DNA of 64,000 nucleotides from Magallana gigas (taxonomy: Eukaryota). The notes under the pieces were generated by a model that saw nothing but the letters and a program-made list of their open reading frames with translations, ran no database searches and had not been told where the DNA came from. Both the position numbers and the translations under genes were made by a program. Position 1 is the first letter of the stretch; each line of letters opens with the position of its first letter. Shown in pieces: positions 1 through 64,000 of the stretch. The stretch spans positions 29,698,001 to 29,762,000 of the forward strand of contig NC_088861.1 in NCBI RefSeq assembly GCF_963853765.1, in the 5' to 3' direction.

Positions 1-24
1 GCCTGACTTTGCAGTTGTACTAAC

Positions 25-105
25 CAGTCGGGCCGGTTCCCAGTCTTAGGAACCACATTCAGCCGCCTCATGCCTGTACCACTCTCCAATGAGAACCGCT
101 TACAC
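25..105 (-). CDS. VPS13D: VPS13D coding exon 53 (last in window)
   Basis: [26 protein letters not shown]; AG/GT. Confidence 0.9.
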
Positions 106-3100
106 CTGTGTAACAGAAAGCATAGACTCAGTCTTACGATTACTAAGTAAACAGTTACTGTATCACGGAAAAAATGGAATCTTACAATTACTAAGTCAAC
201 TGTAACTTTAAAAGCTTTTGCTAGATATACTAATAACAATTTAATTTAAAATATTATTTTTTTTTTTTTTTTTTTTTTTTAAATGCTTTAAAAATTTAAA
301 TGCAAAAAATTTCTAACACAATTGAAGTTTATGTAAATAATTTATTCAGAAATTTCCGTTCGTCAATTGTTTAATCAAGTTAGCTAATGTTTTGCTCTCC
401 GTGTTTTCTCCATGTGATAATACAATACACAATCTTACCAAACAGGAACAGCGTCCGGTCCTTTTACAGACTTTCCTACCCTCATTGTGCATCTGCAGAG
501 ATCAAAGACAGACTTATTAACATTCAAGACATTTGACGTTATTCTTTACCAACACTATATCATTGCTGTCACAGATTTTTTATAGTCAGAAAAGTGTAAC
601 CTGTGGACGCTGAAATCTTTGTAAAATGACAAATCTAATATAAATACTGTATACAGGGAAATATTCGGCCCCATTTTTTTTCGCACCTTTCGCCCTCATT
701 GCCAGTGGGCGAATTTAAGACTGGGCGAATTCCAATGTCTCAGATTATCTCTCTTTAACTCATCTTTGTTTGGGCAAATTTAAGACGGGGCAAAACCGTT
801 TGCAAGTGTAGAACGACAAAAATAACACGGGGCAAAAGTAACCCAGGATACAGTATTCAATGAATAAAATGACAAGATTGATGAATCTGACAACCTATAA
901 TTCAAAACAGATTTCTGATCGATATCAAGGATATCTACAATCTGACACTCCCATCAAAACTGATTTCTGTTATATATTAAGGATTTTTTTTCCCAACATA
1001 CCGATCAAAACAGCTAGATTTCTGACAGATATCGATTCAGAAGATATTTACGGTCTGACTCTATGAACAAAGTGATATCTGACAGATATTTAAGATATTG
1101 ACTATTTTAATATCATACTCACAGGTCAGGGAGGTCTTTCTCAGCATAAGAGAAGAGTAGTGGGGTGACAGATCGTGCAAGTTCGTGCTCCTCGAACTGA
1201 CCGGCGGCATCCTGCTGACAGTAGTCCTGTCTGAACACCAGGGGGAGCCCTGACGTGTTCACCAGCCAGTATGGGGCTGTCACGTGGATCTGGACATACA
1301 GGGCAAAGAATGTATGCATCATGATGATGAATGTTTAAGAAATTAACCTCACACACTTCCCTCCACCCCAAATAATTTTTTATATACAATCATGTACAGT
1401 CATGTACTGTGACAGTGGATCTTCAAAAAGATAGCACACAATGTACATGTACCTTCAAGAAGAAGAAATCTTAACATCAAACTTAAACTAATTTGGTCTA
1501 CTGCAAACAATTTTCTCTAACAAATGACTAGTTGTAGTTATTGTAATAAAATGCTTTACACTGAAATAAATATATAGTCTATGTTTAACAAATCAAGGCT
1601 GGTTCCTAAGAACTTATACTAGTTACTGTTGCAAAATTGTCTTTCATGTGAATAAAGTTGCTTTAAGTCTCAGAAAAGTTCTGCATTACAATGACTGTCC
1701 CACACAAAAACCCAAGTTTAAATATTATCTACTTTCAGTTTTGAATCTGAAACTAACCGACACGGATCCCCCCTTCCTGGAGATGATCTTGATGAGTAGC
1801 TCCAGCAGCCTGCCCTTGGTGTCGTACAGCCGGATCTTGACCTTGTGGTACTGTGGCCCGGTGGTGACCGGGGGAACCACCAGCTCCTTACAGGTGGGGA
1901 AGTTCTCCAGGTTCAGACCCAGCTCCAGGGGCTGCTGGGGGTCGGCCTGTAACACACAGAAACAAAGAAAGTCAGAGGGACCCTATGTCGTTGTCATGGT
2001 ATTGCCCAATGGATACTGGAAATTCTTGCACAAAACACACTCAATGTTTGTATTACCCGGTAAAAGGGATAATATTTGAGAAAATAAAATTCAGCACTCT
2101 TACATAGGCTTATATAGAGAAATAAGCTTCAAGAAAATGCAAAATCAAGTTGAATTTTTTGAACACTTATTAGACTTAGTCTAGGAGAAAGCATCAATAA
2201 GTCATCTTTAAGACTAAAAAAAATTTCATACTAATTTGCTGAAACTAGTCACCACTGCTACATGTAAATCCTGATCAGAGGCTTCAAATACAATTAAACC
2301 CCTAACATCCTCATAATGATAAACTCAAAAAAAATAACTCAACATTTTAATACAAGGAAAATAAGCATGAACAGACAGGATATACTGACAGCGTGTAGGT
2401 AAGCCTTGTCCTTGGCCTTCACGGTCCCACTGATGGCAGTATCCTTGATGTAGTACCTCAGCTCTACGGGCAAAAGGTTACGGATAATCACCGGGGGTCG
2501 TATCGACAGCGTGTGACCCGGCAGGATCAGACTCGAGTCCTCGGTCAAAAGCTGTTCTGGATAGTTCTCCCGCTTGACCGACACACAGAACCTTTAAAGA
2601 GAAAATGCATCAACATATACTAAGCTGCTTTTGCTAAAATTTATAAATACTAGTCTAAGATTGATTTCTAAATTAAACACAACACTAATTTTATTTTTTT
2701 GACAAATGTGACTTAAAGAAAAATTGACAGAATTTTTGTGCTCACATTTTTTTCTCAGAATTTGATGCAAGACCACAGAATCATGGAATTAAATAGGAGA
2801 AAAAAAAAGTCAATTTTCATTGGTGAATTAATGAACAAGAGAATCTGTGGGAAAAGAAACCTCAATGCTTTCTGCTTGCCTACCTGTAACTTCCAGACCC
2901 ATCTGGTGAATCACACTTCATTATTTTCTCTCTTACTTCTCCAGCCAACCCTACATTCTGCCAGTGTATTGTTTCATTACAGTACTTAACAGGCCAATCA
3001 GAGGGCCTGATATAAAGCATGGAAGACACATATGGAAGTGGGAGAGGCAGGCTTTCATTGGCTGGAATTTCCATAATGTTGAATTTTCCTTAAAAAAAAT

Positions 3101-6100
3101 CATAATAAGTTTATCACTATGGCTACCATGATTGCATCAAAAGCAAATCATCATAGGGAAAGAATACTTTTGAAATATAAATTTGGAAGAAAATTGTTAA
3201 TTCCTGCAGTACTTATTATCAATTGAAAATTCTTTTACCCTCCAAGCCCAAGTCGGTGGCCATCTTGAGATCGATGCCCGAGTCGAGCTCATTGCGGACA
3301 ATGAGGGCAGACCGGACCGTGATAAGCTTGCGAGCCTTGCCCTCCTGCTTCACGTCAAACACCACCCGGGCTGGCTTCTGCAGGGAAGGGTCATGTTTAG
3401 AGCTGTAGGTCAGCTGGAAAATCAAAGGAATTGATACCAGAATTTGAAGCAAAAATGTTAGCCTGTAAGATGCATGGTTAAGATGAACAAGGTTTGAAGT
3501 TTCATTTCAAAACCACATGATATTTGATTGATTTCATAGTTAAGTTACTACATCTTATATGGACCAAATCAGTACATTTTCCCATTAAACCTTCAGACTG
3601 TACTATGTTTGGTTCAGTACTTACCCCTATGAGACCTTTGGTCTGTGTGACGTCCAGTTCAGTGCGATGTCTGGTTCAGTACTTACCCCCATGAGATCTT
3701 TGGCCTGTGTGACTTTTGGTTCAGTGTGATGCTTCAATACTTATCCCCACAAAACCTTTAGCCTGTGTGACGTTCGGTTCAGTGTGATGTCTGGTTCAAT
3801 ACTTACCCCCATAAGACCTTTGGTCTGTGTAACGTCCAGTTCAGTGTGATGTCTGGTTTAGTACTAGCCCCCATGAGATCTATTGTCTGTGCGACTTCTG
3901 GTTCAGTATGATGTCTGGTTCCGTACTTACCCTAATGAGACCTTTGGCCTGTGTGACGTTCAGTTAAGTGTGATGTCTGGTTCAATACTTACCCCCATGA
4001 GACCTTTAGCCTGTGTGATGTCCGGTTGGGCATGCCTGAAGTACACTCCAACACGATCCACCGTCACATTGCTCAGCTTCATCCACCCATCCACCTTCAC
4101 CACCAACTGATTAGTGCTCAGTTCATGGGTTTTCTGCAAGCATGTAAAATATGATTGTAATGACTAAGTTACTGCAATACACAGTTACTATAACTACCGG
4201 TATAATTATGTAACACAAGACTGAAAGTTTTTTTCCTGCAAAAATCTGAAATTGTTTTACGACATGTCATTTCTCAAATTTATATCTTTTTGTGACAGTC
4301 ATATTCATGTCTTTTTTTAACAAAAGAAATCATTTTACGTTGTGCAGTTTTTACAAAAGGAATAGTTTTACATTGTGTTGTTTTTTACATTCAATTTAGA
4401 AATTCTTTACCTCATGCCGGTTTTTTTCCTTGTTGTGGAAGAAGAACGGCATCTTCTCGCCCGACTCCACCTTCTTCCACTCTGCTGCCTGGATGTAATG
4501 ATCATCCTTCTGAGTCTTCCTTCTCCCAGATCTGTAAAGAAAAATTCTGAGTGAAAAAGTAACATTTTGTATACTATATTACTATAGAAATGTCCTCATT
4601 AAAGTTTGCTACTTGAGAGAAATGCAAATCTTAATCAAATTGCATCTAGTTTTTCTTCTTCATCTTCATTAAAATTCAGAAAAATATGTGTTTGATATAA
4701 ATTATGCTAGATAACTGTAAATTCATACTGGGCATGTCTTAACCAAGTACTATTATAAAGGAAATCTCACTAAATGTACATATCAACTACGAAATTATTA
4801 AAACTTCTTGTAACCAGCCATCTGATTGGTTGCTTTGACTTACCTTGGTGTGGTGGTTACCGTGGTGAACCACAAAGTACAGCCCGTTTCATTGGACAGC
4901 ACAAAGGGAACAAACGGCACACGTCGTCTCTGACAACTCACAACGGAGCGACTTAATGGGTGGGCCAGATTCTGAGAATTTGCTGGGCTAAGAAAATAAA
5001 TTTTAGTTTTCTTTTCAGAATCCAAACCTATCTTGCATTAATTTTTCTCCAACAAAAAAAAAGGACAGATGAGGAATATTTACTAATAGAATATTTAGAT
5101 GTTATGACTTATTAATAGATAACACAGATGACCTTGAATCTGTTCATCACCATTTATCTTTGATTTTTTTTGTGTGTAGCAAACTTGACATTTGGTTACT
5201 TGTTAAAGTCAGTCTCAGAAGAAAACCACAAAGCTGAATGCACCCTTATTGAGTGGTCTTATTCCCCCCCCCCCCCTAAAATAACTTATTTTTTTTAACA
5301 TTAAATATATGCATGTACACAGTCAGGTAAATGATTTGGTTCTTTCAATGACCTACAGAAATAACACTGTGAGGCCAAAAATAAAATAAATGCATTTGAA
5401 ACATTTTTGAGGCAGGCAGATATTAATCTTTTTTTTAAATTCACAGCAAAATTTGCAAGGGGGAATACCACAAATTTTTAATATCTTAACTGAGTTATTC
5501 TCCTTTACTTGCCAGAGAACTAACACATTTACTGAAACAGTTGAACTTCGATATCTCGAACGCTCTTCTCTCAAATACAATGAATATGTCGAAGACCCAA
5601 CCACTCATTTTTAGGTATTTACCCTCAATATCTCAAATACTTGGGAAATCTCAAAGTTTTTAAACAGTCCAATTTAGTTTGGAGATAACGAAGTTTGTTT
5701 GTGTTATTTTTGGCCTACGACGGTTGACTTACACGCCCTGCCTGTAGTAGTCCTCGGACCAGGTCATCTTGGTCTGGTTGTAAAGCTCCAGCAGGGTGCT
5801 GGTCAGGTTCAGATTCAGGACATCCTGGGCTGGGGAGACAAAATATCAAGGACAGCACTCAGAAGTTGACCAATAATTTGAAAGTGTTTTTATTATTATA
5901 ATAGCGATGTTCTTAAAAAATGCCTAATCCCTATTTCCCTATTTTCTTCTATCTTCTAAGTTGAACATATTAAGTAACGACATGACTATGAAAAACAGTG
6001 TTACGGTACTTAGTCTAGTTAAAAACTGAAACTTGACTGGGACTTGAACAGAGTCTCTGAGCTTCCAAAACTTAATATGAATACAAGATATAAAGATTTT

Positions 6101-9100
6101 AACAACTTGAAGTACATGTATACTTTTAATAATAGATAACCATCATTACCACTGATCTGTACGGCTGTCTTCTTCTCCGTGTTCTGGTAGTACTTCTTCC
6201 ACTCACAGCGACACCTGTAATTGTGGACTCATTTCTTTACAACTTTTCTAGACGTACAAGTACACGCAAGTCATAAAATATCATTCTATATTTCCGAAAT
6301 AAACTAGAAAATAATATTGTCTAACTAATGAAATCTATATCTAACTACAATGTACTATGTTGTACATCTTTGTAAAAGAATATACTGTACATCTAAATAA
6401 AATGCAACTGCTTTTACATGGCGGATGTTAACTGCATTTACATTTTTACTGGTAAATATCTGGTACTGTAAATAATACATGTATTTTTTTATTAACAGTG
6501 ATTTCTAGGTCTTACTTTTCACTATTCTGTGATTCAAAATGCCCCAAAAATTGTAAGAAAAATCTACTATTATAGTACAGTAGAGTCATTTACATTAATT
6601 TGATTTTTTAAAATTCTTGCAAACCTCCTGCATTTTTATGTGGAGCCCTGAAAAAGAATCCAAACAGTGTCTTACTTCCACTGCTCGAGGAAAGGTTCCC
6701 AGCCGGAGAGTTTCCTGTTGTAATAGTCGCCGGTCAGAAGGAAGGAAGCGAGTCCCTCCTGGCGAGGCGAGAGCTGCTGAGAGAACTGGATGGAGCTGAA
6801 CGCGATCTCCGCAAGCGGTACATCAGAGTCGCCACAGTCGTCAATTAGACACACGCACACTGTGGAAGACTTTACCTGAAGAAAAATGAAATAGGAATGA
6901 AATATTACACTTCAAGCAGGTGATTTTTTCCAGACCTGATATTAATTAATATTAATAGATTTTAAAATGAGTGCACCTCCAAGATCATAGTATTAACTTT
7001 GAAAAATGTAAAATATGATGTTCAATTCCGTTTTCTCCTCCCTGGGCCCCTCTTAGTTGTATCTATCCTTGTAATACCATCTTACATCTATTCCAGACCT
7101 ATTATACTGGGTCCCCCTCCTTAGACCCCTCACACATCTATCTCTGTAATATTGAGTCCCCCCTCCTTGGACCCCTCACACTTACATCTATCCCTGTGAT
7201 ATTAAGTCCCCCCTCCTCTGGTTTGCTCCTCTCCTCTGGGGTGACATTCTCTGTCAGCCACAAGGCCGCCTCTGTCAGATTCATCTTGTTGAGGTCCAGG
7301 GCTTTCTTACAGTCCTCCGTACTGAATCCCATATCATACAGACTGGACAGCTTGTTAGCTGCAGAGTAAAGGCAAAATGTATTACTTACATTAGGTTTCA
7401 TTACTTATTACAAACACATATTAATATAATGTATGTAATCAATGGTAAAAGAATCTGATGTCTGAAAAATTGCGAATGAATACATTTATTTACAAAAATT
7501 TGAATAATGTAACTCTACAAGGTTTACTTATCTAGTTTGGCAAATATACTGGCATTAAAACTGCAGATGCAATGAGCTGGCATAAATCAATGAAATTTTG
7601 AATAAAAAATGATTTTATGGAGGGGTGAAGGGTCTTGTAGTTTATTAAAAATTACTTTCTGTTCAAAGAGATGATATCTCTGGACAATGAACAGAGAGTT
7701 TCTTACAGTGATTCTATATATCTAATAGCCATGCACTACCTTGGTAGGTTTTATCAGTTGGTTTTTCATGCTGCTGTGCCTTCAGAGCTTGCTGTGGGAT
7801 GGAATTCAAGATGGCCAAAAACATCTTCATGTCAATGTACGACAGACGAATGTTCATAACATTGAATGTAACCTGAAGCACAAAGGAGAGAACAATAATA
7901 TTATGTTAAATAAATATAAATCATTCATAGTTGTTGTAAAACTTATGAAAAGTATGTAGACACTAGTGCAATATTTTTATAAACCAAAAGTTCGAAACCA
8001 ATTCTCGAAAAAGGGAAAAGTGACCAAAACGTTTGTTGACTTGTTGTTGACTGTAATGCAGTACAATGTACCAGAGTCTGCCATTTACCAGTACATTACT
8101 TGCATAACACATAAAATTTACAAAAACTGGCACCCCGCCCACAAACTATAATGACTTCACCTTACCTCTAGCACCAGGTTCTTCTGGTGGACCTGTGAGG
8201 CCTCCAGCAGCCCCCCGGAGCTGGACAGCTTGTGTTTGGGGAGTGGATTGGCGTTCAGGTCCACATGGATGGTCAGTGGATCAATGATGGACTGAGCTGT
8301 CTCCTCCTCGGCTGTCAGAGAGCAGGAAAATACCTCCAAAGACTGGAGAGTGCACGACAGGATCTTGTCCTGGGCCTTGGGACGGAAATTCAGTATGGCT
8401 GTGCTCTGTACGTGGAAAACCAAAGAAATTCTAATTTTAGTATTAAGTGAATTTTTTAATTTTTATTTTGAAAACAAGAAAATAAGAGATTAAGCAAAGC
8501 AATTAAGGATCAAAATTAATTTTCAACAATATTTTTTTCACAGTTTAAGTTAACATCTCTGTCAGTGTCAGTTGTCATAAAACTGCATGCTGGTTAAATT
8601 TCTGTCCGTGATAACTATCAAATTTTTCAACCACCAGATAATATCTTCAAGTTGGTCATCATAAATCATGTCTTATATATGTGAGTGAGGGGCGTACTTT
8701 GAGGATGACAGCATTGGTATCCCAGGTGGTGCTATCCTCCACCACAATAAACTGTGTATCTGACACGTTCAGCTTCATCTCAAACGGCACCTCCACCTGG
8801 TAAAATAATCACACAATCAGGGGCATGTATATCATACAAAATGTGAATGATTAAAAACTTGTGGATCCTTAGTTTCAGTATTCTCCTGCATACCCTATCT
8901 TGTCTGATTTTAGTATCAAATTGAATATTACATTCATTTTATTTAAAATCTGACAGAACATCAAAATATCTTGAATATATACCTAAACTCAGTCCATTAC
9001 ATAATTCATGATCCTTTGATGAAAATAACCATGATTATGAACATAACAATGGCAGATAAAACTATACATAATGATTTCATCTAAACATCACTTGAATTGA

Positions 9101-12100
9101 AGTGTATCCAACAATAATTTATAAAGATACTTTTTGACAAATATTGACCAGCCAGTTTATTTGAGAATCAGTCTATACAGTAAACACTGTTACAGAGGTG
9201 GTTACCTCCTCCACGATTGGCCCACGCTTGGTCATGATTCCACTGGACACCGTCAGTGGACTGGTGGTTTTGGTGGAATCCCGCGATGACTGTCTGCTGA
9301 CCTCGGGGGAAGCCATCTCCACATCATGGGATGCCACTTCTTTTTCTATATGATATCAAATATTTTTACTTTTAATGAAAATTATTCCAGCCCAATGAAA
9401 AACCAGGACACCCACTCTTTTTCCTTCCTTTCCCCCCCAAAATTCAACCAAGTCTTAGAATAGTCTTTCACCATTTCATCTTTACACATATTAAAACAAC
9501 TTTACATCACCCTCAACTCATGATCAGTTTGCACCTTGATAAACTTGGATTCCTCTTGCGAAAAAAAAACCCACTACAGTAACAGTTATTTTTCAAACTA
9601 TAATCATTTCTTAATGAATCCACCAAAATGACTTTTTATTCCTATAAATTAAAGCTCTCAAACCTTTTCTATAGTTGGATCTACCCCACAAACTGTTTCA
9701 AATTACTGAAAATAGCAAGAAAGTATAATGAAGTCAGACCTTGTTTGAACGGATCATCGGGACTCTCCATGAGGAAGTCCCGGATGGACAGAATCCAGTC
9801 AAAGATACACATGACCTTCATGTTGTTGAGGATGACGGAGAACTTGTTGGACTCCTGGGTCGCTCGGTAGTGGAGCTCCAGCTGGAACGTCTTGGACTTC
9901 TTACCCCGGGGGCCGGGCTGTAGGATCTTCTCAAACACATTGGGACGGACGTTCACTGGGGCATCTGTGTTTGAAAAAGAAGGCAATTGTAGCTATATTA
10001 TATAACTTAACTGTTCAAGTCTTCAGTTTTAAAGTTCCAGCATGCATTTAATTTTTACAAGTGGCATAGTTTAATTGCAAATTTTTTTTTATAAGAGCTT
10101 CCAGTAAATGCAGACTGAATATGTCATATGAGAAATTAAAGATAAATAATAATTCTTTGCCTTCAAGATTTAATATAATACTAATCTTTTAGCTAAATTG
10201 TAAGTTTAACTTAGAGTATTGTGATGCTAACCTCTAAATCTTGTGTCACTGATGACAATTTCATTTGACACCAGATCTATGTCTTTTGATTGGTCAGAAT
10301 AGCTGTCAAATTTAAGGGTGGAGCAGATGAAATCCAGCTTAGCCAATGACTGCTCAGGACACTCCTGGCCGTCGGCATGAGCCAACAACAGCTCCACAGT
10401 CACATTGTTGAGATCAATTGCCATAGCAATGCCCTGCCATACTTTTCCACTTAGCACCGTCTGTAAAAATGGAAGTAATCTTAGGATCTTTCAGAGTTTA
10501 TATGAATAGCATTTGAAGACAAAATTATTTTAAACATTTACATAATTATGTGTTTTACATACTAAAAGTTCCTGTTATTAAATAATGAGTAAGTTTAGAG
10601 TGGTATAAATTCAGTGGAGAAGTTTTCACAAGCTGCCATAATGTAGCCCTCTCCGATTTTTTTTTATCTGACATTTTCTGGAGAGGGCTTCAACCCCCAA
10701 CCCCCGAAAAAAAAGAAAACGGGGAGAGGACTTTATTGCATTTTAGTTTTCATCTGTCAGAAATCACAATCATTAGTAAACTGATTTACATAGACATTAT
10801 CTTAAATTCAGAGACAGAGCCACAATTTTTACAAGTAAACTAAAATTCAGCATCAGGACCAAGCAATTTTGGTTGAATATAACTGCAGTTCATTTTATCC
10901 GATAAGTTTATAATATTATTATATACAGTTCTAAATTTGAAAAATTAAATTAAATTTTGACATCATTCTTCAATTGTAAACCTGAATTAATTTAAAGTGG
11001 TTTTGCTGTTACATAGTACTCAGTAAATACATACATCAATGACTGGGTCCATCAGATGGGCCATCAGTTGCTGCTGGAACTGTGGGAGTTTCTCACCCAG
11101 GTTGTGGTCCAGGATCCCCCTGACCAGGCGGTACTGGGCGGGGTCAAGGGAGCAGTGGACCGAGGAGAGGGTGCCACTGACGCGGAAGTCCGGGGCCGAG
11201 TGACTGATGTCTCCCTCCAAGTTCCGCTCCACGACCAGTGTCAGCTGGATCTTTTCTTTCAGGGGGCTGCCACCCTGTGATAAAGTCAACCATTAATTGA
11301 GAAATATCAATATTAATTTTTTTTATTTTATTCCCAACGAGAATAAGAAGCTAGTTAGTCCACTACTAAACAAGTAGTTACAGTAAAACACGGTTATATT
11401 GAACACACTTATAATGAATTGACGCTCACAGCAAAGTGATTTTCATTCCCCATGTTCCCTGGGATTTTATAACATGTTGTAAACTTGAAGGATATAACAA
11501 ATTGTGCCTATAACAAAGTAAAATTGCCCTGGGACTTCGTTATAAGCGTGAATTACCTGTATTATGAGCATTGTTCTGGAAATTATGTACAAATAAAAGA
11601 GCTCTTGAAATTGTGGTGCAGACTTATCCAAAAACTGAATTTTGACCAAAAAAAAACTTTGCTTTTTCTGCAATTTTAGTTAAAAAACAAATCACAGTAA
11701 TACATAAATTTTATTTAACTGTGTATCAGAAGAACAGCAGCACAAAATTTATTTGATGTCTGTAAATAATTTACATGAGTGAATTCCTACTTATTCTCTC
11801 CTGACTTGCCTGTTTTTGCACCATGAAAGATTTGAACTCCAGGTCCTGCCCACTTCCATCATAGCTTTGCTTGTTGACGCGCTCGGCTGAGTACAAGTTC
11901 ATGTCCTTCAGATGAATATTCATGATGTCCAGCAGACACACATGGTCAGCCTCAGTCCTGGAAGTTATCATCCTAGACCGGTTCAGAGAACTAGTGGAGG
12001 GGGTCTTCCTTACCTTCCCCTCCCTCATGCTGTCGTTCATGCGTAAACGATGCTGGGACGTCATGCTTGATGAACTGTAAAACAAGGAACTGGAATCGGG

Positions 12101-24100: not shown

Positions 24101-27100
24101 TTTGCTAAGTGCGTTGCTAACGCTGAGGGTAATAGAACAGATTATGAACTGCGTCTAAACCAATCAGATTTCAGTATTTAACATGAAAGTATAACAATTC
24201 TCATTATCAACCAGTTCTAAGATCCCAAAATCAAATCCTTGTTCAAGATTGTCCACATGGGATTAGTTGCAAAAATTTTAGTAAACTTCAATGCAAAACA
24301 TTTTTTGAAGTTAACACATTAAAAAGATGTCACTATGATTGAAAAATTGGCTTTTAGTAAACTCAAATTGCCACTATATTAATATTAATACTTGGGATTT
24401 GAACCAGTAACTTTACAGTCACCGACCAAATGCATAGACAACCAAGTCACATACTCAAGCCAAATATTCCTTGAAAACTATTATTCCCAACACTATGTTA
24501 CTATTATATAATAGTTATGTTTGCTTCATCATGATATATCTATATGTTACCTACCTCTCATACAGCCGGTCGTAGAGCTGGGCCTCTGACAGGGAGAGAG
24601 AGGACAGGTCAGCGGCGGTGGTTGTTGTGGCCCCCTTCCCCTCGTCCTCCGCCTCACTGGGTGGGGTGGACATCGGGGTCTGGAAATCATCTCCATTGTC
24701 TGCAAAGTCAGAGGGGAATCAATTATTTTAATTACTGTATCATGGAAATTTAAAAAAAAATTAATCAGGCAGAATAAGACAGTAAAAAATTAAGACGCCA
24801 AGCAATATTAATGTTGTAATAGTCATCAACTTTGGAACTAATGGCCTTGAACTTAACCAAGCATTTATTGTTGACCTTGACTGAAATTCACATTTTCCTT
24901 TTCTTGAAACTTTTAATTCAATAGATTTTTCATCAAATTAATTGCTAATAAAAACCCATTTGATTCAACATCCATAATAAAGCAAGACTTTACAAGTAGC
25001 ATCCAATTATAACTCACCATCATTATCGTCATCGTCTGTCTGGTTTTTCTCTGGGGCGTCCATTGTCTTGTTGTAGAAGTGGACATGTCCGAGATCCAGG
25101 ACCATCATGTTGGACGTCTGATCCGAGAAATTCTCAGGTACCATGATCTGAGGGGCCGAGATGTCAAGGTTAACATCCCAACGACTGTGCTTCTGTAAAA
25201 TTAGAAATTATCTATAAGTTATCATTACATATATTAATTAACAATGAATTCATTCTTTCTTAAATACCCTCTCCCATCCCCCCCCCCCCCCCCCAATTTG
25301 CTAAAGGCCTGCAAAAAAAATATGTGACTACGGTATATGTTATGAACTGTTTTCAGCAGTTTGTTGTAAAATAAGAAAATTTTGAAAGTAAAAGAAAAAA
25401 GAAATTACATCCTAGAGTATACGTTTGTTTATGAAATCTTCAGGAGTTGGCTTTTACATCAATAAATCAGGAATCATGGTTGGAAAAGAAAAACACACAC
25501 ATTAAGCCCTACGGAAACACTCACCCCGTCCTCACCCTCCAAAAAATCCTCCAGGGCCTGTTTGAGCTCCGCCTTGGACCGCTCCTTCATCTGTTGGATT
25601 TGGTGCCTTGCAGTCGCTAAAACAGATTCCACTTTCTTACAGTTTTACTTTTATATCAAAACTCAATGACTTTCAATTTTTCTTCATTGAAATACTCAAG
25701 TTTCAAAATATAACCTTAAATATGTCACTTATTTGAATTCTTTTCAGAAATGTTTTGGAAAGCAACTACCTCATGTATTGTTGTATTTTAGATACATACA
25801 TGTGTATTAAGTTTGAAGTGTGTTGAATAGATGCACTTTTTTCTTTTATCTTTTTTAGAGTTTAAGTTATGTTGTATCAAAATTGTTGAAATATATGCAA
25901 AACATTGTTAAATTTTTTTCATTTTAGTGGATCTGTAAGACACAATTAATTATTGACAAGTGTTTTTAGCTATATAAATAATAACTGACAACCTTTGAAT
26001 TACTAGCATTTGAGCTTCATTCTGCACAAACATTTGAGTTCAAACAGTGAGATAGACAGAATTCTTGAGATGACCTATTTTTACCTGTGAGTTTGAGTTG
26101 AGAGAGACGTGAACTGCTGAGCTTTTTGGTGGAGAAGAATTCCCTCACTCTCTTCACAGACATGGGGTTGTATACTACATCTAGTGGCTTAGTCTGAATG
26201 TTGAGTCTGCCATCAGAAAGATTTTAATCATGATAATAATAAACCTAACAAATATCATTTAATAATATAGACAAAGTACAGTACTCAGGCAATTGCACCT
26301 TACATGAAATTCAAATCAATTTCATGTGAAATTCACATAAAAAATTCCACATGAAAAAATTCAAACAAATTTCACTTCACATGAATTTCACATTAATTTC
26401 ATATGAATTTCACATTAAGCTTCACGTAAAATTCACATTAAGCTCTTTTCACACGAAATTTATGTGACGCACGATGTGCTATGATATTTATGATTAAAAT
26501 AAATGAAAGGATGAGAAATCATAAAGTAACATAAAATGCTATAACACAGTCATTTAAACTACTTGTACGTAACTATATAAATAGTTTTCAATACTTTGAG
26601 TATTTTTAACACAGGGACAATTACAAAGAGACAGACCTATACTTAGCTGTGCTGTTTACAGGATTCTTCTCATAGAACAGTTCAAATATCTTGTCCCCTG
26701 GGGCTCCCGCGCCCTGGGGAGGGGCTGAAGCCTTGCCCTGCTGGGAACAAAAACTGCTGTTGGGGGACTTGGCCAGTGTCAGTATACGCTCCTGTAGTAC
26801 AATATAATGCATGATCAGTAACAGACAAGTAGCTCTTAATGATGACAATTTATTTTTTTAACTTTGAAGATTCATACATTTACATCAAGTGCATTTTAAA
26901 CTAGTTTTGCTTGTTAACCAAACAGATCTCATCTTAAAAACCACACACGGTGACAGCAGGAGATTATATATGTTACCTTGGGCTGGGGTGCGATGATGTT
27001 GGGGAATATGGAGTTCTCCAGGAACTTGTCCCTGAGGTACAGCCCCCCTACGTCCACCCCAAACTTCATGGCCTTGGAGCGGGGCCGCGACTCGAACAGG

Positions 27101-30100
27101 ATGTTAATGGCCGAGCACTCCAGCTCCAGCATTGTCATCAGTTGACTGGTAGATTCTGAAATCATTTTAAAAACATTTTATAAACAAGTACATGTATAAA
27201 CATTTTATGGCACACCTGTACATGCACATGTACTAATGGTCACTGTACATTTTAATTCATCCACTGGCAGATAAAAACAGTGAGCAACTAAAATCTGTTG
27301 AGGATCAAGTTTACCAGGTATGAATATGTAATTAAGAAGGAGTGTTTTGCTGGCCAGCTGTTGTAAATCTTCAATATGTACATGCACAAGATCTGAGAGT
27401 CAATATTTTGCCTTTACCTGTAGGAGATAATGGCTTTTCTTTGAGAAGTTTGAAGACTCCAGACTCCAGCTTGAAGATCATGAAGGCAAACACTGTGTCC
27501 TTCTTTAGGAAGGAGGTGTTCTCTGAGGTGTCTTGTACCACATCCATCAACTCCTGCTCAATCACTGAAAGACAAGACCATTAACATCAGCCAATGAGAG
27601 CAAAGCAAAAATATAGAGTAGGAGAGTGGTTTGTGCCACATCAATGAACTATCTCTATCACTGAAAGATGAACCAAAGAACACCAGAAAATGAAAGTATT
27701 TTTATCACATTTTTAAACTAAATTTACAAATTCATGATTCCCTTTATAAATATCCCTGCAATAAAATATTGCTATAAGGATGACCAGTGCTTTTAGAACT
27801 TTGATTTACACAGGTTATTCCCGTACAAGTACCTAAGTCCTCGTTGTTTTTCCGTATTTTGGTGGGTGGTTCCCCCACTTCTAGGGAGGCCGCCTCTGGA
27901 CTGGTTCTCCTACTGGTGTCAGCCTCACTCTGGGATGACCCATACCACCCGCCCCATCCCGGGAACCACCGCTGCAGGATACCACCCTGTTCTGTAGCAG
28001 GAGGGGTAGTCACCTTCTCTGGTTCAGGGACCTACAAAAAGCCATATAATTTATCATCATTTAGTTCAAGTGGGTTTTTTTCAGTACAAAATAATTATGC
28101 ATACACATGTACATGTATAATCATATTACTCTCTTCATGATGCTGACAATTAATCAAACAGATTTTTTAGTTTCCATCAATGGACAAAATCAAAATACAT
28201 GTAAAAGGTTTATCTATGATATGAAATATTTCTTCCAAAATTCCTGTTTTCTTTTGAGTATCCAATTGACAGACCTTGTACAGCTTGCCCTGCTGTTTAA
28301 CATGGTGGTATGCCAACTCTCTCAGAATCTTCAACTCATCAAACTTCAGCTCCGACTCCAGTCTGGTCTTAATCGCCTACAATATACCGTTTTTAAATTT
28401 ACCTCAGTCAGAATCGAGAAAAATCATGTATAAAATCAATATAAAATTCATTGTTCACTCGCACATGTGTTTTGTGTGATTGTGATTTTGTTCTGGTTTA
28501 ATATTTCTAAACATTAGTTTTGTATATTGAACAATCATGAACAATAATGTATAAAATCAATATAAAATTCATTGTTTACACAGTCACACATGTCTTTTGT
28601 GTGATTATGTTTTTGATCTGGTTAAATATTTCTCAACATTAATAGTTAAATTTGTATATTATTTTAGAAAAATTTGCTTTGAGTATAGGTTAATGCCTCC
28701 ATCTTATGAGACCATCTGTACATCACAATAGCTTATAGACTGAGATTCCTCATTTTCTATATACTCACAGTATCTGCTGGACTGAGTTGGTGAGTCTCGA
28801 GATATCTCGCATAAACTCGGTGATAAGCACATACATCTTTGGCTCTCTGTACCAGGAAGTCTTTCGTGAGTTTCCTGTTTCTTTCACGTATCGTGTGTAA
28901 GGTGGCATTGATGGCATATTTCCACCAGATTGAAGACCTGGAATGAGAAAAAAATACTTTAAATTGACAAAATATGATACTTAAAAGTAGCTCTACATAT
29001 AAAATTTTGCTGATAGGCAAAGGCAGGTCTTCAATCATTGTAAATGTTGAAAAGATTTAACTGGTAAGTTTATATAAAGATGCAAATTACCTAAAAAATT
29101 ATTTGAACTTACTAGTAAAAATATTTGTTATCATATTTGATGATCATTTCAAAAATTATATCACTATAAATGATTACAAATATTTCATCAAATGACTTGG
29201 ATATTTAAGAAAGCTGTTGAAATGAGATGCACCACAAAATTGCCTTACCCATTCCTGACTTTGATCGCAGGTCTCCACTTGCGATATTTCCTGCGTCGTT
29301 CATATCGCTCCATCTCTTTGAGCCACTCGATGATACACTGATACTGGTCCTCACTCAGACAGAAGGCCACCGTATCCAGACACACATCCATACTGATCCG
29401 CGGATTGTTCGGATCTCGAAGCGGGAGGGAGGAGGTGTTCCTCTTCAATTTGACCTTTGCACTGACTGGGGAAAGGATGTAGTCATGTTGCTAGAAAGAA
29501 AATCAAAGTCCTAAAAGTACTGAAACTTTTCCACCCAACAAGCAATTAAAATTAAATCAACCAATTTCCGTAGAGCTATTGGGGTGATATTCCCCTCCAT
29601 TATTCTTACATTACAATTTCACTAAAAATAAAATATATGCCAAATTTGGAATGATTAAAAATGATCATGAAGGGCAAAACACAATGAATCAGATAAAACA
29701 ACAAACCTTGAATTGTCTGGTTTTGCAGGAGACATAGGTTTCGCTTTGAAGGGAAGCCTTCAAGAAAAAGTTATCATCATCAGGAAGGAAAATCATTTTT
29801 ATTAATAGATAAATGATTGACCTGATTTTTGAGTTTTATGCTTGGTTTAAATTTTTTACAACAATTTTTACCTCTTTCCGATTTTTACAATTTAAAATTT
29901 GTTATACTATCACTGGTATTATCTTCATTACTGAACACAAATTTTTTTTACTGGATTTTTTTGTGAAGCTTACCCAAAAATCTATTTGTTACTGTCATGG
30001 TGTTTTTGTAGGTCATTCTTGTCACATATTATTTTAAATAATACATTAGAATTTGTTATAAAAGGTCTTTTTTTTTTACAGAAGATATATTTTATGTGTT

Positions 30101-31109
30101 TACATAGAGGTCCTCCCTGGGAAGGTCCCCTATCATGCTGGCCTCAGTGTCCAGGTACAGAGAAAAGTTCTGAAGGTCCACCAGTTTAAACTTCATGTCA
30201 GACACACTGCTTACATTGGCTCTCTGAAATCATTAATTAACAGTATAACTTTATATTAATGGAATAAGTGCATGCAATATACCACTTGTTAATAATTAAA
30301 ATAATTTATACCAAAATTTAATGTCCAGAAATACCTTCAATTAAATATTCTAATGGAGAAAGCCATTGATAAACTTTTTTCAGTGACTACATTTAATCAG
30401 ATTTTCTCCTCTTGCAAGAATTGTTGGAAATAGAACTTTCTGTCAGAGGTCTTTTTCTTTTTTAGAAAGAATAATTACTATTTTTGCAAATTTTTCAACT
30501 TTTTTTTTTCAAATTTCAATTCTCTTCAACTCAATTAAATTTTCATTACAACTTCAACAATACCCAGACAAGAACTCACCCACTCTGAGTCTGTGCTCTG
30601 AGCACTGAGACTTCTGATGACGATACCAAAGGCAAAGGGGTGGTCTGGAATCAGCTCATCATCCTCGTATCTGATGTGTACATCCTCAATGTTCAACTAC
30701 AGAGAGCATTAAACAGCATGATTAATCAAGAGCAGCATATGCAGTATAGATAACATAATTATCCAGTCAATGATTAGTGTGTCCTCAATGTTTAGCCACA
30801 TAGACAACATCATGAAGCATGATTAAACAAGAGCAACATAAAACATAATGAATCTGATGTGTTCATCCTCAATGTTGAACTACAGAGTCAAAATCATAAA
30901 ACATGAGTGACAAAGATGGTCTCATGAAGCATGATTAAGAACGACAGTATGGAACGCCATAGCTGCCTTAAGGTCAATTTCATATTATATGAACTGGTAT
31001 TTCATTTATATGCAATAGTAATATCATTATATGCAGTGGTAACATCATTACATGCAGTGGTAACATCATTATATGCACTGATAACATCATTTTATGCAGT
31101 GCTAACATC

Positions 31110-31149
<40 letters not shown>

Positions 31150-34100
31150 CGTACTGTTTATTATTATTTTTTTTTTCCAAATTTTGTGCACGCGATTTCT
31201 CGAAAACTACTCAACCGATCTGAACAATTTTTTCACAGATGATGGGAAATTATCTGAATTTTATATGTTTTTGAATTTTTTGTCGTCGTCACTTCCGGTC
31301 CGGATTTACGGTCGATTTTGTAATTTTTTACGACCAATTTTGTGCAGAGTTGATCTCAGAAACTATAAGAGATATGACTTTGAAATTTTCAGGATAGGTA
31401 GAGCATGGTTTGAAGTTGTGCACTATTTAGTTGTTTTGCACCAGTGGCGCTATTCCTTGGAGCTCGCTTAGGCACAAAAATGGGGTACAGATTTCGAATC
31501 AAAATTTCCATATGTTTTGATCAGTATCTTTTTATCAGTTGATATTTTGACAAGACATATAGAACAAAAGTAGTAGAGAATCAAAAGTTCTATCCAATAA
31601 AATCAAGAAAAAGGGGCTGGCCCCTTTAATTAGGGACCAAGAGACTCGTAAATTCTATTACGAATAACTTGAAAACGATAAATATTTTGTTATGCATTAT
31701 AAAAATCAAAGTATTATCGGTTTGAAAGAGTCATCGTCAGGCCCATGTCTGAGGTAAATAGGGTTTTTATTCTTTATCTTCAATTTTTTTTTTTGGGGGG
31801 GGGGGGTAATTTTGAAATTGTATCGATATCTCATGGTATCATTTTATCTAAAAAAAAAAAAAAAAATCGGACGGAAGACCTACTCGTTACTCGTAACGAG
31901 GTCGTATCTAGTTATTATTATTTTTTTCCACAAATTTTGTGCACGCGATATCTCGAAAACTATTCGGCCGATTTCAACCATTTTTTCACAGATGATTGCC
32001 AGTGGTCATAATTCTAGAAGTTTTTTTAAATTTTGAAATCGGCACTTCCGGTTCCGATTTACGGCCGATTTTGTAAATTTTTACGACCCATTTTGTGCAG
32101 ACATAAACTCAGAGACTATCAGAGATATGAATATGAAATTTTCAGGATAGGTAGACCATAGATTGTAGTTGTGCACAAAGTAGTTTTTTGGCGCCAGTGG
32201 TGCCATTCCTTTGAGCTCGCCTAGGCTCGAAAATTAAGTACGAATTTTGCATTTAATTTTTCATACATTTTGATCTGTATCTTTTTATCAGTTAATATTT
32301 TGATAAGACATATATAACAAAAGTAGTATATAATCGGAAGTTATTTCAAACGAAATCATAAAAAAGGGGCTGGCCCCTTTATTTAGGGGCCAAGACACCT
32401 GTAAACTCTAATACGAATAACTTAAAAACGATTAAGATTTTGTAATGCTTTATAGAAGCAAAGTTGTTGATCGTCACAATATCTGTCAGGAAAAATTATT
32501 GCCACGCCCATTTGTTACGTAATTAGGGATTTTTAGGGGCCAACGTACTTAGACTTTGACGCAATATATCTAGAGAAGTAGATATATTTTGTTAAGCTTT
32601 GTAGAAGAGAAAATGCTTGCATTGATGATTCTCATCGATTCCATCAATCAAAATACCAATCCCTGTCCCCATTAGGGATTTAGAGGGCTGGCCCCTAAAT
32701 CATTCAAACATTTGTATTTCAAAAATGATCAACAATTTAAGATAAGTGTAATAACAAAAAATGTTAGAATTTGTGAGATCTTTCGACTGAATTCAAGAAA
32801 AAGGGGCTGAACCCTTAAATTAGGGGCCAAGCCACTCGTAAAGTCTTTTTCACATACCTTAAAAATAATCAAGAATTTGTAATGCATTACAGAAACAAAG
32901 TTGTTGATCATAACAATATCAGTTTGTAAAACTTATTGCCACACCCATTGATGACGTAATTATTGATTTGAGGGGACTAAACTCTTAAATCTTTAACATG
33001 CAAAATGTGAAAAAGCAAAACACTTTATTATGCATTTTAAAGGATATTGACAATCGTATATATTATCTGAAAGGGAGTGTTTGAGGTGGAAATCAGAATT
33101 TTCATTGATATTTTAATCGTATCGTTTAAAAATTGAACGGAAGACCTACTCGTTACTCGTAACGAGATCTTATCTAGTTATATAATATTATTTCACCATT
33201 ATATTCAGGGGTAAAATCTTTATATGAAGTGGTAACATCATTACGTTATGTCGTAAGATCATTATGTGCAGTAGTTTATTCATTATATGTTATGAATAAA
33301 ACTTTAAATGCTATGATAAACTCATTTCATACAGAGCTAAACTCATAATGAACTATTGTTCAATCGTTATGTTATATGGTACACTCTTCATGTGCAGTTG
33401 CAAAATCTTTTTATGCAGTGCAACTTCTTGACATTAGGTGATAAGTACATTATATGCAGTACTAACATCATGTTATGGTGTATTAAAACCATTATGTATG
33501 GTGGTAAAACCTTTATGTATTGTGGTGAAACCTTTACATGCAATTGTAAATCCTTTATATGATGTGACAATTTTATAATATGCCGTTGTTGAGTCATTAT
33601 ATTATGAAGTCAGTTCTTTACATGATGTGATCATTTCATTATATGGAGTGGTAACTTCTTTATATGCAGTCGTAACTCTTTATGATGAGGTTGTAAACTG
33701 GTTCTCGCTGAAAAGTTTTAATGGGGAAGAGGTCCAGTTTTATTTATAAAAAGATGCCGCGTTCGTTGTGACGATGCACATTTCCTGGTCAACTTGTCGG
33801 GTTTTTTTAAGAGAGAGAGAGAGAGAGAGAGAGTTTATCTGTCTTTTAACATCGATATCATAATATCAATCATTGAACCCATTATGTATGGTGGTAAATC
33901 GAATGTATTATTAGTAGAGTATGCTTTTAATTTAAGAGTAAAAGAAATTACAAAAAATGAAGCAAGCGTTTTAAAATCAAAGTCGAAAGACCTTTGTTTC
34001 AATGTACCAGGCTCCGGGATCATGAAACTGTCTTAAATTTTAAGTCAGACTTAAGTCAATAAATTTGCACTTAAATTTTAAGATTGTTCTTAAAGTGGAT

Positions 34101-36221
34101 CACAAAAAAATGACTTAGGGTTAAGTCTGAAATATTGTCTTAAATCTTAAGACTGCTATTAGGCAGACTTAAGTTCATAGATTGTTACTAAGTAAGTTCA
34201 AAATGGCGACACTCGTTGGATTTTTTAAGAAGAAATGATCAGCAAAGAAGGTTGCTCCCTCGTCCTTGGGTTTTCTATTTATAGTCTATAGTACTCTAGG
34301 TTTTTCCCCTTTGTGGACTTGCTATTGAAGTTATTTCCCTTTGTTAAAGTGAAAGTGTGTAAACACGTCTGTATAATGACTGATATGTTATCCAGTAAGA
34401 AACTATGCTAATATTTGTGTGAAGCATCTTTTAAATATAATTTTTTAAACTTTGTGATATATGATAATGTTTACGATGCAGCCGATAGGAATCTTCAAAC
34501 GAAGAAGAGTTCCACTTTTAACAAATTCTGTCGAAAAATCACGCGAGTTACTATGGAGTTTAGCTAAGACAAATCTTAGCTAAGTTTTTTCTTAGATCGT
34601 TTTGTGATCCACTTAAGTAAGCAATCTTAACGAAGTCTAAATCTTAGATTTAAGACAAAATTCTAACTTAAATTTAAGACAGTTTCATGATCCCGGAGCC
34701 AGGTAGATGCTACTTCTCGCTGATTAATGCCTCCAACACAAAAGGAATAGACAGATTTTTATTCATAGACATAAATAAAAATTATTTTTCATTTTTCTTA
34801 AAATTAATTTTATTTTTAAGAAATAATAAAGAAATTGGTTGGTCTTAACCTCTTTTTATGGTTGTTTCATCCACTGTATAAAATTTAAGCTCAACAGGCA
34901 TGTATTTTTGTATTTTAAATCCTACAAAGAAGGTGTTGCAGTTCCTGTGCTATTTTCCATAAAGCTGTTGCAGATATCTTCATATCATTTTTATAGGACC
35001 ATTTTATACGCGGATCAATACAAAATTTTCGGGGGGGGGGGGGGTTGCGATGAATACTGAAGTTTGCCGAAGGGTAGGGGGAGGTGGGTCCGAGGCAAAT
35101 TTTTGGTAATTTCATGGAAATTTTAAGAAATTTTAATTTTTCTGGGGCGGGGTCCTCCCCGCGACCTCCCCCCCCCCCCCCCCCCCCCCCCCCCCGTTCA
35201 AGACCCCCATGCATTAAACAAATTGGTAAATGGTTTCACTGAAAAATGTGACTGGTTTCATGGCATATCCGATTTTTGTTTCAAAGAGGCATATTTTTAA
35301 AGATTAAACTTCGAAAAAAAAACCTCCGAAGTTAAAAAACGGTGTTTTAAATCTTAACAAACTTCATCATGTCTAGTATAGCCGAGTGGTTACGCAGGAT
35401 GTCCGAATAATCACTGAGACTAACTACTTGGTATTTTTTAAATTAATTTTTGAAAAGGTAATACTCCTATTCCGATGGTTTTGAAAATAAATGATGTCGG
35501 GATAAATAAGTTTTAAAACGCTTGTTATTGTAATATTTTACATGTGTGCTGATTTTTTCAACGTTACCGACTTTGTTCACATTATAAACATTTGTAGCTG
35601 CAGATCTGTAGCTCTCTGGTTGAAAAAATTCGGATAGACAAATTGTCTATCCGATTTTTTTTTTAAACCAGAGAGCTACAGATCTGCAGCTAAAACATTT
35701 GCTGCTGAACGAGGAAGTAACGCATTAATCGATAATGTTAATGTATTTTTTTTGTAAAATATGTCGTTTTCAAAATATATATACATATTGTTCGACATCG
35801 TTAAAAGCAAGCCGTGCAATAATGTATGAATCAGCAAAATACGGATAAGTTTGTTCCAAGCACCACGGTTTATATGGATGCTATTAAAATTATTTTAAAT
35901 AACAATCAAGAGCAAAGTAACTCCTCAATTTAAACGTTTTTGAAGAGACAGAACTAGATTTATTAATTCAAAAAGCTCCAAAGAATTACATACATATTTA
36001 AAACACGATAGCAAGTAGAAATTAAATTGTTCTATGTTAATATCAAGATACATAAAGTGATCTTCCTATCTGTATGCCCGGATCTAGAAGCAGAGGGGGG
36101 TATAAAATTTCTACAAAGTACAATCATTTAATTTTTGAAATTTATTTTACTTTTAAAATTAAACGCGTACTCTACTAAAAATTCATTCGATTTATCACAC
36201 ATCGATGTATCAAGAACAGAG

Positions 36222-36286
<65 letters not shown>

Positions 36287-38783
36287 AAAACAAACGACAA
36301 GTTGACCAGGAAATGTGCATCGTCACAACGAACGCGGCATCTTTTTTAAAAATAAAACTGGACCTCTTCCCCATTAAAACTTTTCAGCGAGAACCAGTTA
36401 ACAACCTCATCATAAAGAGTTACGACTGCATATAAAGAAGTTACCACTCCATATAATAAAATGATCACATCATGTAAAGAACTGTCCTCATAATATAATG
36501 ACTCAACGACGGCATATTATAAAATTGTCACATCATATAAAGGATTTACAATTGCATGTAAAGCTTTCACCACAATACATAAAGGTTTTACCACCATACA
36601 TAATGGTTTTAATACACCATAACATGATGTCAGTACTACATATAATGAATTTATCACCTAATATCAAGAAGTTGCACTGCATAAAAGGATTTTGCAACTG
36701 CACATGAAGAGTGTACCATATAGCATAACGATTGAACAATAGTTCATTATGAGTTTAGCTCTGTATGAAATGAGTTAATCATATAATATAAAGATTTATT
36801 CATAGCATATAATGAATAAACTACTGCACATAATGATCTTACGACATAACGTAATAATATTACCACTTCATATAAAGATTTTACCCTTGAATATAATGAT
36901 GAAATAATAGTATATAATGATGTTAGCACTACATAAAATGATGTTATCACTGCATGTAATGATGTTACCACTGCATATAATGATATTACTATTGCATATA
37001 AATGAAATACCAGTTCATATAATATGAAATTGACCTTAAGGCAGCTATGGCATTCCATACGACAGCATAAAATCTTAATGTATCTAATGTATACTTCCTC
37101 AAAGCTCAACTACACTGACACCATCACAATACATGATTAGCTAGAGCAGCATATATATATATATATTGTTTTCAGAATCAAATACATATATACCAATTTC
37201 CTTATACTGCTAAGTGAATCAATATATGTAATTTAGGCATGATTCAGTGTTACCTGTAAATTTTCCAAAATGTTCGTGGCAATGGAGGTACCATAGGAAA
37301 ACCAGGAAGATCCATATGTCTCCTTCTCTTCTTTGGAAATCTGCAAAAACCAAAATCAACATTTCATGAATCAATCCATCACTGTTAAAATCACTTTATA
37401 TTGTAAATTCTTACTTAAACGCGAGGAATTCATATCGGCGTAAAAAATCGTGAGAAGCATCCTTCGCGGATTTTAAAATCTTGCCATTATTTTCTGAGAG
37501 TTGAAAACTATAAGAAATAAGGAGAAAAGTTCAACGTTTGCGAATTTATATTTTCGCGATTTGATACAAACCAGAATTAATGCGGAATTAAGTACTCGCA
37601 TAATATAAGGAATTTACAGTATTGGCCCACAGATTTTCTATTTCTTACCTTCCATTTCTCCTCCAGGGCATCGAGCATCTTCTTTTTCTTGGCTTCTTCA
37701 TATTCTTTCTCTTTTTCCTCATTAAACTGTGGATTAAGAGAGAAGAGATGTGAAAAATTACATGGCATTATTTTTTTTTTATCTATTAGTTAGATGGAGA
37801 TGTAAGGCATTTCTTAGTATTTATTATTAGGTAGATGGAGGTATATTACTGTAACAATAATTCAATGAAAATATTTCCACCTTATAACTTAATATATTTT
37901 TGACACCAAAGCAAGAATTCTACCATACATAAACAACTACTAGTAGTTGTCATGGTTACCTGGGAGTGTTTGACTGGCCCTGCCACCAAGTACAGCCTCT
38001 TCATGGAAATTACCCATGGTTCACTGCTCAGTCGATTCAGGGGAATCTTCAGCTTAATTTTTCCAATGAAACCTATCAAAAGGGTAAAACTATTGCTCAG
38101 ACTCACCAATGCATGTGATTTCAGACAGATGAAAACACTGGTAAACTAAATATACTGTATGATACAAATTTTGCATTTGCGAATTTATGCATGTATTCTC
38201 ATAATTTGATGCTAAACAGTTGAATTGCGGAATAAGTTCTCGCGTAAAATAAGGAATTTACAGTATTCTTATCCTGACTTGCAGTCTATGACAGGGAATT
38301 CTACCTGATTTGACATGCAGCGGAAGGTCCAGGCTGCTCAAGGCATCCCGCTTCAGGGGCAAGTTCTCTAACTCCACATATCCTATGGAACAATCAAAAA
38401 TTAAGATATATTTTAAGTCATTTACATTTAAAATAACAAGCTACCTTTTTGAACTATACATTATATATAGCCTTTTGAAAATGAAACTTTTGATTTTAAA
38501 GCCAATGAAAAATTACACTTTGTGTAAGATGATATTATAAATCATTATAATAATGCCTGAAAGAAAAGAACTTTTATCCAATCATTAATTATCAAGTTTG
38601 ACTTTAATCCAATCAGAAACAAGTTTGACTTTTATCCAATCAGCAGCAAGGTTGACTTTTATCCAATCAGCATCAAGGTTACATACCCTGTAGGAGAGCG
38701 ATTGAGAGCTGTTTTGTGTTGAGATTTTCCACATACTGGCCCACATAGGTGTTCAGGAGGTACGCTGCTAGTCCCTCCAACAT
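25..38783 (-). CDS. VPS13D: VPS13D (bulk lipid transport protein), 53 coding exons in window, 3' end beyond position 1
   Basis: N-terminus [33 protein letters not shown] matches the VPS13D chorein start; internal UBA domain ([15 protein letters not shown]...EAALWL) is diagnostic of the D paralogue; VAB-type motifs ([28 protein letters not shown]); all exons join in phase (sum 10,364 nt). Confidence 0.95.
439..492 (-). CDS. VPS13D: VPS13D coding exon 52
   Basis: [18 protein letters not shown]; AG/GT, phase 2-2. Confidence 0.88.
645..855. mobile_element. Tc1/mariner-type MITE
   Basis: TA-CTGTATACAGGG...CCCAGGATACAG-TA inverted ends with TA flanks; degenerate relative at ~22375-22597. Confidence 0.65.
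1123..1289 (-). CDS. VPS13D: VPS13D coding exon 51
   Basis: [17 protein letters not shown]...[21 protein letters not shown]; AG/GT. Confidence 0.94.
1758..1946 (-). CDS. VPS13D: VPS13D coding exon 50
   Basis: [13 protein letters not shown]...[13 protein letters not shown]; AG/GT. Confidence 0.92.
2390..2591 (-). CDS. VPS13D: VPS13D coding exon 49
   Basis: [11 protein letters not shown]...[22 protein letters not shown]; AG/GT. Confidence 0.93.
2884..3088 (-). CDS. VPS13D: VPS13D coding exon 48
   Basis: [25 protein letters not shown]...IHWQNV; AG/GT. Confidence 0.9.
3239..3413 (-). CDS. VPS13D: VPS13D coding exon 47
   Basis: [30 protein letters not shown]; AG/GT. Confidence 0.92.
3605..4020. 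repeat. 62-bp minisatellite (about 7 copies) containing the exon 46 3' end and donor
   Basis: TACTTAC-type anchors at ~3618, 3680, 3738, 3800, 3862, 3924, 3986. Confidence 0.9.
3993..4133 (-). CDS. VPS13D: VPS13D coding exon 46
   Basis: [33 protein letters not shown]; donor GGG|gtaagt. Confidence 0.92.
4411..4531 (-). CDS. VPS13D: VPS13D coding exon 45
   Basis: [25 protein letters not shown]; AG/GT. Confidence 0.9.
4844..4987 (-). CDS. VPS13D: VPS13D coding exon 44
   Basis: [23 protein letters not shown]; AG/GT. Confidence 0.92.
5534..5700. mobile_element. Degenerate MITE (Tc1/mariner-like)
   Basis: ACAGTTGAACTTCGATATCTCGAA...GAGATAACGAAGTTTG imperfect inverted ends. Confidence 0.45.
5733..5829 (-). 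CDS. VPS13D: VPS13D coding exon 43
   Basis: [28 protein letters not shown]; AG/GT. Confidence 0.9.
6150..6214 (-). CDS. VPS13D: VPS13D coding exon 42
   Basis: [21 protein letters not shown]; AG/GT, phase 2-1. Confidence 0.85.
6676..6875 (-). CDS. VPS13D: VPS13D coding exon 41
   Basis: [18 protein letters not shown]...[19 protein letters not shown]; AG/GT. Confidence 0.93.
7040..7215. repeat. About 50-bp degenerate tandem (3 copies) containing the exon 40 3' end and donor
   Basis: ATCTA anchors at 7086, 7136, 7186. Confidence 0.75.
7186..7358 (-). CDS. VPS13D: VPS13D coding exon 40 (UBA domain)
   Basis: [37 protein letters not shown]; donor GAT|gtaagt. Confidence 0.92.
7740..7872 (-). CDS. 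VPS13D: VPS13D coding exon 39
   Basis: [28 protein letters not shown]; AG/GT. Confidence 0.9.
8166..8405 (-). CDS. VPS13D: VPS13D coding exon 38
   Basis: STAILNFRP...LEVFSCSL...ETAQSIIDP; AG/GT. Confidence 0.92.
8698..8796 (-). CDS. VPS13D: VPS13D coding exon 37
   Basis: [33 protein letters not shown]; AG/GT. Confidence 0.9.
9206..9345 (-). CDS. VPS13D: VPS13D coding exon 36
   Basis: KEVASHDVE...[14 protein letters not shown]; AG/GT. Confidence 0.88.
9740..9964 (-). CDS. VPS13D: VPS13D coding exon 35
   Basis: [11 protein letters not shown]...FQLELHYR...[22 protein letters not shown]; AG/GT. Confidence 0.92.
10232..10460 (-). CDS. VPS13D: VPS13D coding exon 34
   Basis: [25 protein letters not shown]...SLAKLDF...DTRF; AG/GT. 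Confidence 0.92.
11035..11274 (-). CDS. VPS13D: VPS13D coding exon 33
   Basis: [49 protein letters not shown]; AG/GT. Confidence 0.93.
11379..11561. mobile_element. Tc1/mariner-type MITE
   Basis: TACAGTAAAACACGGTTATA...CGTTATAAGCGTG..CTGTA inverted ends, TA flanks. Confidence 0.55.
11810..12598 (-). CDS. VPS13D: VPS13D coding exon 32 (probable GC donor)
   Basis: [39 protein letters not shown]...; phase-0 donor CAG|gcaagt. Confidence 0.87.
12918..13098 (-). CDS. VPS13D: VPS13D coding exon 31
   Basis: [32 protein letters not shown]...[11 protein letters not shown]; AG/GT. Confidence 0.93.
13448..13700 (-). CDS. VPS13D: VPS13D coding exon 30
   Basis: [20 protein letters not shown]...[20 protein letters not shown]; AG/GT. 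Confidence 0.92.
13981..14228. repeat. 44-bp minisatellite (6 copies) containing the exon 29 3' end and donor
   Basis: GACACTTACTGGTAAGCGGGAGGCTGAC copies start at 13981, 14025, 14069, 14113, 14157, 14201. Confidence 0.95.
14210..14369 (-). CDS. VPS13D: VPS13D coding exon 29
   Basis: [31 protein letters not shown]; donor A|gtaagt. Confidence 0.9.
14420..14642. repeat. 32-bp minisatellite (about 7 copies) containing the exon 28 3' end and donor
   Basis: Unit ACATACCCTGTCATATTTCTCTGTGTTTTGAC. Confidence 0.92.
14625..14775 (-). CDS. VPS13D: VPS13D coding exon 28
   Basis: [10 protein letters not shown]...[23 protein letters not shown]; donor AGG|gtatgt. Confidence 0.9.
15068..17392 (+). mobile_element. 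Non-autonomous Helentron (HINE) carrying a ~166-bp Cg170/HindIII-like satellite array and a (GACG/GACA)n microsatellite
   Basis: 5' AACAAGAGGCCCATGGGCCACATCGCTCACCTG; about 12 tandem units (GGGCCCCAG at ~16491, 16657, 16824, 16990; AAGCTT sites); microsatellite 17277-17340; 3' stem-loop GCTCACTTGAACC-TTC-GGTTCAGGTGAGC. Confidence 0.88.
17644..19384 (-). CDS. VPS13D: VPS13D coding exon 27 (large, 1,741 nt)
   Basis: Covers ORF 17640..19370; [11 protein letters not shown]...[29 protein letters not shown]; acceptor acag| at 19385, donor GG|gtaagg. Confidence 0.93.
19445..19669. mobile_element. Tc1/mariner-type MITE
   Basis: TA-CTGTGGAATC...GATTCCACAG-TA; same family at 57927-58149. Confidence 0.75.
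19910..20048 (-). CDS. VPS13D: VPS13D coding exon 26
   Basis: [19 protein letters not shown]...[17 protein letters not shown]; AG/GT. Confidence 0.88.
20245..20378 (-). CDS. VPS13D: VPS13D coding exon 25 (3' boundary uncertain)
   Basis: [18 protein letters not shown]...; a phase-0 donor is required by exon 26; best candidate ATG|gtagag is weak. Confidence 0.7.
20768..21132 (-). CDS. VPS13D: VPS13D coding exon 24
   Basis: [16 protein letters not shown]...[12 protein letters not shown]; AG/GT. Confidence 0.9.
21437..21718 (-). CDS. VPS13D: VPS13D coding exon 23
   Basis: [22 protein letters not shown]...[24 protein letters not shown]; AG/GT. Confidence 0.93.
22166..22323 (-). CDS. VPS13D: VPS13D coding exon 22
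   Basis: [14 protein letters not shown]...ISDGDS; AG/GT. Confidence 0.87.
22942..23032 (-). CDS. VPS13D: VPS13D coding exon 21
   Basis: [30 protein letters not shown]; AG/GT. Confidence 0.9.
23573..23704 (-). CDS. VPS13D: VPS13D coding exon 20
   Basis: [21 protein letters not shown]...[13 protein letters not shown]; AG/GT. Confidence 0.92.
23835..24198. mobile_element. Non-autonomous repeat with 141-bp internal palindrome (possibly Crypton-like)
   Basis: Near-perfect arms 23835-23975 around a CGCGAAGCG loop; TTGTTATAC / GTATAACAA inverted motifs at ~23978 and ~24189. Confidence 0.6.
24555..24699 (-). CDS. VPS13D: VPS13D coding exon 19
   Basis: [13 protein letters not shown]...LYDRLYER; AG/GT. 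Confidence 0.9.
25018..25192 (-). CDS. VPS13D: VPS13D coding exon 18
   Basis: [22 protein letters not shown]...VLDLGHVHF; AG/GT. Confidence 0.92.
25525..25616 (-). CDS. VPS13D: VPS13D coding exon 17
   Basis: [31 protein letters not shown]; AG/GT. Confidence 0.9.
26085..26206 (-). CDS. VPS13D: VPS13D coding exon 16
   Basis: [24 protein letters not shown]; AG/GT. Confidence 0.9.
26300..26460. repeat. AT-rich degenerate repeat (ATTTCACAT-like units)
   Basis: Repeated AAATTCACATGAA / ATTTCACATTAA. Confidence 0.6.
26637..26791 (-). CDS. VPS13D: VPS13D coding exon 15
   Basis: ERILTLAK...[18 protein letters not shown]; AG/GT. Confidence 0.88.
26977..27155 (-). CDS. VPS13D: VPS13D coding exon 14
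   Basis: [39 protein letters not shown]; AG/GT. Confidence 0.9.
27418..27564 (-). CDS. VPS13D: VPS13D coding exon 13
   Basis: [35 protein letters not shown]; AG/GT. Confidence 0.9.
27833..28031 (-). CDS. VPS13D: VPS13D coding exon 12
   Basis: VPEPEK...[15 protein letters not shown]...NNEDL; AG/GT. Confidence 0.9.
28275..28376 (-). CDS. VPS13D: VPS13D coding exon 11
   Basis: [34 protein letters not shown]; AG/GT. Confidence 0.88.
28422..28660. repeat. Intronic direct duplication of ~120 bp
   Basis: ATGTATAAAATCAATATAAAATTCATTGTT starts at ~28426 and ~28547. Confidence 0.75.
28769..28937 (-). CDS. VPS13D: VPS13D coding exon 10
   Basis: [20 protein letters not shown]...LSPADT; AG/GT. Confidence 0.9.
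29249..29490 (-). CDS. VPS13D: VPS13D coding exon 9
   Basis: [18 protein letters not shown]...[10 protein letters not shown]; AG/GT. Confidence 0.92.
29707..29757 (-). CDS. VPS13D: VPS13D coding exon 8
   Basis: [17 protein letters not shown]; 51-nt phase 0-0 exon, AG/GT. Confidence 0.8.
30104..30223 (-). CDS. VPS13D: VPS13D coding exon 7
   Basis: [40 protein letters not shown]; AG/GT. Confidence 0.9.
30580..30696 (-). CDS. VPS13D: VPS13D coding exon 6
   Basis: [39 protein letters not shown]; AG/GT. Confidence 0.92.
31112..33178 (+). mobile_element. Head-to-tail dimer of a non-autonomous Helentron-type element inserted in the left foldback arm
   Basis: 5' hairpin AAGGTCTTCCG...CGGAAGACCTT; near-identical 3' ends CGGAAGACCTA-CTCGTTAC-TC-GTAACGAG...TCTAGTT at ~31.9 kb and ~33.17 kb; TT insertion site restored by comparison with the right arm. 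Confidence 0.8.
34011..34699. mobile_element. MITE with 3-bp CAG TSD (PIF/Harbinger-like)
   Basis: TIR GCTCCGGGATCATGAAACTGTCTTAAAT; CAG at 34008-34010 and 34700-34702; empty site TACCAGGTA is palindromic. Confidence 0.8.
35005..35214. mobile_element. GC-rich MITE with poly-G/poly-C tracts (CATGCGCGGATC family, degenerate)
   Basis: Similar to copies at 51304-51494 and 58664-58841. Confidence 0.55.
35595..35692. mobile_element. 98-bp fully palindromic mini-MITE with 9-bp TSD
   Basis: TAGCTGCAGATCTGTAGCTCTCTGGTT...AACCAGAGAGCTACAGATCTGCAGCTA; AAACATTTG at 35586-35594 and 35693-35701. Confidence 0.85.
36226..36283. repeat. (CT)n microsatellite, inverted counterpart of (GA)n at ~33810-33832
   Basis: Dinucleotide run within the foldback TIRs. 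Confidence 0.95.
37254..37340 (-). CDS. VPS13D: VPS13D coding exon 5
   Basis: [29 protein letters not shown]; AG/GT. Confidence 0.9.
37399..37621. mobile_element. Tc1/mariner-type MITE
   Basis: TATTGTAAATTCTTA...TAAGGAATTTACAGTA; partial copy at ~38155-38265. Confidence 0.6.
37649..37726 (-). CDS. VPS13D: VPS13D coding exon 4
   Basis: [26 protein letters not shown]; AG/GT. Confidence 0.9.
37960..38072 (-). CDS. VPS13D: VPS13D coding exon 3
   Basis: [37 protein letters not shown]; AG/GT. Confidence 0.92.
38305..38382 (-). CDS. VPS13D: VPS13D coding exon 2
   Basis: [26 protein letters not shown]; AG/GT, phase 1-1. Confidence 0.92.
38570..38680. repeat. 27-bp tandem repeat with CCAATCAG cores, next to the exon 1 donor
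   Basis: CCAAT at 38578, 38609, 38636, 38663. Confidence 0.8.
38687..38783 (-). CDS. VPS13D: VPS13D coding exon 1 (ATG at 38783; acceptor at 38791-38792 implies an upstream UTR exon)
   Basis: [33 protein letters not shown]; donor G|gtatgt. Confidence 0.93.
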
Positions 38784-39608
38784 GTCTCACCTGAATAAAT
38801 AAAACAGAAGGCATTTCAAAAGGACAGCACAGTCTTTTTTTTAATTAAAAATGAGATTTTTTCAAATTATCTTTTTCAAAATACAGTCATACATGCATTA
38901 CATATATGGAAGCAAACTATAATTTAATAGTAAAATATTTAGCTCAAACTAAATGACTGGTTTTTGTCATGAACATGATAAAGGTTACAAAATTTGCATA
39001 ATAATATGAGCATGAAGTTGACACATGTTATATCACATAACCTCATAAAGGCAATAATTTACCACTTCTGACATTCTGATGCTAAACCAAAATAATGATT
39101 TGAAAAAATTTCTTTCTGCAAATTTGAGTTTCACCCAAAAATGGATTTGTGTTCAAACAGAAAAGAAACAATTGGTTCAAAGGTGCAGCAGTCAGCTGCC
39201 ACTGAAGCAACAAGTGTTGCTGAATCAAGGTTGCACTGCTCACCCACAAAAAGCCACAGATAACCATAAGGAACCACATCTGTTTATAAACAACAGGAAA
39301 GGTCACTTGAGATGTTTTTAAGTAAAAGAGTCACATCCTAAATAATAATTTGACAGCAATTCTTGAACCTCTGAGGCAAGCTTTGCTGCACCTGAACATT
39401 TCATTCTGTCAAAATTCAGCAGCCATTTTGAAAGCCATGTCTGTTTTAGCAAAATTTTGTCAACAACTATCAATTTCAACAATAACATACACAAAGGTAT
39501 GAATTCTTGTATGGAAAATGATACTCTGTAAAATAGCACAGGACTATTAACACACACAAAAAGCAAATAATGTTGTATGTAAAAAGCATAATTATAAAAA
39601 ATTCTGAC

Positions 39609-40133
39609 CTTATTTTGCCTTGATACTTTACTTCCAGTGAAATCATGCAACAATGCAATTTGATCATCCTCTTCCTCTGACAAAGTCATAGTCATGAACC
39701 ATGTGCGTAAAATTGCCAATTCTCCATCAACATTGTATTTTATCAGTTTCAAATTCATGAAAATCATCATCATTCATGCATTCACTGTATCATATGAAAG
39801 CTTTGCATCATTTTTTAATGCTGCAGTCAATTGGCATGCTTTTAACAGCTTAATGATAATCAAAAGTTCAAGGCCTAAGAAGGGTTGAACCCAGTTTGCA
39901 AAAAAAAATTTGGTTAAAAATAGTGTGCAGGTTGCAATTGTTCACCATTCATTTTCGTGGTCGAGTTCAAATAAGGTACAAGTACTGTATGTAAGACCAT
40001 ATTCAATACAATGGTCTAATAAATAATTTTCAATGTCTGCAGTAAGGAAGTAGGATTCCAAATCCATGTTTATCAAAATGAGCCCTGCAAGATTTTGTAT
40101 CAGTGGCTGATTAGTAATGCAACTCATCTGCAT
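39609..40133 (-). pseudogene. Decayed coding-like frame of unknown family
   Basis: About 175 codons in one frame with only two stops (both TGA) in AT-rich DNA, ending at donor-like AAG|gtcaga; nearby exon-like pieces at ~39.1-39.3 kb and ~40.4-40.5 kb; no family recognised. Confidence 0.3.
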
Positions 40134-41831
40134 GCAGCCAGTGGCATCTCATGATCAAGGATATCTTTGAGCTCTATTGGTCAATCTTAGCAAGATTACC
40201 AAATGAATATTACATATCGTAAATTTCAATTTTCTGGTGGATGTATTACAAATATACTTAGTCTAATAACTCAAAATTTCCTGTTTTATTCAGACAGAAA
40301 ACAATTTTGAATCATAAGAGACAAATTCTTTTATAAACAGCAGTAATTGTGTATGAATGTACACATTGCATAAAACATTTGGAAAGAAAAATAAAACAAA
40401 GAAAGATGGACAGGTAAACATAAACTCAACAGAGAAGTCATCAATCAAGAAAGTATATGGATGTCTTATGAGCAATGGTTCATCGGCAAAAAGATTCATC
40501 ATAGCCTGGCAGCTGTGTAATGACTGAGTCAAATCCAGTCAATGATTATATCATATTACCTATAGCTAGCTCATCTTGACCATTTATTAAAGCTTATCTT
40601 TGCAATTGGACATCTGGACAGCAGATGACCGAGACTCAGTATATTCATGCATCCATAGTTAATATTGAATAAAATGTTACGAATGAGAGGCAACACAACA
40701 AATGTTGGAATGTTTAACTTATAAATTTTACCAGCCCCCCCCCCCCCCCTCCCCCCCCCCCAAAAAAAAAAATAAAATAAATCATACCTGTAATAATGTG
40801 TCTGTCTTTTCATACAACATGTATTGAATGACAATTAAATATGTACTATGCTGTGACAGTAAATGTATTCCAAGATTTTAACACTCTAGCAGGGATACAG
40901 AGTTGCAACATACAGTATGAAATCTATATGAAACTGATTAAGCAATTAAATTTACATCATTTATTGATTGTCTACTCACAACCCCCCTCCCTCAAATGTT
41001 TACTGGTTTTGGAATTGAATTTGGGAAAGTTATAACTAATGTTCATCTAAAATGGGTGGTAAGTCTCATTGGTATCAAGGCCAACTTTCACTTACATAGT
41101 CAAGGTGAACTTTTAACAAACTCAAATTGCAACACGCAGTACATATAGTTACAGGTATAAAGACTATATTGCTGTGCAAACTCTGCAATGATAATACATG
41201 TACAACCATCTATAATTATTCCACAAAACTGATCAACATTTCATTTTCCACCCTACATGTGGGAAGCAAAAATGTTACAGGTATTTTTGGGAGCATGTAT
41301 ATGTAATATACAAATAAAAAGGCAAATTTTATTTTTCCTCTATTAAATTAAACAGTGAGATTTCATTCATAAATGTTCTTCCATGATCAGAATTGAAGAA
41401 AAAATGCTTGGTTTCTCAATTTCATTATTAGAGACACAAATATAAATAATATATTAAGCTTTTAATTGGATCCACTCACAGATTTACCATTATATTAAAA
41501 CAGGAGAAGAAAGAAATCTTACTTTTCAATTTGTTTCTATGTCATACAACCTATTTGAAAACAATTATGCAAAAAATGAGTGAATTTTTCTCAATCTACA
41601 TGTAACTAATACTGTGCAAAATGAGAAATTTCAACAAACTCCGCTTTCTTAAATTTTAAATGTCAAAATTAATTAACATTAACTGTCTACCATTTAGTTA
41701 CTGAACATCTTGATATTCGTAGCACTAAATGTATGAAACTGTTTATGTCTTTAAAGATAGTCATTGTTCCGATGGCAAGTATTACACAAATGTGTTAAGT
41801 CAGACTTAATCAAAGAAATGTCTAATTTTCC

Positions 41832-44800
41832 TTACAGATTATACAGACGACAAGTGTTGGACACAGTGATGTGAGCAATGCTGTCCAGAGAGTCATTACG
41901 AATGGTCGCCACGGCAGACGCCACTTCTCCCAGAAACAAAGGACTGTTCTCCAGGATACCTTGTTCCTCTCCAACCAGCACCACATCTGACTCCAGCAGC
42001 AGACGGTCATCTGGAACCGCGCGAAGTCCTTTCATTTGTTGCTCGTCAAAGTCCAAAACTCTTCTGGTAAATCCGAAATAGCAGTTTGGAAAATCTTCCA
42101 GCCATTCTCTAACCATGACCTCCCCACCTTTGAAATTGCAAAGATGGATGTGTTGCTCTGGACTACAATGCCGTCTGACAAGGTCGCGTACTCTTGACCC
42201 CACATCGAAACTGTAAGGGTCTCCATGGGGACCAGTGACCTTCAAAATCATTGGTTGGGCCGGTGTGCTGAGGGTCAGAAGCTGTCTAAATTTCATTTCT
42301 TGTTCCATCCATAGCTCCTTGTCTCCTGATCTATCCAAACCAATGTCGCCGAATGCAGCGTCTGCGCTATTGGTCAGAACACTCACTGCCTCAAACTCTT
42401 CCTGCAGAAGGCCAGGGGCAGCCGAAGCATCGACTCCAAAACAATTCCTCCACCCAGGATAGTTGGGAAAACCTCCCAAGGCAAAGGACTTCGGGTTGCT
42501 ATATACTACAGTGCCACCTATGATGTCAACTGGTACGTTTGGTCGAGCATGAACGGCTAAATTTGACAGCAGTTCAGAGGGATTGATTTCCGAGACATTG
42601 AACATCATACACAAACGTCCGAAGTAGAAATGGCTGTCCATTAAAGATATTCTCTGTGGAAGCCGTGGTTCTTTAAAAGGTATGGGCAACACCTGCCTAT
42701 CAAAGTCTGGAGGAGGTGTTTTTCTACGATACCCCTCCAATTCCTGATGAGACAGGCTGTATTCCTGGTCTCTATATTCAGGGAAATCCCTATCATCATT
42801 GAAAGCAGTGTTAAAATTCCTTGTTTCCTCTTCATACCCTTGATTACCATAGTTAAAATCCTCTTCTAAGCTCCTGCTGGTCTGCTGGACATTTTCGGCT
42901 TTTTTTCCCACCAAATTCAATCCTTTCTGATGGGGATTTTTCACGTCTTCTAGACTTAGACCATTAATAGTGGCTTTAGCAAATGAGGATTTGAACAGCT
43001 TCTGAAAACGGACTGACACATATTTCAAGAGGCCCAGTAGGGCTCTCCAGTGGAGAAGAATAGCTGGACTATTTGGTGGCCAAATGGAAAACTGGTGAGG
43101 TATCTGCAGCCCTTGGTGCTGACATAGAGCCCTCATGCTGACCTCCATGGATGGTGTGATTTTAGCCTCCTGAGGCATGATGTTTTTGCTTCTGAAAAAC
43201 TCCAACAGATCCTCAATATGCGCATCAGGACTAAGTACAAAGGTGGTTAAATTTCGCAGACTTTTCCATCGCATGCTGTGGAGATTAGGATCAGAAATTG
43301 GAAGATCCACATCGAATATTTTTGGGAGGTGAAATTTGTAGGCATGGTCTTTTAAATCCGTTGTCTGAAAACAATTCGGCACAGGACAAGTGGTGAGAGC
43401 ATTAAGTCTCTTAATCTGACGATCGATTCTACGGGCTTCATAATTCTTCTTTATCTTTCTCTGCCCTTTCCTTTCTCTTCTTTTTCTCTTTTTCTGAGCT
43501 ATTCGTCTCCTTTTTCGCACTTGAGAACTGGACAAACCTCTGTTGCGTAAATTTGAGGCAACACTGTTTTGCTGTTCCTCTTCTTCAGTTTCACTGTGAC
43601 TACAAGATGAGACATCCTCGTCTAGATCTTTCTTTGAACCAACTGTTTGAAACAAAGGCTCTTGCTCTACTCCTCCACCTGTTCGACGAGTTTGCTCGTA
43701 ATCAAAAACTCTGATTTGATCAGATCCCATATCTGGATTGATATCATGATATGAATTTGAGCCTCTGCTACTGTGAAAACCTTTAGCCTGATTTTCAAAA
43801 GTTTTAAACCTTGACTCTCTGCTCTCTTCAGTTTGAGAGATACTAAATGACTGAGATGGAAAGGGTGCCATAGTCTGCTGCATATTTTGCCCCCTTTGTT
43901 GCTGCATATTTTGTTGCCCTTGTTGCTGCATATTTTGTTGCCCTTGTTGCTGCATATTTTGTTGGCCTTGTTGCTGTTGCTTTGTGTTCTTTAATAATTC
44001 CCATTCAAATTCCAGCCCCTCTGCATGGAAAAGATTTCGGAATTCCCCTCGCTGAACAGGAGTGATGTACTGCAGCAGACAAGACAGGGCTTTCCAGTGA
44101 AGCAGTAATGCTGGACTGTTGACAGTATGAAGAACAAAAACCTCTGGTTCACTGTATCCATAGTGACGGCAAAACGCCCTGAACGACTCGTCCATTTTGT
44201 CTGAGATGGGCATGCCCTGAGGAAGGACATTCTGGTTCCTTAAAAATCTACACAGGTCATCAAGATTTGAAGTGTTCCCCAGAATAGACATTGTTAATTC
44301 TTTCAAGGCTCGCATGCGCAGTTCATGCAAGGCAGGATTATCCACAGAGAAACTCGTGTTAAAAATTTTTGGGAGGTGACATTTCATCATGTGTTCCTTG
44401 TTACTGCCAACTTTCTCATGGCAATCTGACAAAGAGCACTTTTTATAATTCTTATTCAATGTCTTTGAATTATTCATACTTTGTGACCCATTAGACTGTT
44501 GTGAACTGTTGCCAATATTAGGTTTTCTTGTGTTTTGGATATTGCTTGACAATGTATTCTTCTGCTGAGAGGCCTGTACATGTTCATGCCTTTTGCCAAC
44601 ATACATCGCTTGACTGGTCCCTGATTGGCCAGTTTGTGACCTTTGACTTGCACAGCTGAACACAGGCTGGTGAGAACTTTGAACAGTTGAAGGCTGCATA
44701 GACTGAGATCTTGGTTGGTCTCCTAGATATCCCTGCTGATGACTCTGATAAATGTTGTCTGGCTTCTGTCCCAATAACCCAGTTCTACCTGACGAAATAT

Positions 44801-45353
44801 TTCCTCTTCCTTGCCCCCACTGTGTTTGCTGGAACATCTGACTTCTTTGCCCATGGTTCTGTGGATTAATCCCCAGAATGGCACCACCTTGGCCTTGTAG
44901 ATTAGCCATCACACCTGCACCACCAACTCTTGGAAACCTTGGTGCCTGCTGGTTTGGTCCTCGGTTCATTGTGTTAAAATCTTGTTGACTTGGCTCTGGC
45001 ACAGCATGGGATGGTCTAGTGTATGCAGGAATTCCAGGTCTGGGGTTCTCAAATCTGGTACCATATCCATAGGCTGGTTGGGATGATACTGTGTTTGGTC
45101 CAGGACCTGCATTCAATGAGTTTTGCTGATGGAATCCCAAACTGCCTTGATGTTGATGATAGGCTTGCAGCGATTGGTTAGAATAGGTCATGTGATGCTG
45201 TCCTTGGTTGGGATTAGGAACACTCTGCCTAGAGCTATGATAGGATGGATTCACCACTGAGGCGTTCAGAACACCAACCCTCTTAGAGTTTGGATACTGC
45301 TGTCTCACATTGGGAACACTGTGTGTATATTGCATATAGTTTCTATCCATCAT
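41832..45353 (-). CDS. Intronless 1,173-aa protein: Q/N/G/S-rich disordered region, two Cys2/His2-type repeats, basic tract, C-terminal degenerate TatD-like nuclease fold
   Basis: Uninterrupted 3.5-kb ORF; TatD motifs recognisable as DSHFY, GDIGLDR, IHLCNF, WLEDFPNCYFGF, VPDDRLLLESD, NTCRLY; internal duplication C-x4-C...H-x4-HLPKIF...SPA-LLHW-AL. Confidence 0.85.
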   Translation of the reverse strand: MMDRNYMQYTHSVPNVRQQYPNSKRVGVLNASVVNPSYHSSRQSVPNPNQGQHHMTYSNQSLQAYHQHQGSLGFHQQNSLNAGPGPNTVSSQPAYGYGTRFENPRPGIPAYTRPSHAVPEPSQQDFNTMNRGPNQQAPRFPRVGGAGVMANLQGQGGAILGINPQNHGQRSQMFQQTQWGQGRGNISSGRTGLLGQKPDNIYQSHQQGYLGDQPRSQSMQPSTVQSSHQPVFSCASQRSQTGQSGTSQAMYVGKRHEHVQASQQKNTLSSNIQNTRKPNIGNSSQQSNGSQSMNNSKTLNKNYKKCSLSDCHEKVGSNKEHMMKCHLPKIFNTSFSVDNPALHELRMRALKELTMSILGNTSNLDDLCRFLRNQNVLPQGMPISDKMDESFRAFCRHYGYSEPEVFVLHTVNSPALLLHWKALSCLLQYITPVQRGEFRNLFHAEGLEFEWELLKNTKQQQQGQQNMQQQGQQNMQQQGQQNMQQQRGQNMQQTMAPFPSQSFSISQTEESRESRFKTFENQAKGFHSSRGSNSYHDINPDMGSDQIRVFDYEQTRRTGGGVEQEPLFQTVGSKKDLDEDVSSCSHSETEEEEQQNSVASNLRNRGLSSSQVRKRRRIAQKKRKRRERKGQRKIKKNYEARRIDRQIKRLNALTTCPVPNCFQTTDLKDHAYKFHLPKIFDVDLPISDPNLHSMRWKSLRNLTTFVLSPDAHIEDLLEFFRSKNIMPQEAKITPSMEVSMRALCQHQGLQIPHQFSIWPPNSPAILLHWRALLGLLKYVSVRFQKLFKSSFAKATINGLSLEDVKNPHQKGLNLVGKKAENVQQTSRSLEEDFNYGNQGYEEETRNFNTAFNDDRDFPEYRDQEYSLSHQELEGYRRKTPPPDFDRQVLPIPFKEPRLPQRISLMDSHFYFGRLCMMFNVSEINPSELLSNLAVHARPNVPVDIIGGTVVYSNPKSFALGGFPNYPGWRNCFGVDASAAPGLLQEEFEAVSVLTNSADAAFGDIGLDRSGDKELWMEQEMKFRQLLTLSTPAQPMILKVTGPHGDPYSFDVGSRVRDLVRRHCSPEQHIHLCNFKGGEVMVREWLEDFPNCYFGFTRRVLDFDEQQMKGLRAVPDDRLLLESDVVLVGEEQGILENSPLFLGEVASAVATIRNDSLDSIAHITVSNTCRLYNL

Positions 45354-45499
45354 TATGTCTTTTGATTATTTCACCAATCACCAGTTCTTATTTGCAGAGG
45401 ACAGTAAAATGTTTAAGAATGGCATAAATTTACTTATTGCTCAAAACTGCTTGTTATCAGCTTTTGGTTAATTTAACATTCAGTAGGTAAGAATCCTAC

Positions 45500-45562
45500 C
45501 TTTATCTGTAAAATGTCCCACCGGCTAGTTGGGAAACTTTACTGCTTCTCTCAAATTGATCA
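45500..45562 (-). other. Putative non-coding 5' exon
   Basis: Pyrimidine-rich acceptor cctttttatttttag| and donor AAG|gtagga; 113-nt intron to a candidate acceptor at 45387 ahead of the TatD-like ATG. Confidence 0.5.
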
Positions 45563-46030
45563 CTAAAAATAAAAAGGATGAGAATGAAGTACATGTATCT
45601 GATCTATAGTACCATCATTCCAACATAAAAAAAAAACCACACACACAAAGGAGAAACAGATGTTGCTTGCAATCAATGTTAAATATCACCAGTGAAACTT
45701 CCATCAAGGGATATTAGGATAAGAGACAAAGCACATAATCAGTTTTATCAGTCAATATCAGCCAGTTAATCGAAATATTTTCTCTTGACATTCAAAGCTA
45801 ATATAAAAATAAAAATTTCAATAATAAATAAAAATTCAGCTTATTCAAACATATTCTTGTATAAAATATTTTTTGAAATATAATTCTAGTATAGTGATTA
45901 AATCATGTACAGGCAATTCATCAATTTTTTGGTGTAAATGACCCATAATTTCAGTCCTAGCTTGAATCAACGAAAAAGAAAATGGTCCTGTAAAACACGG
46001 CAACAAATCTAGCCCAGTAAATACACATAC

Positions 46031-46100
46031 CGGCAGAGAGAATATCTTCATTTGAAAGGCACGTACTTGCAACAGAGTTTTCATTTTCATACCTTAAATC
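46031..46100 (-). other. Putative first exon (start approximate)
   Basis: Donor CCG|gtatgt at 46030; CpG dinucleotides become visibly more frequent upstream (>46.3 kb). Confidence 0.35.
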
Positions 46101-49100
46101 TCGTTATTAATAATTTTTTTTTTCTAGTAAATTTTTTAATCGGTAACTCAGTCCCATGTCAAAACGTTATTACACTCTTGTAAAAAAATACTTGGGCTCA
46201 GTTTGATAAATAATTTAATATTATACATTAGATGTTAACTTTTATTTCATATGTTCAATAGTTATCATGGTTATATCATGTAACACATCAAATATTAATA
46301 ACAACAAACTCCATACACCCTATCATAAAAATAATTAAACTTTGCAACTAGATCCTTTACCGCGTATATGGACCCATGCAGGTTCTGCTTTCCATCACTT
46401 TAAGGTGAATTAGAAAAAAAAAACTTTTCATTTTAGAAAGACTGAAATCAATGAAAAAAAATATGTCTTCTACAAGGACATGTTATCTGAAGGTATTGAC
46501 AAAAACGAAAACAATATTCTATAAAACGGATTTACAATGGGAAAACACTCTAGTCTATAACCATTTCAATGAGTTGGATCAAGCAAATTTATATAAAATC
46601 ACACAATTATAGATGTTCCATTTATCTCATACAGTTTGTTTAATATTATGAAGCTTTTGAGACCGCCCCTTTTTTTGACCCGAATGTATTTGTTTCAAAG
46701 ATTAAACTATGATGCAACGTTGTGTTATGCGGTTATTGTGACCATGCGCAATACAATATAGTGTGTCATTTCAGAGATAAATATAACTGATTTAATGTAA
46801 AGTTTTACTAAACTAAATCTTGAAACAATTTTTTATTTTAAAATATTTTTCTTGAAGTTCAATCACTAAATTAAATGAAAATACTGATCAGAACAAGTTT
46901 GAATGTTTCAAAATTTAATCTTACAATTAAGGGTGCAATGATAAACTGTCAGACAGTATATCACGGTAAAAATATGCTATGGTTCAATGTCATGATACAG
47001 TAAGCTATACCGCGGTTCAGTATTTCGATCTGGAATATATTTATCCCTCCGATACGGATTGAAAATATTTTTTTTTTTAAATGGCTTCTGGTTTTGAAAA
47101 ACGTGCTTCGCACTATTTAATTTTGCCCCCTGCTACAGTGCATCTCATAACTCTTCGATATGGTAACATTTTTCGTTTTGTGGGATAAACGAAATTGGTT
47201 AATAACAAAGTTCCCAAATTGAGGGTTTCTACATGCAAGTAGTTTAGTACCTTTTTCAGACGATTTTCCTACGCGGGCATGTTAAGGCTTCCCGATGCGA
47301 CATGTAGAAAGTCACTTGTCTGTACTTCATACGATATGACGTCATAATTAACTTTGACGTCATGATCTGCATTCCTGTCGATAGTTCTCAGGGAATGTAT
47401 CTTAACGTTAAAAGTGAATTATATCAAACCAGTATAATACCGCATGTTTCCTTTATATAGATGCTGCAGTTAATTCTAGACGTACAGAATTCATTCATAT
47501 AAAAAACCAGTATCAAATAATCGGCAGTTTTAAAGCTTCGTTTTAAGTAAAAGACTATTTATAAACTAGTGGTTTGGAAACTCTCCCTGCTACGTGTAAA
47601 CAACTGAATGAAGAAATTTTAATGCATGTAAAACCAGCTTGGCGCAGGTGAAAGATCAACACAATTTTAGAATATTTTACGTAAAATTGGTAGAGAATAT
47701 AAGTACCAATGTGAATCGTGCTGCGGAAACCTACGGATTTACCCCAATTCTGTGTAAATCGCTTTTGATTAGTAAAAATGTGCATTATTTTGATGATTTT
47801 GTGGAATGTTTCAACAATATCTTCTATAAACGAAATATCTATTTCTTTCCCAAGCAAGAACTTCAAAGTTTATGACTTAACAAAGGATTTTTCTTAAAAA
47901 TATGTATGATTTAATGTCATTAATCACCTGCGCCGATGCGTTTTAACTAGATCATTTGCAATATTAGGATTCGCCTGTCACGTGATTATGAATTACATGT
48001 GACGTCACAAAAATGCATCAAATATAATGTTTAACATCGATGTCAATAAATGTAACATAGATTTAAAGAAATACTCCCGGTAAAATTATTTTTGCCATGA
48101 TTCAAATAATATCGTTTTCCAGCCGTATTTTAGCATCGGGACGCCTTAACAATGCTGCGTACAAACAAACGACATGTGTATTGCACCTCGTATAAAACAG
48201 CATTTATCCATACATTTGTCTGTTGTCACAAGAAATTAATGCCACTTTCCTAGATGTGCAAAAAATTAAATTAAAGGTCACCCTAGTCATTAAATATTTT
48301 GTCTTCAGAAAATTCATTACATCTATATAAATAAGAGCATAAATAATTTGATTGTTGTCAGTGTTGAAATAACGATATTGATGCCAACATTATATTTTAC
48401 CTTATGCAGATCATGTTGACATTCTGATATTTATACAGCTGATTAAGAAAAAATATGTGGAAAAAAAATATGTAACTAAAAGCTGGAGATTAAACAATAT
48501 CAAAATATGCGTAATTTGTTTATTTATTATTTTTAAAAGCACATCAAAATCATCACGATACATATCGTATCATATTGTCTGTATCATGATACATATCGTA
48601 TCGTGAGGCAAGTGTTTCGTTGCACCCCTACTTACAATAATATATATATCTAAAAACAAACGATGTTTATAACTGTGCTCATGCTCCCTGAAAAGACTTA
48701 GTGTGTTATAGGAAATTGAACATCACAGATTTTCCAATGCAAACATAAGAGGAAATGTATACACTGAATGTAAATATTTAATACATAATGTATATTTTGT
48801 ATATATTTTTTAGGTGGTGAAAAAATGACGAAACCATACCCTGGTGAGAAATAGTCTTACGCCAGTACACTTTTACCATATTATATTTATTTGCCATAAA
48901 AATTAAATAACAATATTTTTCATGATTTTGGGAAGCTAAAGAGAAGCACACTAAAAAGTCAATATTATCATGATTACTGAACACGATGAACTATATGAAA
49001 GATGGCATTAGCACACACATGTCCAATTTAATGTATAGTTTAAATTGATACATACATTGATTGTTTTTTCCCCAATGACTTTTATGATTTCCCCCCTTTT

Positions 49101-49614
49101 TCCAAGAGTCCCTTTTTAAAAACTCAGAAAATGCACGAGGCCTACTTGCATTGCACGAGTGAGCACTACGAATAAGGGACTAACAAAGTATCTTTCAACA
49201 AAACACAATGCAGCAATTACCACAGTGATATCGCTGATATACACCGGCATCTTATCAACCACAGTCTTTGATAATAACAGATAATTGTAATAAGGGGATA
49301 AACTAGAAATCTACATCTCCGTCTTAGCTTTATCTCTACTTCCGAGAATTTAATAGGTCAAACGCGTCACATTACTGAAATGAAAGTGAAATTAACATGT
49401 CATAAACAATCACTTTACACTTACTTTTAACGATATGCGCAGTATCAAGCTTTATTCCAACAGATACTTAAACACAAGTACTGTTGTTATTTGACCCTTT
49501 CTGCCTTTCGTCATTTTCACATTTCGCACAGAATAGAACAACGATCCCGACTCGTAAAGAAATTCGAGCCCGATTCTATTTAAAACCGATTGGGAATAAG
49601 TACAGGATTCGAAG

Positions 49615-49790
49615 TCGGAGGGGCACCAGTTGTACATGTTGTAGACAGGGGGCCTGGGCCGCCTTTCGTGAGGCCCCAGAGGGTCCAGTGCAAAGTCCAG
49701 GTGGGGATCCTGGCTGCAAAGGCCCAGAAAGCTCCTGGATTCTAGAGAATTTGTAGGGTAAAAACGAAGCCGGTCTCCTGCGAAGTTCAA
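49615..49790. mobile_element. GC-rich non-autonomous DNA element fragment
   Basis: GGGTCCAGTGCAAAGTCCAGGTGGGG...AAGCTCCTGGATTCTA in otherwise AT-rich DNA. Confidence 0.4.
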
Positions 49791-50713
49791 CTTTTTATTT
49801 CTACTCGTGATTATATAATATAACGTTACAGAAAAAATAAACTTAAAATTTCTTCAACAGCTGTTCAAAGTTTGTAGATTTAAGACATGCAGTAAACCCA
49901 TTAAAAGCTTCAGCCTTGCAAACATATGAGAAACAAAGAATTTTATCTTTGTCTAAGGGATGACTGTAAATTAATTGTAAATTAATTTTTTTTTTAAGTT
50001 TAATGGGGAGATGTAAGTGAAAAGTTAAACCATGAAGTCTGTATTATTACAAACATGGAAGAGTGTTAAATACACTAGCTAACTTATATATTGCTCAAAT
50101 ATGGCTGATTAATGGTATCATTTGAACCCATCGGGAGCGTGATAAAATGGGCTTTCTATACGTTATGTACACCACTGAACCCGACGATTTTCTTCCAAAC
50201 TTCACCGTTAAAATCTGTTTAACGAGGCTGGGTTTAATTTGTTCTGCCCTAGATTTTTTAATGAAATTTTTGACATAAATTTCTTCTGAAATAATCATTA
50301 TTTTAAGATGAAAAAACCAGACATTTACCACATCGTTTGTTTATAGAGGGTCATCTCAAAGTTGATTAATTTTTAACATTGGACCCTATGGGATTTTGCT
50401 TGAAATGTATATATTTTGAACATAATGGATTCGTCCACCATTATTGAGACTTACATGCATAGAAGCATTAAATTTTCTATTATCTATTTCGATAATTCAT
50501 TTTTTGAAAATTAAACAATTGGAGTGCGTTTCTATATTCATCAGCAAAAACAACATCGAACTTATATTGGTGATATAAATGTTTATTTCTCTCAAACCAT
50601 ATCAATGGTACATGAGGTATAAAAACAAAAACAATATTTATGTTCAAATGCAAGGTCAAGTTAGGGAGAGTACAGAGTTACTATTATTAATAAATAAATC
50701 GAACTAATATTTT

Positions 50714-51188
50714 TTAAAACAAATATGGACATTTTTTTAATGAATCAATGTCATTGGTAATCATAAGATTCCCAAATTTATAAGTGTTAACATTTGTTAT
50801 ATTTTTCTTCAATTTATTTGTTGTGGAATAAAGAAAATGCCTGGCATTCCGTAACCTAGTGGTATTCCTCACCCAAAGTGTTTTTATTACATATAGTGAA
50901 CAAATTTTATGACATCTTTCTATGTTATTCCATCTTCCAGTTTCAGTTGGTAATTTATGATTACACAGGTTCAAAATTTTGTAAATATGAATCATTTGGA
51001 AGTTTCTTAAGATAAGGTTCCTGTCCAAAGCTTTTCTTTAAAATTCTGTAATTCAAACATTTGGGTGAATTGTCTACATTCCTGAACAATATCTTGTAAA
51101 AACTGATTGATGAGCGTCTCTTTAATTTATCAATAGATTTTGATACTAGTAGAAAAATTTTGAATATTCCGGACATAGGAAAGACCAC
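50714..51188 (-). mobile_element. Decayed 3' fragment of a non-LTR retrotransposon (L2/CR1-group)
   Basis: SPKCLNYRILKKSFGQEPYLKKLP and NHKLPTETGRWNNIERCHKICSL match LINE ORF2 C-terminal motifs; frameshifted. Confidence 0.65.
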
Positions 51189-51303
51189 ATGAGCTAAGAA
51201 TATCTCTTAACATATTTCTACCATGGGTGCATAAACATTTATAAAAATAGCGATACATTACAATGCGTAAGTTTACAATTATCCGCCACTAGAAGTTAAG
51301 ATT

Positions 51304-51340
<37 letters not shown>

Positions 51341-51460
51341 GGTCCCGACCCCACCTGGAAAATGAAAATTTATTAAATTTACATAGTAAAATTATCGCGA
51401 AAATATGCCTCGGACCCCCCCCCCCCCTGGCAAACACAATTATCCTTCGGACCCCCCCCC

Positions 51461-51491
<31 letters not shown>

Positions 51492-51494
51492 ATG
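51304..51494. mobile_element. MITE, TIR CATGCGCGGATC
   Basis: CATGCGCGGATCTAGA...TGGATCCGCGCATG. Confidence 0.8.
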
Positions 51495-51783
51495 ATATTG
51501 ATACAAGAGTATTTTTCAAATACAGTGAATTCCTTTTAGTCGAATGTGGACATCCGGAAGTATTCTTTACCTTTTTATTTTGTTGTATAACTAACAAGAC
51601 ATATTTGTTTTGAAATTATTTTATAACATCAGTGATTAACTTTTCAAATATGTAACTGTAAAAGTTCGAATTTGTTTCTCTACAACAGTAATTTATTTTT
51701 GTTACCCTACCATCATTTTTCATTTACTTTCATATCGATGATGTCTGTTATACATGAAAAAGTTGATTTGAATTTATTTTATT

Positions 51784-53125
51784 TTATTACATACTTAGTT
51801 ATATATAAATACAGGTTTTTTGCATATGTGAACCAGATGACACTACAAAACTTGTATCGGCCTCCGGGGCTGATACAGGTTATCAGCCCTAGGGCTGATA
51901 CGGATCCGTATCACACCTTTTGCGGAACTTCTCTGCCTTTTTTTTCATTTCGGTTTTTTTGAAAAAAATAAAACATTTGTTAAAGTCAACATTTTTAATG
52001 CTGTTGAAAACTTCAAATGCTAGTAAATGTTTTGGAGCAGTAAATTTTAAAAGCTGATGAAATTTCGGTTCTGTTGCTACATGTTTGGTAAAACAATAAG
52101 ATCCCATATTTTTATTTTATACATGTACAGACTACATGTACTTTCAAATAATAATTAAAATCAATTTTTTTAAGTTGATGTTTTTTTTTTTAATTTTATT
52201 ACTAAGTATGTAATAAATATAATTATAGATACCCTTTTTCCATATCACAGCCTGTATCATGCAGCCCTCGACCAATATCATCCCTCAGGCCTTCGGCCCT
52301 CGGGCTGATATTGGAGTCTCAGGCTGATACTGACTGTGATATGGAAAAGGGTGTGTATTATTCTCTAGTATGTATATCTACATAATGGGGTTGGGCACAA
52401 GTTTTCTACTTACTAACGTTTTAAACATTATACATTTATTTCATGATGGTGAGGGAAATATATATAAAGATTTATTCCCCCAGAAAAAAAATCATATTTC
52501 CCTCGGGAAATATGATTTTTTTCAGAAAAAAAATCATATTTCCCTCGGGAAATATGATTTTTTTTCTGGGGGAATAAATCTTATATATAGAGAGAATAAT
52601 ACATACCCTTTTCCATATCACAGCTTGTATCAGCCCGAGACTCCAATATCAGCCCGAGGGCCGAAGGCCCGAGGGTTGATATTGGTCGAGGGCTGATACA
52701 AGCTGTGATATGGAAAAGGGTATCTATTATTATATTTATTACATACTTAGTAATAAATTTAAAAAGAAAACCCATCAACATATTGATTATTCATATCATT
52801 TGAAAAGAGTATGGGCATGTTCATGTATTTAAAAAAAAAGATATGAGTTCTTGTTTTAACAAACATGAAGCTACAGAACGGAATTTCATCAGTTTTCAAC
52901 TGCACTTAAAAATGTAACTGAAAATGTTTTATTTTTCGTCTGTAAACATGCAAAAATGCCGAAGCGAAAAAAGGCAGAGGAGTTCCGCAAGGGGTGCGAT
53001 ACGGATCTGTATCAGCCCTGGAGGGCTGATAACCTGTATCAGCCCCGGAGGCCGATACGGATTTTGTGATGTCATCTGTATCACATGTGCAAAAAAACCT
53101 GTATTTATTACTAAGTATGTAATAA
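51784..53125. mobile_element. Nested palindromic element pair bounded by TTATTAC-N7-GTAATAA sites (possibly Crypton-like)
   Basis: Outer IR ~51784-51950 / ~52960-53125; inner IR ~52196-52370 / ~52585-52756; each arm is itself a hairpin. Confidence 0.65.
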
Positions 53126-53160
53126 ATCGCGATATCATAGGACGGGCTCATAAATTTGAA

Positions 53161-53250
53161 TATGGAACGCCATAGCTGCGTAAAGGCATAATTGTAGCAT
53201 AATGTATGTCAGATGTGGTTTCATTGTTTTAGAATGTCAACAATTTAATT
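53161..53250 (+). mobile_element. Solo terminus related to the foldback TIR
   Basis: TATGGAACGCCATAGCTGCG matches the 30948 terminus; second same-orientation copy at 57645. Confidence 0.6.
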
Positions 53251-53431
53251 ATAAAATTATACCCTTCAAACTCCCGTATTTATATGTCGCTTTGGCATAT
53301 CAAAGACAGGAGCATTATGGATCTAATTCTAATATTAGACTGGAATGTTACATAATACTACATATGTACAATATGCACACTGTAATTTTACTCCTAAATC
53401 TTTATGTCCCTACGAGACCTTCGTAATTTAA

Positions 53432-55078
53432 ATGTTGACTGAAAATTCAAACATGGCGAATGAAAAAGAAGGAAACGTAAGATACCAGTGTCATGTTCAT
53501 GAGAAAGACTTGATGCCATTACTTTGTAGTGACTGTGAATGTCCGGTTTGTTTTGATTGCCTGACCACTAACCATGCTGGACACAAAATGGGTAAATTGT
53601 CTGATTACATAGACGATAAAATCGATGAGCTAAATGACGTAGTACAGAAAAATGACTCAACGTGTTTTGATGTGAAGAGGATTGAAGAAAATCTACAGAA
53701 AAGACGACAAGAGGGGAAGAAGCAAGTTGAAGAAATGGTGCAGCGAGTCACAGCCACAGAAGAGGAGATAGTGAAAGAAGTAAAAAATGTCTGCCAGCAG
53801 ACGATTGATCAAATAACAAATCTAGCAGCGGAAATCGAAAACCCAATGGTGAAAGATGAACAACTTTTGAATAGTTTTATGTCTTGTAACCTGTTTCGAA
53901 AAGATAGTGATGAAGATTGTATCAAGTGCTTCTTCTTCTACAATAAATTGAAAATGCTCGGCCAAACGTATGGTTCTGGTGGCCAAGAAGGTGTGCCGTT
54001 TACTTTGGTAACACGAGGTTTGTCGACTGAAAAGATCTTTGAACTGGCTAGATCTGATCATAAAGTTACGGACGACCAACTATCATCGGATGAATACTTG
54101 GAACAAAGCGACACACCGACAAACCCCCATGAATTAAAAACATGTAAAGGTGGTATTGAATGCTATGAATATAAGAAGCCGTTTACAGAGGGAGCAATTG
54201 ATAGCATTACATTAATTTCAGGTGACAGAAGTATACTTCGTAGCAAAGATGCGTTATATCACCAATCTAGTACTGCCGTAGAAAAATTGCTAGACAATGT
54301 GGACCATTTTACGTACGTTTCCGAAACGGACGAAATTCTCGTTATACTGAAAGGACAAAGTAAAATTTATAGAAGACCCCTCTCAACGAAAAACAATAGG
54401 CTGTTCTTTTTTATGAGCTTCAGTTACCAAGAAGTTCTTTGCATAGGACATAACGCTACGGCTTATATTGTAGTTGTTTTAAAGGGATTACAATGTTTGG
54501 GGAATACAACTTACATTTGTACTTTAGATGATACCGGATGTGAAACAAAACCCACTCAAACATTTAATTCTTTAATGATGAGATTTGATCGCTTTAAACT
54601 TCTTAAATCTTCGTTTGTGATCATAGACACTTGCACCGTTTCTGTGACGAAAGGATTAACATTTGAAAGCCTGTTCAGTTACAGGGGGAAAATTGGGATT
54701 AACCTGGTATCAACGTTTTCCCCTGCCGATGCATGCACAGATCCAGATGGAAACTACCTTGTAATCGATTCTAATGACAACACAGTCCATATGCTGGATC
54801 AAAATGGAAAATTTTTACGGATCGTCATGTCCGCTGAAGATGGACTAAGAGGAATAAGGTCCATTGAGTTAGACATGTATGGGTGGATTTGGATGGGATG
54901 TAACGATGGAGCTATGCATTTTGTGAATTATCAGCATTTCAAAAGGACAACCCGGAAAGAAAGATATCTGCAAAGACAGAAGAAAATTAAAGCAACAGAC
55001 ATTTCGAAAACTGAAACAAAGCCAGACACGTTTTATTTACAAGAGACAAACACTTCTCAACCAACTCACAGTGACTGA
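53432..55078 (+). CDS. Intronless TRIM-like protein (B-box2, coiled coil, NHL/beta-propeller; no RING)
   Basis: CHVH-x7-C-x2-C-x3-C-x2-C-x4-H-x2-H B-box; coiled coil; NHL-type FSPADACTDPDGNYLVIDSNDNTVHMLDQNGKFLR; second ATG (53453, aacATGG) is the likelier start. Confidence 0.85.
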   Translation: MLTENSNMANEKEGNVRYQCHVHEKDLMPLLCSDCECPVCFDCLTTNHAGHKMGKLSDYIDDKIDELNDVVQKNDSTCFDVKRIEENLQKRRQEGKKQVEEMVQRVTATEEEIVKEVKNVCQQTIDQITNLAAEIENPMVKDEQLLNSFMSCNLFRKDSDEDCIKCFFFYNKLKMLGQTYGSGGQEGVPFTLVTRGLSTEKIFELARSDHKVTDDQLSSDEYLEQSDTPTNPHELKTCKGGIECYEYKKPFTEGAIDSITLISGDRSILRSKDALYHQSSTAVEKLLDNVDHFTYVSETDEILVILKGQSKIYRRPLSTKNNRLFFFMSFSYQEVLCIGHNATAYIVVVLKGLQCLGNTTYICTLDDTGCETKPTQTFNSLMMRFDRFKLLKSSFVIIDTCTVSVTKGLTFESLFSYRGKIGINLVSTFSPADACTDPDGNYLVIDSNDNTVHMLDQNGKFLRIVMSAEDGLRGIRSIELDMYGWIWMGCNDGAMHFVNYQHFKRTTRKERYLQRQKKIKATDISKTETKPDTFYLQETNTSQPTHSD

Positions 55079-56684
55079 TAAACCAACATTTTGATAGTAA
55101 AACACGCACTTTATACACTTCAAACAACATAATAATTGCTTATTGAAAATCAGAACATGTATCTATTGGGTTTCTTATAAGAGTGTTTATTGAAAGATAA
55201 ATTATAACATGTAAACTGGAACATTTATGAAAAAGCGTTTTTATCTCGTACAGAAAACTGTTTATTAGAAAAATGATTTCAAAAACTTCTCTTAACTGGA
55301 TTAGGTCAATTCAGGTTTAGTAAATCGTGAAGCAATGACTATATCAACCAAGTTTATATACGACGTAAAAACTGGAATCTAATGAAATAATGGTAAAGAT
55401 AAATTATTTTTAAGAAAACATCGAGAAATGATTTTTTTCCCGTATGCACTTAGCACTGACTAATCAATGGGTTTTTTTTATTTCGCAATTTATACTTTAG
55501 TTTATTTACACCCTCTGGATATGGTGTTAACAAACGTCTGCCTAACAAATATGCTATAATTCAAACTCGTGTGCTAGAACAATTTCAGTATAGTACAATG
55601 CATGTAATTAATGTTATTTTTTTAAACACGCAATGCAGACTTGACACACAACTGTGATAAATACCTTAAGTTTACCATAACTGATGTCCATTTAAATTCA
55701 GCTGTGTTTAATATTAAATTTGTATTTTTTGTTGTTCGAATGTCTTTAAATGCCACAACCTAAGCAATGTATATGAACTTAGTTTACCTGTAAAAGGGTT
55801 TTTTGAAATATCAAATCAACAACTGAGTGAGTGTTAAATTAATTAATTCTACCGTTACAGCTTACTTTAGTGATATTTTACTGCTTTATTTTTTTTAAAG
55901 TCATCACCAGATTTCCACCATACTGGTTTTAAGCGTTTGTAGAACGTTCTCTCGTTGTTATTGTTTCGATCGTTCTCTATTTGCAACCCTTTTAATTTAA
56001 AAAATAAATTTCATTAAAATTCAATCGAAAATGGATGTAAATATAAGTAATAAAAGATTTGCTTTCGACGTCGTTACATCAATGACTGCGTCAGGTGAGC
56101 AGAAAAGTTTCTAGTGTCATCATGCACTTTTTGAATTGACCCAACAACGTCAAAAACAACATGTCAAATATTCAAATGTTGTTAAAAATTAACCGAAGAA
56201 ATTATGCCAAATCACGATATATATTAATTTATATGTTTACATTCTCCAGTGTATTTGTCGTTGAGAACACTTCGAATTGATTTGTAACGTACAGTTTATC
56301 ACAGATCATCAACGCCGCAAATAAAGTGCAAGACTAGGCTCGCATAAATATCAAATTGAAAATATTATAAAAATATCGATAATTTAATATTTGATTAAAC
56401 AATAACTGAAAAATATATAAAATAAGCAATAAATTATCATTCTTTTAGTATTATGAGTGATTAAATACGATCGGGCGTAATCAAATGTAGACCTTTTTGG
56501 ATTTAATCAACCCCAGCCGTACTGTATTTGACCGCGCCTCATAATACTTATAGAATGTTTTCTTAATTATTCCTTTTAAAATAATCATTTACATTTTCCA
56601 GTGTTTTTGTCTATCTTATGATCTTTTTCCATTTTTATTTATTTTTGTCTTTTTGTGAAACTATATTATAGAAAATGACAATTT

Positions 56685-57130
56685 TTAACCGGGTTTTCCA
56701 ATGGAAAAATCCGGTTATTAAAATGGTGAAAATGGCGGGCGGGCGACAAAAGGGTACCATCATTGTACGGATAACCCCTCCTACAGTTTTCAAGATAGGA
56801 AAGTGTTCTTTTGCAGATCATTTGAACATTTATCAGAGGTGTGAATTTTGCTAAAATTTTGATTTTTGATAATTTATGAAAAAATACCAGCTTTTGAACT
56901 TAGTCATCTTTGGCAAAATATTGCATATAGGGTACTCCATTTCTCTGGATTTGGTAGAATGTGTTTATCAATTTAGGGTTGACATGGATTATGGATACAG
57001 TTCACATAAAAGAAAAACCGGTTTGCTGTCACAGTGACAGCTTTTCACTTGTTAGAAGAATAATTTCAAATTTTGAAGAATGTCAGACACGCGGTTACAT
57101 TCATCAAAAGTAGTGAAATGGCAAGGATTG
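56685..57130 (+). mobile_element. Degenerate Helentron-type (HINE) fragment
   Basis: 5' hairpin TAACCGGGTTTTCCAATGGAAAAATCCGGTTA followed by GGCGGGCGGGCG. Confidence 0.5.
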
Positions 57131-57926
57131 ATTTATTTTCATTTATTATTTAACTAGTCTTTTCTTTAGAGGATTTTGCCCTTTACAGTGGGGTTTGACT
57201 TTATCAAAATATAAAAAAGGTAAAACTTTCCTTTTAATTCTATGTAAATCCTTTCGGATTAACTACCCACCCTTTTCCTCTCTTTAGCAATGCAGAGGAA
57301 AAGATCGTTGATAGAGGTTTTGAGTGCACTTTAATTTCCCATTTACTTGTATTCAGCAAGAACAAAATCAAATCGAACATACCTATGACACATGTATACA
57401 TACATTTAGTTCATTTTTTACGATGTTTTTGTCGACTGTGTGCACTAAAAAATGATGTGTTTTCTTATAAAAACACACTTTTATTTTTTTATTCATAATC
57501 TATCTTTTAAAGCATGTATGTAAAAGTTCAAAGATTTTTTCTCTCCAACAATAATATACTCTACATTAATTTTTCATAGTCAGTCATAGCGATGCTGTCT
57601 GTTATATACAAACGTTATATACCAAAGATCAAAACACAATCTATTATGGAACGCTACAGCTGCGTAAAGACAATGTGCATAGTGCTACAGGTACATGATG
57701 TGGTTCTTTGATGCCGTTTTCATTAGAATGTTATACATGGTACTTTCCCTGTGTTAGGTTAATATATGAAACCTTTTGGTCACTGTTATGTCCAAATGAT
57801 GGTTTTGTATATAAGCCAGTGGGTTTGCTATATACAAAATCTAAAATGATCATTACGTTTATGCGGTAAACTGAACAGTAAATTCTACAGTAACATCAGT
57901 TAGTTCAATTTCAACTTTAAACTTAG

Positions 57927-58149
57927 TACTGTGGAATCATTAGAATTCGTGGTGGCTCAATTTTCGTTGTATTCGTGGGTAGCCCTTCCCCACGAATTTA
58001 CATTCTCGACGAAAACAGATTTTGAAAGAGTTTGTTAATCTTATTGAAACTGAAAACCTACGCATCCACGAAATAACATCCCCATAAATAAGCAAAAAAC
58101 TCACAATCCACTAAAATTGGCCTCAATGAATTTTAATGATTCCGCAGTA
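57927..58149. mobile_element. Tc1/mariner-type MITE
   Basis: TACTGTGGAATCATT...AATGATTCCGCAGTA. Confidence 0.75.
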
Positions 58150-58663
58150 TTTATCTTCTGTCATTTACAACATACATTCAACATTTTAAACTGTTGAACA
58201 TTGTTTTTCCTTTTGTATTTATATTTTACAGTTAAAACATTTTGGAGCAAACCGCTTATAAATATCATAACTTTAATTTTTTTCAAACAATCAATTGGCA
58301 GCTCTATGTGATTATATAAAGCATACAATCCATGGGTCACGACTCAGGCACAACATATTTCAGCCCATTCAACAATTTTGATAACGAACAGATCACGAAT
58401 CGAGTCATCGTCGGTGACCCACGTGTGATTCACATCGATTCTCTCCATCATCACTGAGGAAACTTGTGGACTCAAAACCGTGGTTTGCGACGATGCATGA
58501 GCACTAGACATGGTATACATAGGACGATTAAACAAATGTCAATCATTTTCTATAATCCAATCTGGGGCCTCGATCAATTCAGTTGATTGACAGGGTTACA
58601 CTGACCAGGTAAATTTGAAGGTGGTGCTTATTTTCTTTGTCTTTAGACTGAAACAGAAAACCT

Positions 58664-58841
58664 CATGCGCAGACTTAGAGGGGAGGGGGGCGACCCCCAA
58701 CCCCTGGAAAATAAAAATTTATTTAATTAATACAGCAAAATTGTCGCAAATATGCCTCAGACCACCACACCCCCTACCCGGCTAACACAGTATTATCCTT
58801 CGGACATCCCCCCCCCTGGAAAAATTTCTGAATTCGCGCAT
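58664..58841. mobile_element. MITE, CATGCGCGGATC family
   Basis: CATGCGCAGACTTAGA...TGAATTCGCGCAT; similar to 51304-51494. Confidence 0.7.
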
Positions 58842-58948
58842 ATAACCTGAAGCCTGAATAAAAACTGTTAAATATGTTACATGTACATAATGTTAGTGTG
58901 TGCAATTTTTTTGTTTTCCTTATTTGTAAGTAATATAATTGAACTTAC

Positions 58949-59464
58949 TTTGACATCAAAGTCTTTCTCATGGTAAGTCTTTGTTTGCGTAGAGGCATCA
59001 TTTGTGCTAGATTGATCCAAACGTTTGATCCACGGCTCTTTTTCATGCGGTAAAATAGACCGCTCTGCAGGAGGTTTATCAATTGGTGCAGCCCTAACCT
59101 CAGGGGAATTGAATGGCAACAATCGTCTGATCTTTGGCTTCCGTGGTGTTGGTGTGTTCTTTTGCCTTTCTCGTTTGTTGCTAACAGGTGTACGTAAATG
59201 CGCTTTACTAATAACAGTTTCCTTTATTTCTGAAAATAGTTCGTTTCTCTTCTCGTACAGTTTTGTCAATCTTGTTTTGATATCGTCGTCGATCCTCACG
59301 AGTCTATTAAGTTTATTTACACAAAATTTGCAAACATAATTTTTAACATTTAAACTGAGTTCTTTGAATATTCTTGAGAAATCTTCATGTGTTGACACTA
59401 ATCTATACGATTTTTTATCTTTAATTGTATTTCTACATAAGCCGCATATTTTCTCGGGGTAACA
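58949..59464 (-). pseudogene. Transposon-associated Cys4 zinc finger plus coiled-coil exon, cut from its start codon by an insertion
   Basis: CGLC-x34-CKFC, coiled coil, TPTPRKPK; donor AAA|gtaagt at 58948; 5' part MGGQWRKKVPRKEC at 61972-62014. Confidence 0.7.
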
Positions 59465-61971
59465 AGTGAACTCGGCACCTGGTGAATTTGGCACCTGCGT
59501 AAATAGTGAAGTCGGCACCTGGTAAACTCGGCACCTGGTAAACTCGGCATCAGGAATCTGGTGAACTCGGCACCTCGATATTTTTTTTTATCATAACTAT
59601 AAATAAAACATAGAAGAAATACAAAACCTCGTTATTTTTTTTATTATCATAACTCAGATATAAAAAAAAAACATCGAAGAAACACAAAACCATGATGCAA
59701 TTGAGACAAATAAAAATTTCACGTATTCCGTGAATAAAAGCAGTTAAAAACAACTAACTACAAAGAGGATACTTATGATTAATATAATAATTAAATATAA
59801 AAACGAAGAAATAAGGTAGATTTGTGAACATATTAATATAATTACGTATACATAACATCAGAGGTACTGTACTTAATCATGTGTTATCCAGTGTGTACCT
59901 TGTTTAAATTGCTAAAACAACAAGATGACAGCGGGGTATTCCTAGTATACATGGAAGGGGCTACCAGGTGCTATTAGACGGTGTATTACCCGTACACATA
60001 GAAGGGGTGAGGTACTAATTATGAGGAGGTTAATGTAAATGAAGAGACCCTGTCAACACATGGGCTTCCAATTCAATTCTTTATTCACTCAAGACCAGTT
60101 CACTGGTATTTGAGGTTCAAAATCAGTATATACAAATGTACACGAATACAGTCAAGGATCACATGTACAGTAGAAGTAATAATGACAAAAAAGGTTAAAA
60201 TCACAATACAATAATCACTAAATTAGGCAAGGATTTGGAAACAAGTAAACACTTATATTAATCCGTTTCCTTAAATATAATTTACAAATTATAAATCACT
60301 GAGGTGCCCAGGTTGGAATGTCTTTGTAATCACGTTTACGAAAAATTTACGTCTAAACAAACAATGTGTATGAAAAAAATATGTTATGGGAAAAAAATAA
60401 GATGCAGGGTGAGTAAGATAATAGAAAAGATGTAGGATGTGTGAGAAATGTTTATGTTTGAAAACGTTTTGATGCTGAAATAAATTTGTGAACTGCTTTG
60501 AAAATTGTTTCATTATTTGCTGAAGAAAGATTTGTATCCCCATATAGTAATATGTCGACTTCGGTATGGAAAGGTATAGTATCCAGGTGCAACATTCTTG
60601 CATTGGTATATATAGGGGGCATTCAAGAAGAAAGTGTTAGTTAGTTTCGGGTTTACCGCATGTGCAGAGTGGGTTGTTAACTATATTGCGACAGAAAAGG
60701 TGATGTTTTAAAGTGCTGCATTTTAGTCTAAGCCTGGTATGAAGAATCTGATCTCTTTGCTTTGCTAATATCACAAAATACAACTCTGATTTCTTTTCCG
60801 GAGTCAAGAGCTTTGCCTATGTCATTGGTGATATCTATTAATTGATTAACTGTGGAATCACCAGGTCTGAAGCCTGATTGATTTTCACAAATGATATTGA
60901 ATTTCTGAAAATATTCGTAAATGAAAAATTTTTGAACGATGTAAATTTTAATTGTAGTCACATCGTTCGAAAATTTTGCCAGTAATAGAGAGATTTCCAT
61001 GTTCGGATATTTTCCCTGAAAGAAAAACTGGCAGTTCATATCATAAGTATTGTTTTATATAATTTTTGTGTGTCTTTCTTAAAAACAAGTGTACAAATGC
61101 TTCTTTCTTTCTAAATAATATATAATAATCGTTGTTGTTCTTGAAAGGATTTTAATGAATTAAATTAGACAAAACTGCAAAATGAGTTAATTGAATATAC
61201 AACTACAAGCAATATTATAGTTCACACAGAATCAATAATTTCAGTGGCAAGTGAAAAAGTTGCTCTTTAATGGTAAAAAAAAATGTAGTAAACATACTAC
61301 AATGCAAGAAATTAAGGACATGATAAGAAAATGATTTAAAAACCACAAAATAATCATTTCTGATATTCAATCTGTCTCCTTTAATTATTTCTGCCTATAG
61401 TAATTATTGTATGTATTTTTACTACATTTAGCAATAATGTGGTTATATGGATTAATTGTCTCAATTCATCTTTTAACTGGACCTATTTTCTCCGTAATTA
61501 GCTTGGGAGCGCCTCTGATATGCTCATTGATGAATGTGAATAATATGCGCCAAGATGAAACTAAACTGGTCATATAACAACCAAATGTGCAAATGTTCAT
61601 AAAATTTTCATATTTAGAAAGATAAATTCTTACAAAAATTATATCAATTCAAAATATATGTTAAGCCAGTAGCTAGTGAATTATTTCGTATCAGTTGATA
61701 AATGTGGTCGTAAGTAATAAGTTACATTGAAAAACCCACCTTTCTTACATGATAAAGATGCAGTCGTATACATTGTGTAATCAATTTTTTTTTTCAAAAA
61801 TGTGTGTCTAGAAACAAAGAGATAAATGAATACTATGCAAATGCCGAATTCACCAGATGCCGAGTTTACCAGGTGCCAAGTTTACCAGGTGCCGAGTTTA
61901 CCGGATGCCGAGTTCACTATTCTCGGTGCCGAGTTCACCAGGTGCCGGGTTTACCAGGTGCCGGGTTCACC
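59465..61971. mobile_element. Non-autonomous TIR element with 16-bp subterminal repeats and a near-perfect 4-bp TSD
   Basis: AACTCGGCACCTGGT arrays at 59465-59580 and inverted at 61840-61971; flanks AACA / AGCA. Confidence 0.78.
60067..61005 (-). mobile_element. Internally deleted CR1/L2-group LINE fragment
   Basis: RT motif NQSGFRPGDSTVNQLI...VFCDISKA joined to C-terminal ILHTRLRLKCSTL...CTCGKPET.HFLLECPLY...IFKAVHKFI; 3' tail AATAAAG(AATTG)2. Confidence 0.85.
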
Positions 61972-63653
61972 AGCATTCTTTTCTCGGTACCTTTTTCCGC
62001 CATTGACCTCCCATGTGTATCGACTAACGTATCTCCCAATACAGAAGAGCATCGATAAATGTAAAGGGAGATTTCATTGGATAAGATAAAGGTCAAAGAG
62101 TTTTTGCATATATAATTAAAAGCACACTGTTTTTTCTTGGTGACCCACGGGTGATGATGGAGAGAATCGATGTGAATCACACGTGGGTCACCGACGATGG
62201 TGCTCATGACAATCATGCAATTAACTTATGTCTTTTGATGCTTAATGTGACGCCATGTCTTTTAGCACTATGACAAGAAAAAACTAGTGTTTGACAGAGA
62301 CTAATTTTTCTGCTATTGAAAATAGTAATTAAAAATTTACTTGTACTTGGTTATGTACAATACCAAACGCGCTGATTACCAGCAGTCTGTCAAATTCACA
62401 TGACGCCGATCATCCATGAAAACGTCCTTTTATTAATAAAGATCTTGAGAATATAGAGAACATAGAATTAAATTGAATCAAATATTGCGTCCACGATTTA
62501 TAACCTTAGTTATCATATTTCTTTGAAAATATCATCACGAGCCGAAACCAGAAAGGGAACAAGTACAGACAACTCTGGTACATGCGTAGCTTGTGCACTT
62601 TAGCAGCTGATCCCCAAAGTAATACAAACATACGCTTATCACTATTGAGTTGTAAAAGTCAAAAAGGTTAATATAAAAAGATTTGGCCTCCATTTGCTGA
62701 TTTGACTCCCATTTGGTGGTCAATCGCCCATGTGATACATGTACTTCTAATATGAATTTATCTACCTAATGGTGGTTTAACTTTTTTTCATCTCAAATTA
62801 CATATTTTTGGGCATTATGTCAAATAATAGGACAAGTAATTTGGCAAGTTAATTTTAAAATATTACATTAAATATTCTCTTTTTAACAAATTATTTGTGT
62901 GGGTTTATTGAACATGCATTTAAAAATATGATCACATGACATGGATTGCATGCAGGAGGTCGTTATAAATCAATGTGTCTGTGTTTGTTCATACGACTGA
63001 TTTTTTTCGGAATAGGACATAATCTCAGTTATTTTGACTTCTACTTTCAATTTCATCATATGGAAATTTTCGAAAAATGAAATACATAGAAGAAAAAATA
63101 CAAAACAAAGATCTTCACAGACAGACATACCAAATGGGGGTTGAGTGGGCCGGGGGTCAAACCTGATAAATGGATTTTTCGAAAACTTGGGAAAATGGTT
63201 AAGGATGTCAAATAGAAAGATTACAATTTAAGTAACACATTTGTCTTTAATTTTTAAAGCGCTAAGCATAGCTCAGCGCTTTATTGTCGTTAGACTTCTA
63301 CTTCCGGTGCAAGGAATAACCGCCCCCTATGAACAGAAGTTTACATCATTTAAACTGGTTAGGGAACCAGTTTCAGGAGCTGCACGGGCTAGTACGGGCT
63401 ACTGTGAATTTGATGTACAGGGCTTACATACATCATTGCAGGGGCTGCCACGCAGTGATGAGGAAATATATCGCGTATACAGAAACTAAAATGTTATATA
63501 CATACATGAATATCTTTTACAAACAGAAGCTGGGTTAGCGCTTTTCAGTACTATGAGTACTTTGTTTTAATTATTCTTAGTAACTTGTTATTTTGAATTT
63601 TAATTGTTGATTTAAAAGTTTAAAATTTTTAAATAGGTGTATTTTAAAAGTGA

Positions 63654-63946
63654 GAGCACATGGCTTAGTGGTCATGGGCGTTAGGCCAGTAACCGAAAGG
63701 TCGCTGGTTCAAACCCCGCTGTGGTCAATTGATGTTGTGTGTTGTGCACTTAGACAAGGCACTTTATATACATTGCCACCCAGCTGAAATTGGGTACCAG
63801 CTTACGCTGGGGGTTAACCTGCGATTGACTGGTGTCCCATTCAGGGGGAGTCCAATGACTCTCATCCGCTTAGCACCACGGAAACCTGGGATAAGCACCG
63901 GCCTTATGTGCCTTCATGGCACGGAGAAGGATTTAATTAACTAACT
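63654..63946 (+). mobile_element. tRNA-derived SINE with V-domain-like body, 14-bp TSD
   Basis: A box TGGCTTAGTGG, B box GGTTCAAACC; CCTGCGATTGACTGG..CCCATTCAGGGG central domain; (TAAC)n-like tail; TATTTTAAAAGTGA at 63640-63653 and 63947-63960. Confidence 0.88.
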
Positions 63947-64000
63947 TATTTTAAAAGTGAACAATTTTTTTTAAGTACATGTTTATTGATATATTTGGCC

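What the first reader, a model, noticed from the sequence alone, without database searches (positions are those of the whole stretch)
38790..46100. TatD-like gene may sit in VPS13D's first intron and share its 5' exons
Seen: the VPS13D ATG exon begins at an acceptor (38791), so a UTR exon lies upstream. The 39-45 kb interval looks CpG-poor (judged by eye, not counted) and shows no obvious promoter. Exon-like segments at 45500-45562 and ending at 46031 lie above the same-strand TatD-like ORF, and CpGs reappear above ~46.3 kb. Inference: one promoter yields either the TatD-like mRNA (splice to ~45386) or VPS13D (splice to 38790), an alternative-terminal-exon arrangement reminiscent of CSB-PGBD3 that would couple the two genes.
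Basis: inference. Interest (0 to 1): 0.7.

Follow-up and report, generated by a model that had tools for sequence, protein, structure and literature searches.

The report
TatD-like gene nested in VPS13D's 5'UTR intron
In this oyster genome a complete, intronless TatD-like gene sits inside the 6.7-kb intron that separates a short non-coding exon of VPS13D from its start-codon exon; RNA reads prove the splice that jumps over it, but whether the two genes share one promoter is still open.

Summary
All features are on the minus strand. In three stranded poly(A)+ RNA runs, 18 reads that cover the VPS13D ATG exon (38790-38686) continue upstream into letters that match only 45502-45531. That is the 3' end of the predicted exon 45562-45500. 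The two mismatches are natural alleles of that exon. The intron 45499-38791 (6,709 nt, GT..AG) therefore holds the whole TatD-like ORF (45353-41832, 1,173 aa, dN/dS about 0.2). No read joins anything between 38.8 and 44.3 kb to 38790.

CpG depletion is real: obs/exp is 0.14-0.37 from 38.8 to 46.0 kb and about 1 above 46.0 kb. Saccostrea has the same gene order, a short exon-like segment 63 nt before its TatD ATG, and an acceptor 7 nt before its VPS13D ATG. A third oyster genus has the exon-like segment 109 nt before the ATG. Pinctada has no TatD-like ORF there.

Three parts are not shown: the TatD mRNA's 5' structure, the transcription start site, and the exon said to end at 46031, which has only conservation and the CpG boundary behind it. 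The proposed splice to about 45386 is disfavoured. The closest analogue is the ChAT/VAChT cholinergic locus, not CSB-PGBD3. UniProt K1Q973 wrongly fuses the two genes. This is a new member of a known kind, of moderate interest.

The parts
38686..38790 (-). VPS13D first coding exon (ATG at 38783-38781, encoding [33 protein letters not shown]). Its acceptor is 7 nt upstream of the ATG.
   Evidence: 100% tblastn match to C. gigas VPS13D residues 1-33. The joint to 38383 and the loose ends at 38792 are.
38303..38383 (-). VPS13D second coding exon
   Evidence: Joint 38381/38686 in 9/7/6 reads and one RNA contig. The loose end at 38303 matches the next exon at 38041-38070.
38791..45499 (-). VPS13D 5'UTR intron, 6,709 nt, GT..AG, containing the whole TatD-like gene
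   Evidence: 18 junction reads in 3 runs. The loose-end consensus maps uniquely to 45502-45531. No other joint to 38790 was reported.
45500..45562 (-). Non-coding VPS13D mini-exon, 63 nt, with no ATG. The donor is AAAG|GTAGGATT. The 3' end is proven and the 5' end is inferred.
   Evidence: The alleles seen in the reads equal the natural alleles of this exon in contigs L015, L018 and L001. It is 92% conserved against L005. Analogous short exon-like segments occur in Saccostrea and a third genus.
45354..45499 (-). 146-nt stretch between the mini-exon donor and the TatD-like ATG. It is probably the TatD 5' leader, and it forms the start of the VPS13D intron.
   Evidence: 93% identity to L005 against 66-75% in neutral flanks. 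It holds 2 upstream ATGs, neither of them conserved in L005.
41832..45353 (-). Intronless TatD-like ORF, 1,173 aa, with a C-terminal TatD fold at residues 983-1172
   Evidence: dN/dS is 0.18-0.22 against four relatives. Minus-strand poly(A)+ read depth is 0.6-3.0x, which is 2-3x the depth of the intron below it.
40200..41831 (-). Zone in which the TatD-like mRNA must end. Candidate signals are ATTAAA at 41466 and AATAAA at 41333, 40965, 40588 and 40290. The site actually used is not determined.
   Evidence: for the signals. Patchy RNA cover reaches down to about 40.3 kb in X1 and X20.
46032..46100 (-). Candidate VPS13D first exon with donor CCG|GTATGT (inferred only)
   Evidence: Conservation peak of 87% (46100-51: 92%) with GT kept in L005. 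The CpG-depletion boundary lies just below it. No read evidence.
45950..46000 (.). Boundary between the CpG-depleted zone (below) and the CpG-normal zone (above)

Best explanation
Shown: VPS13D in this oyster has at least one non-coding exon (45562-45500, minus strand). It is spliced across a 6,709-nt intron to the start-codon exon at 38790. A complete, selectively maintained, intronless TatD-like gene (45353-41832) lies in that intron on the same strand. Every VPS13D pre-mRNA must therefore be transcribed through the whole TatD-like gene and its poly(A) signals, and must then remove it by splicing.

Inferred: transcription starts about 46.0-46.1 kb, with a candidate first exon 46100-46032 at the CpG-depletion boundary. 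The TatD-like mRNA would arise from the same or overlapping primary transcripts when the 45500 donor is not used and the RNA is cleaved and polyadenylated inside the intron (a composite terminal exon, i.e. intronic polyadenylation). On this reading, splicing 45500->38790 and intronic polyadenylation are competing fates that set the TatD-like to VPS13D ratio. The layout is the same as that of the cholinergic gene locus.
For: - Junction: 18 reads in 3 stranded poly(A)+ runs. Their overhang maps uniquely to 45502-45531 and carries known alleles of that exon.
- No competing joint into 38790 from 38.8-44.3 kb.
- All reads are first-mate-on-plus, meaning minus-strand RNA. This includes the cover over the TatD ORF, which is 2-3x the cover of the intron below it.
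- The ORF is intact in five taxa, with dN/dS 0.18-0.22.
- The mini-exon-like segment with its G|GTAGGATT donor motif sits 147, 63 and 109 nt before the TatD ATG in three genera, and the acceptor 7 nt before the VPS13D ATG is kept in Saccostrea.
- The mini-exon and the 146-nt leader are 92-93% conserved, against 66-75% in the flanks.
- CpG obs/exp stays at 0.1-0.4 right across the TatD 5' flank and recovers only above 46.0 kb, so there is no separate CpG-retaining patch at the TatD 5' end.
- The unspliced stretch 45563-46031 holds 12 ATGs, while the mini-exon holds none. This is compatible with a spliced leader.
Against: - No reads were laid on 44.3-46.7 kb, so three things are unobserved: read-through of the 45500 donor into the TatD ORF, the 46031->45562 junction, and the transcription start site.
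- TatD depth is low (0.6-3x against about 9-19 reads on VPS13D exons), so part of it could be retained intron.
- In the total-RNA run X1, the intron contigs (depth 3.6-9.9) are nearly as deep as the ORF contigs (6-12.9).
- The high conservation of the mini-exon plus leader would fit a dedicated TatD core promoter equally well.
- The contigs colinear with 46585-40754 (L001-3, L020-29) are identical across 13 runs. They are most likely DNA of one individual and say nothing about splicing.
Confidence: 0.6

Rival explanations
1. A classical nested gene with its own promoter. The TatD-like mRNA starts inside the VPS13D intron, or in or next to the mini-exon, downstream of or around 45500. The two genes then share DNA but not a promoter, and coupling is limited to transcriptional interference.
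For: The mini-exon and the 146-nt leader are the best-conserved non-coding DNA of the locus, as a core promoter plus short 5'UTR would be. A leader starting further upstream would carry many upstream ATGs (12 in 45563-46031). VAChT, the analogue, also has its own promoters inside ChAT's first intron (PMC3053374, its reference 44).
Against: There is no CpG-retaining patch at the TatD 5' end (1 CpG per 200 nt against 5-10 expected). The donor is kept within 63-147 nt of the TatD ATG in three genera, and independent promoters would not require that proximity.
Confidence: 0.3
2. One promoter serves both genes, and the mini-exon donor at 45500 splices either to a proximal acceptor near 45386 (TatD-like mRNA, a skipped-terminal-exon type) or to 38790 (VPS13D).
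For: An AG preceded by a moderate pyrimidine run exists at 45388-45387. C. elegans unc-17/cha-1 uses this kind of choice (my own knowledge).
Against: The putative 113-nt intron is 93% conserved, like exon sequence. In Saccostrea the space between donor and ATG is 63 nt. In the third genus the only good AG would give a 29-nt intron. It was not testable with reads here.
Confidence: 0.08
3. A TatD-like-VPS13D fusion protein, as in the 2012 C. gigas gene model K1Q973. That model joins ...ITVSNT to MLEGLAAY... through a donor in the last TatD codons and an AG 5 nt inside the ATG exon.
For: The UniProt/UniRef entry K1Q973 (P0007, 3,567 aa) exists and sits in the same 90% cluster.
Against: No joint from about 41.85 kb to about 38.785 kb was reported in any of the four runs, at a threshold of 3 reads and 5% share. 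All 18 informative reads come from 45500. The later Gnomon model XP_011455888.1 starts at MLEGLAAY. The TatD ORF ends in a conserved stop after ...CRLYNL in all five taxa.
Confidence: 0.02

Closest known systems
Cholinergic gene locus (the VAChT/SLC18A3 ORF inside the first intron of ChAT; unc-17/cha-1 in C. elegans)
   Same: A single-exon ORF lies on the same strand, wholly inside the host intron between non-coding 5' exon(s) and the host's first coding exon. The arrangement is conserved across taxa. Two different proteins are made, with no fusion (PMC3053374).
   Different: The gene pair has no known functional relation (a TatD-fold protein and a lipid-transfer protein). The arrangement has so far been seen only in true oysters. 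Sharing of the 5' exon by the nested mRNA is documented for VAChT but not shown here.
Intronic polyadenylation / composite terminal exon isoforms
   Same: On the favoured reading, the choice between using a 5' splice site and using a poly(A) site inside the downstream intron decides which mRNA is made.
   Different: Typical intronic polyadenylation truncates the host protein. Here the host's upstream exons are non-coding, and the intronic unit encodes an unrelated, conserved 1,173-aa protein.
CSB-PGBD3
   Same: A foreign ORF in a host intron on the same strand, with alternative processing of host transcripts.
   Different: CSB-PGBD3 is an in-frame fusion of host coding exons to a domesticated transposase through a 3' splice site. 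Here there is no coding fusion, no transposase, and no evidence of an acceptor in front of the ORF.
UniProt K1Q973 / C. gigas 2012 gene model named 'VPS13D'
   Same: It covers the same two adjacent ORFs in the sister species (96% amino-acid identity for the TatD-like part).
   Different: It joins them into one 3,567-aa protein. The reads here show that VPS13D splices over the TatD-like ORF instead, so that model is a chimera.

Membership tests
Same-strand nested gene in a host 5'UTR intron (cholinergic-locus type) | The nested ORF lies entirely within a host intron that separates a non-coding exon from the first coding exon | tested here: met
   The junction 45500|38790 comes from 18 reads. 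The ORF 45353-41832 lies inside it. The mini-exon has no ATG, and a TGA sits 6 nt before the VPS13D ATG.
Same-strand nested gene in a host 5'UTR intron (cholinergic-locus type) | Same transcriptional orientation | tested here: met
   Both are on the minus strand, and all RNA reads are first-mate-on-plus.
Same-strand nested gene in a host 5'UTR intron (cholinergic-locus type) | The nested coding region is a single exon | tested here: met
   An uninterrupted 1,173-aa ORF that is colinear with intact ORFs of 1,102-1,164 aa in four relatives. The only joint reported inside 41.8-44.3 kb is a 48-nt in-frame repeat-number variant with CC..GG ends.
Same-strand nested gene in a host 5'UTR intron (cholinergic-locus type) | The nested mRNA shares the host's 5' non-coding exon(s) or promoter | not tested
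   No reads were laid on 44.3-46.7 kb (only one read-laying run of at most 6,000 nt). The only support is indirect: conservation, the CpG profile, and donor-to-ATG proximity in three genera.
Same-strand nested gene in a host 5'UTR intron (cholinergic-locus type) | The arrangement is conserved in related taxa | tested here: met
   Saccostrea echinata: TatD-like at 10001-13330, then the VPS13D ATG at 15785 on the same strand, with an exon-like segment at 9872-9937. C. gigas: K1Q973 and contigs L020-29. A third genus has the exon-like segment. Absent within 10 kb upstream of, and inside, Pinctada VPS13D.
CSB-PGBD3-type host-transposase fusion | Host coding exons are spliced in frame to the intronic ORF, giving a fusion protein | tested here: not met
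   The exons upstream of the ORF are non-coding. No Pfam transposase domain was found, only TatD_DNase. No acceptor use in front of the ORF could be examined.
TatD_DNase (PF01026) | Significant match to the family profile | tested here: met
   E=1.5e-13, 51.2 bits against a cut-off of 27, but only profile positions 70-253 of 253 are matched. There is a weak PDB match to YcfH, 1yix.
TatD_DNase (PF01026) | N-terminal HxH metal-binding motif of the fold (from my own knowledge of the family) | tested here: not met
Where the motif is expected, the sequence reads ...LMDSHFYFG... in the window and in C. gigas. The first 69 profile positions are unmatched.
VPS13D | Chorein/VPS13 N-terminus followed by colinear VPS13D exons | tested here: met
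   C. gigas VPS13D (XP_011455888.1) aligns exon by exon from 38783 down to 11023. The Saccostrea neighbour has VPS13_N, VPS13_M, VAB and UBA domains.

The most novel reading that the evidence does not exclude
The TatD-like and VPS13D mRNAs are mutually exclusive products of one promoter. Each primary transcript either uses the 45500 donor, giving VPS13D, or is polyadenylated in the intron, giving the TatD-like mRNA. This switch would have been kept throughout the true oysters. It would be a non-neuronal counterpart of the cholinergic locus, and it would imply a functional link between a metal-site-degenerate TatD-fold protein and VPS13D-dependent membrane and mitochondrial homeostasis.
Probability: 0.3. 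Interest if true: 0.55.

Novelty: new member of a known kind. Interest (0 to 1): 0.38.

Why it matters
- It fixes the gene structure of a large, medically studied lipid-transfer gene (VPS13D) in oysters.
- It shows that a conserved 1,173-aa gene is hidden in VPS13D's 5'UTR intron. Annotation pipelines have fused this gene to VPS13D (UniProt K1Q973), or may have omitted it: only one named standalone protein, from Saccostrea, turned up in the search.
- If the shared-promoter reading holds, the locus would be a simple natural system for studying competition between splicing and intronic polyadenylation in a mollusc. It would also make expression of the two genes interdependent, which matters for any knock-down or expression study of either gene.

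Tried and rejected
1. I first took the Logan contigs L001-3 (colinear with 45940-41456, ending just after an ATTAAA) as unspliced TatD mRNAs. I withdrew this. They are 100% identical to ten longer contigs (46585-40754) from 13 runs of two series. They are therefore most likely DNA of one individual, with ends set by a T/G homopolymer and a graph branch.

2. An exact look-up of the window's TatD protein found nothing on record.

3. A look-up of the 81-aa ORF 46090-45845 returned ten contigs. All are colinear by construction and of unknown library type, so they are uninformative.

4. Attempts to reach oyster VPS13D mRNA contigs that carry a 5'UTR all failed.
- The exon-1 peptide is too short for the word search.
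- P0009:1-220 found no oyster fragment.
- P0007 region 1157-1500 found no oyster representative, apparently because the oyster VPS13D sequences sit in the cluster represented by the TatD-like protein.

5. A search for the run accessions in papers found nothing.

6. Non-coding similarity between the window and Saccostrea upstream regions is nil apart from a shared TGACGTCA. The CRE pair at 47344/47362 is therefore only a lead.

7. The scallop VPS13D locus is not on record.

Exons were referred to singly, and stored proteins were used by id.
Full report
**What is there.** All features are on the minus strand. An uninterrupted 1,173-aa ORF runs from 45353 to 41832. Its C-terminal 190 residues match Pfam TatD_DNase (E=1.5e-13, profile positions 70-253 only). 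Three kilobases further down lies a VPS13 N-terminal exon at 38790-38686 (ATG at 38783, encoding [33 protein letters not shown]). It is preceded by a pyrimidine run and CAG. The C. gigas VPS13D protein aligns exon by exon from 38783 down to about 11 kb.

**The key test.** One read-laying run was allowed, limited to 6,000 nt, so the full span from 38790 to 45562 could not be covered. I used three stranded poly(A)+ raw-read runs plus one RNA contig set from the same organism.
- Controls worked. The joint 38686->38383 appears in 9, 7 and 6 reads and in one contig. The loose end at 38303 matches the next VPS13D exon exactly.
- At the acceptor, 3+8+7 reads stop matching at 38792 and continue with a 30-letter consensus. 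That consensus matches the window once only, at 45502-45531, with two mismatches (no match in 100 shuffles).
- The two mismatches, and a third variant seen in run X21, are the same alleles that occur at this exon in other contigs of this and the sister species (L015, L018, L001, L010). The overhang is therefore this exon and not a look-alike.
- The apparent 2-nt shift is the CT shared by both sides. The junction is 45500|38790, and the intron 45499-38791 starts with GT and ends with AG.
- No joint from anywhere in 38.8-44.3 kb into 38790 was reported, at a threshold of 3 reads and 5% share.
- All reads have the first mate on the plus strand, as expected for minus-strand RNA in a stranded library.

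The TatD-like ORF thus lies wholly inside a 6,709-nt VPS13D 5'UTR intron. The mini-exon holds no ATG, and a TGA lies 6 nt before the VPS13D ATG, so no fusion protein results.

**The TatD-like gene is real.**
- It is intact in C. gigas (96% amino-acid identity), in a relative at 90%, in Saccostrea echinata (59%) and in a third genus (57%).
- dN/dS is 0.18-0.22 in every comparison.
- Minus-strand poly(A)+ cover over 41.7-44.3 kb averages 2.2, 3.0 and 0.6x in the three runs. The intron below it averages 1.1, 0.9 and 0x, and VPS13D exons carry roughly 9-19 reads.
- That fits a low-abundance mRNA that ends inside the intron. The depth is thin, however, and in the total-RNA run X1 the intron contigs are almost as deep as the ORF contigs.
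- The 3' end is not resolved. Candidate signals lie at 41466, 41333, 40965, 40588 and 40290.

| Interval | CpG obs/exp |
|---|---|
| 38791-41831 | 0.14 |
| TatD ORF | 0.37 |
| 45354-45999 | 0.28 |
| 46000-47000 | 0.73 |
| 47001-48200 | 1.35 |

The step lies at about 45.95-46.0 kb. From established knowledge of mosaic gene-body methylation in invertebrates, this pattern suggests a transcription unit that is methylated in the germline and begins near 46 kb. There is no separate unmethylated patch at the TatD 5' end. This is inference.

**Upstream structure (inferred).**
- The mini-exon has a strong acceptor at 45563/45562, so at least one more exon should lie upstream.
- Against a relative at dS 0.26 (L005), identity is 92% in the mini-exon, 93% in the 146 nt between the donor and the TatD ATG, and 89.5% in the ORF. 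It is 87% in 46100-46032 (92% in 46100-46051), against 66-75% elsewhere.
- The block 46100-46032 ends in CCG|GTATGT, and the GT is kept in L005. It sits right at the CpG step.
- A CpG-rich patch with two TGACGTCA palindromes at 47344 and 47362 is an alternative promoter candidate.

**Comparative evidence.**
- In Saccostrea echinata the TatD-like CDS (10001-13330) is followed on the same strand by the VPS13D ATG at 15785.
- An acceptor lies 7 nt before that ATG, exactly as in the window.
- A 66-nt exon-like segment with acceptor and donor (CTGAG|GTAGGATTT) ends 63 nt before the TatD ATG.
- A third genus (L006) has a 61-nt equivalent with the same donor motif, 109 nt before the ATG.
- In Pinctada imbricata no TatD-like ORF occurs in the 10 kb upstream of VPS13D or inside it.
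- The arrangement thus looks specific to, and conserved within, true oysters.

**How the TatD-like mRNA is made.** This could not be observed, so I rank three models.
1. Shared or overlapping primary transcripts that skip the 45500 donor and are polyadenylated in the intron (composite terminal exon). This is favoured. The donor stays within 63-147 nt of the TatD ATG in three genera, the intervening leader is conserved like exon sequence, and the CpG profile shows no separate promoter.
2. An own promoter at or just below the mini-exon. This is a serious rival, because the same conservation could reflect a core promoter. VAChT likewise has promoters inside ChAT's first intron (PMC3053374).
3. 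This is disfavoured by the conservation of the would-be intron and by the lack of room for an intron in the other genera.

**A correction of my own.** I first read contigs L001-3 as unspliced mRNAs. They are identical, base for base, to ten longer contigs from 13 runs. They are most likely DNA of one sequenced individual, so they carry no information on splicing.

**Known counterparts.**
- The closest is the cholinergic gene locus. There the single-exon VAChT ORF lies in the first intron of ChAT, on the same strand, conserved from nematodes to mammals, with multiple promoters and alternative splicing (PMC3053374).
- CSB-PGBD3 differs in the defining point, which is an in-frame fusion to host coding exons.
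- The C. gigas 2012 gene model K1Q973 (3,567 aa, named VPS13D) fuses the TatD-like ORF to VPS13D through a predicted splice. None of the reads supports that joint, and the later Gnomon model starts at MLEGLAAY. The fusion is best taken as an annotation chimera.

**Verdict.** This is a new member of a known kind (a same-strand nested gene in a 5'UTR intron), of moderate interest.

Noticed in passing
window 43918-43965: One RNA contig of run X1 skips 48 nt (ends CC..GG, so not a splice) inside the QQGQQNMQ repeat of the TatD-like ORF. It is an in-frame repeat-number variant. Relatives also differ in length here (1,159-1,173 aa).
   Followed up: partly
window 39100-39700: Minus-strand poly(A)+ reads (X21 depth 4-4.6, X20 about 1.5) and a 353-nt RNA contig lie in the VPS13D intron below the TatD gene. 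They overlap a 151-aa ORF (39773-39318) that has no Pfam match. No joints to it were seen. It could be an unannotated exon, a repeat-derived RNA, or retained intron.
   Followed up: partly
window 40735-40775: A T11 G10 A G16 homopolymer run. The read tool skipped it as a repeat, and all ten C. gigas contigs end raggedly there (40754-40793).
   Followed up: yes
P0007 (UniRef100_K1Q973, Magallana gigas): A public protein named VPS13D is a chimera of the TatD-like ORF (minus its last 6 residues) and VPS13D. Because of it, oyster VPS13D sequences sit in a 90% cluster whose representative is the TatD-like protein, which hides them from length-filtered searches.
   Followed up: yes
window 47000-48200: A CpG-rich patch (obs/exp 1.35) holds two TGACGTCA palindromes 18 nt apart at 47344 and 47362, and a third at 48007. 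Saccostrea has one TGACGTCA in a CpG-normal patch about 4 kb upstream of its mini-exon. This is a possible promoter or enhancer of the locus.
   Followed up: partly
window 31000-36500: Inside the VPS13D gene body, between coding exons at 37.2 and 30.7 kb, CpG obs/exp is about 1.0-1.3. The rest of the gene is depleted (0.48 for 1-30000). This may be an unmethylated island, possibly a young insertion or an internal regulatory region.
   Followed up: no
window 53432-55078 (+): A 548-aa single-exon ORF with an N-terminal B-box zinc finger (Pfam E=6.8e-6) and a long C-terminal region. It looks like a TRIM-like gene of the kind expanded in bivalves.
   Followed up: partly
P0019 (285 aa, C. gigas-cluster contig): A TatD-like variant that follows the normal sequence up to ...GDIGLDRS and then diverges into 15 unrelated residues. 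It may be an insertion haplotype or a chimeric contig.
   Followed up: no
   Followed up: partly

Follow-up and report, generated by a model that had tools for sequence, protein, structure and literature searches.

Layout and transcription of the locus

The minus strand of the window, by which we mean the whole 64,000-nucleotide stretch of Magallana gigas DNA analysed here, carries an intact ORF in a single exon (1,173 aa and a stop codon; 41832..45353) that has no internal stop and encodes two ZnF modules followed by a TatD-fold domain. All features named below are on this strand. The N-terminus (aa 1-300; 44454..45353) is a Q/S/G/N-rich low-complexity region that, as seen from its composition and a dN/dS of 0.27-0.47, evolves fast; 26 of its 300 columns are invariant among five orthologues, one of which (P0005) is a partial protein. 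It is followed by the first copy of a CCHH zinc-knuckle plus all-alpha module (aa 301-445; 44019..44453; CSLSDC...HMMKCHLPKIF...NSPALLLHW) and by a 24-nt tandem repeat that encodes QQQGQQNM units (43876..43995). This repeat shows a 48-nt length polymorphism, with an RNA contig skipping 43917-43966. An Arg/Lys cluster (aa 612-640; 43434..43520), kept in 6/6 orthologues and looking from its sequence like a nuclear localisation signal, stands just ahead of the second module copy (aa 651-795; 42969..43403; CPVPNC...HAYKFHLPKIF...NSPAILLHW). The TatD-fold (beta/alpha)8 domain with a remodelled site occupies aa 901-1173 (41835..42653); it was delimited with Pfam, AF2, Foldseek and dN/dS, and its codon coordinates were checked.

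RNA of the ORF has sense polarity: in three stranded polyA libraries, the reads over 41647-45626 have a single orientation, the one expected of minus-strand RNA. RNA depth over the ORF is low, and it is zero across the adjoining intron stretch 45627-46422. A 65-nt VPS13D 5'UTR exon (45498..45562), located from the loose ends of raw RNA reads and bordered by AG/GT, is joined by splicing to two others, an exon whose end is at 49425 and the exon with the start codon, which begins at 38788 and in which translation reads from 38783 downwards. The ORF therefore lies within a VPS13D intron, on the same strand as that gene.

The C-terminal domain is predicted to be a TatD barrel

The initial annotation had recognised a TatD-fold domain inside an intact 1,173-aa ORF, and this is confirmed. 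Pfam TatD_DNase (PF01026) matches aa 983-1172 with 51.2 bits (cutoff 27), a family profile matches 16 solved TatD/YcfH/TATDN structures (lowest E 4.6e-22), and the AF2 model of aa 891-1173 is a beta/alpha barrel with pLDDT 88.7 and pTM 0.88. The top 17 Foldseek matches of this model all belong to the TatD family, the best being S. aureus TatD 6l25 (E 1e-14, TM 0.72/0.80). The family profile was required because a PDB search with the domain as a single sequence matched the C-terminal third of YcfH alone (E 9e-4). On the basis of the predicted structure, the C-terminal ~270 aa should thus adopt a TatD (beta/alpha)8 amidohydrolase-type barrel.

According to the model, the barrel is common to the window domain and bacterial TatD/YcfH proteins (S. 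aureus 6L25/2GZX, E. coli YcfH 1YIX and E. coli TatD 4P5U), with shared ligand positions at the C-terminal ends of strands 1, 3, 4, 5, 6 and 8, although identity to the solved structures is only 15-20%. TATDN1 and TATDN3 (2XIO, 8EFG, 2Y1H) share the fold by profile and structure, but the bacterial YcfH type is the closer match (E 5e-22 versus 1e-9 to 2e-12); the title of PDB entry 8EFG names two bound zinc ions. TATDN1 and TATDN3 are stand-alone enzymes, unlike the window fusion protein, in which the domain, again unlike the bacterial TatDs, is joined to 900 aa containing two CCHH modules and low complexity.

The CCHH knuckle and helical module with its LP.IF and NSPA.L.HW motifs occurs twice upstream of the TatD domain, with its core at aa 306-420 and 656-769. 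The two copies are 33% identical, and 22 aligned modules all share C, C, H, H and P. Copy 2 is modelled by AF2 with a pLDDT of 91. The model had no PDB counterpart among 48,161 chains (Foldseek E > 1, VIA-align Z <= 3.5), and a feature search of the ESM Atlas gave scores <= 0.84, with weak C2H2-like hints at most.

Four of five histidine ligands are replaced

We read the site positions by alignment to 97 canonical family members, using S. aureus TatD numbering. H6, H8, H63, E92, H128, H153, E202 and D204 of that enzyme correspond to H908, Y910, D975, D1003, K1038, C1072, E1121 and D1123 of the window protein, giving a site pattern of H-Y-D-D-K-C-E-D against the canonical H-H-H-E-H-H-E-D. The motifs quoted in the initial annotation are all present: DSHFY (aa 906-910), GVDA (973-976), GDIGLD (1002-1007), LKVT within ILKVTG (1036-1041), LCNF within HLCNF (1070-1074) and ESDVV within LESDVV (1120-1125). 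In the His cluster (HxH, GxHP, strands 5 and 6), H908 alone is kept, and Y910, D975, K1038 and C1072 are replacements in 6/6 orthologues. The acids of the ETD motif, E1121 and D1123, are retained, and the Glu of GExGLD has undergone a conservative change to Asp1003. The earlier statement that most metal ligands had been lost needs a shift of emphasis: four His residues are replaced, but the first His and the E and D of ETD are kept and the bridging Glu is only conservatively altered. The window domain therefore shares the strand-8 E-x-D motif and the first His with bacterial TatDs, and differs from them in 4/5 His ligands, in the bridging residue and in a changed second shell (Pro976 to Ala, LHxR Arg to Thr, and loss of the Pro and Tyr after ETD). 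The replacement residues Tyr, Asp, Asp, Lys and Cys are each able to bind metals or phosphate.

Changes in the domain are concentrated around the site. Of the 44 columns conserved at >=85% in the 97 canonical members, 29 are unchanged in the oyster clade and 15 differ, and 13/15 changed columns sit in or beside ligand motifs. HHHEHHED is kept by 99/161 family proteins examined, and the solved structures matched by the family profile include no active TatD with the ligand set of the window protein.

Published mutagenesis bears on what these replacements may mean. In E. coli TatD, H64A, H127A and H152A are still active and H62A has lowered activity, whereas E91A, E201A and D203A are dead (PMC4176340); in S. 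aureus TatD, five His-to-Ala mutants and D204A are all active, and E92A and E202A alone lose activity (PMC7201278). By analogy with these two bacterial TatDs, the acidic residues would matter most for activity. Single His-to-Ala mutants stay active and the essential acids are kept or conservatively replaced, so that loss of catalysis in the window protein is at most plausible. With the E202 and D204 equivalents kept and an Asp at the E92 position, the protein may therefore have a site that is remodelled and carboxylate-rich yet still active.

The altered site is conserved among oysters

Full-length orthologues (1,102-1,159 aa) occur in three oyster genera: Crassostrea-like, Saccostrea echinata (LOC133176619) and Ostrea edulis (in the cluster that includes its LOC130052597). 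HYDDKCED is identical in all six orthologues, and the M. gigas genome has a single locus of this type. The gene stands directly upstream of VPS13D in the window, in S. echinata and in O. edulis; in the latter two genomes the distance to VPS13, a downstream neighbour on the same strand, is 2.4-4.8 kb, and the window has the same arrangement.

Since inter-genus dS is saturated by the Nei-Gojobori method (1.5-3, some values undefined; domain dN/dS there 0.05-0.1), we drew the dN/dS of the TatD domain from three unsaturated pairs, which gave 0.024 (dS 0.14), 0.067 (dS 0.30) and 0.11 (dS 0.99). These are the lowest values in the protein, compared with 0.05-0.18 for module copy 2, 0.04-0.21 for copy 1, 0.3-0.8 for the linkers and 0.11-0.32 for the whole gene. 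An intact-site solo paralogue has a dN/dS of 0.166 in the same species pair, above that of the window TatD domain. The ligand positions are invariant in 8/8 cases, versus 170/273 domain columns. Purifying selection on the gene is strongly supported, and these sequence comparisons show that the altered site arose early and has stayed under constraint across the oyster family. The initial annotation had proposed a pseudo-nuclease kept under selection. Its selection part is upheld by orthologues in three genera with the same residues, VPS13D synteny, dN/dS of 0.02-0.11 and sense RNA. The pseudo-nuclease part is plausible, though the acids of the active site are kept or conservatively replaced. 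Orthologues, dN/dS and transcription, which it had named as possible grounds for refutation, gave full-length proteins, ratios far from 1 and coverage of the ORF in sense orientation by all three polyA libraries.

Most M. gigas relatives of the gene are retrotransposon ORFs

In the M. gigas genome, the ZnF-module plus TatD family consists mostly of the 3'-most ORF of Ty3/Gypsy retrotransposons, with motifs intact. At L023, L024, L032-L035, L037-L039, L020 and L022, such an ORF immediately follows an RT-RNaseH-integrase-PHD pol ORF on its 3' side; Saccostrea cucullata copies are likewise found behind a pol ORF. Many relatives in the M. gigas genome are element copies disrupted by stops, and solo intact-site copies without pol also occur (C5, comprising L002/L026/L041, and C8, comprising L004/L025/L040). 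All family ORFs examined are intronless, and the family numbers 844 representatives at 50% identity. The initial annotation did not bring out this origin, from a family whose members are mostly accessory ORFs of Gypsy elements. Neither the 64-kb window nor the sequence up to 10 kb from the orthologous loci showed similarity to pol, and no LTR-like repeats flank the window ORF.

The third ORF of the oyster elements (L023, L024, L037) has the same CCHH...LP.IF...NSPA.L.HW module followed by TatD, is intronless like the window gene, and is 27-37% identical to the window protein over module and domain. The element copies have HHHEHHED, one module and another N-terminal domain, in contrast to the rebuilt site, two modules and Q-rich region of the window gene; they are multi-copy, some 90-94% identical, and lie ~0.4 kb downstream of pol, whereas the window gene is solo and syntenic.

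The oyster clade has 100% support and sits on a stem 1.1-1.2 substitutions per site long, with no inner branch above 0.16. It is tentatively placed inside element-bearing clades (82-93 SH-aLRT), in a family tree whose deeper nodes are poorly resolved. Solo, site-eroded copies resembling the window gene are present in one pearl oyster and one gastropod. These relatives, of Pinctada type (FNHTHHEG) and Batillaria type (HYNDSCES), do not adjoin VPS13 at either locus. The oyster clade may share ancestry with one of them. An LG+G4 tree joins the oyster and Batillaria clades (SH-aLRT 94) but C20 mixture trees do not, and both groupings survive the AU tests (p 0.55 and 0.54); the joining is likely long-branch attraction.

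Origin and function of the window gene

On balance we think it probable that the window gene is a host gene derived from the ZnF-TatD accessory ORF of a Gypsy element, and that its barrel works without canonical His-cluster two-metal hydrolysis. The gene is a solo, intronless, syntenic derivative, which is most simply read as a domesticated element gene. We infer that descent ran from element to host, from the nesting at 82-93 SH-aLRT and parsimony. A solo copy would have gone to fixation a short way 5' of the VPS13D start exon before the Ostreidae radiation, its CCHH module would have been doubled, and its element-type N-terminal domain would have been swapped for the Q-rich low-complexity region. 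A burst of substitutions would then have rewritten the TatD site, turning 4/5 metal-binding His residues into Tyr, Asp, Lys and Cys and the bridging Glu into Asp, with loss of flanking Pro, Arg, Cys and Tyr, after which the barrel would have become the most constrained part of the protein. Because the metal pocket is rewritten yet the gene is conserved and expressed across the oyster family, its host job is probably other than ordinary DNA cutting. Our best guess is that the retained acidic/polar pocket holds a phosphate or nucleic-acid end, and that the two zinc modules and the basic cluster may steer the barrel to a nuclear nucleic-acid or protein partner.

It is possible, though we have doubts, that the domain still works as a hydrolase, its His-rich, transition-metal-type site having become a carboxylate-rich Mg2+/Ca2+-type one (D975, D1003, E1121 and D1123 plus H908), with a changed metal or substrate preference and with catalysis as the source of the constraint. 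The dependence of both bacterial enzymes on acids more than on single His residues (PMC4176340, PMC7201278) suits such a site, as do the kept E202 and D204 equivalents, the Asp for E92, the extra Asp at the H63 position, and the invariance and lowest dN/dS of the domain. Against it, four His residues and conserved residues of the second shell all changed at once, most examined family members retain the full ligand set, H62A lowers E. coli TatD activity (PMC4176340), a Glu-to-Asp change shortens the bridging ligand, and solved structures offer no active precedent. That the ZnF-TatD gene was ancestral to the host and was captured by retrotransposons, leaving the window gene as a diverged host paralogue, seems improbable to us: the open deep branches and the solo C5 and C8 copies would fit capture, but most M. 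gigas copies and those of S. cucullata sit behind a pol ORF, all examined ORFs are intronless, a family of 844 representatives is typical of mobile elements, and the window clade is on a long derived stem within element-bearing clades.

We give almost no credence to the view that this is a decaying remnant of a retrotransposon, or a young pseudogene, with an ORF open by chance and RNA that is only VPS13D intronic pre-mRNA. The position inside a same-strand VPS13D intron and the many broken relatives speak for it, but full-length syntenic orthologues persist in three genera at dS > 1.5 with a domain dN/dS of 0.05-0.1, and the adjoining intron stretch is at zero depth where the ORF is covered in three libraries. 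We therefore reject a chance ORF or decaying copy, given the orthologues and dN/dS.

Domesticated Gag-derived genes such as the PEG10/Arc type and Drosophila Gagr are single-copy, intronless, syntenic and constrained, and come from an LTR-retroelement ORF. The window gene would share this state with them, but its putative source is an accessory nuclease ORF instead of gag, pol or env, and its catalytic site was rewritten alongside. One speculative role, which we hold to be unlikely and draw from analogy, would be that of a host restriction factor, in which an altered nuclease copy, its targeting modules doubled, outcompetes or poisons the active ZnF-TatD protein of those TatD-carrying Gypsy elements that are still young in the M. 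gigas genome. If this were true, Gag-derived restriction factors would be its analogue, and the pearl-oyster and gastropod copies would suggest that this element gene was domesticated repeatedly, possibly by convergence.

Enzyme folds that are remodelled or inactive are already known, as are domesticated transposon genes. Our literature search, whose last part was loose and covered the best 20 matches, returned no paper tying TatD to gypsy, to any LTR retrotransposon, to a retrocopy-derived function or to a pseudoenzyme. What the favoured domestication reading offers is a before-and-after pair in one genome, with H-H-H-E-H-H-E-D in the element copies and H-Y-D-D-K-C-E-D in the host copy, the rewritten host site being fixed in three oyster genera under stronger constraint than in an intact paralogue. 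It makes testable what role a TatD barrel can have once the His cluster is gone, what purpose the TatD ORF serves in marine-invertebrate retroelements, and whether the host copy may interfere with those elements.

A TatD-fold domain with a rewritten active site

An uninterrupted open reading frame of 1,173 codons plus stop runs on the minus strand from 45353 down to 41832, with a GC content of 0.40-0.44 compared with ~0.33 in its surroundings. The sole Pfam domain in the encoded protein is TatD_DNase, at residues 983-1172 (51.2 bits; cutoff 27). A search with a profile of the aligned family matched 16 solved TatD, YcfH and TATDN chains, most strongly S. aureus TatD and E. coli YcfH (E ~5e-22). 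The AlphaFold2 model of residues 891-1173 is confident (pLDDT 88.7, pTM 0.88) and predicts the strand-helix alternation of a (beta/alpha)8 barrel; when it was compared with the PDB using Foldseek, all 17 top matches were TatD-family structures, 6l25 first (E 1e-14, TM 0.72/0.80). A TatD fold had been proposed in the initial annotation.

That annotation had also described a degenerate active site within an intact reading frame, and this observation is confirmed: all six of its motif readings are found in the protein sequence. The eight canonical positions H6, H8, H63, E92, H128, H153, E202 and D204 of S. aureus TatD correspond to H908, Y910, D975, D1003, K1038, C1072, E1121 and D1123. The substituted residues are located where predicted strands 1, 3, 4, 5, 6 and 8 end, as are the ligands of amidohydrolase-type sites. 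We surveyed these positions in 161 family proteins from two databases. The canonical combination, HHHEHHED, occurs in 99 of them and the rest are mostly fragments or one-position variants; HYDDKCED is confined to the oyster protein and five orthologue entries. In 97 canonical members, 44 alignment columns reach a conservation of at least 85%. The clade formed by the oyster protein and its orthologues retains 29 of these and has altered 15, including the Asp that follows HxH, the GxHP Pro, the LHxR Arg, the HCF Cys, and a Thr, a Pro and a Tyr around the ETD motif. Since 13 of these 15 changes lie within or beside ligand motifs, the active-site shell has been specifically rewritten, with the structural signature of the barrel retained.

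Constraint on the altered domain

Full-length orthologues sharing 97%, 94%, 68% and 64% identity, and a partial one sharing 69%, were recovered by a word-indexed protein search. Saccostrea echinata LOC133176619 is one of the orthologues found, and Ostrea edulis LOC130052597 sits in the 64%-identity cluster. The coding sequence is single-exon in every orthologue, and in S. echinata and O. edulis a co-oriented VPS13 gene lies 2.4-4.8 kb downstream, an arrangement like that in the window.

Nei-Gojobori dN/dS was computed region by region. For the TatD domain, it is 0.024 (dS 0.14), 0.067 (dS 0.30) and 0.11 (dS 0.99) in three unsaturated pairs and 0.05-0.10 in saturated inter-genus pairs. The two CCHH modules described below give 0.04-0.21, and the Q-rich N-terminus and linkers mostly 0.23-0.8, with one low-dS pair at 2.4 in linker 2. 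As a control, the TatD domain of an intact-site solo paralogue on contig C8 gives 0.166 in the species pair of the 0.067 value. Constraint within the protein is therefore strongest on the degenerate domain, and it exceeds that seen in an intact relative. All eight ligand positions are invariant among six orthologues, versus 170 of 273 domain columns (62%), an outcome with roughly 2% chance if ligand positions were average columns. Maximum-likelihood trees recover the clade with 100% support; its stem is 1.1-1.2 substitutions per site long and no inner branch exceeds 0.16, a pattern that points to a burst of change on the stem followed by stasis. Orthologues, synteny with VPS13, low TatD dN/dS and invariant ligand positions strongly support the earlier proposal that the gene is kept under selection.

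Transcription within a VPS13D intron

Four studies (P1, P4, P5, P9) contribute nine sequencing runs that contain the stretch and are recorded as RNA. We mapped the raw reads of three stranded polyA libraries, and one set of contigs, to 41050-47000; ~1% of each RNA run was sampled, and depth is therefore low. The ORF is tiled by RNA contigs, and the first mate is on the plus strand for all reads across 41647-45626, which under usual stranded protocols indicates minus-strand RNA. RNA reads define a minus-strand VPS13D 5'UTR exon of 65 nt (45498-45562) flanked by AG and GT, which splices upstream to an exon whose end is at 49425 and downstream to the start-codon exon at 38788, where the VPS13 reading frame opens. 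The ORF thus lies within a same-strand VPS13D 5'UTR intron. It begins 145 nt downstream of the 65-nt exon's splice donor and may share the VPS13D leader exons by read-through of that donor. Read depth is zero across 45627-46422, and this silence in the adjacent intron argues against a plain pre-mRNA signal.

A 24-nt tandem repeat encoding QQQGQQNM units occupies 43876-43995 (minus strand). One RNA contig lacks 48 nt of it (43918-43965); the gap has CC..GG ends, which rules out an intron and identifies a repeat-number polymorphism.

Catalysis probably lost or altered

Published mutagenesis tempers the dead-nuclease premise of the initial annotation. In E. coli TatD, H64A, H127A and H152A are still active, H62A has lowered activity, and E91A, E201A and D203A have none (PMC4176340). 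In S. aureus TatD, loss is limited to E92A and E202A; D204A and all five His-to-Ala mutants are active (PMC7201278). The oyster protein retains the E202 and D204 equivalents and has Asp at both the E92 and H63 positions, so its predicted pocket has gained acidity and lost imidazole groups but has not become empty or hydrophobic.

Those retained carboxylates, the Asp in place of E92 and the activity of most bacterial His-to-Ala mutants would be compatible with an altered hydrolytic activity that persists in the domain. We regard this as possible but rather unlikely: four His and several second-shell residues have changed together, the bridging carboxylate is shortened, and canonical ligands are near-universal across the family. 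Loss of function is plausible from the sequence, and we moderately favor the joint reading that canonical nuclease chemistry is gone and the pocket now serves binding. Other readings take up the remaining probability.

Retroelement relatives and probable origin

A search of the oyster's own genome (564 Mb, 29 contigs), in which the window spans C9:29698001-29762000, gave at least 20 TatD-like matches. The full-length ones are 33-37% identical in the domain, have all canonical motifs, and carry upstream of the domain a module, C-x4-C ... H-x4-H-LP.IF ... NSPA.L.HW, that also occurs in the window protein. There it is present in two copies, encoded at 42969-43403 and 44019-44453 (minus strand). 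The module is modeled (pLDDT 91) as a short CCHH knuckle packed against an all-alpha domain; the model had no match among solved structures (best Z 3.5), and an Atlas feature search gave weak C2H2-like hints only. This CCHH-plus-helical module may be an undescribed domain common to hundreds of retroelement ORFs.

Upstream of two of the full-length relatives, at a distance of ~0.1-0.4 kb, lie ORFs that encode RT, RNase H, integrase and PHD-finger domains. Using one pol and its TatD ORF as tblastn queries against 10-kb stretches around other matches, we found the pol-then-TatD order in stretches L023 (C10:1490000-1499999), L024, L032-L035, L037 (C7:2407000-2416999), L038 and L039, with intact motifs in the TatD ORFs behind these pols. 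The L037 copy is 90-94% identical to L023 at the protein level, which marks a young copy and a recently active family; L030 and L031 hold remnants of the arrangement. Two further contigs show the order, L020 from Saccostrea cucullata and L022 from SRA. This repeated order identifies the zinc-module and TatD protein as the product of the ORF nearest the 3' end in a Ty3/Gypsy lineage.

Three features distinguish the window protein from this element ORF: a gained Q/S/G/N-rich region that holds the polymorphic QQQGQQNM tandem, a conserved Arg/Lys cluster before module 2, and the absence of the element-type N-terminal domain, with tblastn similarity beginning at element residue 242. An exhaustive HMMER search collected 844 family representatives at 50% identity, with scores dropping from ~860 bits (two orthologue representatives) to 220 bits. 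No pol similarity was found in the window or at the S. echinata and O. edulis loci, and no LTR-like direct repeats in the 10.6-kb VPS13D intron. The simplest reading is that an element gene was domesticated before the Ostreidae radiated, roughly 100 million years ago or earlier; the saturated inter-genus dS fits a deep split. Less probably, the elements captured a host gene of this type; the deep nodes of the tree have weak support.

Other solo members of the family

The own genome has two more solo copies, L002/L026 (C5:57037070-57039187) and L004 (C8:16275443-16277623), in which the TatD motifs are intact; over the 10-12 kb searched upstream, neither a pol ORF nor similarity to pol was found. 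The C8 copy has an 86-95% identical counterpart in related oysters and a TatD dN/dS of 0.17, and may thus be a second domesticated copy, catalytically intact as judged by its motifs.

Eroded sites occur in solo, single-exon members of Pinctada imbricata (FNHTHHEG; 1,125 aa, L043, 10001-13378) and Batillaria attramentaria (HYNDSCES; 1,275 aa, L044, 10001-13828), with neither pol nor VPS13 found within 10 kb of either locus. Further long solo single-exon members have the eroded sites HYNDYHEN (with two modules) and HYHDHHED. Trees and AU tests do not separate a common from a separate origin of the Pinctada and Batillaria loci and the oyster gene.

Domestication of transposable-element genes and remodeling of enzyme folds are both known kinds of event, and the probable retroelement origin is the main addition to the initial annotation. 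It is possible that domestication with site erosion has recurred in this family, the Pinctada and Batillaria copies perhaps being independent.
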